From assembly GCA_038128265.1 (NCBI GenBank), contig JAYPJE010000001.1:1-47518 (forward strand): a stretch of DNA of 47,518 nt, given 5' to 3'. The DNA is from Gemmatimonadota bacterium. Lineage in GTDB: Bacteria > Latescibacterota > UBA2968 > UBA8231. Position numbers and translations under genes: made by a program. A model generated the notes under the pieces. The model worked only from the letters and a program-made list of their open reading frames with translations, had not been told where the DNA came from and did not search any database. This document shows, one piece after another, positions 1 to 47,518 of this stretch. Every line of letters begins with the position of its first letter. Positions within the stretch are counted from its first letter, which is position 1.

Positions 1-1236
1 CGCGGTCAGCCGTTGGGCGATATGAAGTACAACAACAAGTTTGTGCAAAACTGGGAAGTCGATCCGAGCCAGAGTATCGATAACCAGCCCGACTGGGCCT
101 GGACAAAAGGCTACACGATCGACCACGGTTTTGACGGAAACATTCTCGTGGGTATTGGTCCGTTCGACCTGGAAGTAGGCGAAACGATAAACCTAGTGCT
201 CGTAGAGTACGCTGGTTTTCGTCTCCAAGGCGCGCGCGCTGCCCGTCAGACGGCGCAGTGGGTGTATGAAAACGACTTCCAAGTCCCGTCGCCGCCGCCG
301 ACGCCGAATATGGTGGTTGCACCCAATACAAACGTCAAGATTGATATCAAGTGGGACAATCGGGCCGAGTCGGATCCGGACTTTGCCGGCTATAAAGTCT
401 ATCGTTCGGCGCTCTTTCCTCGCGTGGACTCACAGCAGGTGGGTATCCGCGTGGTAGATCGCTATCACGAGCAGACAAAGGAAAATCCGACCGACGCTGA
501 GCTGGCTGCATTGGGTAAGGCGAACAATCCCAATATCAGCTCTGCGGCCTACAAGCCACAGGAACCTGCGGCGTGGGGTCCCTATCGTCTAATCAAGCAT
601 GTTCCCGCTAGCGAGTTGGGGAACTATCTGAACGATGGTGCTGATAGCGGCACGTACAAGTACAAGTTTGAAGACGAGAGCGACTTAGTGACGTTCGGTT
701 TCACCTACTACTACTACGTGGCGGCATATAACAGCGATTCGGGCTCGATCAATGGCCAGGCATTTAACGGCCTTGAGACGCATCGTCACAACTTTAACGG
801 ACGCGACGGTTTGTGGAAGGGCACGTATCACTATGCGACGGCTTCGTCTTTCTTTCCCGCAGATCTGCAGGGCCAGAAAGACATTGGGGCCGCGTTTATT
901 CTCAAGTCGCCCCTCGTCGATTCGGCGGAATTGGCCAACGGAAACCTCTCCGTGCGCGTAGTCCCCAACCCTTATAAGAAAGGGGCTCTGCACGACACGG
1001 GTACCGAGCACAAGATGCTCTTTATCAACCTGCCCACCGGCACAAAGGTCACCATCTTTGACGTGTCGGGTCAGGTTATTGACGTCTTGCGCTTTAATGG
1101 CACCAATGCCTACGACGGTACGCTATTCTGGGATATGTTTTCCAAGGATGGTATCGAGGTTGCAAGTGGTCTATACATCTACGTGGCCGAGTACCCCGGT
1201 GGTTCACAGACCGGGCACTTCGCCATTCTGCGCTGA
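1..1236 (+). CDS. 3' part of a large secreted protein with an Fn3-like segment and a T9SS type A/FlgD-like C-terminal sorting domain (5'-truncated by window edge)
   Basis: Frame is open from base 1. Fn3-like 'IKWDNRAESDPDFAGYKVYRS...YYYYVAAYN'. C-terminus 'VRVVPNPY...FINLP...VTIFDVSGQVI...WDMFSKDGIEVASGLYIY...GHFAILR' is typical of FCB-group CTDs. Confidence 0.75.
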   Translation, partial: RGQPLGDMKYNNKFVQNWEVDPSQSIDNQPDWAWTKGYTIDHGFDGNILVGIGPFDLEVGETINLVLVEYAGFRLQGARAARQTAQWVYENDFQVPSPPPTPNMVVAPNTNVKIDIKWDNRAESDPDFAGYKVYRSALFPRVDSQQVGIRVVDRYHEQTKENPTDAELAALGKANNPNISSAAYKPQEPAAWGPYRLIKHVPASELGNYLNDGADSGTYKYKFEDESDLVTFGFTYYYYVAAYNSDSGSINGQAFNGLETHRHNFNGRDGLWKGTYHYATASSFFPADLQGQKDIGAAFILKSPLVDSAELANGNLSVRVVPNPYKKGALHDTGTEHKMLFINLPTGTKVTIFDVSGQVIDVLRFNGTNAYDGTLFWDMFSKDGIEVASGLYIYVAEYPGGSQTGHFAILR

Positions 1237-1264
1237 ATCGATCTAGGAAATGGAGGCTTAACAC

Positions 1265-2305
1265 ATGAAAGCTTTAAAGATCATAACAGTGCTGGGAATG
1301 GCCGTGCTCGTGGCGGCCGTCCAGCCTGCAGAGGCCGGCGTAGGAAAGTCCGGTCTCACCGGTGCCGCCTTTCTCAAAGTCGGCGTTGGTGCACGCGCTG
1401 TGGCCTTGGGTTCGGCCTATACCACCGTTACGGGCGATGTGAACCAGATGTTCTGGAACCCCGCCGGCACGGCGATGAGCGACGGCAAGGCGCAGGTCTT
1501 GCTCTCGCACAACTCATGGATCGCCGACCTGTCGCACGACGCGGTGGGCTATGCGCGCGATATGGGCGATATGGGCACGCTGGGTATCGGCGTGGTAACG
1601 CTTGGTTTGAGCGATATCTCCGCCGACCGCGATGCCGTGCCGCAGTTTGTGCTCGATGCCGGCACCTTCGACCCCAACGACACCGAGACGTCGGGTAGCT
1701 ATTCGTACCGCGACCTGGCCATCGGCGTCACGTGGAGTCGCCACATCACGGACCGACTCGACATGGGTGTTACGGGCAAGATTGTTCGCCAGGCCATTGA
1801 TGGCGTCAGTGCCACGGCGTACGCCGCTGATTTTGGCGCCATTTATCGCGTAAGAAGCGGCATGCGCATTGGTGCGCGCATCAATAACTTGGGCAGTGAC
1901 CTGAAGTTTTATGACATCGGTGCGCCGCTGCCGCTGATTTTTAGCATTGGCGCCGCTGCGGATCTGCTGCACAATCGCGATGATGGCATGCAGGTTACGC
2001 TGCTGGCCGACGCAACCAAGCCGCAGGACGGCGAGCAGCTGCTCTACACGGCCGTCGAGGTGCAGCTTTTCGATATGCTGCAGCTGCGCTCTGGCTACAA
2101 GTTCAACTACCAGAGCTCGGAAGACGAAAAGGTTGACGAGGTCGATGGAACGGCGTTTGATGCGCCGCGCACCGAAGAGGGTTTGACTGCCGGTATGGGT
2201 CTCGACGTGGGCATGGGCGGCTACGATGCTACGCTCGACTACGCCTTCACCTCGTTCGGCATTCTCGACAGCGTGCACCAGTTCTCGCTCAAGTTTCAAT
2301 TCTGA
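1265..2305 (+). CDS. PorV/PorQ (UPF0164) family outer-membrane beta-barrel protein
   Basis: Signal peptide; 'AAFLKVGVGARAVALGSAY...MFWNPAG' motif; C-terminal 'DYAF..FG.L...HQFSLKFQF' ending in an aromatic residue; SD GGAGG upstream. Confidence 0.85.
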   Translation: MKALKIITVLGMAVLVAAVQPAEAGVGKSGLTGAAFLKVGVGARAVALGSAYTTVTGDVNQMFWNPAGTAMSDGKAQVLLSHNSWIADLSHDAVGYARDMGDMGTLGIGVVTLGLSDISADRDAVPQFVLDAGTFDPNDTETSGSYSYRDLAIGVTWSRHITDRLDMGVTGKIVRQAIDGVSATAYAADFGAIYRVRSGMRIGARINNLGSDLKFYDIGAPLPLIFSIGAAADLLHNRDDGMQVTLLADATKPQDGEQLLYTAVEVQLFDMLQLRSGYKFNYQSSEDEKVDEVDGTAFDAPRTEEGLTAGMGLDVGMGGYDATLDYAFTSFGILDSVHQFSLKFQF

Positions 2306-2334
2306 GAGCAAGCGGCTGATGTCGATTTAACAGG

Positions 2335-2372
2335 GAGGCCCCCGGGACGTGCTCTCGGGGGCCTCTTTTGTT
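2335..2372 (+). terminator. Rho-independent terminator
   Basis: GAGGCCCCCGGGA-cgtgc-TCTCGGGGGCCTC stem-loop followed by TTTTGTT, 30 nt after the PorV-like stop. Confidence 0.85.
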
Positions 2373-2519
2373 GCCGTGGGGCGTATATCTTAGCCGTGCG
2401 GCATCGCTGTGGGCGGCGATAGCACGGCTATCCCCTTAAACTTTTTCAATCTTTATCCTCTGGACCGCTGCTGGGCAGGACGCTCGGAGCGGTTGCCATA
2501 GATCCAAACTCTATAAAGC

Positions 2520-5500
2520 GTGAAAATCGGGTTATACATAGTCCTGCTGGGTGCTGCCTGCAGTATCGTTCGAGCCGATGTCGGTCTCGAAGATCGGCTG
2601 AGCGACTCTGTGCACCAGCTTTCTAGCTATGCTTCGCGCCTGACCGGCTATCCGGGCTCCGATGCAGCGGCCCATTGGATTGAGGGCACGCTGCGCGAAA
2701 TGGGCGTCAAAGAAATTCATCGCCATGCGTTTCCGCTGCTGGTGCCGATGGACGAGGGGTTTTCGCTGGAGATCGAAGGGCAATCCCTGCCACTTTATGG
2801 CGTATGGCCCAATCTAATTCGCACATCTACCTTGCCCGAGGAGGGCATTGAGGGCGCGCTTCTTTACGGTGGCGATGGCCGTCTCCTCGAGGGCAAGCCG
2901 GTAGCCGATCGCATTGTGCTGCTCGAATACGATGCGCAAGATCTGTGGGTGGAGGCCTTCCAACTGGGTGCACAGGCGGTAGTTTTTCTGCCCGTCGACG
3001 GGGCGCATCGCGTGGAAGCCGGACAAAAATTCCTCGATGTTCCCGCCGATTTACCGCGTTTTTTCGCACCGCAGGCCACAGCGGATGTGCTGCGCGCGGG
3101 CGCCGCGCGTGCATCGCGAGTGCGCCTGAGCGGTCGCATGCCCATGCGCGAAGTGACGGGCCACAACCTCGTCGCTATCGTCGAGGGCAGCGATCCCAAG
3201 CTGCGCAGCGAAGCGGTCTATGTAACGGCGTATTACGACGCGATGTCGCCGGTGCCCGGGCTGGCGCCAGGCGCAGAGCAGGCCAGCAGCGCGGCTGCGC
3301 TGCTCGAACTGGCGCGCCAATGGACGCAGCGCCGGCCGCGCCGCACCGTCGTGCTCGTGTGGACGGCGGGGCACTTCCAGCATCTCGCCGGTATGCGCTA
3401 TCTGACGCCGGTGGTCATGGCGGCTGCGGGCCGTCGTCCGCTCGATGCGCTCAATGCCGATGAAGTCGCGCTGGCGGAGCGCTTGGGGGCATTCTCGCTG
3501 CGTTTTGCAGCCGGATTGGATCTGTCGTCTGGCAGCGCCATGATGGGTGCATTCCGTCCGAATGCACCCTACCGAACGTCCCTATTGGCCCCGCCCATTA
3601 CCGCGCGTCTGATGGATCGCGTAGCGGCTTATGAAGATTCGCTTGTAGCGGGACGGCGCATCTTTGCCAATGGACTCAAACAGGACTTTGCGCGCCAAGG
3701 CATAGGCTCTATGGCAGAGGTCGTGCCGATGGACGCCTCGGTGCTGGCGCTGGCCGGCTGTCCAACGGTCGCCTTTGCAACGATCAACGACAGCCGCGCT
3801 CGCTTTGACGCTGTCGATGACGTCGCCGAACGCGTGCAGACTGCGTGGCTGAGCGCGCAGGTCGCGCTCCTTAAATTTGTGCTGACGGAGCTGGTTGACG
3901 ACGGCGAGTTGGCCGCATGGGATTGGGGCAACGATGCGTTTGGAACCGTGCGCGGACAGGTGGTACACTACGGACCGCGCAGCTATTTGCCCGACGAGCC
4001 CACTGGCCACGCGCTGGTGCGCGTGCGCCTGCGCCATCCGACGCTGTCCGGCGTGCGGCCCGACCTATGGGCAGCGGCAGACGATTCGGGTTATTATCGC
4101 ATTCCCGGTATAGAGACGCGCATTATCTATACGCAGCCGGTGCGCTTGGAGGCCTATGCGCTGGACGAGCGCGGCGCCGTTGTCGAAGCGCCCGATTGGG
4201 GCATAAACGGCGAGCGCAAGCTGCCCGGCCGCGCTCTCAAGGTGTTGATGGACGACCACGAGGAAGAGGTGCAGATCGTCACGGCCAACCTGCGCGGCAC
4301 GACGCTCTTTGGTCTGTTCGATCCGCGCAACCTGCTGATGCCGGAGAACCTCGGAGCGATCGACGCGAGCCTCGAAGCGGAGCCCATGTCGTACGGGGCC
4401 TGCCTGCCGCTGACGGCACCGGAGATGGAGCTATTTGGCTATAGAAACTACGTCGGCTCACTGACGGAGTCGGTCGCGGTGCTCTTTACCCGGCCCGGCA
4501 CGCGCTTTAAAGTGGCCATGTCGACCGGTCGCTACGGACTGGGTCGTCGCCTATTGTTGCTCAATAGCAGCGACGAAGAGCCGCTGGGTGCGGGTTTTGC
4601 CGTGCAGGACGAAGGTCGGCTGCCCAATACGGTTTATCAGACGGCGCGCGATATGTTTTTGCTCAACGGCGCGCGCATCGACAACCTGCAGCGACACGGC
4701 GTGCGCAACGGACGACTGGCCGAGTTTCACGCGCGTGCTCAGGCCTACCTAGAGCAGGCCGATGCGGCGCGCGCGCGCTGGGCCCATCGCCTGTCGATCG
4801 ATGCGGCGCGGCGCGCCTGGGCCTATGCAGCGGCGGCCTACCGCGACGTTGAAAGCACGCAGGCCGGCGTGGTCCAAGGGGCGCTGTTCTTACTGGCCGT
4901 CCTGCTGCCCTTCGCCCATTTTGCCGAGCGTCTGGTATTTGGCTTTCCCGACGTGCGCCGGCAGGTTCTGGGCTATTTTGCGCTCTTCTTTATTGGCTTT
5001 CTCGCTCTGAGCCAGCTGCATCCGGCTTTTGAGCTGTCGATCTCTCCCTTTGTCATCCTGCTCGGCTTTGTCATTCTGGCGCTGGGGCTGCTGGTGACCG
5101 GCATCGGTATTTCCCGTCTCAATAGGGAACTGCAAGAGCTGGCGCGCGGCCGGCGCGGCCACGCTTCCATGCAGCGCGGCGGGGCAGTTATGGCTTCGAT
5201 ATCCGTGGGGCTGGCCCATATGCGGCGGCGACCGCTGCGCACGGGGATGACCTGCGCCACGTTGGTCTTGCTGACGTTTTCCGTGCTTTCGTTTACGTCG
5301 ATTCGCTCGGCGCTGCGCACCAATTGGATCGACGTGGGCAGCGGAGCGCACTACGACGGTGCGCTGCTGCGCACGCTGGGTTGGAAGGCGATGGAAATGG
5401 AAGCCTATCGCATGCTGGTAGACCGATTTGGTGTCGACAGCGTCGCGCCGCGCGCCTGGAAATCGGTTTCTTCGGCGGCGGCGACGTTTCGCGTTGAACG

Positions 5501-6911
5501 GGCCGATATCGAGGGGCGTGCGACCGGGGTCATGGGCTTTGCCGGCCTGAGTGAAGTCGAAGCGCGCCTCGTGCGTCCGCAGGAGGGCCTGGTCGCCGGT
5601 CGCTGGCTGCGCGCAGGGGAAGACGATGTGTGTCTGCTGCCGCTGGGCGTCGCCGATTCGCTGGGCATCGGCGTGGCCGATGTGGGGGGCGCGCGCGTGC
5701 GTCTGTTTGGCGAGGTGTTTCGCGTAGTGGGCATTTTGGACCACGCGGCGCTAGAGCGGGCCGATCTGAACGGCGAGGGGCTGACGCCGCTCGATCCGGA
5801 AGCGCAGCAGCCCACCGAAGCCGCCTCGACGCAGCAGGGAGGGATGCCTCAGCACTACGCCCATATGCCGGGCGCGTCGACGCTCGTCCTACCCTTTTCA
5901 GCCCTGATGCGCTGGCAGGGGGCCCACCTTGTATCGCTGGGCGTGCACATGCCGTCAGAGCATGCCCGCGCGGAGCTGGAGACGCTTTCCGAAGTCGTCG
6001 ATTTAAACCTATTCGCCGGTCTTGGGGGACGCCGCTATTTGATTAATACGGTGGGCGTGGCCTCTGTTTCGGGGCTGGGCCAGCTGGCCGTGCCGCTGGG
6101 CATTGCCGCGCTGATCGTGCTCAATACGATGCTCGGCGCCGTCTACGAGCGCACGCGCGAAATAGGCACGCTCAATGCCATCGGACTGGCGCCGGTGCAC
6201 GTGAGCGGACTCTTTATCGCCGAGGCGGTGGCGCTGGCCGTCATCGGAGCGGTGATGGGCTATTTACTGGGGCAGACGGCGGCGCAGGTGATGGGCAGCT
6301 TGGGCTGGCTGCAGGGGTTGGAGCTGAACTACTCTTCGCTGTCGGCGGTGGTCACCGTAGGGTTGGTCATTGCGCTCGTGGTTGCGTCGGCGCTCTATCC
6401 GGCGCATATGGCCGGCAAGATCTGCACGCCGGGTATCGAGCGGCGCTGGAAGCCGCCTGTGCCCGATGGCCACGATCTGCGCATGCGCCTGCCCTTCACG
6501 CTGGCCCGGGTCGAGGCCGAAGGCATGGCTGCGTTTCAAACCGAGTTTTGGGCGGCCCATCGCGAACAGTCTATTGGCGCGGGATTTTACGTCGAAGCCC
6601 TGCGCGTTGGCCGCCAAGAGGACGGTCTGCGCCTCGATGCGCGCGTCTGGCTCGCGCCGTTTGACCAAGGCGTGGTGCAGGATACGGCGCTGTTTATCCG
6701 CCCCGGCGAAAATCCACTTTACTGCGATATCGACGTGCACTTGCACCTAGTTACCGGCGATTGGGACACCTGGCAGCGCGTGGCGCGCACGTTTTTAGAC
6801 GATTTGCGCAAGCAGTTCCTCGTATGGCGCACGCTGTCCGACGCCGATCGCCGCGCCTACGCCAGCGCGCTTTCGCGCTGGGAACATGCAGACGACGAGG
6901 TGCAGGTATGA
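2520..6911 (+). CDS. Large membrane protein: N-terminal M28-peptidase-like (probably inactive) ectodomain fused to a MacB/FtsX-like ABC permease region
   Basis: Signal peptide; M28-like 'SRLTGYPGS..AA..I', 'NLVAIVEG', 'TAYYDAMS..PGAEQASSAAALLELAR', 'GLDLSSG'; TM block; FtsX signature 'NTMLGAVYERTREIGTLNAIGLAP.HV..LFIAEA'. Confidence 0.8.
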   Translation: MKIGLYIVLLGAACSIVRADVGLEDRLSDSVHQLSSYASRLTGYPGSDAAAHWIEGTLREMGVKEIHRHAFPLLVPMDEGFSLEIEGQSLPLYGVWPNLIRTSTLPEEGIEGALLYGGDGRLLEGKPVADRIVLLEYDAQDLWVEAFQLGAQAVVFLPVDGAHRVEAGQKFLDVPADLPRFFAPQATADVLRAGAARASRVRLSGRMPMREVTGHNLVAIVEGSDPKLRSEAVYVTAYYDAMSPVPGLAPGAEQASSAAALLELARQWTQRRPRRTVVLVWTAGHFQHLAGMRYLTPVVMAAAGRRPLDALNADEVALAERLGAFSLRFAAGLDLSSGSAMMGAFRPNAPYRTSLLAPPITARLMDRVAAYEDSLVAGRRIFANGLKQDFARQGIGSMAEVVPMDASVLALAGCPTVAFATINDSRARFDAVDDVAERVQTAWLSAQVALLKFVLTELVDDGELAAWDWGNDAFGTVRGQVVHYGPRSYLPDEPTGHALVRVRLRHPTLSGVRPDLWAAADDSGYYRIPGIETRIIYTQPVRLEAYALDERGAVVEAPDWGINGERKLPGRALKVLMDDHEEEVQIVTANLRGTTLFGLFDPRNLLMPENLGAIDASLEAEPMSYGACLPLTAPEMELFGYRNYVGSLTESVAVLFTRPGTRFKVAMSTGRYGLGRRLLLLNSSDEEPLGAGFAVQDEGRLPNTVYQTARDMFLLNGARIDNLQRHGVRNGRLAEFHARAQAYLEQADAARARWAHRLSIDAARRAWAYAAAAYRDVESTQAGVVQGALFLLAVLLPFAHFAERLVFGFPDVRRQVLGYFALFFIGFLALSQLHPAFELSISPFVILLGFVILALGLLVTGIGISRLNRELQELARGRRGHASMQRGGAVMASISVGLAHMRRRPLRTGMTCATLVLLTFSVLSFTSIRSALRTNWIDVGSGAHYDGALLRTLGWKAMEMEAYRMLVDRFGVDSVAPRAWKSVSSAAATFRVERADIEGRATGVMGFAGLSEVEARLVRPQEGLVAGRWLRAGEDDVCLLPLGVADSLGIGVADVGGARVRLFGEVFRVVGILDHAALERADLNGEGLTPLDPEAQQPTEAASTQQGGMPQHYAHMPGASTLVLPFSALMRWQGAHLVSLGVHMPSEHARAELETLSEVVDLNLFAGLGGRRYLINTVGVASVSGLGQLAVPLGIAALIVLNTMLGAVYERTREIGTLNAIGLAPVHVSGLFIAEAVALAVIGAVMGYLLGQTAAQVMGSLGWLQGLELNYSSLSAVVTVGLVIALVVASALYPAHMAGKICTPGIERRWKPPVPDGHDLRMRLPFTLARVEAEGMAAFQTEFWAAHREQSIGAGFYVEALRVGRQEDGLRLDARVWLAPFDQGVVQDTALFIRPGENPLYCDIDVHLHLVTGDWDTWQRVARTFLDDLRKQFLVWRTLSDADRRAYASALSRWEHADDEVQV

Positions 6912-8815
6912 TAGCGACGGTGCGGGCGCTGGTGCTCATCGCGTGTATCACGGCGCTCAGCGGTTGGCTGGCCCAGCGCATCGAACTGGTCTACGGCGGG
7001 CCGCATATAGCCGGTACGGGCAGTCCGCCTGGAGGGCAGGTTTTTCTCGCCGTGCCGCTGGGGGCGCTGGCGGCACTGGCTCTGCTGCGGCGCTGGCTGA
7101 GCGAAGGCGAGCGCGCCGTCATTTACGCCGGGCTCGCCGTGGGCGTGTCGGCTACCGCTTCTGGCCTCATGCACCGCTTTTTGCCCGGGTTGGTCACGGG
7201 CTTTTACGGCGGTTTTGCCAGCCCGACGGGTCCCTATTTTAAGTTTTTACAGGTCGTGCCCGACTGGGCGGTGCCCGGTGGCCCCAACGCGCCAGCGGCC
7301 ATTGGTGCCTTTGAAGGCGGAGCGTCGGTTCCATGGGAGGCTTGGGCGGTGCCGCTGGCGGCGTGGTCGCTGTTTTTTGCCGCGCTGTTTCTCACCTCTT
7401 TTTGCCTGGTGGCCATTTTTCGCGAGCGCTGGATGGAGACCGAGCGGCTGGGATTCCCGCTGCTGGAAATGCCGCTGGCCCTGCTGCGCGGCGGCCTGTT
7501 TACCAATCGCCTGTTCTACTGGGGGCTGCTCGTTTCCGTCCTCCTGCTCGGCACGAATGGGCTCAACCACTACTTTCCGGCTGTGCCGCAGATAACGCTC
7601 GGCCTCAACTTTGCCGATTTTCTGCTGGACGATCCCTGGAAGGCGATGGCACCCTTCGAGACGCCGTTTCGCTTTCAGTTTTCTCCGCTGCTCGTGGGCG
7701 TCGCCTTTTTGGCACCGGTTGAGGTCTCGTTCAGCACGTGGTTTTTCTTTTTGGTTTCGCGCGTCCAACTCCTGGTAACGGGGCTTGTCGGGCGCCTGGA
7801 ATATCGCGGCGAATTTATACCGGGACACGGATCGCCCTGGCTCGATTGGCCGTCGCACTTTCCATTTTTTATGCCGCAGGCGCGCGGCGGTCTGCTCTTT
7901 TTGGTGCTCTTTGGCCTGTGGACGGCGCGGCGCTCGCTGGCGGCCATGTTTGCCCCGGACCGCTGGCAGGTGTGGGGGTTTGTCGCGGGCTTCGCCCTGC
8001 TATGGGCATGGATCGCCTTGCTCGGCGTGCCCTTTGTTATGGCTGGTTTGACGCTCGTGCTGTTTTTTTTGCTCGCGCTGGGTTTTGCGCGTCTGCGCGT
8101 CGACGGCGGCCTGCCCGTCAACGGCGTGCCGCAGATCATGGGCTATGTCTTTTTTGTGGCGCTGGGCACGGGGCCAGGGGTTTTCGCCGACCAGACCTAT
8201 GTGGCCTTCGCCCTCTTGGCTGTATTGGGCTTTACCTGCGTGGGGATCTGGCCGGCGCTGCAGTTTGAAGGGCTCAAGCTGGCCGAAGCGACGCGCGTTG
8301 AGCCGAGTCGCATGGTCTTGGGTATGTGCGTTGGCCTGGCCGTCGGCTTAGCCGCTGGCTATGTCTTCTCGTTGGAAGCGATTTACCAGCACGGTCTCTT
8401 CGCTCTGCAGGAGCAGGGGGGCGCACGTTCGGAGGCACGCATAGGGCGCTATTACAACTATCTGTTTAAAGATGCCGGTGCCACGGCGGGGCCGACCGAC
8501 TGGATTCGCCTGGCTTTCCACGGCGTGGGCGCGGCGGTGACGGCTTTCTTAGCGGTGATGCGCCAGCATTTTCTGCGCTGGCCCTTTCATCCTATGGGAT
8601 ATGTTTTTGGCACGGGCTTTGGCTGGCTCGTGTGGGGGCCGGCGCTGGTGGGCTGGCTGTGCAAGTGGCTGTCGGTGCGCTACGGTGGCGCGCAAACCTA
8701 TCGCCGCCTGCTGCCCTTTTTTCTGGGGCTAATTTTTGGCGAGGTGTTGATGCGCCTCGTTTGGGCTGCCGTCGCGCTGTGGCAAGGGCAGATGGGAGCT
8801 GGATTCCGCTTTTAA
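6908..8815 (+). CDS. Polytopic membrane protein, DUF6785/DUF6784-like (distant OPT transporter relative)
   Basis: ATG at 6908 overlaps the upstream stop (ATGA), so the 6761 start in the ORF track is an artefact. Many TM segments; motifs 'W...ERL.FPL', 'WPFHPMGY', 'RYGG...YRRLLPFFLGLIFGE'. Confidence 0.7.
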   Translation: MIATVRALVLIACITALSGWLAQRIELVYGGPHIAGTGSPPGGQVFLAVPLGALAALALLRRWLSEGERAVIYAGLAVGVSATASGLMHRFLPGLVTGFYGGFASPTGPYFKFLQVVPDWAVPGGPNAPAAIGAFEGGASVPWEAWAVPLAAWSLFFAALFLTSFCLVAIFRERWMETERLGFPLLEMPLALLRGGLFTNRLFYWGLLVSVLLLGTNGLNHYFPAVPQITLGLNFADFLLDDPWKAMAPFETPFRFQFSPLLVGVAFLAPVEVSFSTWFFFLVSRVQLLVTGLVGRLEYRGEFIPGHGSPWLDWPSHFPFFMPQARGGLLFLVLFGLWTARRSLAAMFAPDRWQVWGFVAGFALLWAWIALLGVPFVMAGLTLVLFFLLALGFARLRVDGGLPVNGVPQIMGYVFFVALGTGPGVFADQTYVAFALLAVLGFTCVGIWPALQFEGLKLAEATRVEPSRMVLGMCVGLAVGLAAGYVFSLEAIYQHGLFALQEQGGARSEARIGRYYNYLFKDAGATAGPTDWIRLAFHGVGAAVTAFLAVMRQHFLRWPFHPMGYVFGTGFGWLVWGPALVGWLCKWLSVRYGGAQTYRRLLPFFLGLIFGEVLMRLVWAAVALWQGQMGAGFRF

Positions 8816-8839
8816 TCGCGTGTTTTTGCAGGAGGAGCA

Positions 8840-10822
8840 GTGGCACAACACGATCCAAACGCCGACTTAGAGGCCTATCGCCGCCTGATGGAGCGGCCCG
8901 AGCGCTTTGCGGAGGGATTTACCTATCGCACGGTAATCGGCGCGTTTTTCGTCGGCTTTATTATGATGCCCGGTGCCATTTACATGGGGTTAATTGCCGG
9001 TGTCTCGCTGGGCTCGGCGGCCGAGTGGGTGACGATCATCCTTTTTTCCGAGTTGGCGCGCCGTTCGTTCTCTTCGCTGACGCGCCAGGAGATCTATCTC
9101 ATATACTACATCGCCGGCGGTCTAGCCGGCGTTATCGGTGGCACTATGCTGGCCGGCGGCCCCTTTGGTCAGCTGATGTGGAACCAGTATTTAGTGCAGT
9201 CGCAGGCGGCCGAAGGCTTTGGCATTGCCGATAAAATACCGGACTGGGTTTCGCCGATGGCTGGCTCGGAGGCCATCCTTTCGCGCTCCTTTCTGCACCG
9301 GGCGTGGATTCCGCCGATCGCCGTGCTGGTCGCTGCGCAGGTGCTGTCGCGCGTGGAGTGGTTTACGCTGGGCTATATCCTCTTCCGCACCACTTCCGAT
9401 GTCGAACGCCTGCCCTTTCCGCTGGCCCCCGTCGCTGCCCAAGGAGCGATGGCGCTGGCCGAGAACGACGACGAGCGCGAGGGGTGGCGTTGGCGCGTCT
9501 TTTCGGTGGGGCTGGGCATCGGCTTGCTCTTTGGGGCGGTATACATTGGCCTGCCGGCGCTCACCGGCCTGATCGCCAGCGATCCCATTGCGCTATTGCC
9601 GATCCCGTGGATCGACCTGACGCGCACGACCGAATCGTTCCTGCCGGCCGCCCCCTTAGGGATCGGCACCGACCTCGGACTCGTGCTGCTGGGCACGGTG
9701 CTGCCCTTCTGGGTGGTCGTCGGGTCGTTTGCCGCGGCCATGGTGCACGCGCTGGGCAGCCCGCTGCTCTACCACGCCGGCTACCTAACGCACTGGCGCC
9801 CGGGCATGGACACGATTCTGACCAACTTTGCCAACGACGTCGACGTGTGGATGAGTGTCTACATTGGCGCTGGCTTTGCCGTTGGCATCATTGGCGTAAT
9901 CCACGCCGTGCGCTCGTTCCGCGCTGCCCATCGCGAAAAGAAAATGAGCAGTTTCAGCGATGTGCCCAAAGGGCGCGGCGACTTTCCGCTGTGGCTGGCC
10001 TTTGTCGGCTATGGGCTGTCGACGTTGGCTATGGTGGCGCTGTGCACGCTGCTGCTGAGAGACGACGAATTTCCGCTGGCGTTTCTACTCATTTTTGGCT
10101 TTGTCGTCACGCCCGCTCTGTCCTATGTCAATGCGCGCATGTCGGGGTTGACGGGGCAGACGGTATCGTTTCCAATGATCCGCGAGGGCGCGTTTATACT
10201 GAGCGGGTACAACGGGGTCGATATTTGGTTCGCGCCAATACCCTATGCCGACCACGGCCGTCGCGCACAGCTCTTCCGCGAGGTCGAACTGACGGGCACG
10301 CGCTTTACGTCTATACTAAAGGCGGAACTGCTGATCCTACCGCTGAGCCTAATCTGCGGCTTTGTGTTTTGGCAGCTAATCTGGAGCATGGGGCCCATCC
10401 CCTCACCGGCGTTCCAATATGCGCAGACCTACTGGCATTTGATTGCGCTGCGCCAGTGCCTGTGGTATTCGGCGACGCTGGGCGGAGAGACGCTTTTTGA
10501 TACGGCGATTAAGGGATGGTGGATTGCCGGCGGCTTTGTTTTTTCCGGCGGGACGTTCGGCGTGCTGTCACTGCTGCGCTTACCGGTATCGCTGATCTAC
10601 GGTTTTGTGCGTGGGCTGTCGGGACTGCCACACCTGCTGATTCCAGAGATGATTGGCGCCTTGCTGGCGCGCTACTCGCTAGAGAAGCGCTTTGGCGCCG
10701 AGCGCTGGCGCCAGTACGCTCCCGTATTATTAGCCGGCTACGCCTGTGGGATGGGATTGATTGGCATGTCTGCCGTGGCCATTGCGCTCATTTCAAAATC
10801 CGTAACCCAAATGCAATACTGA
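8840..10822 (+). CDS. OPT/YSL-like putative peptide transporter
   Basis: SD AGGAGGAG with GTG start. 'GFTYRTVIGAFFVGFIMMPGAIYMGL', 'LTRQE', 'DVERLPFPLAPV', 'PIPS..F.YAQ.YW'; about 15+ TM segments. Confidence 0.7.
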   Translation: MAQHDPNADLEAYRRLMERPERFAEGFTYRTVIGAFFVGFIMMPGAIYMGLIAGVSLGSAAEWVTIILFSELARRSFSSLTRQEIYLIYYIAGGLAGVIGGTMLAGGPFGQLMWNQYLVQSQAAEGFGIADKIPDWVSPMAGSEAILSRSFLHRAWIPPIAVLVAAQVLSRVEWFTLGYILFRTTSDVERLPFPLAPVAAQGAMALAENDDEREGWRWRVFSVGLGIGLLFGAVYIGLPALTGLIASDPIALLPIPWIDLTRTTESFLPAAPLGIGTDLGLVLLGTVLPFWVVVGSFAAAMVHALGSPLLYHAGYLTHWRPGMDTILTNFANDVDVWMSVYIGAGFAVGIIGVIHAVRSFRAAHREKKMSSFSDVPKGRGDFPLWLAFVGYGLSTLAMVALCTLLLRDDEFPLAFLLIFGFVVTPALSYVNARMSGLTGQTVSFPMIREGAFILSGYNGVDIWFAPIPYADHGRRAQLFREVELTGTRFTSILKAELLILPLSLICGFVFWQLIWSMGPIPSPAFQYAQTYWHLIALRQCLWYSATLGGETLFDTAIKGWWIAGGFVFSGGTFGVLSLLRLPVSLIYGFVRGLSGLPHLLIPEMIGALLARYSLEKRFGAERWRQYAPVLLAGYACGMGLIGMSAVAIALISKSVTQMQY

Positions 10823-11053
10823 CTACTTCTGTTCGGCGTGTAAATACTGACGTGCATACGCACTCTCACTGAGCTGTTCTTGCAAACCCCAATGAGCCGT
10901 GTAGTGATTGCTGTCGGTGTCTGTTGTTAGGTCGGACACGGCGTGCATTGTCATATAGGTGATCGCTATGCCGGCCAGCATGGCACCCACGGTGAGCATA
11001 TCGCGTATTTGCTCGTCGTGATCAAAGAGGAAGTTGCGTATAAAACTGGGCAT
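10823..11053 (-). CDS. Small hypothetical single-TM protein (76 aa)
   Basis: SD GGAG upstream of ATG 11053 (MPSFIRNFLF...); hydrophobic stretch 'MLTVGAMLAGIAITYMTM'; fills the gap between convergent genes. Confidence 0.55.
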   Translation of the reverse strand: MPSFIRNFLFDHDEQIRDMLTVGAMLAGIAITYMTMHAVSDLTTDTDSNHYTAHWGLQEQLSESAYARQYLHAEQK

Positions 11054-11133
11054 TTTCAGTTCTCCATCAAAAGGTTGTTTCAAGCCTCAACAAGCATACG
11101 AAGAAGGCCAAAAATCGCAAGTATAATAGTGCA

Positions 11134-12312
11134 TTAGAGGTGCGTTTTTGCCCGCTCTATGGCCTCGAGCGCGCGCGCGACTTCCTCGGGCGCATTATAC
11201 AGGTGAATCGAAGCGCGCAGGGCGTTGAGCTCGCCCTCGTATATACCGCGCAGCCGCAGCCTATGTTGACTCCACAGGTAGGACTGCACGTCGGCGTAGG
11301 CAACGCCTGGTAGGCGGAAAGTCCGTATGGAGGCGGCGGGCGTGCTTGTCAGCACTTCGGCTCCCAGCGCGCGTAGCCCTTCGGCAAAATGCTCGGCGAG
11401 CTCGAGGTTGCGTCGCCATATGTTGTGCGCGCCGATTTCCTTCCAGAGGGACAGGGCGGCGCGCAGCCCGACGATCAGCGATGCGTTGACCGTGCCGTAC
11501 TCGTAGCGCAGCGCGCTGTCAGCAAAGGTGAATGCACCCGTTTCTAGCGCAAAATCACCGGCGTTGGAATAGGCGCCGACGTGGGTGGCCTGCACGCGAT
11601 CGAGTGCGTCGCGGCGCACGAATAGAAATCCCGTGCCGTTGGGCCCGAGCAGCCACTTGTGACCGCTTGTCGCATAGGCGTGGCAGCCAATGGCCTGCAG
11701 GTCGACCGGAATGCAGCCCAGCGCCTGCGCTCCATCGACGAAGTAAAAGAGGTCGCGCTCTTTGGCCAGCGCGCCAATCGCCGTAACCGGTAGCACCTGA
11801 CCGCTGGCACAGCTGACGTGTGGTATGCTGAGCACGCGCGTGCGGTCGCTTAGCAGTGCGCCGATGCGCGCGATCGTTTCCCCTTCGTCGGCTGTGGGAT
11901 GGAACACCTTGATTACCAGGTCGTCGCGCCGCGCGCGTGCCAGCCAGGTAATGGTGTTGCCGACGTGCTCGTGACTGCTGGTGATAATCTCGTCTCCGGG
12001 CCGCAGGGCCAGGCCGTTGCAGACGATATTGCTGCCCTCGGTCGTGTTGCGAGTGAAAGCCAATTCGTCCGCAGAACAGTTGAGAAACTGCCCAACTCCC
12101 TCCTTGACCTCCAGCCACAGTTCGGCGGAATGGCCGCTGTCTCCGCTCTGTTCCAACAGCTCCATATGGGCGCGCACGGCGTCGAGGACGGGGCGTGGTG
12201 AAATGCCCATAGTGGAAGTGTTAAAATAGATGCGATCGCGCAGAAGGGGAAACTGATCGCGCACGGTGGCCCAATAGGCATCGTCGAGTGGATCGATTGT
12301 TGGTGATGTCAT
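11134..12312 (-). CDS. Class V PLP-dependent aminotransferase (cysteine desulfurase/isopenicillin-N epimerase-like)
   Basis: 'IYFNT', 'FTRNTTEG', 'HEHVGN', 'FVDGAQALG', PLP-lysine 'SGHKWLLGPNGTG', 'RYEYGT', 'RASIHLYN'. Start reassigned to MTSPTIDP at 12312. Confidence 0.85.
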   Translation of the reverse strand: MTSPTIDPLDDAYWATVRDQFPLLRDRIYFNTSTMGISPRPVLDAVRAHMELLEQSGDSGHSAELWLEVKEGVGQFLNCSADELAFTRNTTEGSNIVCNGLALRPGDEIITSSHEHVGNTITWLARARRDDLVIKVFHPTADEGETIARIGALLSDRTRVLSIPHVSCASGQVLPVTAIGALAKERDLFYFVDGAQALGCIPVDLQAIGCHAYATSGHKWLLGPNGTGFLFVRRDALDRVQATHVGAYSNAGDFALETGAFTFADSALRYEYGTVNASLIVGLRAALSLWKEIGAHNIWRRNLELAEHFAEGLRALGAEVLTSTPAASIRTFRLPGVAYADVQSYLWSQHRLRLRGIYEGELNALRASIHLYNAPEEVARALEAIERAKTHL

Positions 12313-12319
12313 CGCGCGT

Positions 12320-13303
12320 TCACGAAAAGAATGTGCGCTTGAGCGCCGCCGCGCGGCGCAGCCAGGCGTTGCCAAAGTGCTCGGTGGTATAGTAGGGGAC
12401 CAAGTCGCCGCCCAGGCCGCGTTTAAAAAAAGCCACGGCGGGTATATTGGCGCCGACAAAGTCAAAGCGCTGCTGTGCGCACTGTTCGAAGTACTGCCAG
12501 TAGAGGAGCGAAGTGGCGCCGCTGCTATTGTGCTGTGGATCGGCGCCGGCAATCCACGCGTAGCTGGTCGAAGCGCCCTCTACAAAGGCGACGATGGTGG
12601 CCGTTGCACCCGCGGGCGACTGTGCGGCAAAGAGGCGAGCCTGTCCAGTTCCGATGGCATCTTCGACGAAGCGGCGAATTTTTTGCGGCGCGATGGGCGC
12701 GTCGTGTCCGTGCCGAGCGTAGATCATCTCGTACTGGTGGCACAGCAGGTCGATGTCGTCTGTCTGAACGAGGCGATAGCCCAGCTTTTGGGCCTTGCGA
12801 ATGGCCGTGCGCGTGCGGCGCTCGACGCGCTCCCACAGCGCGTCGAGATTGCTCAGGTCCATCTGATACGTATAGCGCACCCGCGCCTGCCAGCCGGCCC
12901 AGGTAAAGGGGCGCACGTCGCCGAGGGCGGGGGCATGCGTTAGGCGCGCGTGGCCGCAGGTCTGCAGGTACTCGATTAGCAATTCGGCAGCGCGGTGGCG
13001 TTCGGCTTCGACTTTGGCCGGTCCCTTGCTCTCGACGGGAGCCAATAGGAGGCCGGTATGCGGCGTGAGTTCAGGGGTTTCTATGCGCTCGACGCCGCGG
13101 CGCTTGTAGGTGAGTCCCGACAGGCCGGCTATCAGCACATCGCCCTTAAAAACGCCGAGGCAAAGGGGCTCTCCGCCGAGCGCTCGGGCTGCGCAGTGCA
13201 GCCAAGCAGCGGTTGCAAATGGGCTGCCTCCGCTACTTTGCTCCACAAAGGCATCCCACTGGCCAGCATCTTTTACGCGGCGAATTTCATGGGGTTCAGA
13301 CAT
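12320..13303 (-). CDS. GNAT/FemAB-like acetyltransferase (Acetyltransf_6-type)
   Basis: 'WDAFVEQS..GSPF...AWL', 'VRYTYQMDL', 'RTRTAIRKAQK', 'RFDFVGAN...VAFFKRGLGG.LVPY'. Likely start MSEPHE at 13303. Confidence 0.75.
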   Translation of the reverse strand: MSEPHEIRRVKDAGQWDAFVEQSSGGSPFATAAWLHCAARALGGEPLCLGVFKGDVLIAGLSGLTYKRRGVERIETPELTPHTGLLLAPVESKGPAKVEAERHRAAELLIEYLQTCGHARLTHAPALGDVRPFTWAGWQARVRYTYQMDLSNLDALWERVERRTRTAIRKAQKLGYRLVQTDDIDLLCHQYEMIYARHGHDAPIAPQKIRRFVEDAIGTGQARLFAAQSPAGATATIVAFVEGASTSYAWIAGADPQHNSSGATSLLYWQYFEQCAQQRFDFVGANIPAVAFFKRGLGGDLVPYYTTEHFGNAWLRRAAALKRTFFS

Positions 13304-13429
13304 AGGACAAAGTATAAAGAAATCCCCGTTTTGATGTAAGCGAGTGCTGGCCGACATGGCTGTTCAGGGGTTATTTTGCACGCGGAGTTAGCGTCGCATT
13401 ATCGTTCGCTAGCAGCGGCGAATTGTCTA

Positions 13430-13458
13430 TTGACATCTCATTTTTAGCGCTCTATATT
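13430..13458 (+). promoter_or_regulatory. Sigma70-type promoter for the ilvC-leu operon
   Basis: TTGACA (13430-13435), 17-nt spacer, TATATT (13453-13458) in an AT-rich intergenic region. Confidence 0.75.
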
Positions 13459-13507
13459 TTCACATCTATGTTGTTTTTAACTCTTTGACCTGCTTGAGCT
13501 TATTGAG

Positions 13508-13639
13508 ATGATTGAGCACCGCCACAGCATCGATTTACTCCCGCGCCGAGCTCGGGCCGCGCTGCGCGTGTTCGATGCGCGCGTGCTGCTCTATCTTCCC
13601 CCCATTGCGTACCTCCTTATTATCGGGCTGCTCAAGTAA
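13508..13639 (+). CDS. Candidate branched-chain amino acid leader peptide (43 aa)
   Basis: MIEHRHSIDLLPRRARAALRVFDARVLLYLPPIAYLLIIGLLK*; 17/43 residues are Leu/Ile/Val, 11 of the last 18; lies between the promoter and ilvC. Confidence 0.45.
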   Translation: MIEHRHSIDLLPRRARAALRVFDARVLLYLPPIAYLLIIGLLK

Positions 13640-13771
13640 GCTTCGCTCCTTCTTATTCTCGGACAAAAAGAAAGATGACGAAGCCTCTGAAAAAGTTCAT
13701 AGGCTGTCATAGAGCTATGTCTAAAGCGCATATACGACACTTTCACACCTATTACAGGAGATGCATTCCCC

Positions 13772-14764
13772 ATGCAGATGTTTTACGATAACGACGCTAA
13801 TCTCGACCTGCTTTCGGACAAGACCGTAGCCGTGATTGGCTATGGCAGTCAGGGGCACGCCCATTCCCTCAACCTTAAAGAGAGCGGCGTCAACGTCGTC
13901 GTCGGTCTGCGTGCGGGCAGCAGCAGCCGCGCAGCAGCCGAGAAAGAGGGGCTGAAAGTCCTCGACGTAGCCGAGGCGGCCAAGGTGGGTGACATCGTCA
14001 TGATTCTCATCAATGACGAAGTGCAGCGCGCCGTCTACGAGGCCGATATCAAGCCCAATCTCGAGGCGGGCAATGCGCTGGCTTTCGCCCATGGGTTCAA
14101 TATCCACTTTCAGCAGGTCGTGCCGCCGAGCGACGTCGACGTATTTATGGTCGCGCCCAAGGGGCCGGGACACTTGGTCCGCCGCGTCTATCAGCAGGGC
14201 GGTGGCGTGCCGGGTCTGTTGGCCGTCTACCAAGACGCGACGGGGCGCGCGCACGAAGTGGGCCTGGCCTATGCCAAGGGCATCGGCTGCGGGCGCGCCG
14301 GCGTGATCGAAACGACGTTTCGCGAGGAAACGGAGACCGATCTCTTTGGTGAGCAGGTGGTCCTGTGCGGCGGCCTTACCGAGCTAATTCGCGCCGGTTT
14401 CGACACGCTGGTCGAAGCGGGCTATCAGCCCGAAGTCGCCTACTTCGAATGTCTGCACGAGGTAAAACTAATCGTCGACCTGATCTACGAGGGCGGCATT
14501 GCCAATATGCGCTCGTCGATTTCTGATACGGCCGAATTTGGTGACCTAATGAGCGGTCGCCGCGTCGTGACCGACGAGACGCGCGCCGAGATGAAGCGCA
14601 TCCTCGCCGATATTCAGGAAGGGCGTTTTGCCAAGGAATGGCTGTCGGAAAACCAGGTGGGTAGGCCGGTATACAACGCGCGCAAGCGCCGCGATTCCGA
14701 ACACCTGATCGAAGATGTAGGCGCCAAGCTGCGCGCCATGATGAGCTGGTTAGACAATAAGTAA
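13772..14764 (+). CDS. ilvC: Ketol-acid reductoisomerase
   Basis: '[15 protein letters not shown]', 'FAHGFNIHF', '[12 protein letters not shown]', '[16 protein letters not shown]', '[15 protein letters not shown]'. Confidence 0.98.
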
Positions 14765-14975
14765 GTGGCGATGAGCGAGTGGAGGTGGCCCGTTGGTCAT
14801 CTCCACTCCAATGCTGCTCGCGCGGAACAGCGGAAAGGAGGAAGCAGATGGAGTCTCGACTTAGCGGCCTGCAAGACTGCGGCAAACCCCGACTTAAACG
14901 GGTAGGCGGTTTCGCACGGGCCGGATGGGACCGCCTGCCACGCTCTTTTCAATCCGGTAGAAGCGAGAAATATGC

Positions 14976-16514
14976 ATGAATGATCCAACTAGAGTATACG
15001 TGTTTGACACGACCCTGCGCGATGCTGAACAGACGCCGGGCGCTTCGCTGACCGTAAAGGAGAAGCTGGAGATTGCCCACCAGCTGGCGCGCCTCAAGGT
15101 CGACGTCATCGAGGCGGGATTCCCGCTCTCGTCCAACGAAGATTTTGAAGCGGTGCGTCGCATTGCGCACGAGGTTGAAGGACCGATGATCTGCGGTCTG
15201 GCGCGCGCGCTGCCCAAGGACGTTAGCCGTGCCGGCGAAGCGTTAAAAGACGCCCCTAATCCGCGTATCCACACCTTTATCGGCACGTCGGAAATTCACA
15301 TGCAGGGGCAGATGCGCAAGGGACGCGAAGACGTGCTGAAGATGGCCGTCGCCGCCGTCGAGCTAGCCAAGAGCTTCTGCGACAGCGTCGAGTTTTCGCC
15401 GATGGATGCTGCGCGCACCGATCCCAGCTTTTTGCACGAGGTAATCGAAGCGACGATTGCCGCCGGTGCAACGACGATCAATATCCCCGACACGGTTGGA
15501 TATGCCGTCCCCGAACAGTTCGGCGCGCTGATCGCCGACATTCTCGCCAAGGTGCCCAACAGCGATGAGGCGATTATTAGCGTGCACTGCCACGACGATT
15601 TGGGCATGGCGGTCATCAACACGCTATCGGCGCTGAAAAACGGTGCGCGCCAGGCCGAGTGCACGCTCAATGGCTTGGGTGAACGCGCCGGCAACGCTTC
15701 GCTTGAAGAGGTGGTAATGGCGCTGCGCACGCGGCGCGACTACTTCGGCTTGGATACGCAGGTCGATGCGCGCGAGATCATTGCCACCAGTCGATTGGTG
15801 AGTCGTCTAATGGGTATTGCCGTGCCGCCAAACAAGGCCATTGTCGGTGCCAACGCCTTTGCCCACAGCTCGGGCATACATCAAGACGGCGTGCTAAAGG
15901 CGCGCAATACCTTCGAGATTATGGAGCCCAAGGACGTCGGCCTGGAGGATACGGAGATCGTGCTGACGGCGCGTTCGGGCCGCCATGCGCTGCGCCACCG
16001 CATCGAGGAGTTGGGCTACAGCCTGTCTGCTGACGAATTGGAAAGCGCCTACGAGCGCTTTTTGGAACTGGCTGATAAGAAGAAAGAAATTTTCGACGAA
16101 GATCTGATTGAAATTATCGGAGGCCAGCGGCAGGAAGAGGCGGCGCACTACAAGCTGGAGTACCTGCACACCGTCAGCGGCACGGGCACCGTCCCTTCGG
16201 CAACCGTGCGCCTGTCCATCGGCGACGAGACCGTGCAGGAATCGGCCTGGGGCGATGGGCCGGTCGATGCTACCTATGCCGCTATTCGCATGGCGACGCG
16301 CACCGACGTGCTGCTGGAGGACTTTGCCATTCGCGCCGTTACGTCGGGCTCGCAGGCACTGGGCGAGGTGACGGTCCACCTGTCGGAAAACGGACGCAGC
16401 GCGCGCGGTCGCGGCGTGTCTACGGACGTGGTGGAAGCCAGTGCCGAAGCCTACGTGGCCGCGCTCAATCGCCTAGCTGAGCTGGTTGAAAAGGCCGAGC
16501 ACTCAACGGTCTGA
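14976..16514 (+). CDS. leuA: 2-isopropylmalate synthase
   Basis: 'FDTTLRDAEQTPG', 'IPDTVGY', 'SVHCHDDLG', 'GLGERAGNA', 'FAHSSGIHQDG', C-terminal regulatory domain 'GDGPVDA'. Confidence 0.96.
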   Translation: MNDPTRVYVFDTTLRDAEQTPGASLTVKEKLEIAHQLARLKVDVIEAGFPLSSNEDFEAVRRIAHEVEGPMICGLARALPKDVSRAGEALKDAPNPRIHTFIGTSEIHMQGQMRKGREDVLKMAVAAVELAKSFCDSVEFSPMDAARTDPSFLHEVIEATIAAGATTINIPDTVGYAVPEQFGALIADILAKVPNSDEAIISVHCHDDLGMAVINTLSALKNGARQAECTLNGLGERAGNASLEEVVMALRTRRDYFGLDTQVDAREIIATSRLVSRLMGIAVPPNKAIVGANAFAHSSGIHQDGVLKARNTFEIMEPKDVGLEDTEIVLTARSGRHALRHRIEELGYSLSADELESAYERFLELADKKKEIFDEDLIEIIGGQRQEEAAHYKLEYLHTVSGTGTVPSATVRLSIGDETVQESAWGDGPVDATYAAIRMATRTDVLLEDFAIRAVTSGSQALGEVTVHLSENGRSARGRGVSTDVVEASAEAYVAALNRLAELVEKAEHSTV

Positions 16515-16589
16515 ACGCCGCGGCCGCGGCGTTGAACTCGCGTTAATGAGAGCGGCCGCCCGCATGCGGCCGTCTGGGAAAGGTAGATA

Positions 16590-17993
16590 ATGGGCAAGAC
16601 TTTGTTGCACAAGACGTGGGAGGCGCACTCGGTGCGTCAGCTACCCTCGGGACAGACTCAACTATTTATCGGCCTGCACCTGGTCCACGAAGTGACCAGC
16701 CCGCAGGCATTTCAAATGCTGCGCGAGCGCGGTGCCAAGGTGCGCTTTCCCGAGCGCACGTTTGCCACGGTCGATCACATCGTGCCAACGGACGTTACGG
16801 ATCGACCCTTTATCGATGCGCTGGCCGAGGAGATGATGTCGGCCATCGAGCAAAATGCCAAGGATTTTGAAATTCCACTGTTCGATATAAACGATCGACG
16901 GCAGGGCATCGTGCACGTCATTGGCCCCGAGTTGGGCCTTACGCAGCCGGGCATGACCATTGCCTGCGGTGATAGCCACACTTCGACACACGGCGCGTTT
17001 GGCGCCATTGCGTTTGGCATCGGTACTAGCCAGGTGCGCGACGTGCTGGCTACGCAGTGCCTGGCTATGGATCCGCTCAAGGTGCGGCGCATCAACGTGT
17101 CGGGAGCGCTTAGCGAAGGCGTGTATGCCAAGGACGTGATACTGCATATTATCGGCCAGCTCGGCGTCAAAGGCGGTGTTGGCTACGGCTACGAGTACGG
17201 CGGCGACGTGATTGATGCGATGAGCATGGAAGAGCGCATGACGGTGTGCAATATGTCTATTGAAGGCGGCGCGCGCGTCGGCTATGTCAATCCAGATGCG
17301 ACGACCTTTGACTATTTGCGTGGGCGTTCACACGCGCCGGCCGATGGCGACTTTGACCGGGCTATTGCCTGGTGGCAGGGCATGGCTTCGGACGCCGATG
17401 CCTCCTACGACGACGTCGTCGATATGCAGGGCGGCGATATTGGACCGACCATAACTTGGGGTATCACACCGGGGCAGTCCGTTTCCATCGACGGCAAAAT
17501 TCCCCAGCTGGGTGGGCTCGAAGGCGATGAGCGCAAGAGCGTGCAGGAAGCGTTGGACTATATGGGTTTCGCCGAAGGGCAGCCCATTGCCGGCACGCCC
17601 GTCGACGTGACCTTTGTCGGCTCGTGCACCAACGGCCGCCTGTCCGACCTGCGCGAGGCCGCCAAGGTGGCCAAGGGGCGCAAGGTGGCCAAGGGCGTCA
17701 AGGCGCTGGTAGTCCCCGGTTCACAGCAGGTGCGTGCAGCGGCCGAGGCCGAGGGCTTGCACGAGGTCTTTCAGGAGGCCGGCTTTGAGTGGCGCGGGGC
17801 CGGCTGTTCGATGTGTTTGGCGATGAACCCCGACAAGCTGCAGGGCGATCAGCGCTGTGCATCGTCTAGCAACCGCAATTTTAAAGGGCGCCAGGGCAGT
17901 CCGACGGGTCGCACGATGCTGATGAGCCCGGCGATGGTAGCCGCCGCAGCCGTCAGCGGCGAAGTGACCGATGTCCGCGCGCTGTTAAACTGA
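16590..17993 (+). CDS. leuC: 3-isopropylmalate dehydratase large subunit
   Basis: 'HEVTSPQAF', '[13 protein letters not shown]', 'GSCTNGR', 'GCSMCLAMN', '[11 protein letters not shown]'. Confidence 0.98.
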
Positions 17994-18003
17994 GGGGGGC
18001 GAT

Positions 18004-18606
18004 ATGGAAAACTCAAGTGTGAGAAAGCAAGTGCGGGGAAGCGGCGTGCCGGTGCGCGGAGCCGATATCGATACCGACCGCATTATTCCCGCGCGCTACT
18101 TGCGCACCGTGACGTTCGAAAATTTGGGCGAACACGCCTTTGAAGACGACCGTGCCGGTGGAGGCCATCCCTTTGACGAACCAAACTATCAGGGCGCGGG
18201 CGTGCTGGTGGCCAACGCCAACTTTGGCTGCGGATCGTCGCGCGAGCATGCCCCGCAGGCGCTGATGCGTTGGGGCATCAAGGCCTTTGTCGCCGAGTCC
18301 TTTGCCGAGATTTTTTTCGGCAACTGCACGACGCTGGGTTTGCCCTGCGCGACGGCTACAGCCGACGATGTGCAGACGCTGCAGGCGGCCATTGAGGCCA
18401 ATCCGAGCCAGGAGATTGTCGTTGATGTCGAAGCGCGCACCGTGCGTTTCGACGGCGGTGAGATCGCCGTTTCCATTCCGAACGGCGTTCGCGAGCAGCT
18501 AGTGAGCGGAAACTGGGACTCGCTGGGCCAGCTGCTCGACGCCGAAGAAGATGTGCAGGCGCTGGCGGCCAAGCTGCCCTACGCGACGGCTTTTTCCGCC
18601 GCTTAG
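18004..18606 (+). CDS. leuD: 3-isopropylmalate dehydratase small subunit
   Basis: 'IDTDRIIPARYL', 'NFGCGSSREHAPQAL', 'SFAEIFFGN'. Confidence 0.97.
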   Translation: MENSSVRKQVRGSGVPVRGADIDTDRIIPARYLRTVTFENLGEHAFEDDRAGGGHPFDEPNYQGAGVLVANANFGCGSSREHAPQALMRWGIKAFVAESFAEIFFGNCTTLGLPCATATADDVQTLQAAIEANPSQEIVVDVEARTVRFDGGEIAVSIPNGVREQLVSGNWDSLGQLLDAEEDVQALAAKLPYATAFSAA

Positions 18607-18720
18607 CGCCAAGCGCGATGGGTTGAGGTGGGACGCAGCGCCGCTATTGTGCGCTAAAAAATCGGCTTGCTGTCCCACTGGCTGTCTGGAACGAGTAGTG
18701 CCTTATCGAGGAGCCGCCGT

Positions 18721-20322
18721 ATGTCCGAGCACATAGAAGTATACGATTCCACGCTGCGCGATGGGGCCCAGGCCGAGGGCATCTCCTACTCGCTGGAGGA
18801 TAAGCTGCTCATTGCGCGTCGCCTCGATCAGCTGGGAGTACACTACATAGAGGGCGGCTGGCCCAATCCAACCAACCCCAAAGACCTCGCCTTTTTCGAA
18901 CAGGTTAAGAAGCTCGGCCTCAGGGCCAAGGTGACTGCTTTCGGCAGCACGCGTCGGGCCACCAACGCGCCGGAAGAGGATGCCACCCTCAATACCCTGC
19001 TCAAGGCCGATACGCAGAGCATCGCGCTCTTCGGCAAGAGCTGGACGCTGCACGCGCTAGAGGTGCTGCGCACAACGCTCGATGAAAACGTGCAGCTTAT
19101 TGAGGATTCGGTTGCCTATATTGCGTCAAACGGCCGCGAGGTGATCTACGACGCCGAACACTTCTTTGACGGCTACAAGGCCGATCGCGACTATGCGCTA
19201 GAGACGCTCCGCGCCGCCGAGCGCGGCGGTGCGCGCATTCTCGTGCTGTGCGACACTAACGGCGGCACGCTGCCCGGTGAGATGGGTCGCATCATAGAAG
19301 ACGTCAAGGGACACATCGGCATCGACTTTGGTATCCACGCCCACAACGATGCCGGGGTTGGTGTGGCCAACAGTCTCATCGCCGTCGAGTTGGGTGCCGT
19401 GCAGGTGCAGGGCACGTTTAACGGCTACGGAGAGCGCTGCGGCAATGCCAACCTATGCTCGATTATTCCCAACTTAGACCTGAAGATGGAGCGCACTAGC
19501 ATCGGCCGTGAAAAGGTGCAAGAGCTGATGGAATTCTCCCTTTTTCTCAGCGAGGTGGCCAACGTCTACCACGACCATCGTCAGCCCTTTGTCGGCGAGA
19601 GCGCGTTTGCCCACAAGGGCGGTGCGCATATTGACGGTGTGATGAAAGTGGCGCACAGCTTTGAACACATCGATCCGGAATGGGTGGGCAACGAGCGGCG
19701 CTTTCTCGTTTCCGACCAGTCGGGTGGAGCTACGATCGTCAGCAAGCTAAAGCGCTTTCTGCCCGATATCGACAAGCGCGATCCACTGGTGGGCAAGGTG
19801 CTAGAGAAAGTGAAAGTGCTCGAAAACGAGGGGTACCAGTTTGAGGCGGCAGAGGGGTCGTTCGAACTGCTGGCGCGCCGCGAGCAGGGCCTTTACAGCG
19901 ATCTATTCGCGCTGGTCAACTTCCGCACCATAAGCCGCAAAACAGTTGGCGAGCTAGAAGACGCCGAAGCAATCGTCAAAGTGTCGGTCGAAGGCAATGT
20001 ATATCATACGGTGGCCAGCGGCGACGGTCCGGTCAACGCCCTCGACAGGGCGTTGCGCAAAGCGTTGGAAAATGAGTTTCCCAGCGTGCGCCAGGTGCAT
20101 TTGGAAGACTATAAGGTGCGCGTGCTGTCTAGCAGCGACGGAACGGCCGCTAAGGTCCGCGTGCTGATAGAGTCGTCGGATGGCAGCGATAGCTGGGGAA
20201 CGGTGGGCGTTTCGGAAAACGTCATTGATGCGAGCTGGTTGGCGCTGGCCGATAGCCTGCACTACAAGTTGATGAAAGATGCGCTGGCCGCCGGGGCCGT
20301 TGGCGAGTCCGCGACGCTTTAA
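18721..20322 (+). CDS. cimA: (R)-citramalate synthase
   Basis: 'YDSTLRDGAQAEG', 'YIEGGWP..NPKD', 'FGKSW', 'IYDAEHFFDGY', 'LCDTNGG', 'AFAHKGG.H', 'FEAAEGSFEL'. SD GAGGAG before ATG 18721. Confidence 0.9.
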   Translation: MSEHIEVYDSTLRDGAQAEGISYSLEDKLLIARRLDQLGVHYIEGGWPNPTNPKDLAFFEQVKKLGLRAKVTAFGSTRRATNAPEEDATLNTLLKADTQSIALFGKSWTLHALEVLRTTLDENVQLIEDSVAYIASNGREVIYDAEHFFDGYKADRDYALETLRAAERGGARILVLCDTNGGTLPGEMGRIIEDVKGHIGIDFGIHAHNDAGVGVANSLIAVELGAVQVQGTFNGYGERCGNANLCSIIPNLDLKMERTSIGREKVQELMEFSLFLSEVANVYHDHRQPFVGESAFAHKGGAHIDGVMKVAHSFEHIDPEWVGNERRFLVSDQSGGATIVSKLKRFLPDIDKRDPLVGKVLEKVKVLENEGYQFEAAEGSFELLARREQGLYSDLFALVNFRTISRKTVGELEDAEAIVKVSVEGNVYHTVASGDGPVNALDRALRKALENEFPSVRQVHLEDYKVRVLSSSDGTAAKVRVLIESSDGSDSWGTVGVSENVIDASWLALADSLHYKLMKDALAAGAVGESATL

Positions 20323-20345
20323 ACGCTCTTGAAGGAGAGAGGGAA

Positions 20346-21554
20346 GTGGATGCAATCGCAGGTGGAAATGCGTGTGCGCCGCTCGGCTTTCGCGCCGCGG
20401 GTGCGCACGGGGGTATTAAAGAGGGATCGACCAAGCTCGACGTTGCGCTGATTGTGTCCGATCGGCCCGCTAGCGCGGCGGCCGTGTATACGACGAATCT
20501 GGTGCAGGCCGCGCCGCTGCATCTGTGCCGAGCGTATCTGCGCGATGGCAGTGCCTGTGCCGTGGTGCTCAACTCGGGCAATGCCAACGCCTGCACAGGC
20601 GAACAGGGCCTCAGCGCCGCGCGCGCCATGAGCGCGCACGTAGCTAAGGGCTTGGGCGTCGATAGCGAAGACGTGCTCGTCTGCTCCACCGGAGTCATTG
20701 GGGTGCAGTTGCCTATGGAAGCGGTGGAGAATGGGATTGCCGGCGCGCTGGCGGCCCTGTCGGAAAACGGCGGCGACGATGCCGCGGTAGCAATTATGAC
20801 GACCGATACCGTTCCCAAGACCTGCGCCGTTTCGCTGGAATTGGACGGTCGGACCGTGCGCATCGGCGGCATGGCCAAGGGCTCGGGTATGATTGCGCCG
20901 AATATGGCGACGATGCTCGGCGTTGTTACCACCGACGCCAATGTGCCGCCCGCCCTGCTGCGCGAGATGCTGGCGCTGGCAGTTAAGCGCTCCTTTAACT
21001 GCATTACCGTCGATGGCGATATGAGCACAAACGATACGGTAATTGCCCTGGCCAACGGGGCGGCGGGCGGTGCCGAACTGCAGGCCGATACAGCCGCTGC
21101 AGCGGCTTTTGCCGAGGCGTTGGAGTCGGTTTGCCGCGAGCTGGCGCGCAAGATCGCCCGCGATGGTGAAGGAGCGACCAAGCTCGTTTCTATCGAGGTG
21201 AAGGGCGCGCGCAGCGAGGACGAAGCGCGCCAAGTGGGACTGAGCGTAGCCAATTCGAGCTTGGTGAAGACAGCTATTTTTGGCCGCGATCCAAACTGGG
21301 GTCGCATTCTCTGTGCCATGGGTTATGCCGGCGTATCGCTGGACCCACAAAAGGTTGAAGTCGCCCTGTGCGACACGCCCATTTACGGCAATGGATCGGG
21401 GCTGCCCTTTGATCACAAGGCGCTGGTAGAGGCGATGAGCGCAGCCGATATTCCCATTGCTATCGATTTGGCTTCGGGCGATGAGCGCGCGGAGATTTTT
21501 ACCTGCGATCTGAGCTACGACTACGTGCGTATCAACGCCGAATACACCACCTGA
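20346..21554 (+). CDS. argJ: Bifunctional ornithine acetyltransferase/N-acetylglutamate synthase
   Basis: 'NSGNANACTG', 'STGVIG', 'IMTTDT', 'KGSGMIAPNMATML', 'DGDMSTND', 'RDGEGATK', 'DLSYDYVRINAEYTT'. Confidence 0.97.
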   Translation: MDAIAGGNACAPLGFRAAGAHGGIKEGSTKLDVALIVSDRPASAAAVYTTNLVQAAPLHLCRAYLRDGSACAVVLNSGNANACTGEQGLSAARAMSAHVAKGLGVDSEDVLVCSTGVIGVQLPMEAVENGIAGALAALSENGGDDAAVAIMTTDTVPKTCAVSLELDGRTVRIGGMAKGSGMIAPNMATMLGVVTTDANVPPALLREMLALAVKRSFNCITVDGDMSTNDTVIALANGAAGGAELQADTAAAAAFAEALESVCRELARKIARDGEGATKLVSIEVKGARSEDEARQVGLSVANSSLVKTAIFGRDPNWGRILCAMGYAGVSLDPQKVEVALCDTPIYGNGSGLPFDHKALVEAMSAADIPIAIDLASGDERAEIFTCDLSYDYVRINAEYTT

Positions 21555-21564
21555 GGAGAGCCCC

Positions 21565-22761
21565 ATGCCGCTATCTGAAAACGTACAGCGCGTCCAGCCC
21601 TCGGTAACTATGCAAATATCGGCGCGTGCCGCCGCGCTCAAGCGCGAAGGCGTGGACGTCGTCGCACTCTCGGCCGGCGAGCCGGATTTTGATACGCCAG
21701 ACAATATTAAGGACGCGGGAATTCGCGCGATACAGGATGGCTTTACCAAGTATACGACTCCCAGCTCGGGCATTATCGAGCTGAAGGAGGCCATCAGCGC
21801 TAAGTTTAAACGCGACAACGGGCTCGAATACGCCGTCGATGCCATAACGGTAAACAACGGGGCCAAGCATTCGCTCTTTTTGGCTGTAGCTGCTGTGCTC
21901 AATCCGGGCGATGAGGTCATTATTCCCACGCCCTACTGGGTGACCTACAGCGAACAGCCGCGCCTAGTTGGGGCACAGCCGGTCATCGTTGAGACCAAGG
22001 CGGAAAACGGCTTGAAGCTAACGGCCGAGGAATTTCGAGCGGCCATTACACCCAAGACGCGCATGCTCTTTCTCTGCACGCCGTCCAATCCGAGCGGAGC
22101 GGTGTACGAGCGTGACGAGCTGCAGGCGCTGGCCGACGTTGCTGTCCAACACGGCATCTACGTGCTGAGCGATGAAATTTACGAAAAGTTGATTTATGAC
22201 GGCGCCCAACACCATTCGATTGCCGCTCTGGGCAGCGAGATTAAGGATCTGACCATCGTGGTTAACGGCGTTTCCAAGGCCTATGCCATGACGGGGTGGC
22301 GCATAGGCTATGCGGGAGCCCATCCCGAGGTCATCAACGGCATGAATAAAGTGCAGATGCAGGAGGTGTCGCACCCCAGCTCCATATCGCAAAAAGCGGC
22401 CGTAGAAGCGCTCAACGGACCTCAGGAGTCGATTGGGGAAATGCGCGTAGCCTTTGATGCGCGTCGACGCTATATGGTCGATCGTCTCAACGCTATACGC
22501 GGCGTGCAGTGCACGCTGCCGCAGGGGGCCTTCTACGCCTATCCGGATGTCCGTGCCTTTTATGGCCGCAGCGCCGGTGAGCGTGCCATCGGCGATTCGG
22601 TTGCGCTCTGTGAATATCTCTTGGAAGAAGGCAAAGTGGCCTGCGTGCCCGGTGCTGGCTTTGGCACGCACGAGCACATCCGCCTGTCCTACGCCACGTC
22701 TATGGAGCTAATAGAAAAGGCCATGGATCGGGTGGAAAATGCGTTAAATAAATTGAGTTAG
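21565..22761 (+). CDS. aspC: Class I/II PLP aminotransferase (aspartate aminotransferase-like)
   Basis: 'AGEPDFDTP', 'PYWVTY', 'PSNPSG', 'SDEIYE', 'NGVSKAYAMTGWRIGY', 'RLSYATS'. Confidence 0.85.
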   Translation: MPLSENVQRVQPSVTMQISARAAALKREGVDVVALSAGEPDFDTPDNIKDAGIRAIQDGFTKYTTPSSGIIELKEAISAKFKRDNGLEYAVDAITVNNGAKHSLFLAVAAVLNPGDEVIIPTPYWVTYSEQPRLVGAQPVIVETKAENGLKLTAEEFRAAITPKTRMLFLCTPSNPSGAVYERDELQALADVAVQHGIYVLSDEIYEKLIYDGAQHHSIAALGSEIKDLTIVVNGVSKAYAMTGWRIGYAGAHPEVINGMNKVQMQEVSHPSSISQKAAVEALNGPQESIGEMRVAFDARRRYMVDRLNAIRGVQCTLPQGAFYAYPDVRAFYGRSAGERAIGDSVALCEYLLEEGKVACVPGAGFGTHEHIRLSYATSMELIEKAMDRVENALNKLS

Positions 22762-22838
22762 CAGAACAAATGCGCCTACTGGGTGTCTATATACTGCGGT
22801 GATGGCCCTGTATTAAATACCCGGCGAAAGGGTTTGAC

Positions 22839-23798
22839 GTGAATAACAATTTCCACCTCGACTTTGAGCGGCCCATTGTCGAGTTAGAGAAGAAAATAGA
22901 AGAGCTGTCGGAGCAGGCCGATACGGGCGGTCTCGAACTCGATCGAGAAATAGCCCATCTGCAGGCGCGGGTCGAGGAACAGCGCCAGAAAATCTACAGC
23001 GATCTCAGCTCGTGGCAGAAAGTGCAGATATCGCGCCATCCGAACCGGCCCTATGCGCTAGACTATGTCGAGCGCATGCTGAGCGATTTTCGCGAGTTAC
23101 ACGGAGATCGCTACTACGGAGACGATCCTTCCGTCGTCGGTGGGCCGGCGCGGCTCGACGGCGAGTCGATTATGGTCGTTGGCATCCAGAGCGGGCGCAA
23201 CCTAGAGGAGCGCCAGCGGCGCAACTTCGGCATGCCACATCCCGAGGGATATCGCAAGGCGCTGCGCCTGATGAAAATGGCTGCCAAATTCAATATGCCC
23301 ATTCTGACGATGGTCGATACATCGGGTGCGTATCCCGGCGTCGAGGCCGAAGAGCGAGGACAGGCCGAGGCGATTGCGCGCAACCTATACGAAATGTCAC
23401 ACCTGCGCGTGCCCATCGTCGTCGCCATAACGGGTCAGGCTTTTAGCGGTGGCGCCATTGGCATAACGGTTGGGGACCGCATCTTGATGATGGAGCATTC
23501 CTGTTATTCAGTGATTGTCCCGGAGAGCTGTTCGACGATTCTCTTCAAGGTGCGCGAGCGCAAAGAAGAGGCTGCCGAAGCGCTCAAGCTGACGGCGGAA
23601 GACCTGCAGCAAGAGGGCATTATCGACCGAATTGTCAGCGAGCCGTTTGGTGGGGCCCACCGCAACTGGGACGAGTCGGCTGCCAGCTTAAAACGACACA
23701 TTCTCGAAGCGTTAGCCGAGCTGCGCGCCCTTTCGTCCGAAGAATTGATCGCGCAGCGCATCGAAAAATTTTCGGCGATGGCGCGATTTGAGGAATAG
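22839..23798 (+). CDS. accA: Acetyl-CoA carboxylase carboxyltransferase alpha subunit
   Basis: 'LDFERPI.ELE.KI', 'RHPNRP', 'NFGMPHPEGYRKALRLM', 'AEERGQAEAIARNL', 'EPFGGAHR'. Confidence 0.96.
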   Translation: MNNNFHLDFERPIVELEKKIEELSEQADTGGLELDREIAHLQARVEEQRQKIYSDLSSWQKVQISRHPNRPYALDYVERMLSDFRELHGDRYYGDDPSVVGGPARLDGESIMVVGIQSGRNLEERQRRNFGMPHPEGYRKALRLMKMAAKFNMPILTMVDTSGAYPGVEAEERGQAEAIARNLYEMSHLRVPIVVAITGQAFSGGAIGITVGDRILMMEHSCYSVIVPESCSTILFKVRERKEEAAEALKLTAEDLQQEGIIDRIVSEPFGGAHRNWDESAASLKRHILEALAELRALSSEELIAQRIEKFSAMARFEE

Positions 23799-23816
23799 GC
23801 CGCACGGGTGAAACCT

Positions 23817-23861
23817 AAAAGGCCCCCCGCACCACACGGTGCGGGGGGCCTTTCGTTTTTT
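23817..23861. terminator. Bidirectional Rho-independent terminator
   Basis: AAAGGCCCCCCGCACC-acac-GGTGCGGGGGGCCTTT perfect stem with A-tract before and T-tract after, between convergent genes. Confidence 0.9.
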
Positions 23862-23878
23862 GCCAATGGCAGAGACGG

Positions 23879-24823
23879 TCAGATCCGGCGAATTCGGTCG
23901 AGCAGGCGCTCTAGGCGATCAAAGGCGACGCGGATCATGTCTTCGTCCCAGTCGCCATCGATATTTATGCTGACCACCGAGCGCACAACGTCTAAATAGG
24001 CCTTTTGCTGTTCGGTGAGCGGGCGCGGCGGGCGGTCCTGGAAGCTGGGCGCTGTAGACTGGGCCGCCGGCGCCGATTCGCCGCGTTCTTGGCGCTGGCT
24101 GCTGCGTTCTTGGCGCTGCTGGGCCTGTGTCTGGCCGCGCTCTTGCTGCCGACTGTCGCGGCTTTCGCGACTGCGCTCCTGCGGCGGGCGCTCTCTGCTG
24201 TTGCTGCGCGCGGCAGGAGCCTCTTCTTTGGCTTCCTCTGCAGCATCTTTCTCTTTGACGGGCTCCGCGGCTTTTTCGGCCGGTTCTGCAGCGGCTTTTT
24301 TCTTTTGCGCACTGGCTGGCGGCTCGCCAAAGTCCGCTTCGCCATTCAGGTATTTAAAAAACATCTTCATCTTGTTGGCCGAATCGCGTCCCATACCCGT
24401 GCGCTCGCGAAAATACTCGACGATCTCCTCGTCGTTCATCTCGCCGCTCTTTTCCTGCTCTTCCAGCAGGTCTTTGTAGAGGTCGCGCTGTACTTCGGCC
24501 AGCGCAAATGCGCGCGTCTCCGTGCTAATCACGCGGTGTAATAGCGGCGTGGGATGTTGGTCGCGGTCGATGAGTTTCATCGCTTCGATACCGCGCAGAA
24601 AGCGATAGATCATCGACGGAGTGCGAATGATGGCCCGCACGTAGTCGCGGTCAATCTGCTCGGGCACTTTACTCTCCAAGCGCGCCAAGAATTTTTCAAA
24701 CTGCACCTTGGTTATGTACGGATACCAAGTCTTTGTTTGACGACCGCCGTCGCCGCCGTCTTGCACTTCCTCTTCGGAAGCCTCGGCCTGGGGTTCGTTG
24801 CTTTCTTCCATGGAACTCTCCAT
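23879..24823 (-). CDS. Hypothetical protein, DUF5343-like N-terminal domain plus low-complexity charged linker
   Basis: 'YPYIT...FEKFL..LESKVPEQIDRDY...IEAMKLID...HPTPL' resembles DUF5343; long E/K/A/R/Q-rich disordered region; short helical C-terminus. Start may be 24811. Confidence 0.6.
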   Translation of the reverse strand: MESSMEESNEPQAEASEEEVQDGGDGGRQTKTWYPYITKVQFEKFLARLESKVPEQIDRDYVRAIIRTPSMIYRFLRGIEAMKLIDRDQHPTPLLHRVISTETRAFALAEVQRDLYKDLLEEQEKSGEMNDEEIVEYFRERTGMGRDSANKMKMFFKYLNGEADFGEPPASAQKKKAAAEPAEKAAEPVKEKDAAEEAKEEAPAARSNSRERPPQERSRESRDSRQQERGQTQAQQRQERSSQRQERGESAPAAQSTAPSFQDRPPRPLTEQQKAYLDVVRSVVSINIDGDWDEDMIRVAFDRLERLLDRIRRI

Positions 24824-24855
24824 ATCTTGGATGGTTGACCTGGCGCCAGCGCTCG

Positions 24856-25215
24856 TTATGCGCTCTGTGCGTACTCGACCGTGACGACCGTGCTGATCCC
24901 TCCACGCACGTTAAAATCCCCTATGACGGTCATGCGTCGCGGTGCACAGGCGGCTACGAGGTCTTCCAGTATTGAGTTGGTCACAGCTTCGTGGAAAATA
25001 CCCTGGTCGCGAAATGACCAGAGGTAGAGCTTGAGCGACTTCAGTTCGATGCATTTCTCATCCGGCACATAGCGTATGCGGATCGTGCCAAAGTCGGGTT
25101 GCCCGGTCTTTGGGCACACTGCAGTGAACTCCGGACATTCCATCTCTATGGTATAGTCGCGCCCGGGATAGGGATTGGCAAAAGTGTCTAGCGTTTTGTT
25201 TGGCTCGGTGGACAT
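24856..25215 (-). CDS. queF: NADPH-dependent preQ0 reductase (unimodular QueF)
   Basis: '[16 protein letters not shown]', QueF motif '[17 protein letters not shown]', 'FNVRGGI'. Confidence 0.96.
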
Positions 25216-25271
25216 ATCTCTGTTATTCTCGGGTGAAAGACTGAGAATATAAGGATAAAAGGCCGCTTTGG

Positions 25272-26858
25272 CTATGCGCCGCCGAGGAAGTGGCGGATGG
25301 CGTTGGCCGTTAGGCTCGAGACAATATCGTCGACCAGGATCGAACTCGGGTAGGTTATGGAACCAGCCGAAAATACGCCGCCGCCGCTCGGCGTGTCGTA
25401 GAAGGTGATTTCGGCACCGCCGCGATCTGGATTTAGGCCGCGCGCCACGACGTGGACATTGGCCGGCGAGGAGGGCGAGGTCTTGTCCGTCTCGTGGCCG
25501 GATGCACCGCCGGGAATGCGCTCGTGTAAGCTTTGCTGTCCGAATACATCGCCGTTGCGCACGCCGGTGCCGTTAAAGAGCCAGTGATCGGCATCGACGA
25601 CTTCGTAGGGTGCTGCCGTCATAATGCCCGCATCCGTATAGACCACGCCTAGCAGGTTGGCCTCCGACTCATTGTAAATGTGGAAGCGGCTCTCCAGACC
25701 GCGCGCCTGCATATCGCGGGCATTGCCATTTTTGACCTTCATCGTCTGCGCGTCGAGCATTTCTATTTCGCAGTTGAGGCCGTTGCCTCCCAAGTAGAGC
25801 AGTGTGCCTCCGCGTTCGTGTACCCACGCCTTGAGGTCGTAATACATCTTGCTGGACCAGTATTCGGGGTGCGTGGTGATAATGAGGACCTTGTAGGCAT
25901 CGAGGTCGAGCTTGCCCTCGTGTAAATGGCTTTCGGCGTAGAGGTCGTAGTCAAAGCCCTCGCGCTCCATCCAGCCAATAAAGCGCCATTCGGCCGGAGC
26001 CACGTGGCAGGCCGCGCGCCCGGCAATGGGGTCGGTAATCTGCACGTCCTCGGGGATGTGATTGATTGGTTCGGGGCGATCAAAGGAGAGCGGTGCGTAG
26101 TCTTCCGTATCGTAGTTGATATGGTCCGGATCGGTGTAGCGCTTGAGCTCGAGGCGCGCATTAATCGTCGGTGTGGGCGGAAAGCGATCCGAATGAATGT
26201 AGTTGGAACGGCCGCCAAAGCTGTTGTAGGCATTCCAGTTGATATTGGATGCCAGCACGGCGATATCGCTCTGCGGCTGTGCCGGTGCGACGATCCATGG
26301 GAAGGAGAAAAACGCACCCGATTCGCCTTTTGCGTGGAAATAGTACAGGCCGGAGCGCTCGGGGGCCGTGACGTACTGTTTGTGATGAGGGCTGGTATAA
26401 CCAAACTTATTCCACATGACGCCCGTCTGCGTATAGTCGCCGTCGGGCGTAATCTGCATAGTGGCGCGTGCGCCGTGCTCGTCGTACCAGCCGAGCGAAC
26501 GCACGTGCTCTTTGCGATAGCCGTAGCGCCACAGGTCGAGCCGATAGGCCTCTAGCGCGTGCACGCGAAACTCCGACTTCTCGCCCGAGCGCACCCACTT
26601 GGGCCAGGCGTAGCCGAGCAGCTGGTGGGAGAGCAGACGAAACTGGTAGGGGTGATCCGGGTCGGCGTTAAATTCGACGCGCTTGGGGCCAAAGCCGTCC
26701 TTCTGTATGGTCGCCGTGTAGGTACCTGCTTCAATATCGGCATATACCGAACCGCTAGCGCTGGAGCGCGCCGATACGACGCCGCGTTCGCTGGTAAATT
26801 CAAAGAGCACATCCGCCAGGGCCAAGTAGCGCTCATCACTCACGTATCCGACTAGCAT
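25272..26858 (-). CDS. N,N-dimethylformamidase beta-subunit-like protein with N-terminal carboxypeptidase-regulatory-like domain
   Basis: Start MLVGYVSDE (SD AGAGG). 'SGLYYFH', '[14 protein letters not shown]', 'SFDRP', 'HPEYWS', 'YLGGN', 'GHETD', 'GGVFSAGSI'. Confidence 0.75.
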
Positions 26859-26859
26859 G

Positions 26860-27522
26860 TCAATCCTCTTTTCGGTAGGGTATGGGGTCCTCCATACCGT
26901 GTTTGGCAAAGCCATTTAGGCGCATTCGACAGCTGGTGCAGCGACCGCACGCCAGGTTTTCGCTCTGGTAGCAGGACCAGGTCAGGTGCAAGGGGGCTTG
27001 CAGGTCCAAGCCCTTCTGTATGATACCGGCCTTGTCCAGAGCGATTAGCGGTGCGCGCACCTCGATATGGGTGTTGGGCCGCGTTCCCACCTGCACCGCG
27101 TGGTTGTAGGCGTCAATAAACTCGCTGCGGCAGTCTGGGTAGGCGCTCTCCTCTTGATGGGCTCCGATGTAAACGGCCTCAGCGCCCAATACTTCGGCCC
27201 AGGCCACGCCAATACCCAATAGGTTGGCATTGCGAAAGGGCACATAGGTGCTGGGCACGCCGGCCTCTTCGCGCGTGGGAATGGGCAATTCGGGGTCAAC
27301 TAGGCTCGATCCGCCGATTTGGCGCATAAAGCCGACGTCGACGACGAGGCGTTCTGCGGCCTCGAAATGGTCAGCCAGTGCATCAAAGGCGCGCCGCTCG
27401 CGCTGCTGTGTGCGCTGTTGGTAGTTCAGATGGAGAAAGGCTAGCGCGTGCTCTTGCGCTGCGATAGCGGCCGTGACGCAGGAATCGAGGCCGCCGCTGA
27501 CGAGTAGTACGGCCGTTGACAT
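26860..27522 (-). CDS. queC: 7-cyano-7-deazaguanine synthase
   Basis: 'SGGLDS', 'STYVPFRN', 'YPDCR', 'TWSCY....ACGRCTSC..R'. Confidence 0.95.
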   Translation of the reverse strand: MSTAVLLVSGGLDSCVTAAIAAQEHALAFLHLNYQQRTQQRERRAFDALADHFEAAERLVVDVGFMRQIGGSSLVDPELPIPTREEAGVPSTYVPFRNANLLGIGVAWAEVLGAEAVYIGAHQEESAYPDCRSEFIDAYNHAVQVGTRPNTHIEVRAPLIALDKAGIIQKGLDLQAPLHLTWSCYQSENLACGRCTSCRMRLNGFAKHGMEDPIPYRKED

Positions 27523-27552
27523 AGGGGCAAAGATTGGTGGTCGGCCAGTGCG

Positions 27553-27590
27553 TGTCAAGCTATTGACAGGCTAGGGGCATCACCTAGATT
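27553..27590. promoter_or_regulatory. Back-to-back -35 elements/divergent promoter region for queC and ispH
   Basis: Palindrome TGTCAA-gcta-TTGACA (27553-27568); on the + strand TTGACA-16 nt-TAGATT. Confidence 0.45.
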
Positions 27591-27612
27591 CGGTAGGTGT
27601 CAGGAGGTATAC

Positions 27613-28875
27613 ATGGCCTATTCGCAGTTCGATCGAGTGCCCAATCACTACGCTGGTCCCATCATTCAGCAAATCAAGGACTTCCGCCAGGAAAAAGGTA
27701 GGCGCTCGCTCGCTCCGACTGCGCTGCAGATCGGTCAGTTGGAACTGCTTATTCCGCGTCACTTCGGCTTTTGTTTTGGCGTAGAGCGCGCTATCCACAT
27801 GGCATTTTCTACCCTGGAAAAGCAGCCCCAAAAACGCACGTACCTCGTCAGCGAAATTATTCATAACCCGCTGGTAAACAGCGAATTGAAAGAGCGCGGC
27901 GTCGAGTTTGTCTACGACGCAGACGGACAGCGCCAGGTGGGTGAAGACGATCTCAGCGGCGACGACGTCGTGCTCATACCGGCCTTTGGTACCACGCTGC
28001 AGGTCGAGGATTCGCTGCGGGCCAGCGGCATCGATATTGACAGCGAAAGCTACCGCGAACACTACGACACCACGTGTCCGTTTGTATCTAAGGTATGGAA
28101 GCGCGGAGAGGAGCTGGGGCGCGAGGGCTACACGATTGTTATTCATGGAAAGTATCGCCACGAGGAGACGCAGGCGACGCACTCCCATACAAAGGAACAC
28201 GCTAAGACGCTGGTTGTGCTGGATTGTGAGGAAGCGGAAAAAGTGGCTTCCTTTATCGTGGGCGAAATGAGTGTGGAGGCCTTTCGCGCCGAGTTCGCCG
28301 GCAAGTGGTCAGAGGGTTTTGACCCCGAGCGCGATTTGGAGCGCGTTGCCGTCGTTAACCAGACGACGATGTTGGCGGCCGAAACGCAGCGCGTAGCGCA
28401 GATACTGTCGGCCGCTATGGAGCGGCGATACGGCAGCGATGATATCGAGTACCACTGTGCCGACACCAACGATACGCTGTGCTATGCGACCAACCAGAAC
28501 CAGAATGCCACGCACGCGCTGCTGCGGTCAGAAGCCGATCTGGCGCTGATTGTCGGAGGCTACAACAGCTCTAATACGTCGCACTTGGTGGAGATTTGTT
28601 CGCAGGTTATGCCGAGCTACCTCATCGCCAATAGCGACGAGCTGGTTTCTGCGCAGCAGATTCGCCACTTTGACATAGGTCGCAAGGAAATTGCGTGCGG
28701 CGAAGAATGGCTGCCCCAGCAGCGGCCGCTGCGCATGGTCATTACTTCCGGTGCATCGTGTCCGGACGTGCTCATGAACCAGGTGATTGAGCGCGTGGTA
28801 GAACTCTGTGGATATAGTCGCGAAGACATTGAGCGCGGCCTGAATGCACTGCGCCTGTTTGAGGAGGCCGCATGA
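27613..28875 (+). CDS. ispH: 4-hydroxy-3-methylbut-2-enyl diphosphate reductase (long form)
   Basis: Three Fe-S Cys motifs 'FGFCFGVERA', 'DTTCPFV', 'DTLCYAT..NQ'; 'EIIHNP', 'NQTTM', 'GGYNSSNT', 'TSGASCP'. Confidence 0.95.
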   Translation: MAYSQFDRVPNHYAGPIIQQIKDFRQEKGRRSLAPTALQIGQLELLIPRHFGFCFGVERAIHMAFSTLEKQPQKRTYLVSEIIHNPLVNSELKERGVEFVYDADGQRQVGEDDLSGDDVVLIPAFGTTLQVEDSLRASGIDIDSESYREHYDTTCPFVSKVWKRGEELGREGYTIVIHGKYRHEETQATHSHTKEHAKTLVVLDCEEAEKVASFIVGEMSVEAFRAEFAGKWSEGFDPERDLERVAVVNQTTMLAAETQRVAQILSAAMERRYGSDDIEYHCADTNDTLCYATNQNQNATHALLRSEADLALIVGGYNSSNTSHLVEICSQVMPSYLIANSDELVSAQQIRHFDIGRKEIACGEEWLPQQRPLRMVITSGASCPDVLMNQVIERVVELCGYSREDIERGLNALRLFEEAA

Positions 28876-29177
28876 TTGTTGCGCTGGTTAAGGGACATAT
28901 AGTGTCCTCTGCCAAAGTGGATAATTTAGAGGGCAAGAAGCTGCTGCTGGTTGAGATTCTCGCCGCCACGCCCGAGGGGCTTAAGCACACGGACCAACAC
29001 ATGGTGTGCATTGATTCGGTGCAGGCTGGCGAAGGAGAGCTGGTCGTCGTAGTGCAGGGCTCTTCGGCGCGCATCGCTCCAGGGATGAGCGACGTGCCGG
29101 TCGATGCGTTGGCGATAGGAATCGTCGATTCGCTGCAGGCGTTTGGTGGTCAGCTAGATCTGGAGGTCGGCTCGTGA
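28872..29177 (+). CDS. BMC vertex (pentamer) protein, EutN/CcmL family
   Basis: 'V.G.IVSS.K...L.GKKLLLV', 'CIDSVQAGEGELVVVVQGSSAR', 'PVDA...GIVD'; ATGA overlap with ispH stop. Confidence 0.93.
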   Translation: MIVALVKGHIVSSAKVDNLEGKKLLLVEILAATPEGLKHTDQHMVCIDSVQAGEGELVVVVQGSSARIAPGMSDVPVDALAIGIVDSLQAFGGQLDLEVGS

Positions 29178-29419
29178 AGCGCTGTCGCGTCATCGGGCAC
29201 GTCGTTGCCAACGCCAAGCACAGCGTGCTGGACGGGCAAAAGATCATGGTCGTCAAGCCCGAGCCCGATGGGCCCATGCAGCTGGCGTTAGACGGCGTTG
29301 GTGCGGGCATCGGTTCGCTGGTTATCGTCTCCGAATCGGGGACGGCTGGTGCTCAAGTGACCGGGTGGGAGCAACCGCCGGCGCGCAGCGTCATCGTTGG
29401 CATTATAGACGGAGCGTGA
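29174..29419 (+). CDS. BMC vertex protein, EutN/CcmL family
   Basis: 'RVIGHVVANAKH..LDGQKIMVV', 'ALDGVGAGIGSLV', 'PARSVIVGIID'; GTGA overlap. Confidence 0.88.
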   Translation: MKRCRVIGHVVANAKHSVLDGQKIMVVKPEPDGPMQLALDGVGAGIGSLVIVSESGTAGAQVTGWEQPPARSVIVGIIDGA

Positions 29420-29423
29420 TGAT

Positions 29424-29690
29424 ATGAAATTGGGAAAAGTCGTTGGCACGGTTGTCCTATCGCACTGCATCGATTCTTTTCGCGGTCGCCCTCTGCATCT
29501 AGTGATGAGCGTAGATGAAGAGCTGCAACCTGTCGGCGAAGCGGAGGTCTGCGCCACCTGGGAGGCGCGCAGCGAGGGGGAACTCGTCGTGTTCGAGGTC
29601 GCGCGCGAAGCGGCCAATATCGCCGATCCGGCCATTCCATCCGACGCGTCGATTATTGGCAAAGTGGAAAAGGTGCATATAGCGCGCTAG
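29424..29690 (+). CDS. BMC vertex protein, EutN/CcmL family (divergent)
   Basis: 'MKLGKVVGTVV', 'GELVVFEVAREA', 'PSDASIIGKVE'. Confidence 0.85.
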   Translation: MKLGKVVGTVVLSHCIDSFRGRPLHLVMSVDEELQPVGEAEVCATWEARSEGELVVFEVAREAANIADPAIPSDASIIGKVEKVHIAR

Positions 29691-29717
29691 GGTATATCCG
29701 CCAGTGTACAAATAGAT

Positions 29718-29754
29718 CGCCCGCGCTACTGCAGGAGCAGCGCGGGCGTTTTTT
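29718..29754 (+). terminator. Rho-independent terminator ending the ispH-vertex triplet transcript
   Basis: CGCCCGCGCTACT-gcagg-AGCAGCGCGGGCG followed by TTTTTT. Confidence 0.8.
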
Positions 29755-29772
29755 GTGCAATACAGCGGTGTT

Positions 29773-30573
29773 TTAGGGCCCCACTACGCCATTTTTGAGC
29801 TGGCCGATACCCTCTAATTCAACGATGACTTCATCGCCTGGTTTGAGCCAGACCGGCGGTTTGCGCGCGAAGCCGACGCCCTGCGGAGTGCCGGTGAGAA
29901 TGACGGTGCCCGGCAGCAGGGTAGTGTCCTGGCTCAGGAAGCTGATGATCTCGGCGACGGAGAAAATCATATCACCGGTGGTGTGGTCCTGCATGGTCTG
30001 GCCGTTGAGTATCGTTTTGATGCCCAAGTTCTGCGGGTCAGCAATTTCATCAGCCGTGACCAATACCGGTCCGAGGGGGCAGAACGTGTCGAAGCCTTTG
30101 CCGCGTATCCACTGACCGCCGCCGGCATTGAGCTGCCACTTGCGCGCCGATACGTCGTTGGCGCAGGTGTAGCCCAGCACGCAGTCCAGCGCATCTTCTA
30201 CGCGCACATCGCGCACCGGCTTCCCAATAACGGCGGCCAGTTCGCACTCGTAGTCGACCTCTTCATCCTGCTGACAGGCGGGCAGGCGTATGGGGTCGCC
30301 GGGGTGGCAGAGCGTGCTGGTCGGCTTGGCAAAGACAATGGGAAGCTTGGGCTCTTCCATGCCCGACTCGGCAGCGTGCTCCCGATAGTTGAGCCCTATA
30401 CAGTATATGTTGGTGGGTGCTACGGGAGCCAGCAGTTTGGCAATGGGAGCGGTTGATCCCGTCGGCGACAGGCCCGCGTAGAGAGTGCCCTCGAGCACCT
30501 CGGCTTCGCCCCCCTCGCGTTCCATGCCGTAGCGCTCGCGGTTTTCCCCGTCTAAGAAACGAATAATGCGCAT
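29773..30573 (-). CDS. Fumarylacetoacetate hydrolase (FAH) family protein
   Basis: 'IYCIGLNYREHA.E', 'VDYECELA', 'GYTCANDVSARKWQ', 'RGKGFDTFCPLGP', 'ILTGTPQGVG'; SD AGGAGG before ATG 30573. Confidence 0.93.
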   Translation of the reverse strand: MRIIRFLDGENRERYGMEREGGEAEVLEGTLYAGLSPTGSTAPIAKLLAPVAPTNIYCIGLNYREHAAESGMEEPKLPIVFAKPTSTLCHPGDPIRLPACQQDEEVDYECELAAVIGKPVRDVRVEDALDCVLGYTCANDVSARKWQLNAGGGQWIRGKGFDTFCPLGPVLVTADEIADPQNLGIKTILNGQTMQDHTTGDMIFSVAEIISFLSQDTTLLPGTVILTGTPQGVGFARKPPVWLKPGDEVIVELEGIGQLKNGVVGP

Positions 30574-30610
30574 ATGTCCTCCTCTTTTTTTTGCCGCGTT
30601 ACAGGCGATC

Positions 30611-30681
30611 AAGGTAGTCGTTGCACAGCATAAGTGTCAAGCCGAAGCCAACTTGACGGAGGAGATACCCCCGACTATTTT
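30611..30681. promoter_or_regulatory. Divergent sigma70-like promoters for the FAH gene (-) and the main BMC operon (+)
   Basis: + strand TTGACG (30653-58)-17 nt-TATTTT (30676-81); - strand TTGACA (30640-35)-18 nt-TACCTT. Confidence 0.5.
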
Positions 30682-30733
30682 TCTGGGGCTGTATACGCAC
30701 GTTGCGATCTATACATCCAGTGAGGTGAAAAGC

Positions 30734-32161
30734 GTGGCTCAGAACGCGAGCGAAGAGCAGATTCGCAAAATAGTCGAAGAGGTTGTAACCCGCATCGTCA
30801 CAAATGGCCATGGCGCGTCCCTGCCCGCTGCCGATCCCGGCGAGGGGGGCGTATTCCCCACCATAGATGCGGCTACTCAGGCTGCCACGCGGGCGCAGGA
30901 GCAGCTGGTTGCCATGACGTTGGAGCAGCGCCGGTCGATCGTAGAGGCCATTCGCCACGTGTCGCGCGAGCGCGCTGAAGATTTTTCCCGTCGCGCCCTG
31001 GAAGAGACGGGAATGGGGCGGCTGGAGGACAAGATTCAAAAGCACCGGGTTGCCGCCGATGCAACGCCTGGCATCGAAGACCTCGAAGCCAAGTCGTGGA
31101 CCGGCGATCACGGGCTGACCGTAGTCGAAATGGCGCCCTACGGCGTGATTGGGGCTATCACGCCTTCTACCCACCCGGTGCCGACGATGGTCAATAACGC
31201 CATCTGCATTATTGCCGCGGGCAACTCGGTGGTATTCAACGTGCACCCCGGCGCAAAAAACGTGTCGATGTATGCGGTGCGTCTGCTCAACGAAGCCATC
31301 GTGCAGGTTGGTGGGCCGGCTAATTTGATAACGGCGGTAGCAGAGCCAACGCTGGAGACGGCCAACGAATTGTTTACGCATCCCGGCATTCGCCTATTGT
31401 TGGTCACTGGTGGACCGGGCGTTGCGCAGGCCGCTATGGCCAGCCCCAAAAAAGCCATCGTTGCCGGTCCGGGCAATCCGCCCGTCGTCGTTGATGAGAC
31501 GGCAGACCTCAAGAAAGCAGCCAGAGACATTATCGACGGCGGCGCCTTTGATAACAATATCCTCTGCCTGGGCGAAAAACAGGTCTTTGTCGTCGATAGC
31601 GTCGCCGATGAGCTCAAACGCCACATGGTCGACTACAGCGCCTACGAGCTCAGCGCGCAGCAAATCGAAGAGCTGGCCGCCGTGGCTTTTGTGAAGGGGC
31701 CTGACGGTCATCCCTTGGCCAACCGCGAATTGGTCGGGCGCAGCGCATGGGTGCTGGCCGATCGCATCGGCGTTAAGCTGGGCGAGTCACTGCGTATGCT
31801 CATTGGCGAAACGCGCGCCGATCACGTCTTTGTCGAAGAGGAGCAGATGATGCCCTTTTTGCCAATCGTGCGGGTGCGCGACGTCGATGAGGGCATTCGC
31901 TTGGCGGTGATTTCTGAGCACGGCTACAAGCATACGGCCATTATTCACTCGCGCAACATCGAAAATATGCACAAGATGGCGTGTGCATCGGATACGACTA
32001 TTTTTGTAAAAAACGGGCCTTCTTTTGCCGGCGTCGGTTTAGGGGGCGAGGGCTTTGGAACCTACTCGATCGCCGGTCCGACCGGCGAGGGGCTCACCTC
32101 GCCACGGACGTTTACGCGCGCGCGGCGCTGTGCGTTGGTCGACTACTTCCGCATTACCTAA
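30734..32161 (+). CDS. CoA-acylating aldehyde dehydrogenase, EutE/PduP family, with N-terminal encapsulation peptide
   Basis: GTG start with SD GAGGTG; 'EETGMGR.EDK..K', 'TGDHGLT..E.APYGVIG..TPSTHP', 'AGPGNPP', catalytic 'FDNNILCLGEK', 'TGEGLTS..TFTR.RRC'; N-terminal 'EEQIRKIVEEVVTRIV'. Confidence 0.93.
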   Translation: MAQNASEEQIRKIVEEVVTRIVTNGHGASLPAADPGEGGVFPTIDAATQAATRAQEQLVAMTLEQRRSIVEAIRHVSRERAEDFSRRALEETGMGRLEDKIQKHRVAADATPGIEDLEAKSWTGDHGLTVVEMAPYGVIGAITPSTHPVPTMVNNAICIIAAGNSVVFNVHPGAKNVSMYAVRLLNEAIVQVGGPANLITAVAEPTLETANELFTHPGIRLLLVTGGPGVAQAAMASPKKAIVAGPGNPPVVVDETADLKKAARDIIDGGAFDNNILCLGEKQVFVVDSVADELKRHMVDYSAYELSAQQIEELAAVAFVKGPDGHPLANRELVGRSAWVLADRIGVKLGESLRMLIGETRADHVFVEEEQMMPFLPIVRVRDVDEGIRLAVISEHGYKHTAIIHSRNIENMHKMACASDTTIFVKNGPSFAGVGLGGEGFGTYSIAGPTGEGLTSPRTFTRARRCALVDYFRIT

Positions 32162-32173
32162 ATCGGTGGTGCG

Positions 32174-32473
32174 ATGATACTAGGACAGGTGCGCGGGCGC
32201 GTGGTGTCGACGGCCAAGGTGGGCAGCTTAAACGGCAAAAAGCTGCTGGTCGTCGAAGTGGTGTCCGTGCGCGAGCACGGGCTGGTGCGCACCGGTCGCG
32301 AAATGGTCTGCGTCGACGCGGTGCAGGCCGGCGAGGGCGAACTGGTCTTCGTGGTTCAAGGGTCGTCGTCGCGCATTGCACCCGACATGCGCGACGTCCC
32401 CACTGATGCGGTGATTGTCGGCATTGTCGACTCGCTGCAGTCGATGGGAAACGCAATGGAGCTGCGCGATTAA
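32174..32473 (+). CDS. BMC vertex protein, EutN/CcmL family
   Basis: 'QVRGRVVSTAK..SLNGKKLLVV', 'VDAVQAGEGELV.VVQGSSSR', 'PTDAVIVGIVD'; close paralog of 28872..29177. Confidence 0.93.
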   Translation: MILGQVRGRVVSTAKVGSLNGKKLLVVEVVSVREHGLVRTGREMVCVDAVQAGEGELVFVVQGSSSRIAPDMRDVPTDAVIVGIVDSLQSMGNAMELRD

Positions 32474-33169
32474 ATGGCGGCAGATGGATTACAGGGCTTG
32501 GACCGCGCAGCGATAGAACAGATTGTGCGCCGCGCCGTCTACGACTTTATGCCCGATGGCCAATTGGGACGAACGGCCGGTCCCGACGTGTCGCCGGTGC
32601 CGCGCCTAGTGGTCAATATCTCGGCGCGCCATATTCACCTCAACCGCGAAGCCATGGATATCCTCTTCGGGCCGGGCAGCGAGTTGACGGTGCAAAAGGC
32701 GCTCTACCAGGAGGGCGCCTTTGCCGCTGAAGAAACGCTATCGGTTTTTGGGCCGCGCAAGCAGGTGATTGCCAACGTGCGCGTCTTGGGGCCACTGCGC
32801 GCGTATAACCAGGTCGAGTTGGCCTTTACAGACGCGCGTTTCTTGGGCATTGATGCGCCCGTGCGGCTCAGCAGCCGCGTCGAAGGTTCGCCGGGGTGCT
32901 TCCTCGTCGGTCCACACGGCGGCCTCGAATTGCAGGAAGGCGTAATTCGCGCAGCGCGGCACGTGCATATGAGCCCGGCGGAAGCCGAGTACTATGGCGT
33001 GCAGGGAGGCGATCTCATGCGCTTAGTAGTGGAGAGCGAGCAGGGCGGTTCCTTGGAAGGGCTGATTTGCCGCGTCAGCGATCAGGAAAAGCTGGAGGTG
33101 CACTTGGATACGGACGAGGGCAATGCGCTCGATCTGGTGCACGCCCGCAAAGTATATTTGGAAAAGTAG
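32474..33169 (+). CDS. pduL: PduL-type phosphotransacylase with N-terminal encapsulation peptide
   Basis: 'VNISARHIHL', 'VRVLGPLR...QVELAFTDAR.LGI.APVRLS', 'IRAARHVHMSP', 'EVHLDTDEGNA'; N-terminal 'LDRAAIEQIVRRAVYDFM'. Confidence 0.93.
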   Translation: MAADGLQGLDRAAIEQIVRRAVYDFMPDGQLGRTAGPDVSPVPRLVVNISARHIHLNREAMDILFGPGSELTVQKALYQEGAFAAEETLSVFGPRKQVIANVRVLGPLRAYNQVELAFTDARFLGIDAPVRLSSRVEGSPGCFLVGPHGGLELQEGVIRAARHVHMSPAEAEYYGVQGGDLMRLVVESEQGGSLEGLICRVSDQEKLEVHLDTDEGNALDLVHARKVYLEK

Positions 33170-33200
33170 AGTAGACTTCGCACACACCAGGAGGAAAGCG

Positions 33201-33761
33201 ATGTCGGATGCAATCGGAATGGTAGAAACGGTCGGGCTGGTGGGCATCGTCGAGGCTGGCGATGCCATGGCCAAAGCGGCTAGCGTGCAGCTCTTGGGCT
33301 GGGACAAAGTTGGTTCGGGGCTGGTAACGGTGTTCTGTTCGGGCGACGTGGCGGCCGTAAAGTCGGCCGTCGATGCCGGATCGACGGCGGCGGCCAAAGT
33401 GGGTAAGGTGCATTCGGTGCACGTGATCCCGCGTCCGCACGAAGAGTTAGGCGCCATTATGCCGCAGCGCGGCGAGGCGGGCGCATCGGATGGCGTGCGC
33501 GCGCTGGGGCTCATTGAGACGCGCGGTGCCACCGGTGTGATTGAGGCGGCCGATGCAATGAGCAAGGCGGCCGATGTGGATATTGTCAGAGTGCAGGAAA
33601 TCGGTGGGGGGTACATCACCGTGCTAGTCAGCGGCGACGTAGGCTCGGTGCAGGCGTCCGTTAGCGCCGGAGCCGAGGCCTGTGAGCGCGTTGGCGAATT
33701 GGTTTCGCAACACGTGATCCCGCGCCCACACGACGATGTGGTCGCCCTCTACTTGAGCTGA
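33201..33761 (+). CDS. BMC shell protein with two tandem non-permuted BMC domains
   Basis: SD AGGAGG; 'AIGMVET.G...AGDAMAKAA...GSG...[10 protein letters not shown]...HVIPRPH' then 'ALGLIETRG...ADAMSKAA...HVIPRPH'. Confidence 0.93.
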
Positions 33762-33777
33762 TAGGAGATACGCTACT

Positions 33778-34041
33778 ATGAAAGCACTTGGTATGGTGGA
33801 GACGAAAGGGCTGGTGTGCGTGGTCGAGGCCCTAGATGCAATGCTCAAAACGGCGGATGTGAGCTTTGCCGGTCAGAAGCGCGTCGGCAGCGGCTTTGTC
33901 GCCGTGCTGGTCGAGGGCGATGTCGCAGCGGTTAAAGCCGCGGTCGATGCCGGTGCCAGCGCAGCGCAGCGCGTTGGCGAGTTGCGCAGCGTGCACGTGA
34001 TTCCGCGTCCGGTATCGGACTTGACGCAGCACCTGTCGTAG
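33778..34041 (+). CDS. BMC shell hexamer protein (BMC-H, PduA/EutM-like)
   Basis: 'ALGMVETKG...[10 protein letters not shown]...KRVGSG.V...[13 protein letters not shown]...HVIPRP'. Confidence 0.95.
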
Positions 34042-34053
34042 ACTGCGCGTCGA

Positions 34054-34548
34054 ATGGCTTCCGTCCTCTACATTGAAGAGGCCGTAGTTACGGGCGATGT
34101 GCTATCGCGTCGCCACGCTGACGAAGGGCAGGTGTGCGTTAGCGAAGGCGCGATTGTCACGCCGACGGCGTGGGACTATCTGCGCCAAAAGCGCCTGCAG
34201 CTCAGCAGGGGAAAGAGCCCTGAGCCCGCGGCCTCCGCTGTGCAAGCCCCCGCGCGGCTCATTGCCGAAGTGGAAGCGCCGCAGATGGACGGGACGGGAC
34301 GCTGTGACCAGCCCGGACGCTCGTGTGGCTGCCAGACGGAAGAATTTGGCTCGGGCTACGTCGAGCCTAGTTCGTGTCGCGACTGCGCTATTTACCAGAT
34401 GAAGAGTCGAGGGGAGAGCGGGGCCAGCTGCCACGGCTGCAACCGCCGCGTGCTGCTCGACCAGTTGATCGAGTCTGGACAGGGCGTCGACCCAGAGCAG
34501 CTGATTGGCGAAGTGACGGCCTTGGTCGTGCACCGCTTGGAGGATTGA
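34054..34548 (+). CDS. BMC-associated hypothetical protein, Cys-rich, with C-terminal amphipathic helix
   Basis: In operon. N-terminal module 'VVTGDVL...AIVTPTAWDYLR'; Cys cluster C-x6-CGC...CxxC...CxxC; C-terminal 'DPEQLIGEVTALVVHRLED'. Confidence 0.75.
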   Translation: MASVLYIEEAVVTGDVLSRRHADEGQVCVSEGAIVTPTAWDYLRQKRLQLSRGKSPEPAASAVQAPARLIAEVEAPQMDGTGRCDQPGRSCGCQTEEFGSGYVEPSSCRDCAIYQMKSRGESGASCHGCNRRVLLDQLIESGQGVDPEQLIGEVTALVVHRLED

Positions 34549-34549
34549 G

Positions 34550-35131
34550 ATGCCCGCCGCCATCGGCCTGATAGAAGTTGAGGGAGTGGCCGGCATTATC
34601 GTGGCCGCCGACGCTGCGCTCAAAGCGGCCGACGTCGAGCTGCTCGGCTGGGAGTCGATCGGCGGATTTACTACCGTGCTGTTTAGCGGTTCAATCAGCG
34701 ATGTGGGAGCGGGCTTGGACAGCGGTCGTGCCGCGGCTGCGCACATCGTAGAGCACGTGGTTGCCGCGCCCGTTACACAGCCGCAGGAAGCCTGCCTGCG
34801 CTTTGCGAGTTTTCCCGTTCAAAAAGAGGCGGCCGTGCGCGAAGGGGCGTTGGGCCTCGTTGAGACGCGCGGCTACGCGGCCCACGTGTATGCCGACGAC
34901 GATATGGTCAAGGCCGCCGATGTAGAAGTGGTCAACGTGCTGACGGTGCACAATCGAGTGGTATGCTCTCTGGTGCAGGGCGACGTCGGCGCCGTGCGCG
35001 AAGCCATCGCGCGGGCCGAGGCTCGCCTGCGCGAGTACCCACATTTGCTTAGCACGTTTGTTTTGCCACAGCCGCGCCGGGAGGTGTTGCAGACCTTTGC
35101 CGTGCCGCTGCGAGGAGGGGGCAGTGTCTAA
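34550..35131 (+). CDS. BMC shell protein with two tandem BMC domains (divergent)
   Basis: 'AIGLIEVEG...AADAALKAADV', second 'ALGLVETRG...DDMVKAADV...GDVGAVREAI...VLPQP'. Confidence 0.9.
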   Translation: MPAAIGLIEVEGVAGIIVAADAALKAADVELLGWESIGGFTTVLFSGSISDVGAGLDSGRAAAAHIVEHVVAAPVTQPQEACLRFASFPVQKEAAVREGALGLVETRGYAAHVYADDDMVKAADVEVVNVLTVHNRVVCSLVQGDVGAVREAIARAEARLREYPHLLSTFVLPQPRREVLQTFAVPLRGGGSV

Positions 35132-36275
35132 GGCAATAGGCGTGCTTGAGACGCGCGGTATGGCTTCCCTGCTAAACGCGACCGACGCGATGTTAAAAGT
35201 GTCCGAAGTGCGCGTCGCTGGTCGCCACGGCATTGGTTCGGGTTGGGTAACGGTCGTAATTGAGGGCAGCGTCGCCGATGTGCATGCCGCCATGGCCGTT
35301 GGTCGGGTTGAGGCCCAGCGCTACGGAGAGCTCATTGGCGCCGAGGTGATTCCGCGTCCTGAAACCCGCGCTCAGAATGCGATGCCGCACGGTGCAGCCG
35401 TCGACGGAGCCCTGGCGACTGACGGACGGGCATTGGGCGTTGTGGAAACGCAGGGCCTATCGCCGCTGATCGCGGCTGCGGATGCCATGGTTAAAGCAGC
35501 CGCCGTCGATTTGTGCGGCTGGGCCTTTATCGGCGGCGCGCTGTGCCACGCTGTCGTACGCGGTGATGTGGCCGCCGTGCAAACAGCCGTTGAGGTTGGC
35601 CGTCGCGCGGCAGAAGGTGTGGGTGTTACCTATGCGACACTCGTTCTGCCGCAGCCCGTAGCCGGTATTGCACCGCTGTTGCCGGTCTCGTCCAGCGGCG
35701 ATGTGGGAGCGGGCGGTGCACTTGGCGTGGTAGAAACAATAGGATACGCGACGGTAGTGGCGGTAGGCGATGCCATGGTTAAGGCCGCCGATGTTCAGGT
35801 GCAGCGATTGAGCATTGGCAGCGGAGGACGCATTGCCGCCCTCGCAGTGGGGAGTCTAGACGACGTGCAGGCCGCTGTGGCTGCAGGTCAGCAAGAAGCC
35901 AAGGCCGTGGGGGAACTGGACGGCAGCACGCTGGTCTCGCGGCCGGACGGGGCGACCATGGCCTGCTTTGCCGGTCCGGTAGAAGGACCGCGCCGTGCCG
36001 GTGCGCGCCGTGCGCTCGGACTAATAGAGACGCGCAGCACCGTTGCTTTGGTGCGCGCCGTAGACCAAATGTTAAAAGCGGCCGACGTCGAGTACGAAGG
36101 TAGTTTTAAGGTGGGTTACTTTTTGACCGCCAGCGCGGTGCGCGGCGATGTCGGAGCTGTTAGAGTGGCCATTGATGCCGGCGCACAGGAAGCGGCAAAG
36201 CACGGCGAGCTCGTCTCGGCGCACGTCATTCCGCAGCTCTACGGCGACGTTGAGCTGTGCCTGCCGCATCAATGA
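35124..36275 (+). CDS. BMC shell protein with four tandem BMC domains
   Basis: GTG start after SD GAGGAGG; four repeats beginning AIGVLETRG / ALGVVETQG / ALGVVETIG / ALGLIETRS, each with a D-[AQ]-M-x-K motif and ending IPRP / LPQP / VSRP / IPQL. Confidence 0.9.
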   Translation: MSKAIGVLETRGMASLLNATDAMLKVSEVRVAGRHGIGSGWVTVVIEGSVADVHAAMAVGRVEAQRYGELIGAEVIPRPETRAQNAMPHGAAVDGALATDGRALGVVETQGLSPLIAAADAMVKAAAVDLCGWAFIGGALCHAVVRGDVAAVQTAVEVGRRAAEGVGVTYATLVLPQPVAGIAPLLPVSSSGDVGAGGALGVVETIGYATVVAVGDAMVKAADVQVQRLSIGSGGRIAALAVGSLDDVQAAVAAGQQEAKAVGELDGSTLVSRPDGATMACFAGPVEGPRRAGARRALGLIETRSTVALVRAVDQMLKAADVEYEGSFKVGYFLTASAVRGDVGAVRVAIDAGAQEAAKHGELVSAHVIPQLYGDVELCLPHQ

Positions 36276-36327
36276 TAACTAAAGGCATGGCGGCATTGGG
36301 CGCCGTGCGCAATTGAGGATAGCGATT

Positions 36328-37500
36328 ATGGTTCGCATAGACGATTCGGTGATTACGGCACAGGTCTTGCGGGATCGATTGGGCGACGAGCGCGAAGTCG
36401 AGATCTGCCCAAGGGCCAAACTAACGCCGTCAGCGCTCGACTTTTTGCGCGAGCGTGGCATTGAGGTTGCCCACCGCGAAGCCCATGCTACGGACGGTGC
36501 GGCCGCAGCTGTGTCGGCCTCTTCCGCTTCGTCTTCTTCTCAGCGCCGCGAGTTCAAGGGCATCTTCTGTCCCAATATCGTCATCTTCGACAGCGCGGGG
36601 CGCATCAACTACAGCGAGATGGAACGCTATGTGAACTGGCTGATCGACGCGGGGATTCACGGGCTCTACCCCAATGGCAGCACGGGCGAGTTTGTGCGCC
36701 TGTCGTGGGAAGAGCGCCAAGACGTGGTGCGTCTAATTGCCGATGTTAACGGCGGACGCGTCCCCATTCTGGCAGGAGCGAGCGAAGCCAATACGCGCGA
36801 CGTGCTGAAAATGGCTGAGTTCTACGCCTCGATTGATGTAGACGCCATTTCGCTGGTGCCGCCCTTTTACTACAAGATCTCCGACGAGAGCCTCTTTGAG
36901 TATTTTGCCGAGATCGCCGAGGAATCACCCCTCGATATTTTGCTCTACAACATACCGCAGTTTACGCAGGAACTGCCGTTGGAGCTGATGGAGCGCCTGT
37001 TGCCCTACGAGCGCATTTTTGGCACGAAGGATTCCAGCCGCGACCTGCCCCGCTTGATTAACACCATGCATCGCCTGCGCGCTCAGCGCCCCGACTACGT
37101 CGTGCTGGTCGGCTGCGAGGAGATTCTGTTTCCATCGGTTATGATGGGAGCTAGTGGTGGCACGATTGCGACATCGGGTATTGTGCCAGAGGTAATCGTT
37201 GAACTCTACCAACAGGCCCTGGCCAATAACGTTGACCGCGCTCGTACGCTACAGTACCGCATTCTCGATTTGATCAACCTCATGCTGCTCGGCGTCAACT
37301 TTCCCGAAGGGTTTAAAACCGGGGTAGCCGTGCGCGGTTTTGACGTGGGGCCTGCGCGTGCGTCGACGAGTCCGGCCGAGCAGGAGTACCTGCTGAAACT
37401 CGAGGCGCAGATTGGCTGCGTGCTGAGCGATATGGGATATTCGGTGCGCGGCGCGCGCGCCTGCCCCGTTACCAATCTGCCGCCTATCGTAGGCCGTTGA
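36328..37500 (+). CDS. DHDPS/NAL-family class I aldolase/lyase with an N-terminal BMC-associated extension
   Basis: 'GLYPNGSTGEF..LS.EER', 'LVPPFYY', 'LLYNIPQ', Schiff-base Lys 'GTKDSS'; about 70-aa N-terminal extension with Ala/Ser linker. Confidence 0.88.
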   Translation: MVRIDDSVITAQVLRDRLGDEREVEICPRAKLTPSALDFLRERGIEVAHREAHATDGAAAAVSASSASSSSQRREFKGIFCPNIVIFDSAGRINYSEMERYVNWLIDAGIHGLYPNGSTGEFVRLSWEERQDVVRLIADVNGGRVPILAGASEANTRDVLKMAEFYASIDVDAISLVPPFYYKISDESLFEYFAEIAEESPLDILLYNIPQFTQELPLELMERLLPYERIFGTKDSSRDLPRLINTMHRLRAQRPDYVVLVGCEEILFPSVMMGASGGTIATSGIVPEVIVELYQQALANNVDRARTLQYRILDLINLMLLGVNFPEGFKTGVAVRGFDVGPARASTSPAEQEYLLKLEAQIGCVLSDMGYSVRGARACPVTNLPPIVGR

Positions 37501-38588
37501 GCAAACCCTCGGGCGCACAGGTCCTCGTTGTTGGCGCTGGTATAATCGGCCGTTCGATTGCCTACTATCTCTCTCGCGCCGGCGCGCACCCCACACTGAT
37601 CGAAGCGAGCGCAGGTCCTTCCGAAGCCAGTCGTGCATCGCTTGGCGTTCTCACCCACTTTAGCGGCGGTGCCAGCACGTATGCGCTATTCATACGCGAT
37701 AGCCATGCGGCACACGAGCCACTGGCTGGTGAACTAGCCGACGAAACGGGCATTGATGTGGGATGGCGTCCGCTCGGTGGGATTGATCTCGTCATCGACG
37801 ATGAAGACGAAGAGCGGGTCGAGGGGCTCTGGAACGAAGGTCGCGCGCGCGGCGTGGTGCTCGAGCGCTTGGATGCAGATAGCGTGCACAAGATGGAGCC
37901 CGTCGTTTCGGGCGCCGTGCGCTGGGGCCTGTTGTTTCCCGAAGATCAGCGCGTTGCTCCCATGCTGCTGGGACAGGCGTTGCTCGAAGGTGCTGTATCG
38001 CGCGGTGCTCATGTGCACTACGACGAGCGTTTGCTACATATTGAAGCGTGCGCGGACGGCGGCATCGTTGCACAGACGTCGCGCGCAAGGCGCCACGCCG
38101 ATTTTGTCGTGCTGGCTGCCGGGGCTTGGACGGCGCGTCTGGCCGAATCGATTGGTGCCAGCGTTCCCGTACGTCCGGTGCGCGGACAGCACGGCTGCTT
38201 TGCCGGCCCCGCGCTGCGCCACGTGCTGCGCCAGGGTGGGCATCAGCTCCTCTCGGGTGCACGCGGAACGCTGGTCGGGGCCACTGCCGAAGAGGTCGGC
38301 TTTGTCAATGAAACGACGCAGGAGGCCGCGCGCGCGCTGGGGTCGGTGCACGCGCAGCTGCTAAAGGGGCCTTCGGTTCTGCGCTCACAGGGAGCCGGTC
38401 TGCGCGCCAAACCCAAGGCCGGCCGGCCAATGATCGGTCCGCTTTCCGACCATCCGCGCGTTTTTATTGCGACCGGTCACTATAAAAACGGCGTCCTAAT
38501 GGGGCCGCTGACGGGACAGGTCGTTACGCGCTGGTTGCTCACAGGAGATCCGGGGCGCGATATGGAGCCCTTTGTGCCCGAGCGCTAA
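37497..38588 (+). CDS. FAD-dependent oxidoreductase, DAO/glycine oxidase (ThiO/DadA-like) family
   Basis: 'VLVVGAGIIG', 'AS.ASLG', 'VVLAAGAW', 'PVRPVRGQ', 'GLR...GRPMIG', 'ATGHYKNGVLMGP.TG'; start overlaps the upstream stop. Confidence 0.85.
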   Translation: MSKPSGAQVLVVGAGIIGRSIAYYLSRAGAHPTLIEASAGPSEASRASLGVLTHFSGGASTYALFIRDSHAAHEPLAGELADETGIDVGWRPLGGIDLVIDDEDEERVEGLWNEGRARGVVLERLDADSVHKMEPVVSGAVRWGLLFPEDQRVAPMLLGQALLEGAVSRGAHVHYDERLLHIEACADGGIVAQTSRARRHADFVVLAAGAWTARLAESIGASVPVRPVRGQHGCFAGPALRHVLRQGGHQLLSGARGTLVGATAEEVGFVNETTQEAARALGSVHAQLLKGPSVLRSQGAGLRAKPKAGRPMIGPLSDHPRVFIATGHYKNGVLMGPLTGQVVTRWLLTGDPGRDMEPFVPER

Positions 38589-38698
38589 TGGGAGTAGTCG
38601 CGCGCTCCTGCCCGCGGGGACGGAGCGCGCGGAGTGTCACAATATTTCGGTTCACATTTGTTTGTTTTCACATATATTAGGAGATCTAGGAGGACGTA

Positions 38699-39640
38699 AT
38701 GACTATTGCGACAGACGAGTTAATTGATTCGCTGAATTCCGTTACTTCGATTCCCGTCGTGCCCTTTCGCGGCGGTAAGATCGACTACGATGCCCATGCC
38801 AAGAATATCCGTTACCTGATGGATAACAATCACTTGGATGGAGATCGCCGGCGCGTAATCGGCATAGCAGGCACGAGTTTGATTCACCATATCGGGCGCG
38901 ATGAGCAGGTGCGCCTGATCGATTTTACCGGCCAACAAATGGGTGGGCGCGGCGTGCTTATGTCCGGTATTGCGCCCAATCCCATTGCCGACGCCGAAGA
39001 GCTGATTCGCCGCGAGGCCGCGCTGTCCGTACCACCCGACTGCTATTTGGTGATGCCGCTTACGGGCGTGGGCAATGCCGAGGGCATTTTCCAAAACCAC
39101 CTGGCTATGGCCGAGCGCCTGGGGCGCGAAACGGGCGCGCGCTTCCTCTACTATCTGCGCAATAAAGCCGAGCGCGAGACGGCCGTTCGCTTGCTAAACG
39201 AGTCGGAGCACTTTATCGGCCTCAAGATCGGCACCGATATCGACGACGTGAAGCCCATTGTCGAAGGGGTTAACGACGGGGCCGGTATTGTTATATGGGG
39301 TGTGGGAGATCGCTCTACCGGGCCCGCTAGCCATGGGACAATCGGTCATACTTCCGGTATTAACGTGGTCTTTGTTCGCGCTTCGGACGCGATCAACAAC
39401 GCCCAGCGCAGCGGCGATATGCAGGCTTCGCAGCGCGTTGAAGACGAAATTGCCGCCTTCGAGGAAATTCGCTTTCGCGACAGTCGCGTGTACAATTACT
39501 CTGCTGTGGTAGAGGCGATGCACATAGTCGGTAGCGATGCGATTGATGGCGGCGATGGCGGCCCGTTCAATCCCCGGGTGCCGTCCGAGGTTGCGCGCGA
39601 AGTGGCGGCCGCTATCGAGCCTCTGATGCAGTACCACTAG
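38699..39640 (+). CDS. Divergent DHDPS-family TIM-barrel protein (loosely 5-dehydro-4-deoxyglucarate dehydratase-like)
   Basis: SD AGGAGG; 'SIPVVPF..GKIDYDAH', 'LYYLR', 'FIGLKIG'; canonical GxxGE replaced by 'AGTS'. Confidence 0.6.
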   Translation: MTIATDELIDSLNSVTSIPVVPFRGGKIDYDAHAKNIRYLMDNNHLDGDRRRVIGIAGTSLIHHIGRDEQVRLIDFTGQQMGGRGVLMSGIAPNPIADAEELIRREAALSVPPDCYLVMPLTGVGNAEGIFQNHLAMAERLGRETGARFLYYLRNKAERETAVRLLNESEHFIGLKIGTDIDDVKPIVEGVNDGAGIVIWGVGDRSTGPASHGTIGHTSGINVVFVRASDAINNAQRSGDMQASQRVEDEIAAFEEIRFRDSRVYNYSAVVEAMHIVGSDAIDGGDGGPFNPRVPSEVAREVAAAIEPLMQYH

Positions 39641-39674
39641 GTCTAAACGCACGACCGTTTGAAGGTAGGCCAGT

Positions 39675-39929
39675 ATGGCTAAGAGAAGGCGCCGGCGATC
39701 GCATAGTAATTCGACTCCGCTCAAGACGTATTTGGCTCTGTTTGTGCTATGCGGCGTGGCAGCACTGGTGCTACAGGTGCTTTTTGCGGTGCCGGACAAG
39801 GTCGAACAATACGTCAGCGAGAAGGTGGAGGCTTCGGTAAGTAACGCGATCCAGTCCGAGGTGCAAGCGGCTAAGAAAGAAGCTGCGGCTTCTGCCGTGC
39901 CGAGCTATTCGGTCCCTTTGCCGAGGTGA
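39675..39929 (+). CDS. Small single-TM hypothetical protein
   Basis: Basic N-terminus (KRRRRR) followed by TM 'YLALFVLCGVAALVLQVLFAV'. Confidence 0.6.
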   Translation: MAKRRRRRSHSNSTPLKTYLALFVLCGVAALVLQVLFAVPDKVEQYVSEKVEASVSNAIQSEVQAAKKEAAASAVPSYSVPLPR

Positions 39930-40210
39930 TCTAGGTAGGCTTCCCACTCGATGGGCAGCATATATCGCTTTTGGTTATTGCATTCTTTACAGCAGGGGAC
40001 GACGTTGGACTTCACGGTGTAGCCGCCGCGGCTTAGCGGCACGACGTGGTCCATCGTCAGCTCTGTCGGTGGGAAACGGTCCTGACAGTAGTAACAGTGC
40101 CCGGAAGCGCGTCGGTTTTTCCACCACTGGGATCGACGCATTTGACGGGCTTTATTTTTTTCCCTGTTTACATGTTCTTCAGATGCGGTAGAGAAGTAGT
40201 CTTCTGTCAT
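39905..40210 (-). CDS. Small HNH endonuclease-family protein
   Basis: 'CYYC...LTMDHVVPLSRGG....SNVVPCCKECNNQK'. Confidence 0.9.
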   Translation of the reverse strand: MTEDYFSTASEEHVNREKNKARQMRRSQWWKNRRASGHCYYCQDRFPPTELTMDHVVPLSRGGYTVKSNVVPCCKECNNQKRYMLPIEWEAYLDHLGKGTE

Positions 40211-40257
40211 ACATGTAGTTTAGCCTTTGGCTTCTCCGGGTGCAACGGTACATACGC

Positions 40258-40893
40258 ATGAATCAAACCATTCCCCTGTTTCCACTGCCGCTAGTAGTAT
40301 TTCCCGAACAGGCATTGCCGCTGCACATTTTTGAGCCGCGCTACCGACAGGTGTTGGCTGACGTGCGTCAGGCACAGGAAGACGGCGACGCGCTGCCGAT
40401 AGGCATTTGCATGGGACGCGATAGCTCCGTCAGCGCTGCGGTTGGATGTGCGGTGTTGCTCGAGAAGGTGCTCAACGAGTACGGCGATGGGCGCGCCGAT
40501 ATAATTTGCGTGGGGCATCGCCGTTTTCGCGTGGGCGCTATTTCCGACGAACGCGCCTATTTGACGGTTGAAGCTGAGTATATAGAAGAGCTTGACCAAC
40601 CGGTCGATCCCGCGCTGCTACAGCGCGCGCAGAACGGCTATGCGCGCCTGCTTCAGCTGGCACGAGACGATTCGGGAATGCGCTTTGATGGAACGCCTCC
40701 GCAGAGCGCCTTTCAAATTGCGCAATCGGCGGCGTTGTCGATCGAGTCCAAGCAGCGTCTGTTGGAACTGGACGGCGAGAACGAGCGCTTGCAGTTTATC
40801 TGCCAGCACTTTGACGAACTCATCCCGCGGTTGGAAGCGCGTCGTGCGGCTCAGCGCAAAGTGCAATCAAACGGCCATGCCAAAGAGCTGTAA
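40258..40893 (+). CDS. LON peptidase substrate-binding (N-terminal) domain protein
   Basis: 'IPLFPL..VVFP...LPLHIFEPRY', 'G.RRF', 'KQRLLE'. Confidence 0.88.
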   Translation: MNQTIPLFPLPLVVFPEQALPLHIFEPRYRQVLADVRQAQEDGDALPIGICMGRDSSVSAAVGCAVLLEKVLNEYGDGRADIICVGHRRFRVGAISDERAYLTVEAEYIEELDQPVDPALLQRAQNGYARLLQLARDDSGMRFDGTPPQSAFQIAQSAALSIESKQRLLELDGENERLQFICQHFDELIPRLEARRAAQRKVQSNGHAKEL

Positions 40894-40903
40894 ATTCGGT
40901 GGG

Positions 40904-41572
40904 CTATTCCACCGGATCGACGAAGATATGGTGTGCCACCTCTATCCCTAATTGCTGTTCTGCGCCGGCTTCGACAAGCAGTCTGATGGGTCCGCTAAAG
41001 GGAGCCTTGTCGCAGACCTGGATCGTAGTGCCCAACTGCAATCCCATATCGTCCATATAGCGCAGCATTTCCGGATCGCGGTCGCTGACGCGGCGTATGA
41101 CGGCCCGTTGCCCCCTGTCTATATCGGATAAGCGCGGATAGGTGCGCTCTTCGATATGGCCCTCTTTGTTGGGAATCGGTTCACCGTGGGCTCCAACAGT
41201 GGGATAGCCGAGCGCCTTGTCTATGCGCTCCTCAAACTCCTCCGATATGGCGTGCTCTAAACGCTCGGCTTCGGCGTCAACCGCGTCCCATGGATAGCCG
41301 AGCGCTTCGGACAGATAGAGTTCGATAAGCCGGTGGTGGCGAATGGTCTCAAGTGCGATTTTTTTGCCCGTTTGCGTCAGTTCGACCCCTCTGTAGGGGG
41401 CGTATTCTAGCAGGTTCATCTCCGCCAATTTTTTGATCATATTGGTCGCCGATGCAGCGGTGACGGCCATGCGTTCGGCGATCAGTGAAGTCGTTACCTT
41501 GGTCGCCGAATCGCCTCCATTTTCCAATTTGTAGATGATTTTAAGGTAGTCCTCAATGGACTGGCTGAGCAT
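40904..41572 (-). CDS. mntR: DtxR/MntR family metal-dependent repressor with C-terminal FeoA-like domain
   Basis: 'SIEDYLK.IY', HTH 'IAERM.V..ASAT.MIKKL', 'RHHRLIELYL', 'EAERLEHAIS', 'HGEPIP', FeoA-like tail. Confidence 0.9.
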   Translation of the reverse strand: MLSQSIEDYLKIIYKLENGGDSATKVTTSLIAERMAVTAASATNMIKKLAEMNLLEYAPYRGVELTQTGKKIALETIRHHRLIELYLSEALGYPWDAVDAEAERLEHAISEEFEERIDKALGYPTVGAHGEPIPNKEGHIEERTYPRLSDIDRGQRAVIRRVSDRDPEMLRYMDDMGLQLGTTIQVCDKAPFSGPIRLLVEAGAEQQLGIEVAHHIFVDPVE

Positions 41573-41654
41573 AAGCACCTCTGTGTACTAATGTCGGACT
41601 GCACGGTGGGTTACAGCGGGTGGAATTACCATAATTAGTAACGACCTTGACTTT

Positions 41655-41674
41655 AATTTAGTCAAGACTAAATT
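41655..41674. promoter_or_regulatory. DtxR/MntR-type operator overlapping the transporter promoter
   Basis: Perfect inverted repeat AATTTAGTC-AA-GACTAAATT, just downstream of TTGACT (41647-52), between the divergent repressor and troA-like gene. Confidence 0.8.
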
Positions 41675-41715
41675 TACTGGTTATGCGCGAGAAAAATATC
41701 CCTACGGAGGTCGTT

Positions 41716-42636
41716 ATGACTTTTCCCATTGTAGCTCTTTTAGCCATCATTGCCCTGCTGGGCTGTGCCGGTGAGACAGTCGAAGATACAGCCCGTGCAG
41801 ACCGGGTGGACGTAGTGTGCACGACGGGTATGGTCGCCGACCTGGCACAGCAGATTGGTGGCGATCGCGTTCGGGTTGTCGGTCTGATGGGCCCTGGGGT
41901 TGACCCGCACTACTTTAAGGCATCACAGGGCGATTTGGCCAAACTACAGCGCGCCGATCTGATTTTGTATAATGGCCTCTTTTTAGAGGGGAAAATGCAA
42001 GATATTTTTGACAAAATGGCGCGTGCGAAAAAGGTTGTCGCCGTAGCGGATGCCATCGACAAGGAGCGCCTGCGCCAGCCGGCCGAGCTTGAGGGGCACT
42101 ACGATCCACACATCTGGTTTGACGTGGCCCTGTGGAGTGAGACGATCGACGCCGTCGTGGGTGCTATGAGCGAAGTTGATCCATCGGGTGCGCAGCTGTT
42201 CAACCAAAATGGCGCGCGCTATCGCCAGGAACTGGTCGAGCTACACGCCTGGGTTCGCGAACAGGTTGAACAGGTGCCCAGCGAGCAGCGCGTATTGATT
42301 ACGGCGCACGATGCCTTCGGCTATTTGGGTCGTGCCTACGGGATAGAAGTGATGGGGTTGCAGGGGATTTCTACCGTGGCCGAATACGGCGTTAACGACG
42401 TGACGGAGCTGGTCGACCTTATTTCGCGGCGCAAAGTGCGCGCTATCTTTGTCGAGAGCAGCGTTCCCGAGCGCTCGATTGAAGCGGTGCGCCAGGGGTG
42501 TTTGGAGCGCGGTCACGAAGTCGTAGTGGGTGGAACGCTCTATTCGGATGCGATGGGCGAGGCCGGCAGCGGTGCAGACACGTATGCGGGCATGGTGCGC
42601 CACAACGTAGAGACGATCGCAGGAGCGTTGCGATGA
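41716..42636 (+). CDS. troA: Mn/Zn/Fe ABC transporter substrate-binding lipoprotein (TroA/MntA-like)
   Basis: Lipobox 'LLGC'; metal-ligand motifs 'GVDPH', 'YDPHIWFD', 'TAHDAFGY', 'LYSDAMG'; SD GGAGG before ATG 41716. Confidence 0.9.
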
Positions 42637-43424
42637 GTGAGTCAGGGCGTTCGCCCAGTGCCGTTGCGCCGATTCAAATTCACGATATGACGATTGCCTA
42701 CCACAAGAAGCCGGTGCTGTGGGACGTCGACATAGACGTGCCCGAAGGCGTGCTGGTTGGTATTATCGGTCCGAATGGGGCCGGCAAGAGCACGATGATA
42801 AAGGCGGTAATGGATTTAGTGCCCAAGGCATCGGGCTGGGTGAAAATATACGACCGGCCCTACGATCAAATGCGCAGTGCCATCGGCTATGTTCCGCAGC
42901 GCGAGTCGGTCGACTGGGACTTTCCAGTCAACGCTCTCGACGTAGTGCTGATGGGTCGCTATGGCCATGTCGGATGGGTGCGCCGACCGGGAACAGAAGA
43001 TCGCCGCATCGCCGCGGAAGCGCTTGAGAAAGTTGGCATGGGCGAGTTCGCTCAGCGGCAAATCAGCCAGCTATCGGGCGGCCAGCAGCAGCGCGTATTT
43101 TTGGCGCGGGCGCTGGCGCAGGATGCACGTATCTACATGATGGACGAACCCTTTGCCGGCGTCGATGCGGCGACGGAAAGGGCGATTATCGACATTCTCG
43201 TCGAGCTGCGCCGTCAGGGCAAGACTATTTTGGTCGTGCACCACGATCTGCAGACGGTAACCGAATACTTCGACTGGGTCATCATGTTGAATATGCGCGT
43301 AGTTGCTGCCGGGCCGACGAGCGAGGTATTTACCAACGAGAATCTGCAGAAGACCTACGGCGGCCGCCTGACGGTGCTGAGCCAGGCGGCTCAGGCGATG
43401 GCCGACCAGCGGCGAGGCCACTGA
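42633..43424 (+). CDS. troB: Metal ABC transporter ATP-binding protein (TroB/MntB-like)
   Basis: Walker A 'GPNGAGKST', '[13 protein letters not shown]', '[15 protein letters not shown]', 'MDEPFAGVD', 'VHHDL'; ATGA overlap start. Confidence 0.93.
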
Positions 43425-44749
43425 TGTTCGAGAACGCCCTGCGCTTTTTAAGCCTGGCCGATGCCAACGTGCGCTTCGTGCTCTTTGGCTCGCTGCTCAT
43501 TGGTGCGACGGGGGGCATGCTGGGATGCTTTGCCGTGCTGCGTCGGCGCAGCCTGATCGGCGATGCGCTGGCACACGCAGCGCTGCCGGGCGTGGCGCTG
43601 GCCTACCTGGCCACGGGGAGCAAGGCGCTGTCGGTCTTGCTGGTAGGAGCGACGTGCGCCGGCGTTGTTGGCGTGCTGTTTATTCAATTTGTGACCCAGT
43701 TTACGCGGATCAAAGCCGATTCGGCTATCGGCATCGTGCTGTCGGTATTCTTTGGCATTGGCATTGTCTTGCTAACGCATATCCAGCGCGTTGGCGGCGG
43801 CAACCAAAGTGGTTTGGATAAGTTCCTGTTCGGGCAGGCCGCCTCCATGGTCGGCGACGACCTCGTCGTCATGACGGTGCTGGCGGCTATTATTATCGTT
43901 GCCGTCTTACTGTTCTATAAAGAATTCAAAGCGCTAATTTTTGACCCGGGTTTTCTCAACACGCTGGGCTTTTCGACGCGCCGCATCGACGGTTTGCTGA
44001 TGGGGCTGATCGTTCTGACGGTAATGGTCGGTTTGCAGGCCGTTGGCGTTGTGCTTATTGCCGCCATGCTCATAACGCCCGCCGTGGCGGCGCGCTTCTG
44101 GAGCGAGCGTCTCGGCACGATGGTCATCGTATCGACGGCATTTGGCGCTATAGCCGGCGTCGTCGGCACCTTTATCAGTTCGCTGGCGCCGCGCATTCCC
44201 ACGGGGCCGGTTATGGTGCTTGTCGCAACGCTATTCTTTGTCGTTTCGGCCGTGTTCGCTCCGCGCCGCGGCGTGCTGGCTCGCTGGCGTCGCCATCGCC
44301 ACAACGCCCAGCGAGAATCTCGCCATCACTTTTTGCGCGCCTTTGTCGAACTGGTCGAGAAAGAAGGCGAGGCTTCGATTTTCTCGACGTCGCTGCTGGC
44401 GGCTGAGCTGGGGTGGAAAGCTCCACGCGTCGATCGCTTGGGTAAGCGAATCGCCCGCCAGGGCTACGCCCAGCGGCGCGACGGGGGGTGGGCGTTGACG
44501 CCGAGCGGGTTTGAAGAAGGGGTCTTTATCGTCAAGTCGCACCGCCTGTGGGAACACTACCTGTACCATCGCTCTATTTTGGACGCCGACCACGTCGACC
44601 GTCCGGCGGACGAAGTTGAGCATCTGCTGACGCCGGAGATTATTACCCGCCTTGAGGAAATTGTCGCTGAGGAGCGCGGTATCGATCCGGATCAGGTCGT
44701 TAATATACACGGATCGCTCAGTCACTACCGGCGCGGAGGACGCGAGTAA
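43424..44749 (+). CDS. troC: Metal ABC transporter permease with C-terminal DtxR-like domain (TroC/YtgC-like)
   Basis: ABC-3 'SLIGDALAHAALPG', 'FLFGQAA', 'KEFK...FDP', 'PTGP'; tail 'SHRLWEHYL...HVDRPADEVEH'. Confidence 0.88.
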   Translation: MFENALRFLSLADANVRFVLFGSLLIGATGGMLGCFAVLRRRSLIGDALAHAALPGVALAYLATGSKALSVLLVGATCAGVVGVLFIQFVTQFTRIKADSAIGIVLSVFFGIGIVLLTHIQRVGGGNQSGLDKFLFGQAASMVGDDLVVMTVLAAIIIVAVLLFYKEFKALIFDPGFLNTLGFSTRRIDGLLMGLIVLTVMVGLQAVGVVLIAAMLITPAVAARFWSERLGTMVIVSTAFGAIAGVVGTFISSLAPRIPTGPVMVLVATLFFVVSAVFAPRRGVLARWRRHRHNAQRESRHHFLRAFVELVEKEGEASIFSTSLLAAELGWKAPRVDRLGKRIARQGYAQRRDGGWALTPSGFEEGVFIVKSHRLWEHYLYHRSILDADHVDRPADEVEHLLTPEIITRLEEIVAEERGIDPDQVVNIHGSLSHYRRGGRE

Positions 44750-46029
44750 TGGCCATCGACGGTGCTTTCTGGATTGTTCTGACGGGCGCACTGGCCGCTG
44801 CCTCGTGCGGCTTGCTTGGCGCATTTTTGGTGCTGCGCAAGATGTCGCTCCTCGGCGATGCGCTCAGCCATGCCGTGCTGCCGGGTATTGCCATCGCCTT
44901 TCTGTGGTCGGACAGCCGCGCGATCATTCCCATGTTTATCGGTGCGGCCCTTTGCGGTCTCTTGACAACGGTTTTGGTCGAAGCTTTCCATCGCAAGTGG
45001 AACGTGCAGGAAGATGCCTCGATCGGCATTGTATTTACCGCGCTTTTTGCCCTGGGCGTCGTCATCGTTACGGCCTTTGCCGGCCAGGTCGACTTAGATC
45101 AGGAATGCGTCCTTTACGGCGAGATTGCCTATACGCCCTGGGACGTTTTGATGTGGGACGGTGTCGACGTAGGACCGCGCCCCGTATGGATATTGGGGGC
45201 GGTTCTGCTACTCAACTTGCTCTTTGTGCAGCTGCTGTATAAAGAGCTCAAAATGGCTTCTTTTGACCCGGCAATGGCCGTGGCCGTCGGTATTAACGCG
45301 ACGTTGGTCCACTATATGCTCATGGGCATGGTTTCCCTAACGACCGTTGCCGCTTTTGAGTCAGTGGGAGCCATACTTGTCGTAGCTATGCTCATTGTCC
45401 CAGGTGCTGCGGCCTATTTGTGGAGTGACAGACTGCACGTCATTCTCCTGCTGGCCGTTGTATTTGGGGTGGTTTCGGCCGTGGGGGGCTATTGGCTCGC
45501 CGGGCTGTGGGATAGCTCTATTGCGGGTGCGATGGTCGTAGTGGTCGGCGCCATTTTTGTCGCGTCTCTGCTGATTTCGCCGAATCAGGGGGTCGTCGCG
45601 CGCCTGTGGCAGCGCGCCATGCTGTCACTGCAGGTAGCCGAAGATCACATGCTGTTGGCATTGGTGCGCCGTTCCGAAGTGGAAGAGCCCTATCGGTTCA
45701 GCGCGTCGGAGCTGCTGCACGCAGCATCCGTGTCGTCTACCGTGGCGCGGTTGGCGCTGCGCCGCCTCGAGCGAAGTGGGCTAGTCGTCCGAGCCAGCGA
45801 CCGCTGGACGCTGGCGCCGGGCGGTCGTCAGGAGGCGCTGCGTCTCTTGCGCAACCACCGGCTATGGGAGAGCTATTTGAGTGATTTAGGCCTGCCGGAC
45901 GACCGCGTGCACGGGCCAGCCGATGCGGTAGAACACTTTATTGGCCAGCAGCTGGCCGCCGAACTGGTTGCGGAAGTGGATAGGCTGACCGACCCGCAGG
46001 GCAAGCGAATTCCCCCGTCGCAGGAATAG
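44749..46029 (+). CDS. troD: Metal ABC transporter permease with C-terminal DtxR-like domain (TroD-like)
   Basis: 'LLGDALSHAVLPG', 'VDLDQECVLYGEI', 'AFESVGAILVV'; tail 'RNHRLWESYL...VHGPADAVEH...DPQGKRIP'. Confidence 0.88.
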   Translation: MAIDGAFWIVLTGALAAASCGLLGAFLVLRKMSLLGDALSHAVLPGIAIAFLWSDSRAIIPMFIGAALCGLLTTVLVEAFHRKWNVQEDASIGIVFTALFALGVVIVTAFAGQVDLDQECVLYGEIAYTPWDVLMWDGVDVGPRPVWILGAVLLLNLLFVQLLYKELKMASFDPAMAVAVGINATLVHYMLMGMVSLTTVAAFESVGAILVVAMLIVPGAAAYLWSDRLHVILLLAVVFGVVSAVGGYWLAGLWDSSIAGAMVVVVGAIFVASLLISPNQGVVARLWQRAMLSLQVAEDHMLLALVRRSEVEEPYRFSASELLHAASVSSTVARLALRRLERSGLVVRASDRWTLAPGGRQEALRLLRNHRLWESYLSDLGLPDDRVHGPADAVEHFIGQQLAAELVAEVDRLTDPQGKRIPPSQE

Positions 46030-46071
46030 CACGAGAGGTTTACGTGCGACGGAATTAGGCTGTAGTTCGGC

Positions 46072-46401
46072 CTAGCCGCCGGCGCGTTTTGCCCGATGGC
46101 CGCGCTCCGTTAGGGCATCGACGATGCGGTCGGCACAATCCCCTTGGATTTCAATAATGCCGTTTTTGACCGACCCGCCCGTTCCACACAGGCGCTTGAG
46201 CTCGGAGGCGAGCTGTTTAAGCTCTTCGCCGCCGAGAGCCAAGTCGGATATCGTGGTCACCGTCTTACCGCCCCGTCCCTTTTTCTCGCGGCGCACGCGG
46301 GCGATGCCGTCGCCATTAGAGGGTGGCGCGTCGCCCTTTTTTTTGTTCTGCGCAATGCGCCCGCGCTCGCTGGAATAGACTAGGCGGCTGTTGTTGACCA
46401 T
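46072..46401 (-). CDS. yciH: SUI1/YciH translation factor homolog
   Basis: 'LVYSSE', 'REKKGRGGKTVT', 'LKRLCGTGGSVK..IIEIQGD', 'KRAGG'. Confidence 0.92.
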   Translation of the reverse strand: MVNNSRLVYSSERGRIAQNKKKGDAPPSNGDGIARVRREKKGRGGKTVTTISDLALGGEELKQLASELKRLCGTGGSVKNGIIEIQGDCADRIVDALTERGHRAKRAGG

Positions 46402-46433
46402 ATTGCCTCTCTCCCTACTCTGTTGGATATGCG

Positions 46434-47450
46434 CTATGCTTGCCCGCCGCGTTTTTTCACCGCTATGCGCACGCCGGCGACTCGGTTGCGCCCCGATTTC
46501 TTTGCGTTATAGAGCATTTCATCGGCCTGCTTAAACAAATCTTCTGATGTCAGGCTCCTGCGGCTCTTGCCGTCGGCTTCGGTATCAAACTCGATGCTGG
46601 CAACGCCGAGGCTAATCGTCACCGCCGTCCCGTCCGGCACGCGCAGGCTGTCGGCGGTTTTGGCGCGCATGCGTTCCGCCCACATCGTAGCCGACTGCAG
46701 GTCGGTATTGGTCAGAACGACGACAAATTCCTCGCCGCCGTAGCGAGCTGCCATATCGCTGCGGCGACATGACTCGCTTAGCAATTGGGCGAGCTCTCTT
46801 AAAACGACATCGCCCACGTCGTGGCCGAACGCGTCGTTGACTTTCTTGAAGTGGTCTATATCCATTACGACCATCGACAGCGTGCGCTCTTGCCGATAGG
46901 CATGGCTGATTTCTCGCTCGGTAAACTCGCTCAGCATATGTCGGCTGTAGAGTCCGGTCAGCGGATCGTGAAAGGCGATGTATTCTAGTTCGCGCTGCAC
47001 GGGCTGGGCTATACTGACAATGCGCTGGATAAGGGTCCACTGCAGGCGGCCGAGTGCGGCCGCATCGCCGGCTGCAAGCGGCGTGGAAAATGTTTCGGAG
47101 AAGTCGAGGAGCATGCGCCAGATTAGCTCGGCGATATGGCCATCTATGAGCGTTACGCCACTGAGCTCGCGGCTCAGAATATGGCGTTGAATCATCGAGC
47201 GGTCAGCTACGTTGATAAGCCAGTCCATCGAGTGGTTGCCAATAAACTGACCGGTGTCAGCATAGGTAGCAATGCCGCACGTTTTGGCCACTTCTATGGC
47301 GGGTGCCTGTGGGTCGATATCGCAGACGCCTACCACCTCTACTTGAGGCAGGTCGTGCAGCGCCTGCAGTAAGGCTGCGCCGCCCCGTCCACCGCCGATA
47401 ATTCCCACTTTTTTGGGGCTGATTTCGTCGTTTTGAGCGCTATTGATCAT
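46434..47450 (-). CDS. Diguanylate cyclase (GGEEF) with N-terminal Rossmann-like domain
   Basis: 'DPLTGLY', 'DIDHFKKVND.FGH..GD', I-site 'RRSD', 'RYGGEEF', 'AD..LY.AK..GRN'; N-terminal 'VGIIGGGRGG...VVGVCD'. Confidence 0.9.
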   Translation of the reverse strand: MINSAQNDEISPKKVGIIGGGRGGAALLQALHDLPQVEVVGVCDIDPQAPAIEVAKTCGIATYADTGQFIGNHSMDWLINVADRSMIQRHILSRELSGVTLIDGHIAELIWRMLLDFSETFSTPLAAGDAAALGRLQWTLIQRIVSIAQPVQRELEYIAFHDPLTGLYSRHMLSEFTEREISHAYRQERTLSMVVMDIDHFKKVNDAFGHDVGDVVLRELAQLLSESCRRSDMAARYGGEEFVVVLTNTDLQSATMWAERMRAKTADSLRVPDGTAVTISLGVASIEFDTEADGKSRRSLTSEDLFKQADEMLYNAKKSGRNRVAGVRIAVKKRGGQA

Positions 47451-47518
47451 AGGGGCGCCGTTTAGTGTACACGGGTGAGATAGAGATCACAAACATATTG
47501 AAAATAGCGCCCTTGGAC

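Follow-up and report, generated by a model that had tools for sequence, protein, structure and literature searches.

The window, a stretch of 47,518 nucleotides, contains a genuine bacterial microcompartment (BMC) gene cluster, which taken as a whole is best explained, and in our judgement likely, as the main locus of a MUF2-type metabolosome with two candidate aldolases. MUF2, or "metabolosome of unknown function 2", was catalogued with its function unsolved by Sutter et al. 2021 (Supplementary Data 2). The earlier note on this DNA had taken the locus to be of an apparently unclassified type, with a DHDPS-family lyase as its likely signature enzyme. The first of these claims gives way to a described BMC type with the same gene set, and the second requires the more graded treatment given below.

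Every gene of the earlier inventory (four vertex genes, four shell genes with nine BMC domains, the enzymes and the Cys-rich protein) was recovered in place by Pfam-based annotation (Table 1). The shell set comprises four BMC-P (pentamer) genes and four BMC-domain genes, of which one encodes a single domain, two encode a pair and one encodes four. A domain search of the genome's contigs added one satellite to the nine BMC domains of the window, a BMC-H on contig C8 that carries a C-terminal tail. Two of the pentamer proteins, P1 and P4, are paralogues with 59% identity. For T2a the longest ORF begins at 33123 and the likely start is 33201, placing its BMC domains at 33210-33437 and 33501-33728; for H4 the longest ORF begins at 35058 and the most likely start is a GTG at 35124. 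The terminator-like hairpin, which lies where P3 and the convergent FAH gene end, is suggestive by its position alone, as the regional number of such hairpins was not above that in shuffled controls.

Table 1. Features of the microcompartment locus and its upstream flank, by position in the window
Feature	Coordinates	Strand	Length	Family match or remark
ispH/lytB	27613-28875			stop overlapped by start of P1
BMC-P (vertex) gene P1	28872-29177	+	101 aa	Pfam EutN_CcmL, E 1.9e-23
BMC-P gene P2	29174-29419	+	81 aa	Pfam EutN_CcmL, E 7.1e-20
BMC-P gene P3	29424-29690	+	88 aa	Pfam EutN_CcmL, E 9.4e-12
Terminator-like hairpin	29718-29748	-	13 bp	G+C-rich, then T-rich tail
FAH-family hydrolase/isomerase	29773-30612	- (inside locus)	279 aa	Pfam FAA_hydrolase, E 1.3e-78
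CoA-acylating AldDH (PduP/EutE-like)	30734-32161	+		Pfam Aldedh; NCBIfam PRK15398
BMC-P gene P4	32174-32473	+	99 aa	Pfam EutN_CcmL, E 1.3e-25
PduL-type phosphotransacylase (PTAC)	32474-33169	+		Pfam PTAC, E 1.9e-64
Double BMC-domain shell protein T2a	33201-33761	+	~186 aa	Pfam BMC, two stretches
BMC-H shell protein	33778-34041	+	87 aa	Pfam BMC, E 6.9e-26
Cys-rich protein (7 Cys)	34054-34548	+	164 aa	no Pfam or NCBIfam family
Double BMC-domain shell protein T2b	34550-35131	+	193 aa	Pfam BMC, two stretches
Quadruple BMC-domain fusion H4	35124-36275	+	383 aa	Pfam BMC, four stretches
DHDPS/NAL-family class I aldolase-like enzyme	36328-37500 (longest ORF from 36313)	+		Pfam DHDPS, E 5.9e-57
DAO-family FAD oxidoreductase	37497-38588	+	363 aa	Pfam DAO, E 2.8e-55
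Divergent DHDPS-like protein	38699-39640	+	313 aa	Pfam DHDPS, E 4e-6 (above Pfam cut-off)

The enzymatic core is that of a metabolosome. The AldDH scored 656 bits against the NCBIfam aldehyde dehydrogenase model PRK15398 (cut-off 403), and the PTAC 219.6 bits against PRK15070 (cut-off 209). The longest AldDH ORF begins at 30566, with a likely start at 30725 or 30734. The encapsulation-like helices that the earlier note ascribed to these two enzymes can be seen by eye in the translations, as amphipathic EP-like stretches near the N-terminus of the PTAC and at about residues 62-77 of the longest AldDH ORF (about 6-21 when counted from 30734). In the route we propose, an aldehyde would be made and kept inside the shell, the AldDH would oxidise it to an acyl-CoA, and the PTAC would convert this to an acyl-phosphate, from which a cytosolic acetate-kinase-type enzyme, one of which is encoded on contig C46, could obtain ATP. 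None of the window ORFs scanned matched a diol dehydratase, ethanolamine ammonia-lyase (EutBC), glycyl-radical enzyme, class II aldolase, DeoC/RpiB or Rubisco family, in agreement with the earlier note. One candidate source of the aldehyde would be a class II (pfam00596) aldolase that ends in an EP-like helix and is satellite-encoded in relatives; the other would be the DHDPS-family enzyme of the window, which would split a 4-hydroxy-2-oxo (2-keto-3-deoxy) acid into pyruvate and an aldehyde.

The DHDPS-family enzyme is tied closely to the shell. An orthologue with at least 65% identity, N-domain included, was present in 66 of 71 related loci, and T2b and H4 lie directly upstream of its gene in all 62 evaluable loci, an order that also holds in the 18 loci with the AldDH core elsewhere. 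Its Pfam domain begins at residue 81, leaving an N-terminal extension of about 75 residues; the AF2 model resolves an N-domain (1-49), a disordered linker (50-72) and a TIM barrel (78-368). The invariant Schiff-base lysine within GTKDSSRD and a PNGSTGEF motif are both present, as expected of the class I aldolase that the earlier note had proposed. A Phycisphaerae homologue (50% identity) is without the N-domain, carries a C-terminal amphipathic EP-like helix instead, and overlaps a double-BMC gene. Because it is conserved, shell-linked and represented by this helix-bearing homologue, the DHDPS-family enzyme probably belongs to the cargo, as a second aldolase that generates an aldehyde. As judged from sequence, this class I aldolase with its link to the shell could plausibly supply the aldehyde handled inside; that it is the signature enzyme, acting on the substrates of the earlier note, is something we infer rather than observe.

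The N-domain of about 50 residues is shared with the Cys-rich protein, and no solved structural relative of it was found. In the AF2 model of the Cys-rich protein, this folded domain is followed by a Cys cluster (C84, C93, C108, C111, C126 and C129, with C91 as a seventh member), and the chain ends in an EP-like helix. Each cysteine of the cluster is conserved in 41-43 of the 43 orthologues, except C91, which is kept in 34; searches of five complete type-B genomes found no orthologue. An N-domain profile gave 851 matches, and of the best 150 those that were read or scanned were of the Cys-rich type, of the DHDPS type, or about 200-255 aa long. Among the proteins of this last length, all five read have an N-terminal amphipathic helix, some match the ethanolamine-utilisation family TIGR02536 weakly, and a weak RpiB-like C-terminal half was found in 27 of the 85 scanned.

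We propose that the N-domain, on its disordered linker, would anchor the DHDPS-family enzyme to the shell or core. It might instead be a regulatory or oligomerisation module of a cytosolic enzyme encoded merely beside shell genes. A canonical short amphipathic EP is absent from the enzyme, neither a fold relative nor a partner of the N-domain is known, and this domain coexists with a separate EP-like helix in the RpiB-like and Cys-rich proteins, so that it need not itself be a targeting signal. We nevertheless hold a cytosolic location to be very improbable in view of the gene's place directly after two shell genes in every evaluable locus, even where the core lies elsewhere, of the EP-like helix and shell-gene overlap of the Phycisphaerae homologue, and of the kinds of protein read or scanned among the best 150 of 851 matches.

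The solved proteins most closely related to the DHDPS-family enzyme are KDG/KDPG aldolase of Picrophilus (4.4e-39) and YagE. The margin of the profile search was small (154 bits for sugar-acid aldolases against 147-151 and 126-142 for DapA or NAL) and all NCBIfam matches fell below their cut-offs; these scores therefore do not establish its reaction type or substrate. Clear relatives also include 4-hydroxy-2-oxoglutarate aldolase and 3na8 (117 and 126 bits), and the start of the DAO gene overlaps the stop codon of the DHDPS gene, the best solved relatives of its product being glycine oxidases (E 4.9e-31). Pairing of a DAO-family with a DapA-family enzyme is a known pattern in bacterial D-hydroxyproline catabolism. 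These observations would suit an amino-acid-type rather than a sugar-acid module, in which the flavoenzyme oxidises an amino or imino acid, such as D-hydroxyproline or a 4-hydroxy amino acid, and a DapA-family deaminase/aldolase supplies 2-oxoglutarate semialdehyde or glyoxylate to the AldDH. We consider such a module quite unlikely. Five type-B complete genomes, in which searches found no orthologue of the DAO or of the second DHDPS-like protein, retain the DHDPS-shell module, so the DHDPS-family enzyme is independent of both. Neither protein has a terminal extension, and the second one has diverged strongly from the DHDPS family; alignment to 3e96, 3d0c and DapA shows a lysine kept at the Schiff-base position. 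Nor is any BMC known in which 2-oxoglutarate semialdehyde or glyoxylate undergoes CoA-acylation and then PduL chemistry. Since the DAO (47 of 65 evaluable loci), the second DHDPS-like protein (44 of 64) and the FAH enzyme (32 of 56) occur in only part of the loci and are without extensions, they would be accessory, and dispensable for the DHDPS-shell module.

The other candidate aldolase emerged from the relatives. Each of 10 complete related chromosomes has exactly one class II (pfam00596) match. Matches also occur in 38 of 41 genomes of the relatives sample, counting the studied genome, which itself has none, and in 21 of 22 of high quality. Within the same genus the figure is 5 of 7. In the satellite loci read, the gene adjoins a BMC-H and its product ends in an EP-like helix. 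The whole studied assembly, 84.5% complete, gave no PF00596 match. Flanking genes of the satellite are missing as well, the TrkA query finding a best match of only 26% identity and the membrane-protein query none, which points to an assembly gap. To judge from these searches, the class II aldolase is most likely simply missing from this incomplete assembly, a real loss in the lineage being the lesser possibility. The absence noted earlier stands for the window and the assembly but is weakened as a trait of the organism.

Were the loss real, the locus could represent a metabolosome type of its own, as yet unclassified, with the DHDPS-family aldolase as sole signature enzyme, converting KDF, KDR or KDX to pyruvate and lactaldehyde, glycolaldehyde or glyoxylate. 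One of the two same-genus genomes without a class II match is about 94% complete, and all seven keep both N-domain proteins. The failure to find RhaA- or FucI-type isomerases, described below, also speaks for this reading. The kinship with KDG aldolase and YagE would fit sugar-acid substrates, as would the FAH enzyme, whose top-scoring NCBIfam model is that for 2,4-didehydro-3-deoxy-L-rhamnonate hydrolase (216 bits, below the cut-off of 500). Some enolase-superfamily members dehydrate sugar acids to 2-keto-3-deoxy acids; this superfamily (MR_MLE-like) accounts for 48 loci of the genome, the DHDPS family for only three. These counts and the kinship with KDG aldolase suit the two-aldolase reading as well. 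Still, the type is already in print with this gene set (Sutter et al. 2021), and the EP-tailed class II aldolase of the relatives, with the signs of an assembly gap here, makes a sole class I enzyme unlikely. The earlier interpretation is borne out in the conservation, shell linkage and Schiff-base lysine of the aldolase, loses its unclassified type, and is weakened on the class II enzyme.

Among known systems, a simple PVM-like phosphorylated fucose/rhamnose route is a poor fit, since searches confined to RhaA- or FucI-type isomerases found none in the studied genome or in two type-A complete genomes. MUF2 fits in gene content, gene order, shell-protein lengths and peculiar features, on which the assignment rests. 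The type is described as having a Cys-rich protein between BMC-H and BMC-T, an N-terminal domain shared by that protein and a pfam00701 aldolase, and double and quadruple BMC-H fusions (Sutter et al. 2021), all of which are matched here. In the catalogue member CME10, consecutive locus tags give shell proteins of 101, 79 and 93 aa, two genes, a 99 aa shell protein, one gene, and shell proteins of 187 and 87 aa; the window gives 101, 81 and 88 aa, the FAH and AldDH genes, 99 aa, the PTAC gene, and about 186 and 87 aa.

A Pfam search of the window bore out in full the gene list that the earlier note had read for the bacterial microcompartment (BMC) locus, each gene lying where that reading had placed it (see table). 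Nine BMC domains are encoded in the window, and a search of the whole genome assembly (G000) located one further domain on another contig, C8. The AldDH scored 656 bits, above the cut-off of 403 of the NCBIfam subfamily model PRK15398, and the PTAC likewise exceeded the cut-off of PRK15070 (NCBIfam); both of these main-locus enzymes begin with a helix resembling an encapsulation peptide (EP), as read from the sequence and unscored. Reading of the DNA favored other starts than those of the longest ORFs for three genes: the quadruple BMC gene would begin at GTG 35124, with GGAGGGGG ahead of it, and encode 383 aa, the first double BMC gene at 33201, and the AldDH, whose longest ORF would overlap the divergent FAH gene, at 30725 or 30734.

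Genes of the microcompartment locus, with positions in the window
Feature	Position	Strand	Basis
BMC-P gene P1 (EutN_CcmL)	28872-29177		Pfam
BMC-P gene P2 (EutN_CcmL)	29174-29419		Pfam
BMC-P gene P3 (EutN_CcmL)	29424-29690		Pfam
FAA_hydrolase (FAH) protein	29773-30612	-	Pfam
AldDH (pfam00171 Aldedh)	30566-32161 (longest ORF)		Pfam
BMC-P gene P4 (EutN_CcmL)	32174-32473		Pfam
PTAC (pfam06130)	32474-33169		Pfam
BMC-domain gene, 2 domains	33123-33761 (longest ORF)		Pfam
BMC-domain gene, 1 domain	33778-34041		Pfam
Cys-rich protein, 164 aa	34054-34548		without family
BMC-domain gene, 2 domains	34550-35131		Pfam
BMC-domain gene, 4 domains	35058-36275 (longest ORF)		Pfam
DHDPS-family protein, domain from residue 81	36313-37500 (start also given as 36328)		Pfam
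DAO-family protein	37497-38588		Pfam
Second DHDPS-like protein, weak match	38699-39640		Pfam, E 4e-6

Housekeeping genes flank the locus (ispH, queC/queF, leucine biosynthesis, argJ, accA and a Zn/Mn ABC system). Rfam found no RNA families in the window, and a scan for promoter and terminator sites gave counts not above those in shuffles, the positions of a few sites being used alone. The stop of ispH (lytB, 27613-28875) overlaps the start of the first BMC-P gene at 28872, and many related loci likewise have ispH ahead of their BMC-P triplet; the vertex genes may therefore be co-transcribed with this essential isoprenoid gene. Directly after the BMC locus lies a gene for a 101-aa HNH endonuclease (39905-40210, -); of the 61 related loci that could be evaluated, 45 have it in the same position (56-94% identity). 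HNH endonucleases are a usually mobile gene class, for which such fixed placement is odd. Further downstream, two ABC-3 metal permeases (43424-44749 and 44749-46029, +), each with a C-terminal Fe_dep_repr_C domain (the iron-dependent-repressor dimerisation domain), adjoin znuA, an ABC ATPase and a divergent DtxR/FeoA-type regulator.

The earlier note had regarded the locus as an apparently unclassified type. We found instead that its gene set, gene order and shell-protein lengths fit an already described one, metabolosome of unknown function 2 (MUF2), in the catalogue of Sutter et al. 2021 (Nat Commun 12:3809, Supplementary Data 2, PMC8217296). Judged by gene content, order and lengths, the locus would be a new member of MUF2 rather than a new BMC type. 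As catalogued, MUF2 comprises 13 loci, mostly from Gemmatimonadetes, with one from Handelsmanbacteria and one from Armatimonadetes. The entry lists a BMC-P triplet to which a further copy is added, fusions of BMC-H that are double or, in a form called 'very unusual', quadruple, a satellite BMC-H extended at its C-terminus, and an AldDh closest to that of PVM. Five of the loci encode, between BMC-H and BMC-Ts, an uncharacterised protein that ends in an EP and has six conserved Cys; its N-terminal domain is found again in a class I aldolase (pfam00701) encoded nearby (PMC8217296).

The window matches this description in its AldDh and PTAC core within the main locus, its BMC-P triplet and paralogue (P1 and P4 are 59% identical, the other BMC-P pairs 32-37% or unaligned), its BMC-H together with fusion genes of 2, 2 and 4 BMC domains, its Cys-rich protein with a C-terminal EP-like helix between BMC-H and BMC-T, the N-terminal domain common to that protein and the pfam00701 aldolase, and its Gemmatimonadetes-type host. 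The satellite BMC-H has a counterpart in G000 as well (C8:24603-25094, 163 aa), with the BMC domain N-terminal and a tail behind it. The spacing of the genes agrees closely: consecutive locus tags of the catalogue member CME10 encode 101, 79 and 93 aa, two genes, 99 aa, one gene, then 187 and 87 aa, and the window reads 101, 81 and 88 aa, FAH and AldDH, 99 aa, PTAC, then ~186 and 87 aa. A Tara Oceans Gemmatimonadetes MAG among the related loci (L005), whose P1, P3, P4 and BMC-H measure 101, 93, 99 and 87 aa, is probably the genome of CME10; the isolate names of the related loci do not occur in the catalogue supplement. The DAO, the second DHDPS-like gene and the FAH gene, all present in the window, go without mention in the catalogue's text on MUF2. 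Two other catalogued types were considered and rejected: ACI, whose AldDh is encoded in a satellite and which includes a hydroxyacid dehydrogenase, and MIC4, which (like MUF3) has acetate kinase in the locus and a PduS/PduT pair (PMC8217296). A full-text literature search found nothing on MUF2 beyond the catalogue and its preprint, and nothing relevant on microcompartments in Gemmatimonadota.

To follow the DHDPS-family protein (hereafter the DHDPS enzyme, a class I aldolase-like enzyme of the DHDPS/NAL family), we collected 71 related loci from Gemmatimonadota, 'Latescibacterota' and Handelsmanbacteria MAGs and compared all window proteins with them by tblastn. An orthologue at least 65% identical, including the ~50-residue N-terminal domain that it has in common with the Cys-rich protein (the N-domain), was present in 66 of the 71; the other five comprised three fragments at contig ends, a Phycisphaerae homologue (50% identity) and a relative at 31%. 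The gene is thus conserved in orthologous loci, a point on which the earlier note had partly rested its reading, and it is linked to shell genes: a double BMC-domain gene (T2b) and the quadruple fusion (H4) were each nearby in 62 of 62 evaluable loci, in the order T2b, H4, DHDPS (5' to 3') with H4 immediately upstream of the enzyme. Other genes were nearby less regularly, namely the Cys-rich protein in 45/62 evaluable loci, AldDH and PTAC in 41/57 each, FAH in 32/56, DAO in 47/65 and the second DHDPS-like gene in 44/64.

These loci fell into two arrangements: 48 window-like loci (type A), and 18 with T2b, H4 and the DHDPS gene alone (type B), in which a core of AldDH, two BMC-P, class II aldolase and acetate kinase lies elsewhere. 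Five complete type-B genomes contained no orthologue of the second DHDPS-like protein, no Cys-rich protein, and no DAO orthologue but only paralogues of 24-32% identity; the N-domain profile, run on three complete type-B genomes, matched the DHDPS enzyme alone. Because type B keeps the DHDPS-shell module without the DAO, second DHDPS-like and Cys-rich genes, the module is the constant part and those three genes are add-ons. Type-B loci also have surroundings of their own. Just upstream of the module stands a gene pair that the window also has, at 2520-8815 (+): the first protein (1463 aa) combines M28 peptidase and FtsX domains, and the second is a DUF6785/DUF6784 protein. This is shared synteny. 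Downstream, in L008 (11250-19139) and other type-B loci, come a 314-aa protein that is conserved but without family, two PhyH dioxygenases, two MR_MLE enzymes, and proteins resembling Zn-ADH and DAP epimerase; of these, the 314-aa protein and one of the PhyH are still nearby in the more divergent loci L049, L052 and L062.

The absence of a class II aldolase, also claimed in the earlier note, holds for the window and for the assembly but not for the type. PF00596 had no match in the 102 contigs of G000, which is 84.5% complete, and in this the assembly differs from catalogued MUF2 with its pfam00596-aldolase satellite. The relatives do carry the gene: each of the 10 complete related chromosomes has exactly one match, 3 of the 5 nearest MAGs have matches, and so do 38 of 41 genomes of a relatives sample that included G000 (21/22 high-quality and 5/7 same-genus genomes; the same-genus set overlaps the five nearest MAGs and is thus no independent count). 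In the nearest relatives the satellite block consists of a TrkA-like gene, a class II aldolase with an amphipathic helix at its end, a membrane protein and a 95-100-aa BMC-H. BLASTN of three such satellite loci against G000 gave no match, the best TrkA match there was only 26% identical, and the membrane-protein query matched nothing. Since these neighbors too have no counterpart in an incomplete assembly, the simplest reading is that the missing aldolase is probably an assembly gap. Lineage-specific loss is a possible alternative because one same-genus genome, ~94% complete, also has no such gene; the assembly gap is nevertheless the reading we adopt.

Several comparisons bear on whether the DHDPS enzyme would be cargo. 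BLASTP aligned the N-domain of the Cys-rich protein with that of the enzyme at 33% identity over 51 aa (E 2e-7), and T10, T33, P34 and D38 are invariant in the joint alignment. In the AF2 model of the enzyme, the N-domain (1-49, pLDDT ~80) is joined by a disordered linker (50-72, pLDDT 30) to a TIM barrel (78-368); in that of the Cys-rich protein it forms a small alpha/beta unit with pLDDT 93-96, and the protein ends in a C-terminal helix (147-163). Cys 84, 93, 108, 111, 126 and 129 are kept in 41-43 of 43 orthologues of the Cys-rich protein and a seventh Cys in 34 of 43. Neither the N-domain nor the Cys-rich protein gave anything meaningful in Pfam at E <= 10, and the Cys-rich model had no PDB match at E <= 0.001 in Foldseek. 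The Phycisphaerae homologue (L065:9986-11727, 50% identity) is without the N-domain and ends in an EP-like amphipathic helix; its gene overlaps a double-BMC shell gene in a two-gene module, with no further BMC genes within the 15 kb of that locus.

With an N-domain profile built from 99 sequences, a search of 1.84 billion representatives gave 851 matching proteins at E <= 0.001, of which 87 reached E <= 1e-10. Besides proteins of the Cys-rich and DHDPS types, many matches (within P0054-P0154; e.g. P0059, P0127, P0072) were 200-255 aa long with the domain at ~40-100, and all five of these that were read had an N-terminal amphipathic helix. A weak PF02502 (RpiB-like) C-terminal half was present in 27 of 85 N-domain proteins scanned, and a weak match to positions 161-205, the C-terminus, of TIGR02536 (eut_hyp) in 5 of 22. 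Because it recurs in such company, the N-domain looks like a BMC-cargo-associated module. A complex prediction of three T2b copies with the N-domain scored 0.00, which counts neither for nor against binding. The comparative evidence strengthens the DHDPS enzyme as a candidate encapsulated, aldehyde-generating aldolase.

As to its chemistry, the enzyme has the marks of the class I (Schiff-base) pyruvate aldolases of the DHDPS/NAL superfamily, a TIM barrel with a Schiff-base Lys, a catalytic Tyr and a motif of the GxTGE type: the Lys of GTKDSSRD (K234), N208, F212 and the motif PNGSTGEF are invariant or nearly so in 65 sequences, and the Pfam DHDPS match has E 5.9e-57. The one designation that is secure is 'pyruvate-dependent class I aldolase-like'. 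The best solved relatives of the single sequence were the Picrophilus KDG/KDPG aldolase 4uxd (4.4e-39) and E. coli YagE 2v8z (1.8e-35). With a family profile, YagE scored 154.4 bits, 3eb2 153.7 and KDG aldolase 153.5, against 147-151 for DapA entries, 126-142 for NAL, 126 for 3na8 and 117 for HOGA; with so narrow a lead over DapA and NAL, the enzyme is no more than a candidate for a sugar-acid-aldolase subfamily. The NCBIfam archaeal KDG aldolase model gave 118 bits where its cut-off is 390, and no other model reached its own cut-off. DapA has an Arg five residues past the catalytic Tyr, which binds aspartate semialdehyde. The DHDPS enzyme has a Phe at that position, as does the Picrophilus enzyme, which speaks against a DapA function. 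Aligned with KDG aldolase and YagE, it shares the YNIPQFT and G-x-KDSS motifs around the catalytic Tyr and Lys, but identity is ~40% at most and it differs in its tethered N-domain and conserved C-terminal tail with invariant Cys. We noted that Cys 263, 364 and 379 are invariant and that the tail after the barrel is conserved (CPVTNLPP); DHDPS-family enzymes are not known to have such Cys or such a tail.

The genomic context offers further hints to the substrate. The closest NCBIfam model for the FAH gene was 2,4-didehydro-3-deoxy-L-rhamnonate hydrolase (216 bits against a cut-off of 500). By tblastn (E <= 1e-10, at least 60% coverage), G000 contains 48 MR_MLE-like (enolase-superfamily) loci and three DHDPS-family loci. 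A search of G000 and two complete type-A genomes turned up no isomerase of the RhaA or FucI type; RhaA is present in two type-B genomes. The FAH match, the number of MR_MLE loci and the missing isomerase are circumstantial evidence for 2-keto-3-deoxy acids, and none of them fixes the substrate. The same tblastn search counted 30 PhyH-like dioxygenase loci, and this MR_MLE/PhyH expansion (e.g. C11:37716-38825 and C9:86766-87896) is very large for a 4.3-Mb assembly. The DAO, which has no extension, is glycine-oxidase-like and belongs to the DAO family, its TIGR02352 (ThiO) score of 153.7 bits not reaching the glycine oxidase cut-off of 250.8; the second DHDPS-like protein found only uncharacterised DHDPS-family clusters in the ESM Atlas. 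A hydroxyproline-type pathway, which would draw on these two genes, was rejected as the main reading because neither has an orthologue in the five type-B genomes searched.

For MUF2, one of several metabolosome types without an assigned substrate, a sharper candidate can now be named. The catalogue ties MUF2 to PVM-like substrates through the pfam00596 aldolase and not the pfam00701 enzyme (PMC8217296). What is new relative to the catalogue is that two particular shell genes accompany the pfam00701 enzyme in all evaluable relatives, even where the core lies elsewhere, that a planctomycete homologue has an ordinary EP-like tail in place of the N-domain, and that the N-domain recurs in other proteins with EP-like helices. 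On these three observations, the enzyme becomes a candidate source of the aldehyde, and the N-domain may be a new module for anchoring cargo. Of the earlier interpretation, then, the conservation and linkage of the aldolase stand, the unclassified status falls, and the missing class II aldolase is probably an artefact of assembly. Going further, we advance as a tentative and rather doubtful proposal that the true signature of this MUF2 subgroup would be the class I DHDPS aldolase and not the class II enzyme, that it would be fed by non-phosphorylated 2-keto-3-deoxy sugar acids, and that it would be recruited by a new ~50-residue folded targeting domain, which RpiB-like cargo of other BMC types and the TIGR02536 C-terminus would have in common with it. 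Were this true, the metabolosome would be fed by, for example, fucose or rhamnose acids via the many enolase-superfamily dehydratases of these genomes.

Two known systems invite comparison. The fucose/rhamnose metabolosome of Planctomycetes and Verrucomicrobia (PVM) resembles MUF2 in its logic of class II aldolase, AldDH and PTAC, and the window in its multiple BMC-P genes. PVM was rejected as the type; the main locus here, unlike PVM, has no class II aldolase and no acetate kinase, no RhaA or FucI-type isomerase accompanies it in the three genomes searched, and it has in addition the Cys-rich protein, the quadruple BMC fusion and the N-domain-bearing class I aldolase. The sugar-phosphate utilisation type (SPU; DERA with an RpiB-like protein) was likewise rejected, there being no DeoC or RpiB gene in the window and the aldolase belonging to the DHDPS/NAL family rather than to DeoC. 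The two are nonetheless alike in that the SPU cargo includes a class I aldolase with a ~70-residue N-terminal extension (PMC11585597), and in that the N-domain also occurs in proteins with the weak RpiB-like C-terminal half.

Follow-up and report, generated by a model that had tools for sequence, protein, structure and literature searches.

Overlapping genes for a two-domain and a four-domain BMC shell protein: a candidate six-domain hetero-pseudohexameric tile

We describe two overlapping genes, hereafter 2d and 4d, that encode BMC shell proteins of two and four domains. Sequence comparison and structural models suggest that the two products most likely assemble, with a probability of roughly 60%, into a 1:1 hetero-pseudohexamer, i.e., a fully asymmetric hexagonal tile of six domains. 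The comparative evidence, which comprises co-occurrence, gene order, domain conservation, model geometry, and an unrelated pair of three-domain genes, all favors this 1:1 arrangement, in which two plus four domains make six.

RESULTS

Two genes with six BMC domains

Both genes were identified in the window, i.e., the whole 47,518-nucleotide stretch of DNA analyzed, and both pass the PF00936 gathering cut-off of 24.5 bits (Table 1). The original prediction placed four tandem, non-permuted BMC domains in 35124-36275, in a gene overlapping a two-domain one, and this is confirmed on each count. The PF00936 profile matches four times in 4d and twice in 2d, so the gene pair carries six domains. All six are non-permuted, with Pfam matches colinear over profile positions 1-72 to 1-75, and the predicted secondary structure of 4d repeats E-H-E-E-H-E four times, the per-domain strand-helix pattern being found in the 2d model too. 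The genes overlap by 8 nt, the 4d GTG at 35124 preceding the 2d TAA at 35129-35131; the longest open frame of 4d begins at TTG 35058. With respect to the established classes, no domain of either protein has the circular permutation of BMC-H p, BMC-T sp, and BMC-T dp, and the two PF00936 domains per chain that characterize BMC-T s are present in 2d alone, since 4d has four.

The pair is a conserved family and not an assembly artefact. Among the best 120 homologues of 4d in the database, 117 are 369 to 404 aa long, i.e., full length, and the matches listed for 2d include at least 120 homologues with identities of 55 to 94%. Contigs of three independent DNA runs align to portions of the two genes with at least 99% identity; they contain no insertion or deletion within 34550-36275, their cover being partial and none reaching 31 letters past the junction in both directions. 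Several studies have also yielded estuarine and marine metagenomes with near-identical DNA, and the organelle is therefore probably ecologically relevant.

Table 1. Features of the 2d/4d locus, with positions in the window
Feature	Position	Strand	Evidence
BMC-P triplet	28872-29129, 29183-29410, 29424-29666	+	PF03319
FAA-hydrolase-family gene	29773-30612	-	PF01557
Acylating aldehyde dehydrogenase	30566-32161	+	PF00171; NF011927 at 656 bits
Fourth BMC-P	32174-32473	+	PF03319
PduL-type phosphotransacylase	32474-33169	+	PF06130
Tandem-domain BMC protein, conventional	33123 (or later start)..33761	+	PF00936 x2
BMC-H, conventional	33778-34041	+	PF00936 x1
Cys-rich ORF, directly upstream of 2d	34054..34548	+	164 aa; no Pfam or NCBIfam match
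Two-domain BMC shell gene (2d)	34550..35131	+	193 aa; PF00936 x2, E 1.5e-37, 127.8 bits
Domains of 2d	34559-34765, 34847-35074	+	six-frame PF00936 scan, whole genome
2d-4d gene junction	35109..35131	+	GGAGG-type ribosome-binding site, 4d GTG start, overlapping 2d TAA stop
Four-domain BMC shell gene (4d)	35124..36275	+	383 aa from GTG 35124; PF00936 x4, E 4.6e-75, 248 bits
Domains of 4d	35133-35360, 35430-35657, 35718-35945, 36012-36236	+	six-frame PF00936 scan, whole genome
DHDPS-family enzyme (class I aldolase or lyase type)	36313..37500	+	PF00701 over residues 81-367
FAD-dependent oxidoreductase, DAO family	37497-38588	+	PF01266, E 2.8e-55
Second, weaker DHDPS-like protein	38699-39640	+	PF00701, E 4e-06

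Co-occurrence, gene order, and junction

Within one little-studied phylum the family is widespread: among the 168 species genomes examined, 83 carry 4d and 84 carry 2d. As the two-gene hypothesis anticipated, every genome with 4d also has 2d (83/83); the sole genome with 2d and no 4d shows a truncated match to 2d (residues 3-158), located on a small contig. Moreover, 2d lies directly upstream of 4d in all 59 loci (49 of 49, 9 further ones, and the window). In two genomes the pair represents the only multi-domain BMC genes and contributes six of a total of eight BMC domains each. In any operon, however, neighboring shell genes would be expected to be inherited together, and this does not by itself prove contact.

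At the junction, a GGAGG lies about 8 to 14 nt upstream of the 4d GTG, which sits inside ...AGT GTC TAA; we read this GTG/TAA overlap behind GGAGG as a putative signature of translational coupling. The 2d stop ends 1 to 27 nt before the first domain codon of 4d in 58 of the 59 loci, and a larger gap is accompanied by a shorter 2d tail. The noncovalent "virtual linker" between the last domain of 2d and the first of 4d thus stays constant at about 18 to 24 residues, as long as the covalent linkers (three in 4d and one in 2d), which measure 20 to 23 residues.

These data bear on the possibility that 4d takes four positions of a tile completed by two BMC-H or other paralogues, 2d forming a tile of its own. 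BMC-H genes are indeed found in every genome examined, and mixed paralogue hexamers are reported for CcmK3/CcmK4 (PMC6788708). However, 2d always adjoins 4d, whereas in the f3 genomes BMC-H is not next to the pair; the virtual linker is conserved in length, and the coupling signature points to 2d as the stoichiometric partner. We therefore regard such a mixed tile as decidedly unlikely.

Fusions and other ways to make six

No in-frame 2d-4d fusion occurs in the 59 loci. Likewise, a natural single-chain fusion of six domains is found neither among the best 120 homologues of near length nor among the best 150 matches out of 1.84 billion representatives, where the maximum is four domains; the support that such a Rosetta-stone fusion would provide is thus missing. 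In some genomes long open frames (up to 791 aa) precede 4d; these were rejected as chance, 2d lying in another frame or a stop in between.

A single-protein metagenome scan yielded one locus, L145, which is unrelated; there, two three-domain BMC genes lie side by side and their six domains all differ, so three plus three also makes six. In another locus (L026), 2d is followed by a three-domain open reading frame with domain 4 in the +1 frame, and three database proteins (P0066, P0070, and P0089) span only domains D2 to D4. Since fission and a frameshift or gene-call error are indistinguishable in these cases, they were not counted as evidence.

Six separately conserved domains

In a domain tree built from 19 genomes of three families, every domain position of the pair forms a separate orthologous clade, with SH-aLRT values of 100 for both 2d domains and for 4d D4, 99 for D3, 89 for D1, and 87 for D2. 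Pairwise identity among the six domains is only 27 to 46%, and the 2d domains have very long branches and atypical pore loops. An odd/even pattern, sought as a trace of a triplicated BMC-T ancestor, is absent from the domain identity matrix, and this origin was rejected. The conventional BMC domains encoded upstream (33123-34041) cluster apart from the six clades.

The edge lysine motif D-x-x-x-K, familiar from PduA and CcmK, serves tile-to-tile contacts. As first noted from the letters, it is present in all six domains: the D and K of every domain are kept in 70 of 70 homologues, except K318 in 4d D4 (69 of 70). The six differing pore loops also read as first given (SIGGF, VHNRV, IGSGW, IGGAL, IGSGG, and VGYFL), and each is near-invariant within its own domain across the 70 homologues. 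This conservation fits the earlier idea of a tailored pore, whose role in passage or binding would be putative.

Predicted structures

The AF2 monomer models have high scores, with a pLDDT of 90.1 and a pTM of 0.89 over the whole chain for 4d and values of 93.6 and 0.91, respectively, for 2d. Single domains superpose colinearly on BMC-H structures (Z 16-18, rmsd 0.8-1.3 Å), the best structural matches being non-permuted BMC-H. As tandem units, 4d D3-D4 (residues 197-383; Z 27.2, rmsd 1.3 Å, 178 residues) and 2d D1-D2 (residues 1-187; Z 24.9, rmsd 2.0 Å, 176 residues) match 6NER_b, a tandem BMC-H chain of an assembled shell, and share its N-to-C order. The monomer models thus appear tile-like, by a match to a solved structure for D3-D4 and 2d and by pTM alone for D1-D2-D3, and AF2 may have copied hexamer geometry from the paralogous signal.

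The models also speak to the possibility that 2d is an ordinary BMC-T-type homotrimer, while three copies of 4d provide 12 domains for two stacked or neighboring pseudohexamers tied by the D2-D3 linker. Twelve is divisible by six, 2d alone is built of two domains, as are the shell proteins that form trimers, and superposes on such a tandem chain (6NER_b), and stacked double tiles are described for the permuted tandem proteins BMC-T dp in PMC8217296. However, the D2-D3 linker is neither longer nor less ordered than the other linkers of 4d (20 aa, with pLDDT blocks of 86/73 versus 76/58 and 68/78), and the whole-chain pTM of 4d argues against two independent halves. Strict co-occurrence, fixed order, and overlapping start and stop would be superfluous, and the long branches and atypical pore loops of the 2d domains speak against an ordinary trimer. 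We infer that the 12-domain assembly is disfavored and consider it unlikely.

Locus and organelle

The pair is encoded with vertex proteins (four PF03319 genes) and metabolosome core enzymes in 28872-33169. This context bears on a third possibility, that 4d works outside closed tiles, as an open arc capping sheet edges, as a scaffold, or in a non-shell use of BMC domains. In its favor, shell incorporation of 4d would be a prediction from genes and models, the organelle never having been seen in these uncultured organisms. Against it, 4d sits in a complete metabolosome locus (four BMC-P genes, aldehyde dehydrogenase, and PduL), its four domains retain the tile-edge motif in 69 to 70 of 70 homologues, and its predicted fold and domain-pair geometry match assembled shell tiles; such a role is very improbable.

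The Cys-rich protein encoded upstream of 2d has orthologues in 44 fetched loci, and its six cysteines are kept in at least 90% in an alignment of 17 of them. It combines a conserved C-terminal helix-like segment with an N-terminal domain of about 50 aa that is common to the extension of the aldolase-type enzyme encoded downstream of 4d (33% identity over 51 aa, E 2e-7). We suggest that this protein may be cargo, or a partner in docking or in redox chemistry. The downstream DHDPS-family enzyme itself carries an N-terminal extension of about 75 aa, and its best NCBIfam matches, N-acetylneuraminate lyase and DapA, are both below the cut-off. Its gene adjoins 2d and 4d even where the remaining locus lies elsewhere: the trio 2d-4d-DHDPS is also found in L131, and in the f3 genomes it is located apart from the genes for BMC-H and BMC-P.

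As a side observation, an RNA-library run (X20) yielded four short contigs about 92% alike, which come from a relative and may reflect DNA carry-over. They correspond to 33700-33784 (the 3' end of the conventional tandem-domain gene), 34061-34367, 34470-34640, and 35009-35157.

DISCUSSION

We propose that 2d (193 aa) and 4d (383 aa) would be produced in equal amounts from the overlapping genes and that one copy of each would close into a ring of six BMC domains, with a mass of about 60 kDa as estimated from the chain lengths. In the facets of a metabolosome shell, this ring would stand where an ordinary hexamer or a tandem-domain trimer otherwise sits, each of its six edges retaining the lysine motif for contacts between tiles. 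Its center would lack symmetry, so that six different, individually conserved loops, bearing Trp, His, Arg, Tyr, Lys, and Cys side chains, could form one bespoke pore or binding site. The 1:1 ring, its insertion into the shell, and any pore function are what we infer from the comparisons above.

Among natural shell proteins, BMC-T s (e.g., PduT), as outlined in PMC8217296, resembles 2d/4d in having several non-permuted PF00936 domains per chain, a hexagon-shaped tile of reduced symmetry, and an occurrence in metabolosome loci, and PduT (3PAC) matches by sequence (E 4.9e-14). However, BMC-T s is described there as a homotrimer of two-domain chains with a three-fold symmetric pore, whereas 2d/4d has four and two domains in two chains, six differing loops, and no expected symmetry. 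Furthermore, PduT aligned poorly to the 4d model as a two-domain unit (Foldseek TMt 0.45, rmsd 15). The best match in both structure and sequence (E 2.5e-36) is 6NER, a synthetic BMC-H tandem fusion in the Haliangium ochraceum shell and a precedent for covalently linked, non-permuted BMC-H-like domains occupying adjacent positions in the tiles of an assembled shell. This protein is engineered and places three chains of two identical domains in a tile, whereas 2d/4d is natural and divides six diverged domains unequally between two chains.

The hetero-hexamers of CcmK3/CcmK4 reported in beta-carboxysomes (PMC6788708) are like the proposed tile in that more than one gene product contributes to a hexagonal tile and the pore is altered. 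They consist of single-domain paralogues whose order is not fixed by covalent links, while order and stoichiometry of the 2d/4d tile would be hard-wired by linkers and coupled translation. The trio 2d-4d-DHDPS-like of the f3 genomes can be likened to the "EUT modules", satellite shell-plus-enzyme cassettes, of PMC8217296; the tile of these modules is a single tandem-domain gene, unlike the 2d/4d pair. We propose that the f3 trio is a cargo enzyme traveling with its own tile.

The catalogue of Sutter et al. 2021, in the portions available (PMC8217296), lists six shell protein types, none with more than two domains. Likewise, passages of PMC8217296, PMC3909097, and PMC5087111 make no mention of shell proteins with more than two domains, and the supplements of PMC3909097, outside the search, may list architectures. 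A literature search for microcompartments with "four BMC domains" found nothing, and others for three-/four-domain or pseudohexamer shell proteins found, by titles and abstract openings, none on multi-domain shell proteins and one on a synthetic shell. As far as these portions of the literature extend, the tile made by a 2+4 gene pair is probably a kind of building block absent from the shell catalogues.

We may speculate further, as a doubtful extension, on an undescribed class of single-copy, fully asymmetric tiles, each made by two neighboring multi-domain genes that together supply six domains (2+4 here and 3+3 in L145). With every pore loop specified separately, the center of such a tile would be custom-made rather than a plain opening. 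In 2d/4d, where this center would have conserved His, Cys, Arg, Trp, and Tyr, a metal or cofactor could be bound there, or the neighboring six-Cys protein could dock, so that electrons or a cofactor pass across the shell.

Shell tiles determine what enters and leaves a microcompartment, and all tile types described to our knowledge are homo-oligomers with six-fold or three-fold pores. If 2d and 4d do assemble 1:1, the fit of a four-domain protein into hexagonal geometry would be accounted for, and synthetic biology would gain a ready-made, fully addressable tile whose six unique sites could each be used for a pore, a tag, or a cofactor site. Such a natural tile, its six positions all different and fixed in the genes, would show that evolution can tune each pore-lining residue separately.

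RESULTS

The two-domain (2d) and four-domain (4d) BMC shell genes lie in a complete metabolosome locus that spans 28.9 to 39.6 kb of the window on the + strand and is flanked by housekeeping genes. Its BMC-P triplet follows a pattern known in several locus types of the 2021 microcompartment catalogue (PMC8217296). Genome-wide there are 10 BMC domains; 9 belong to this locus, and the tenth, on a different contig, is that of a BMC-H extended at its C-terminus. Contig C8 of genome G000 (L003:1489-1980) carries, away from the main locus, a 163-aa satellite BMC-H whose linker is rich in Pro, Ala and Thr and whose C-terminal tail is charged; it adjoins a ribosomal-protein-like small ORF. DNA near-identical to positions 33100-37500 (at least half of the sampled words) occurs in nine runs from six coded studies, labelled as estuary, seawater, marine, biofilm or aquatic metagenomes; the best-matching run may be the sample from which the window came.

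Features of the metabolosome locus, and the three-domain gene pair of a separate metagenome locus
Feature	Position	Strand	Remarks
PF03319 vertex genes, triplet	28872-29666	+	start of metabolosome locus
FAA-hydrolase-family gene	after vertex triplet	opposite strand	
Acylating aldehyde dehydrogenase	30566-32161	+	NF011927, 656 bits
Fourth PF03319 vertex gene	32174-32473	+	after aldehyde dehydrogenase gene
PduL phosphotransacylase	after fourth vertex gene	+	
Conventional tandem-domain BMC gene, then BMC-H	between PduL gene and Cys-rich ORF	+	
Cys-rich ORF	34054-34548	+	164 aa, directly upstream of 2d
2d	34550-35131	+	193 aa, two PF00936 domains
4d	35124-36275	+	383 aa, four PF00936 domains
DHDPS-family enzyme with N-terminal extension	from 36313, downstream of 4d	+	
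DAO-family flavoenzyme, then second DHDPS-like protein		+	last genes of metabolosome locus
Two adjacent three-domain BMC genes	L145:13-885 and L145:889-1830		PF00936 x3 each

The original prediction, of four tandem, non-permuted BMC domains overlapping a two-domain gene, with the D-x-x-x-K edge motif in all six domains and a different pore loop in each, was borne out in every structural particular. PF00936 matches count four domains in 4d (248 bits, cut-off 24.5) and two in 2d, all colinear with the Pfam model. The 4d GTG start, preceded by GGAGG, sits within the final codons of 2d (...AGT GTC TAA), and the six pore loops read exactly as predicted. When 70 homologues of each protein were aligned, the D and K of the edge motif were invariant, with one exception in 70 sequences, in the fourth domain of 4d (4d-D4). 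Each pore loop is near-invariant inside its own domain and different between domains, examples of conserved residues being W34/S36/G38-G39 in 2d-D1, T132/H134/R136/C139 in 2d-D2, H35/W41 in 4d-D1, W133/L140/H142 in 4d-D2, G234-G235-R236 in 4d-D3, and K329/Y332/L334 in 4d-D4.

The two genes form a conserved family and are not an artefact. A large protein collection holds 710 matches to 4d, the best 120 of which share 56-92% identity (117/120 with a length of 369-404 aa); the best 120 matches to 2d share 55-94% identity at 181-212 aa. Where depositors give names, these homologues belong to MAGs labelled Gemmatimonadota or Latescibacterota. Contigs from three independent DNA runs cover parts of both genes at 99% identity or more, with no indels in 34550-36275; this cover is partial, and by a 31-letter criterion none of the contigs bridges the junction. 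The family is narrow in sequence space, since a search of 1.84 billion representatives (50% identity) gave only 19 at E <= 1e-30, with a single full four-domain protein among the best 150. At L026:2666-4428, 4d appears split (2+3+1), domain 4 being shifted to the +1 frame beyond the D3-D4 linker, and several of the database ORFs among P0066, P0070, P0089 and P0244 begin between D1 and D2, in the linker, and span only D2-D4. Such variants could be real fissions or frameshift or gene-call errors, and were left out of the evidence count.

Across 168 species genomes of the phylum, 4d (E <= 1e-40) is present in 83 and 2d (E <= 1e-30) in 84, and the expected co-occurrence is complete: 2d is present in 83/83 genomes with 4d. 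The single genome with 2d alone, G096, is 85% complete in 980 contigs, and its match covers residues 3-158 only, on a small contig. By family, 4d occurs in 64/75 genomes of f1, 16/22 of f3, 2/31 of f4 and 0/39 of the other eleven families. In all 49 loci fetched from species genomes 2d directly precedes 4d on the same strand, and so it does in nine contig-collection loci that partly duplicate genomes among the 49. An in-frame reading from 2d into 4d without an intervening stop was never found in the fetched loci, nor was a natural six-domain fusion found among the best 120 homologues of 4d or the best 150 of the 1.84 billion representatives. From the end of the 2d stop to the first 4d domain codon there are 1-27 nt in 58/59 loci (190 nt in the exception, L138), and longer gaps go with shorter C-terminal tails of 2d. 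Gap and tail thus compensate, keeping the non-covalent stretch between 2d-D2 and 4d-D1 near 18-24 residues, which matches the covalent linkers (20-23 residues).

The six domains share 27-46% pairwise identity, with no odd/even pattern seen in the identity matrix. In a quick IQ-TREE run on 142 domains from 19 genomes (two rows within the 2d clades are mislabelled as the conventional tandem gene group), each of the six positions formed its own clade, with SH-aLRT support of 100 for 2d-D1, 2d-D2 and 4d-D4, 99 for 4d-D3, 89 for 4d-D1 and 87 for 4d-D2. These separate clades indicate that the 2+4 arrangement is older than the split of these families.

AF2 monomer models built on the homologue alignments have high confidence over the full chains (4d, pLDDT 90.1 and pTM 0.89; 2d, pLDDT 93.6 and pTM 0.91), while the three 4d linkers are similar to one another and of moderate confidence. 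Among solved structures, both models match best to 6NER_b, an engineered tandem BMC-H chain in the assembled H. ochraceum shell: residues 197-383 of 4d superpose at Z 27.2 (178 residues, rmsd 1.3 Å) and residues 1-187 of 2d at Z 24.9 (176 residues, rmsd 2.0 Å), with identical N-to-C order for 2d and 4d. By this superposition, the model of each protein places a pair of successive domains as tile neighbours, in one rotational sense. Should the remaining two 4d junctions be alike, as pTM and linker length suggest, the 4d chain would span four of the six positions of a tile and leave a gap of exactly two. None of the 55 PDB sequence matches is a solved chain of more than 213 aa, and hence each has two BMC domains at most.

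DISCUSSION

Within the literature searched, a four-domain shell protein with an obligatory two-domain partner is undescribed. In its account of shell proteins, the 2021 catalogue recognizes six types, in all of which a chain has at most two domains, and it places Gemmatimonadetes and candidate-phyla loci among fragmented or unknown-function types (PMC8217296). The passages on Poribacteria microcompartment genes in two further papers describe only single-domain markers (PMC3909097, PMC5087111), and hetero-hexamers of single-domain paralogues have been reported for CcmK3/CcmK4 (PMC6788708). A full-text search for multi-domain shell proteins returned nothing relevant, as judged by titles and the starts of abstracts.

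We propose that 2d and 4d form a 1:1 hetero-pseudohexamer, the simplest model to draw on the full evidence and one to which we give a probability of roughly 60%. Coupled translation of the overlapping genes would supply the two proteins in equal amounts, and one chain of each would close a single six-domain ring, with all six edges competent for tile contacts and an asymmetric centre. The main rival, in which 2d forms a homotrimer and 4d a separate twelve-domain trimer, is disfavored: the uniform linkers and the whole-chain AF2 confidence speak against such a 4d trimer, and the model needs none of the observed coupling between 2d and 4d.

The 2+4 gene pair has an independent parallel in genuine three-domain BMC proteins, found in the search of representatives as 14 entries of 283-330 aa (among P0251-P0334), with depositors' labels that include Elusimicrobiota and Dehalococcoidia MAGs. 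Two such genes are adjacent in the metagenome locus L145; their six domains all differ (25-49% identity), and no clear orthologue of a 2d or 4d domain is among them. Adjacent gene pairs totalling six distinct domains thus have at least two origins, one giving 2+4 and the other an unrelated 3+3, and such pairs are what a rule of six domains per tile would predict, the 3+3 case coming from one locus. The first L145 gene carries K-x-x-x-D in domain 2 and D-x-x-x-D in domain 3, replacing the edge D-x-x-x-K.

Whereas ordinary hexamers have a Gly-Ser-Gly pore, the conserved pore-side residues here (His134, Arg136 and Cys139 of 2d; His35, Trp41, Trp133, His142, Arg236, Lys329 and Tyr332 of 4d) have larger and more reactive side chains, which tentatively suggests a closed or ligand-binding tile centre rather than an open channel. 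The neighboring Cys-rich ORF, which has no family match, keeps six Cys in at least 90% of 17 aligned orthologues (C...GC...CxxC...CxxC) and may encode a metal or redox cargo protein, its conserved C-terminal segment being a putative encapsulation helix. This ORF (34054-34210) shares a domain of approximately 50 aa with the DHDPS-type enzyme, where it forms part of the N-terminal extension (36313-36470); identity is 33% and the E value 2e-7. The domain has weak structural look-alikes, all below the tool's bar, at the N-terminus of proteins from typical cargo families (DHDPS, class II aldolase, RpiB, PduL and adenosyltransferase), and it may, tentatively, be a shell-docking domain.

In a sister family, the trio of 2d, 4d and the DHDPS-type gene is a satellite cassette adjoining a PhyH-family gene (L131 of genome G054, 3408-6332). 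In G054 and G056, the trio lies far from the locus with the BMC-P triplet and one BMC-H, with a second BMC-H about 7 kb further; a conventional tandem-domain shell gene is absent from both whole genomes.

The best NCBIfam matches of the DHDPS-type enzyme fall below cut-off. Since the trio is separated from the BMC-H and BMC-P genes in f3 genomes, where the 2d/4d pair provides the only multi-domain tiles, we speculate that the tile may serve a putative substrate or product of this enzyme.
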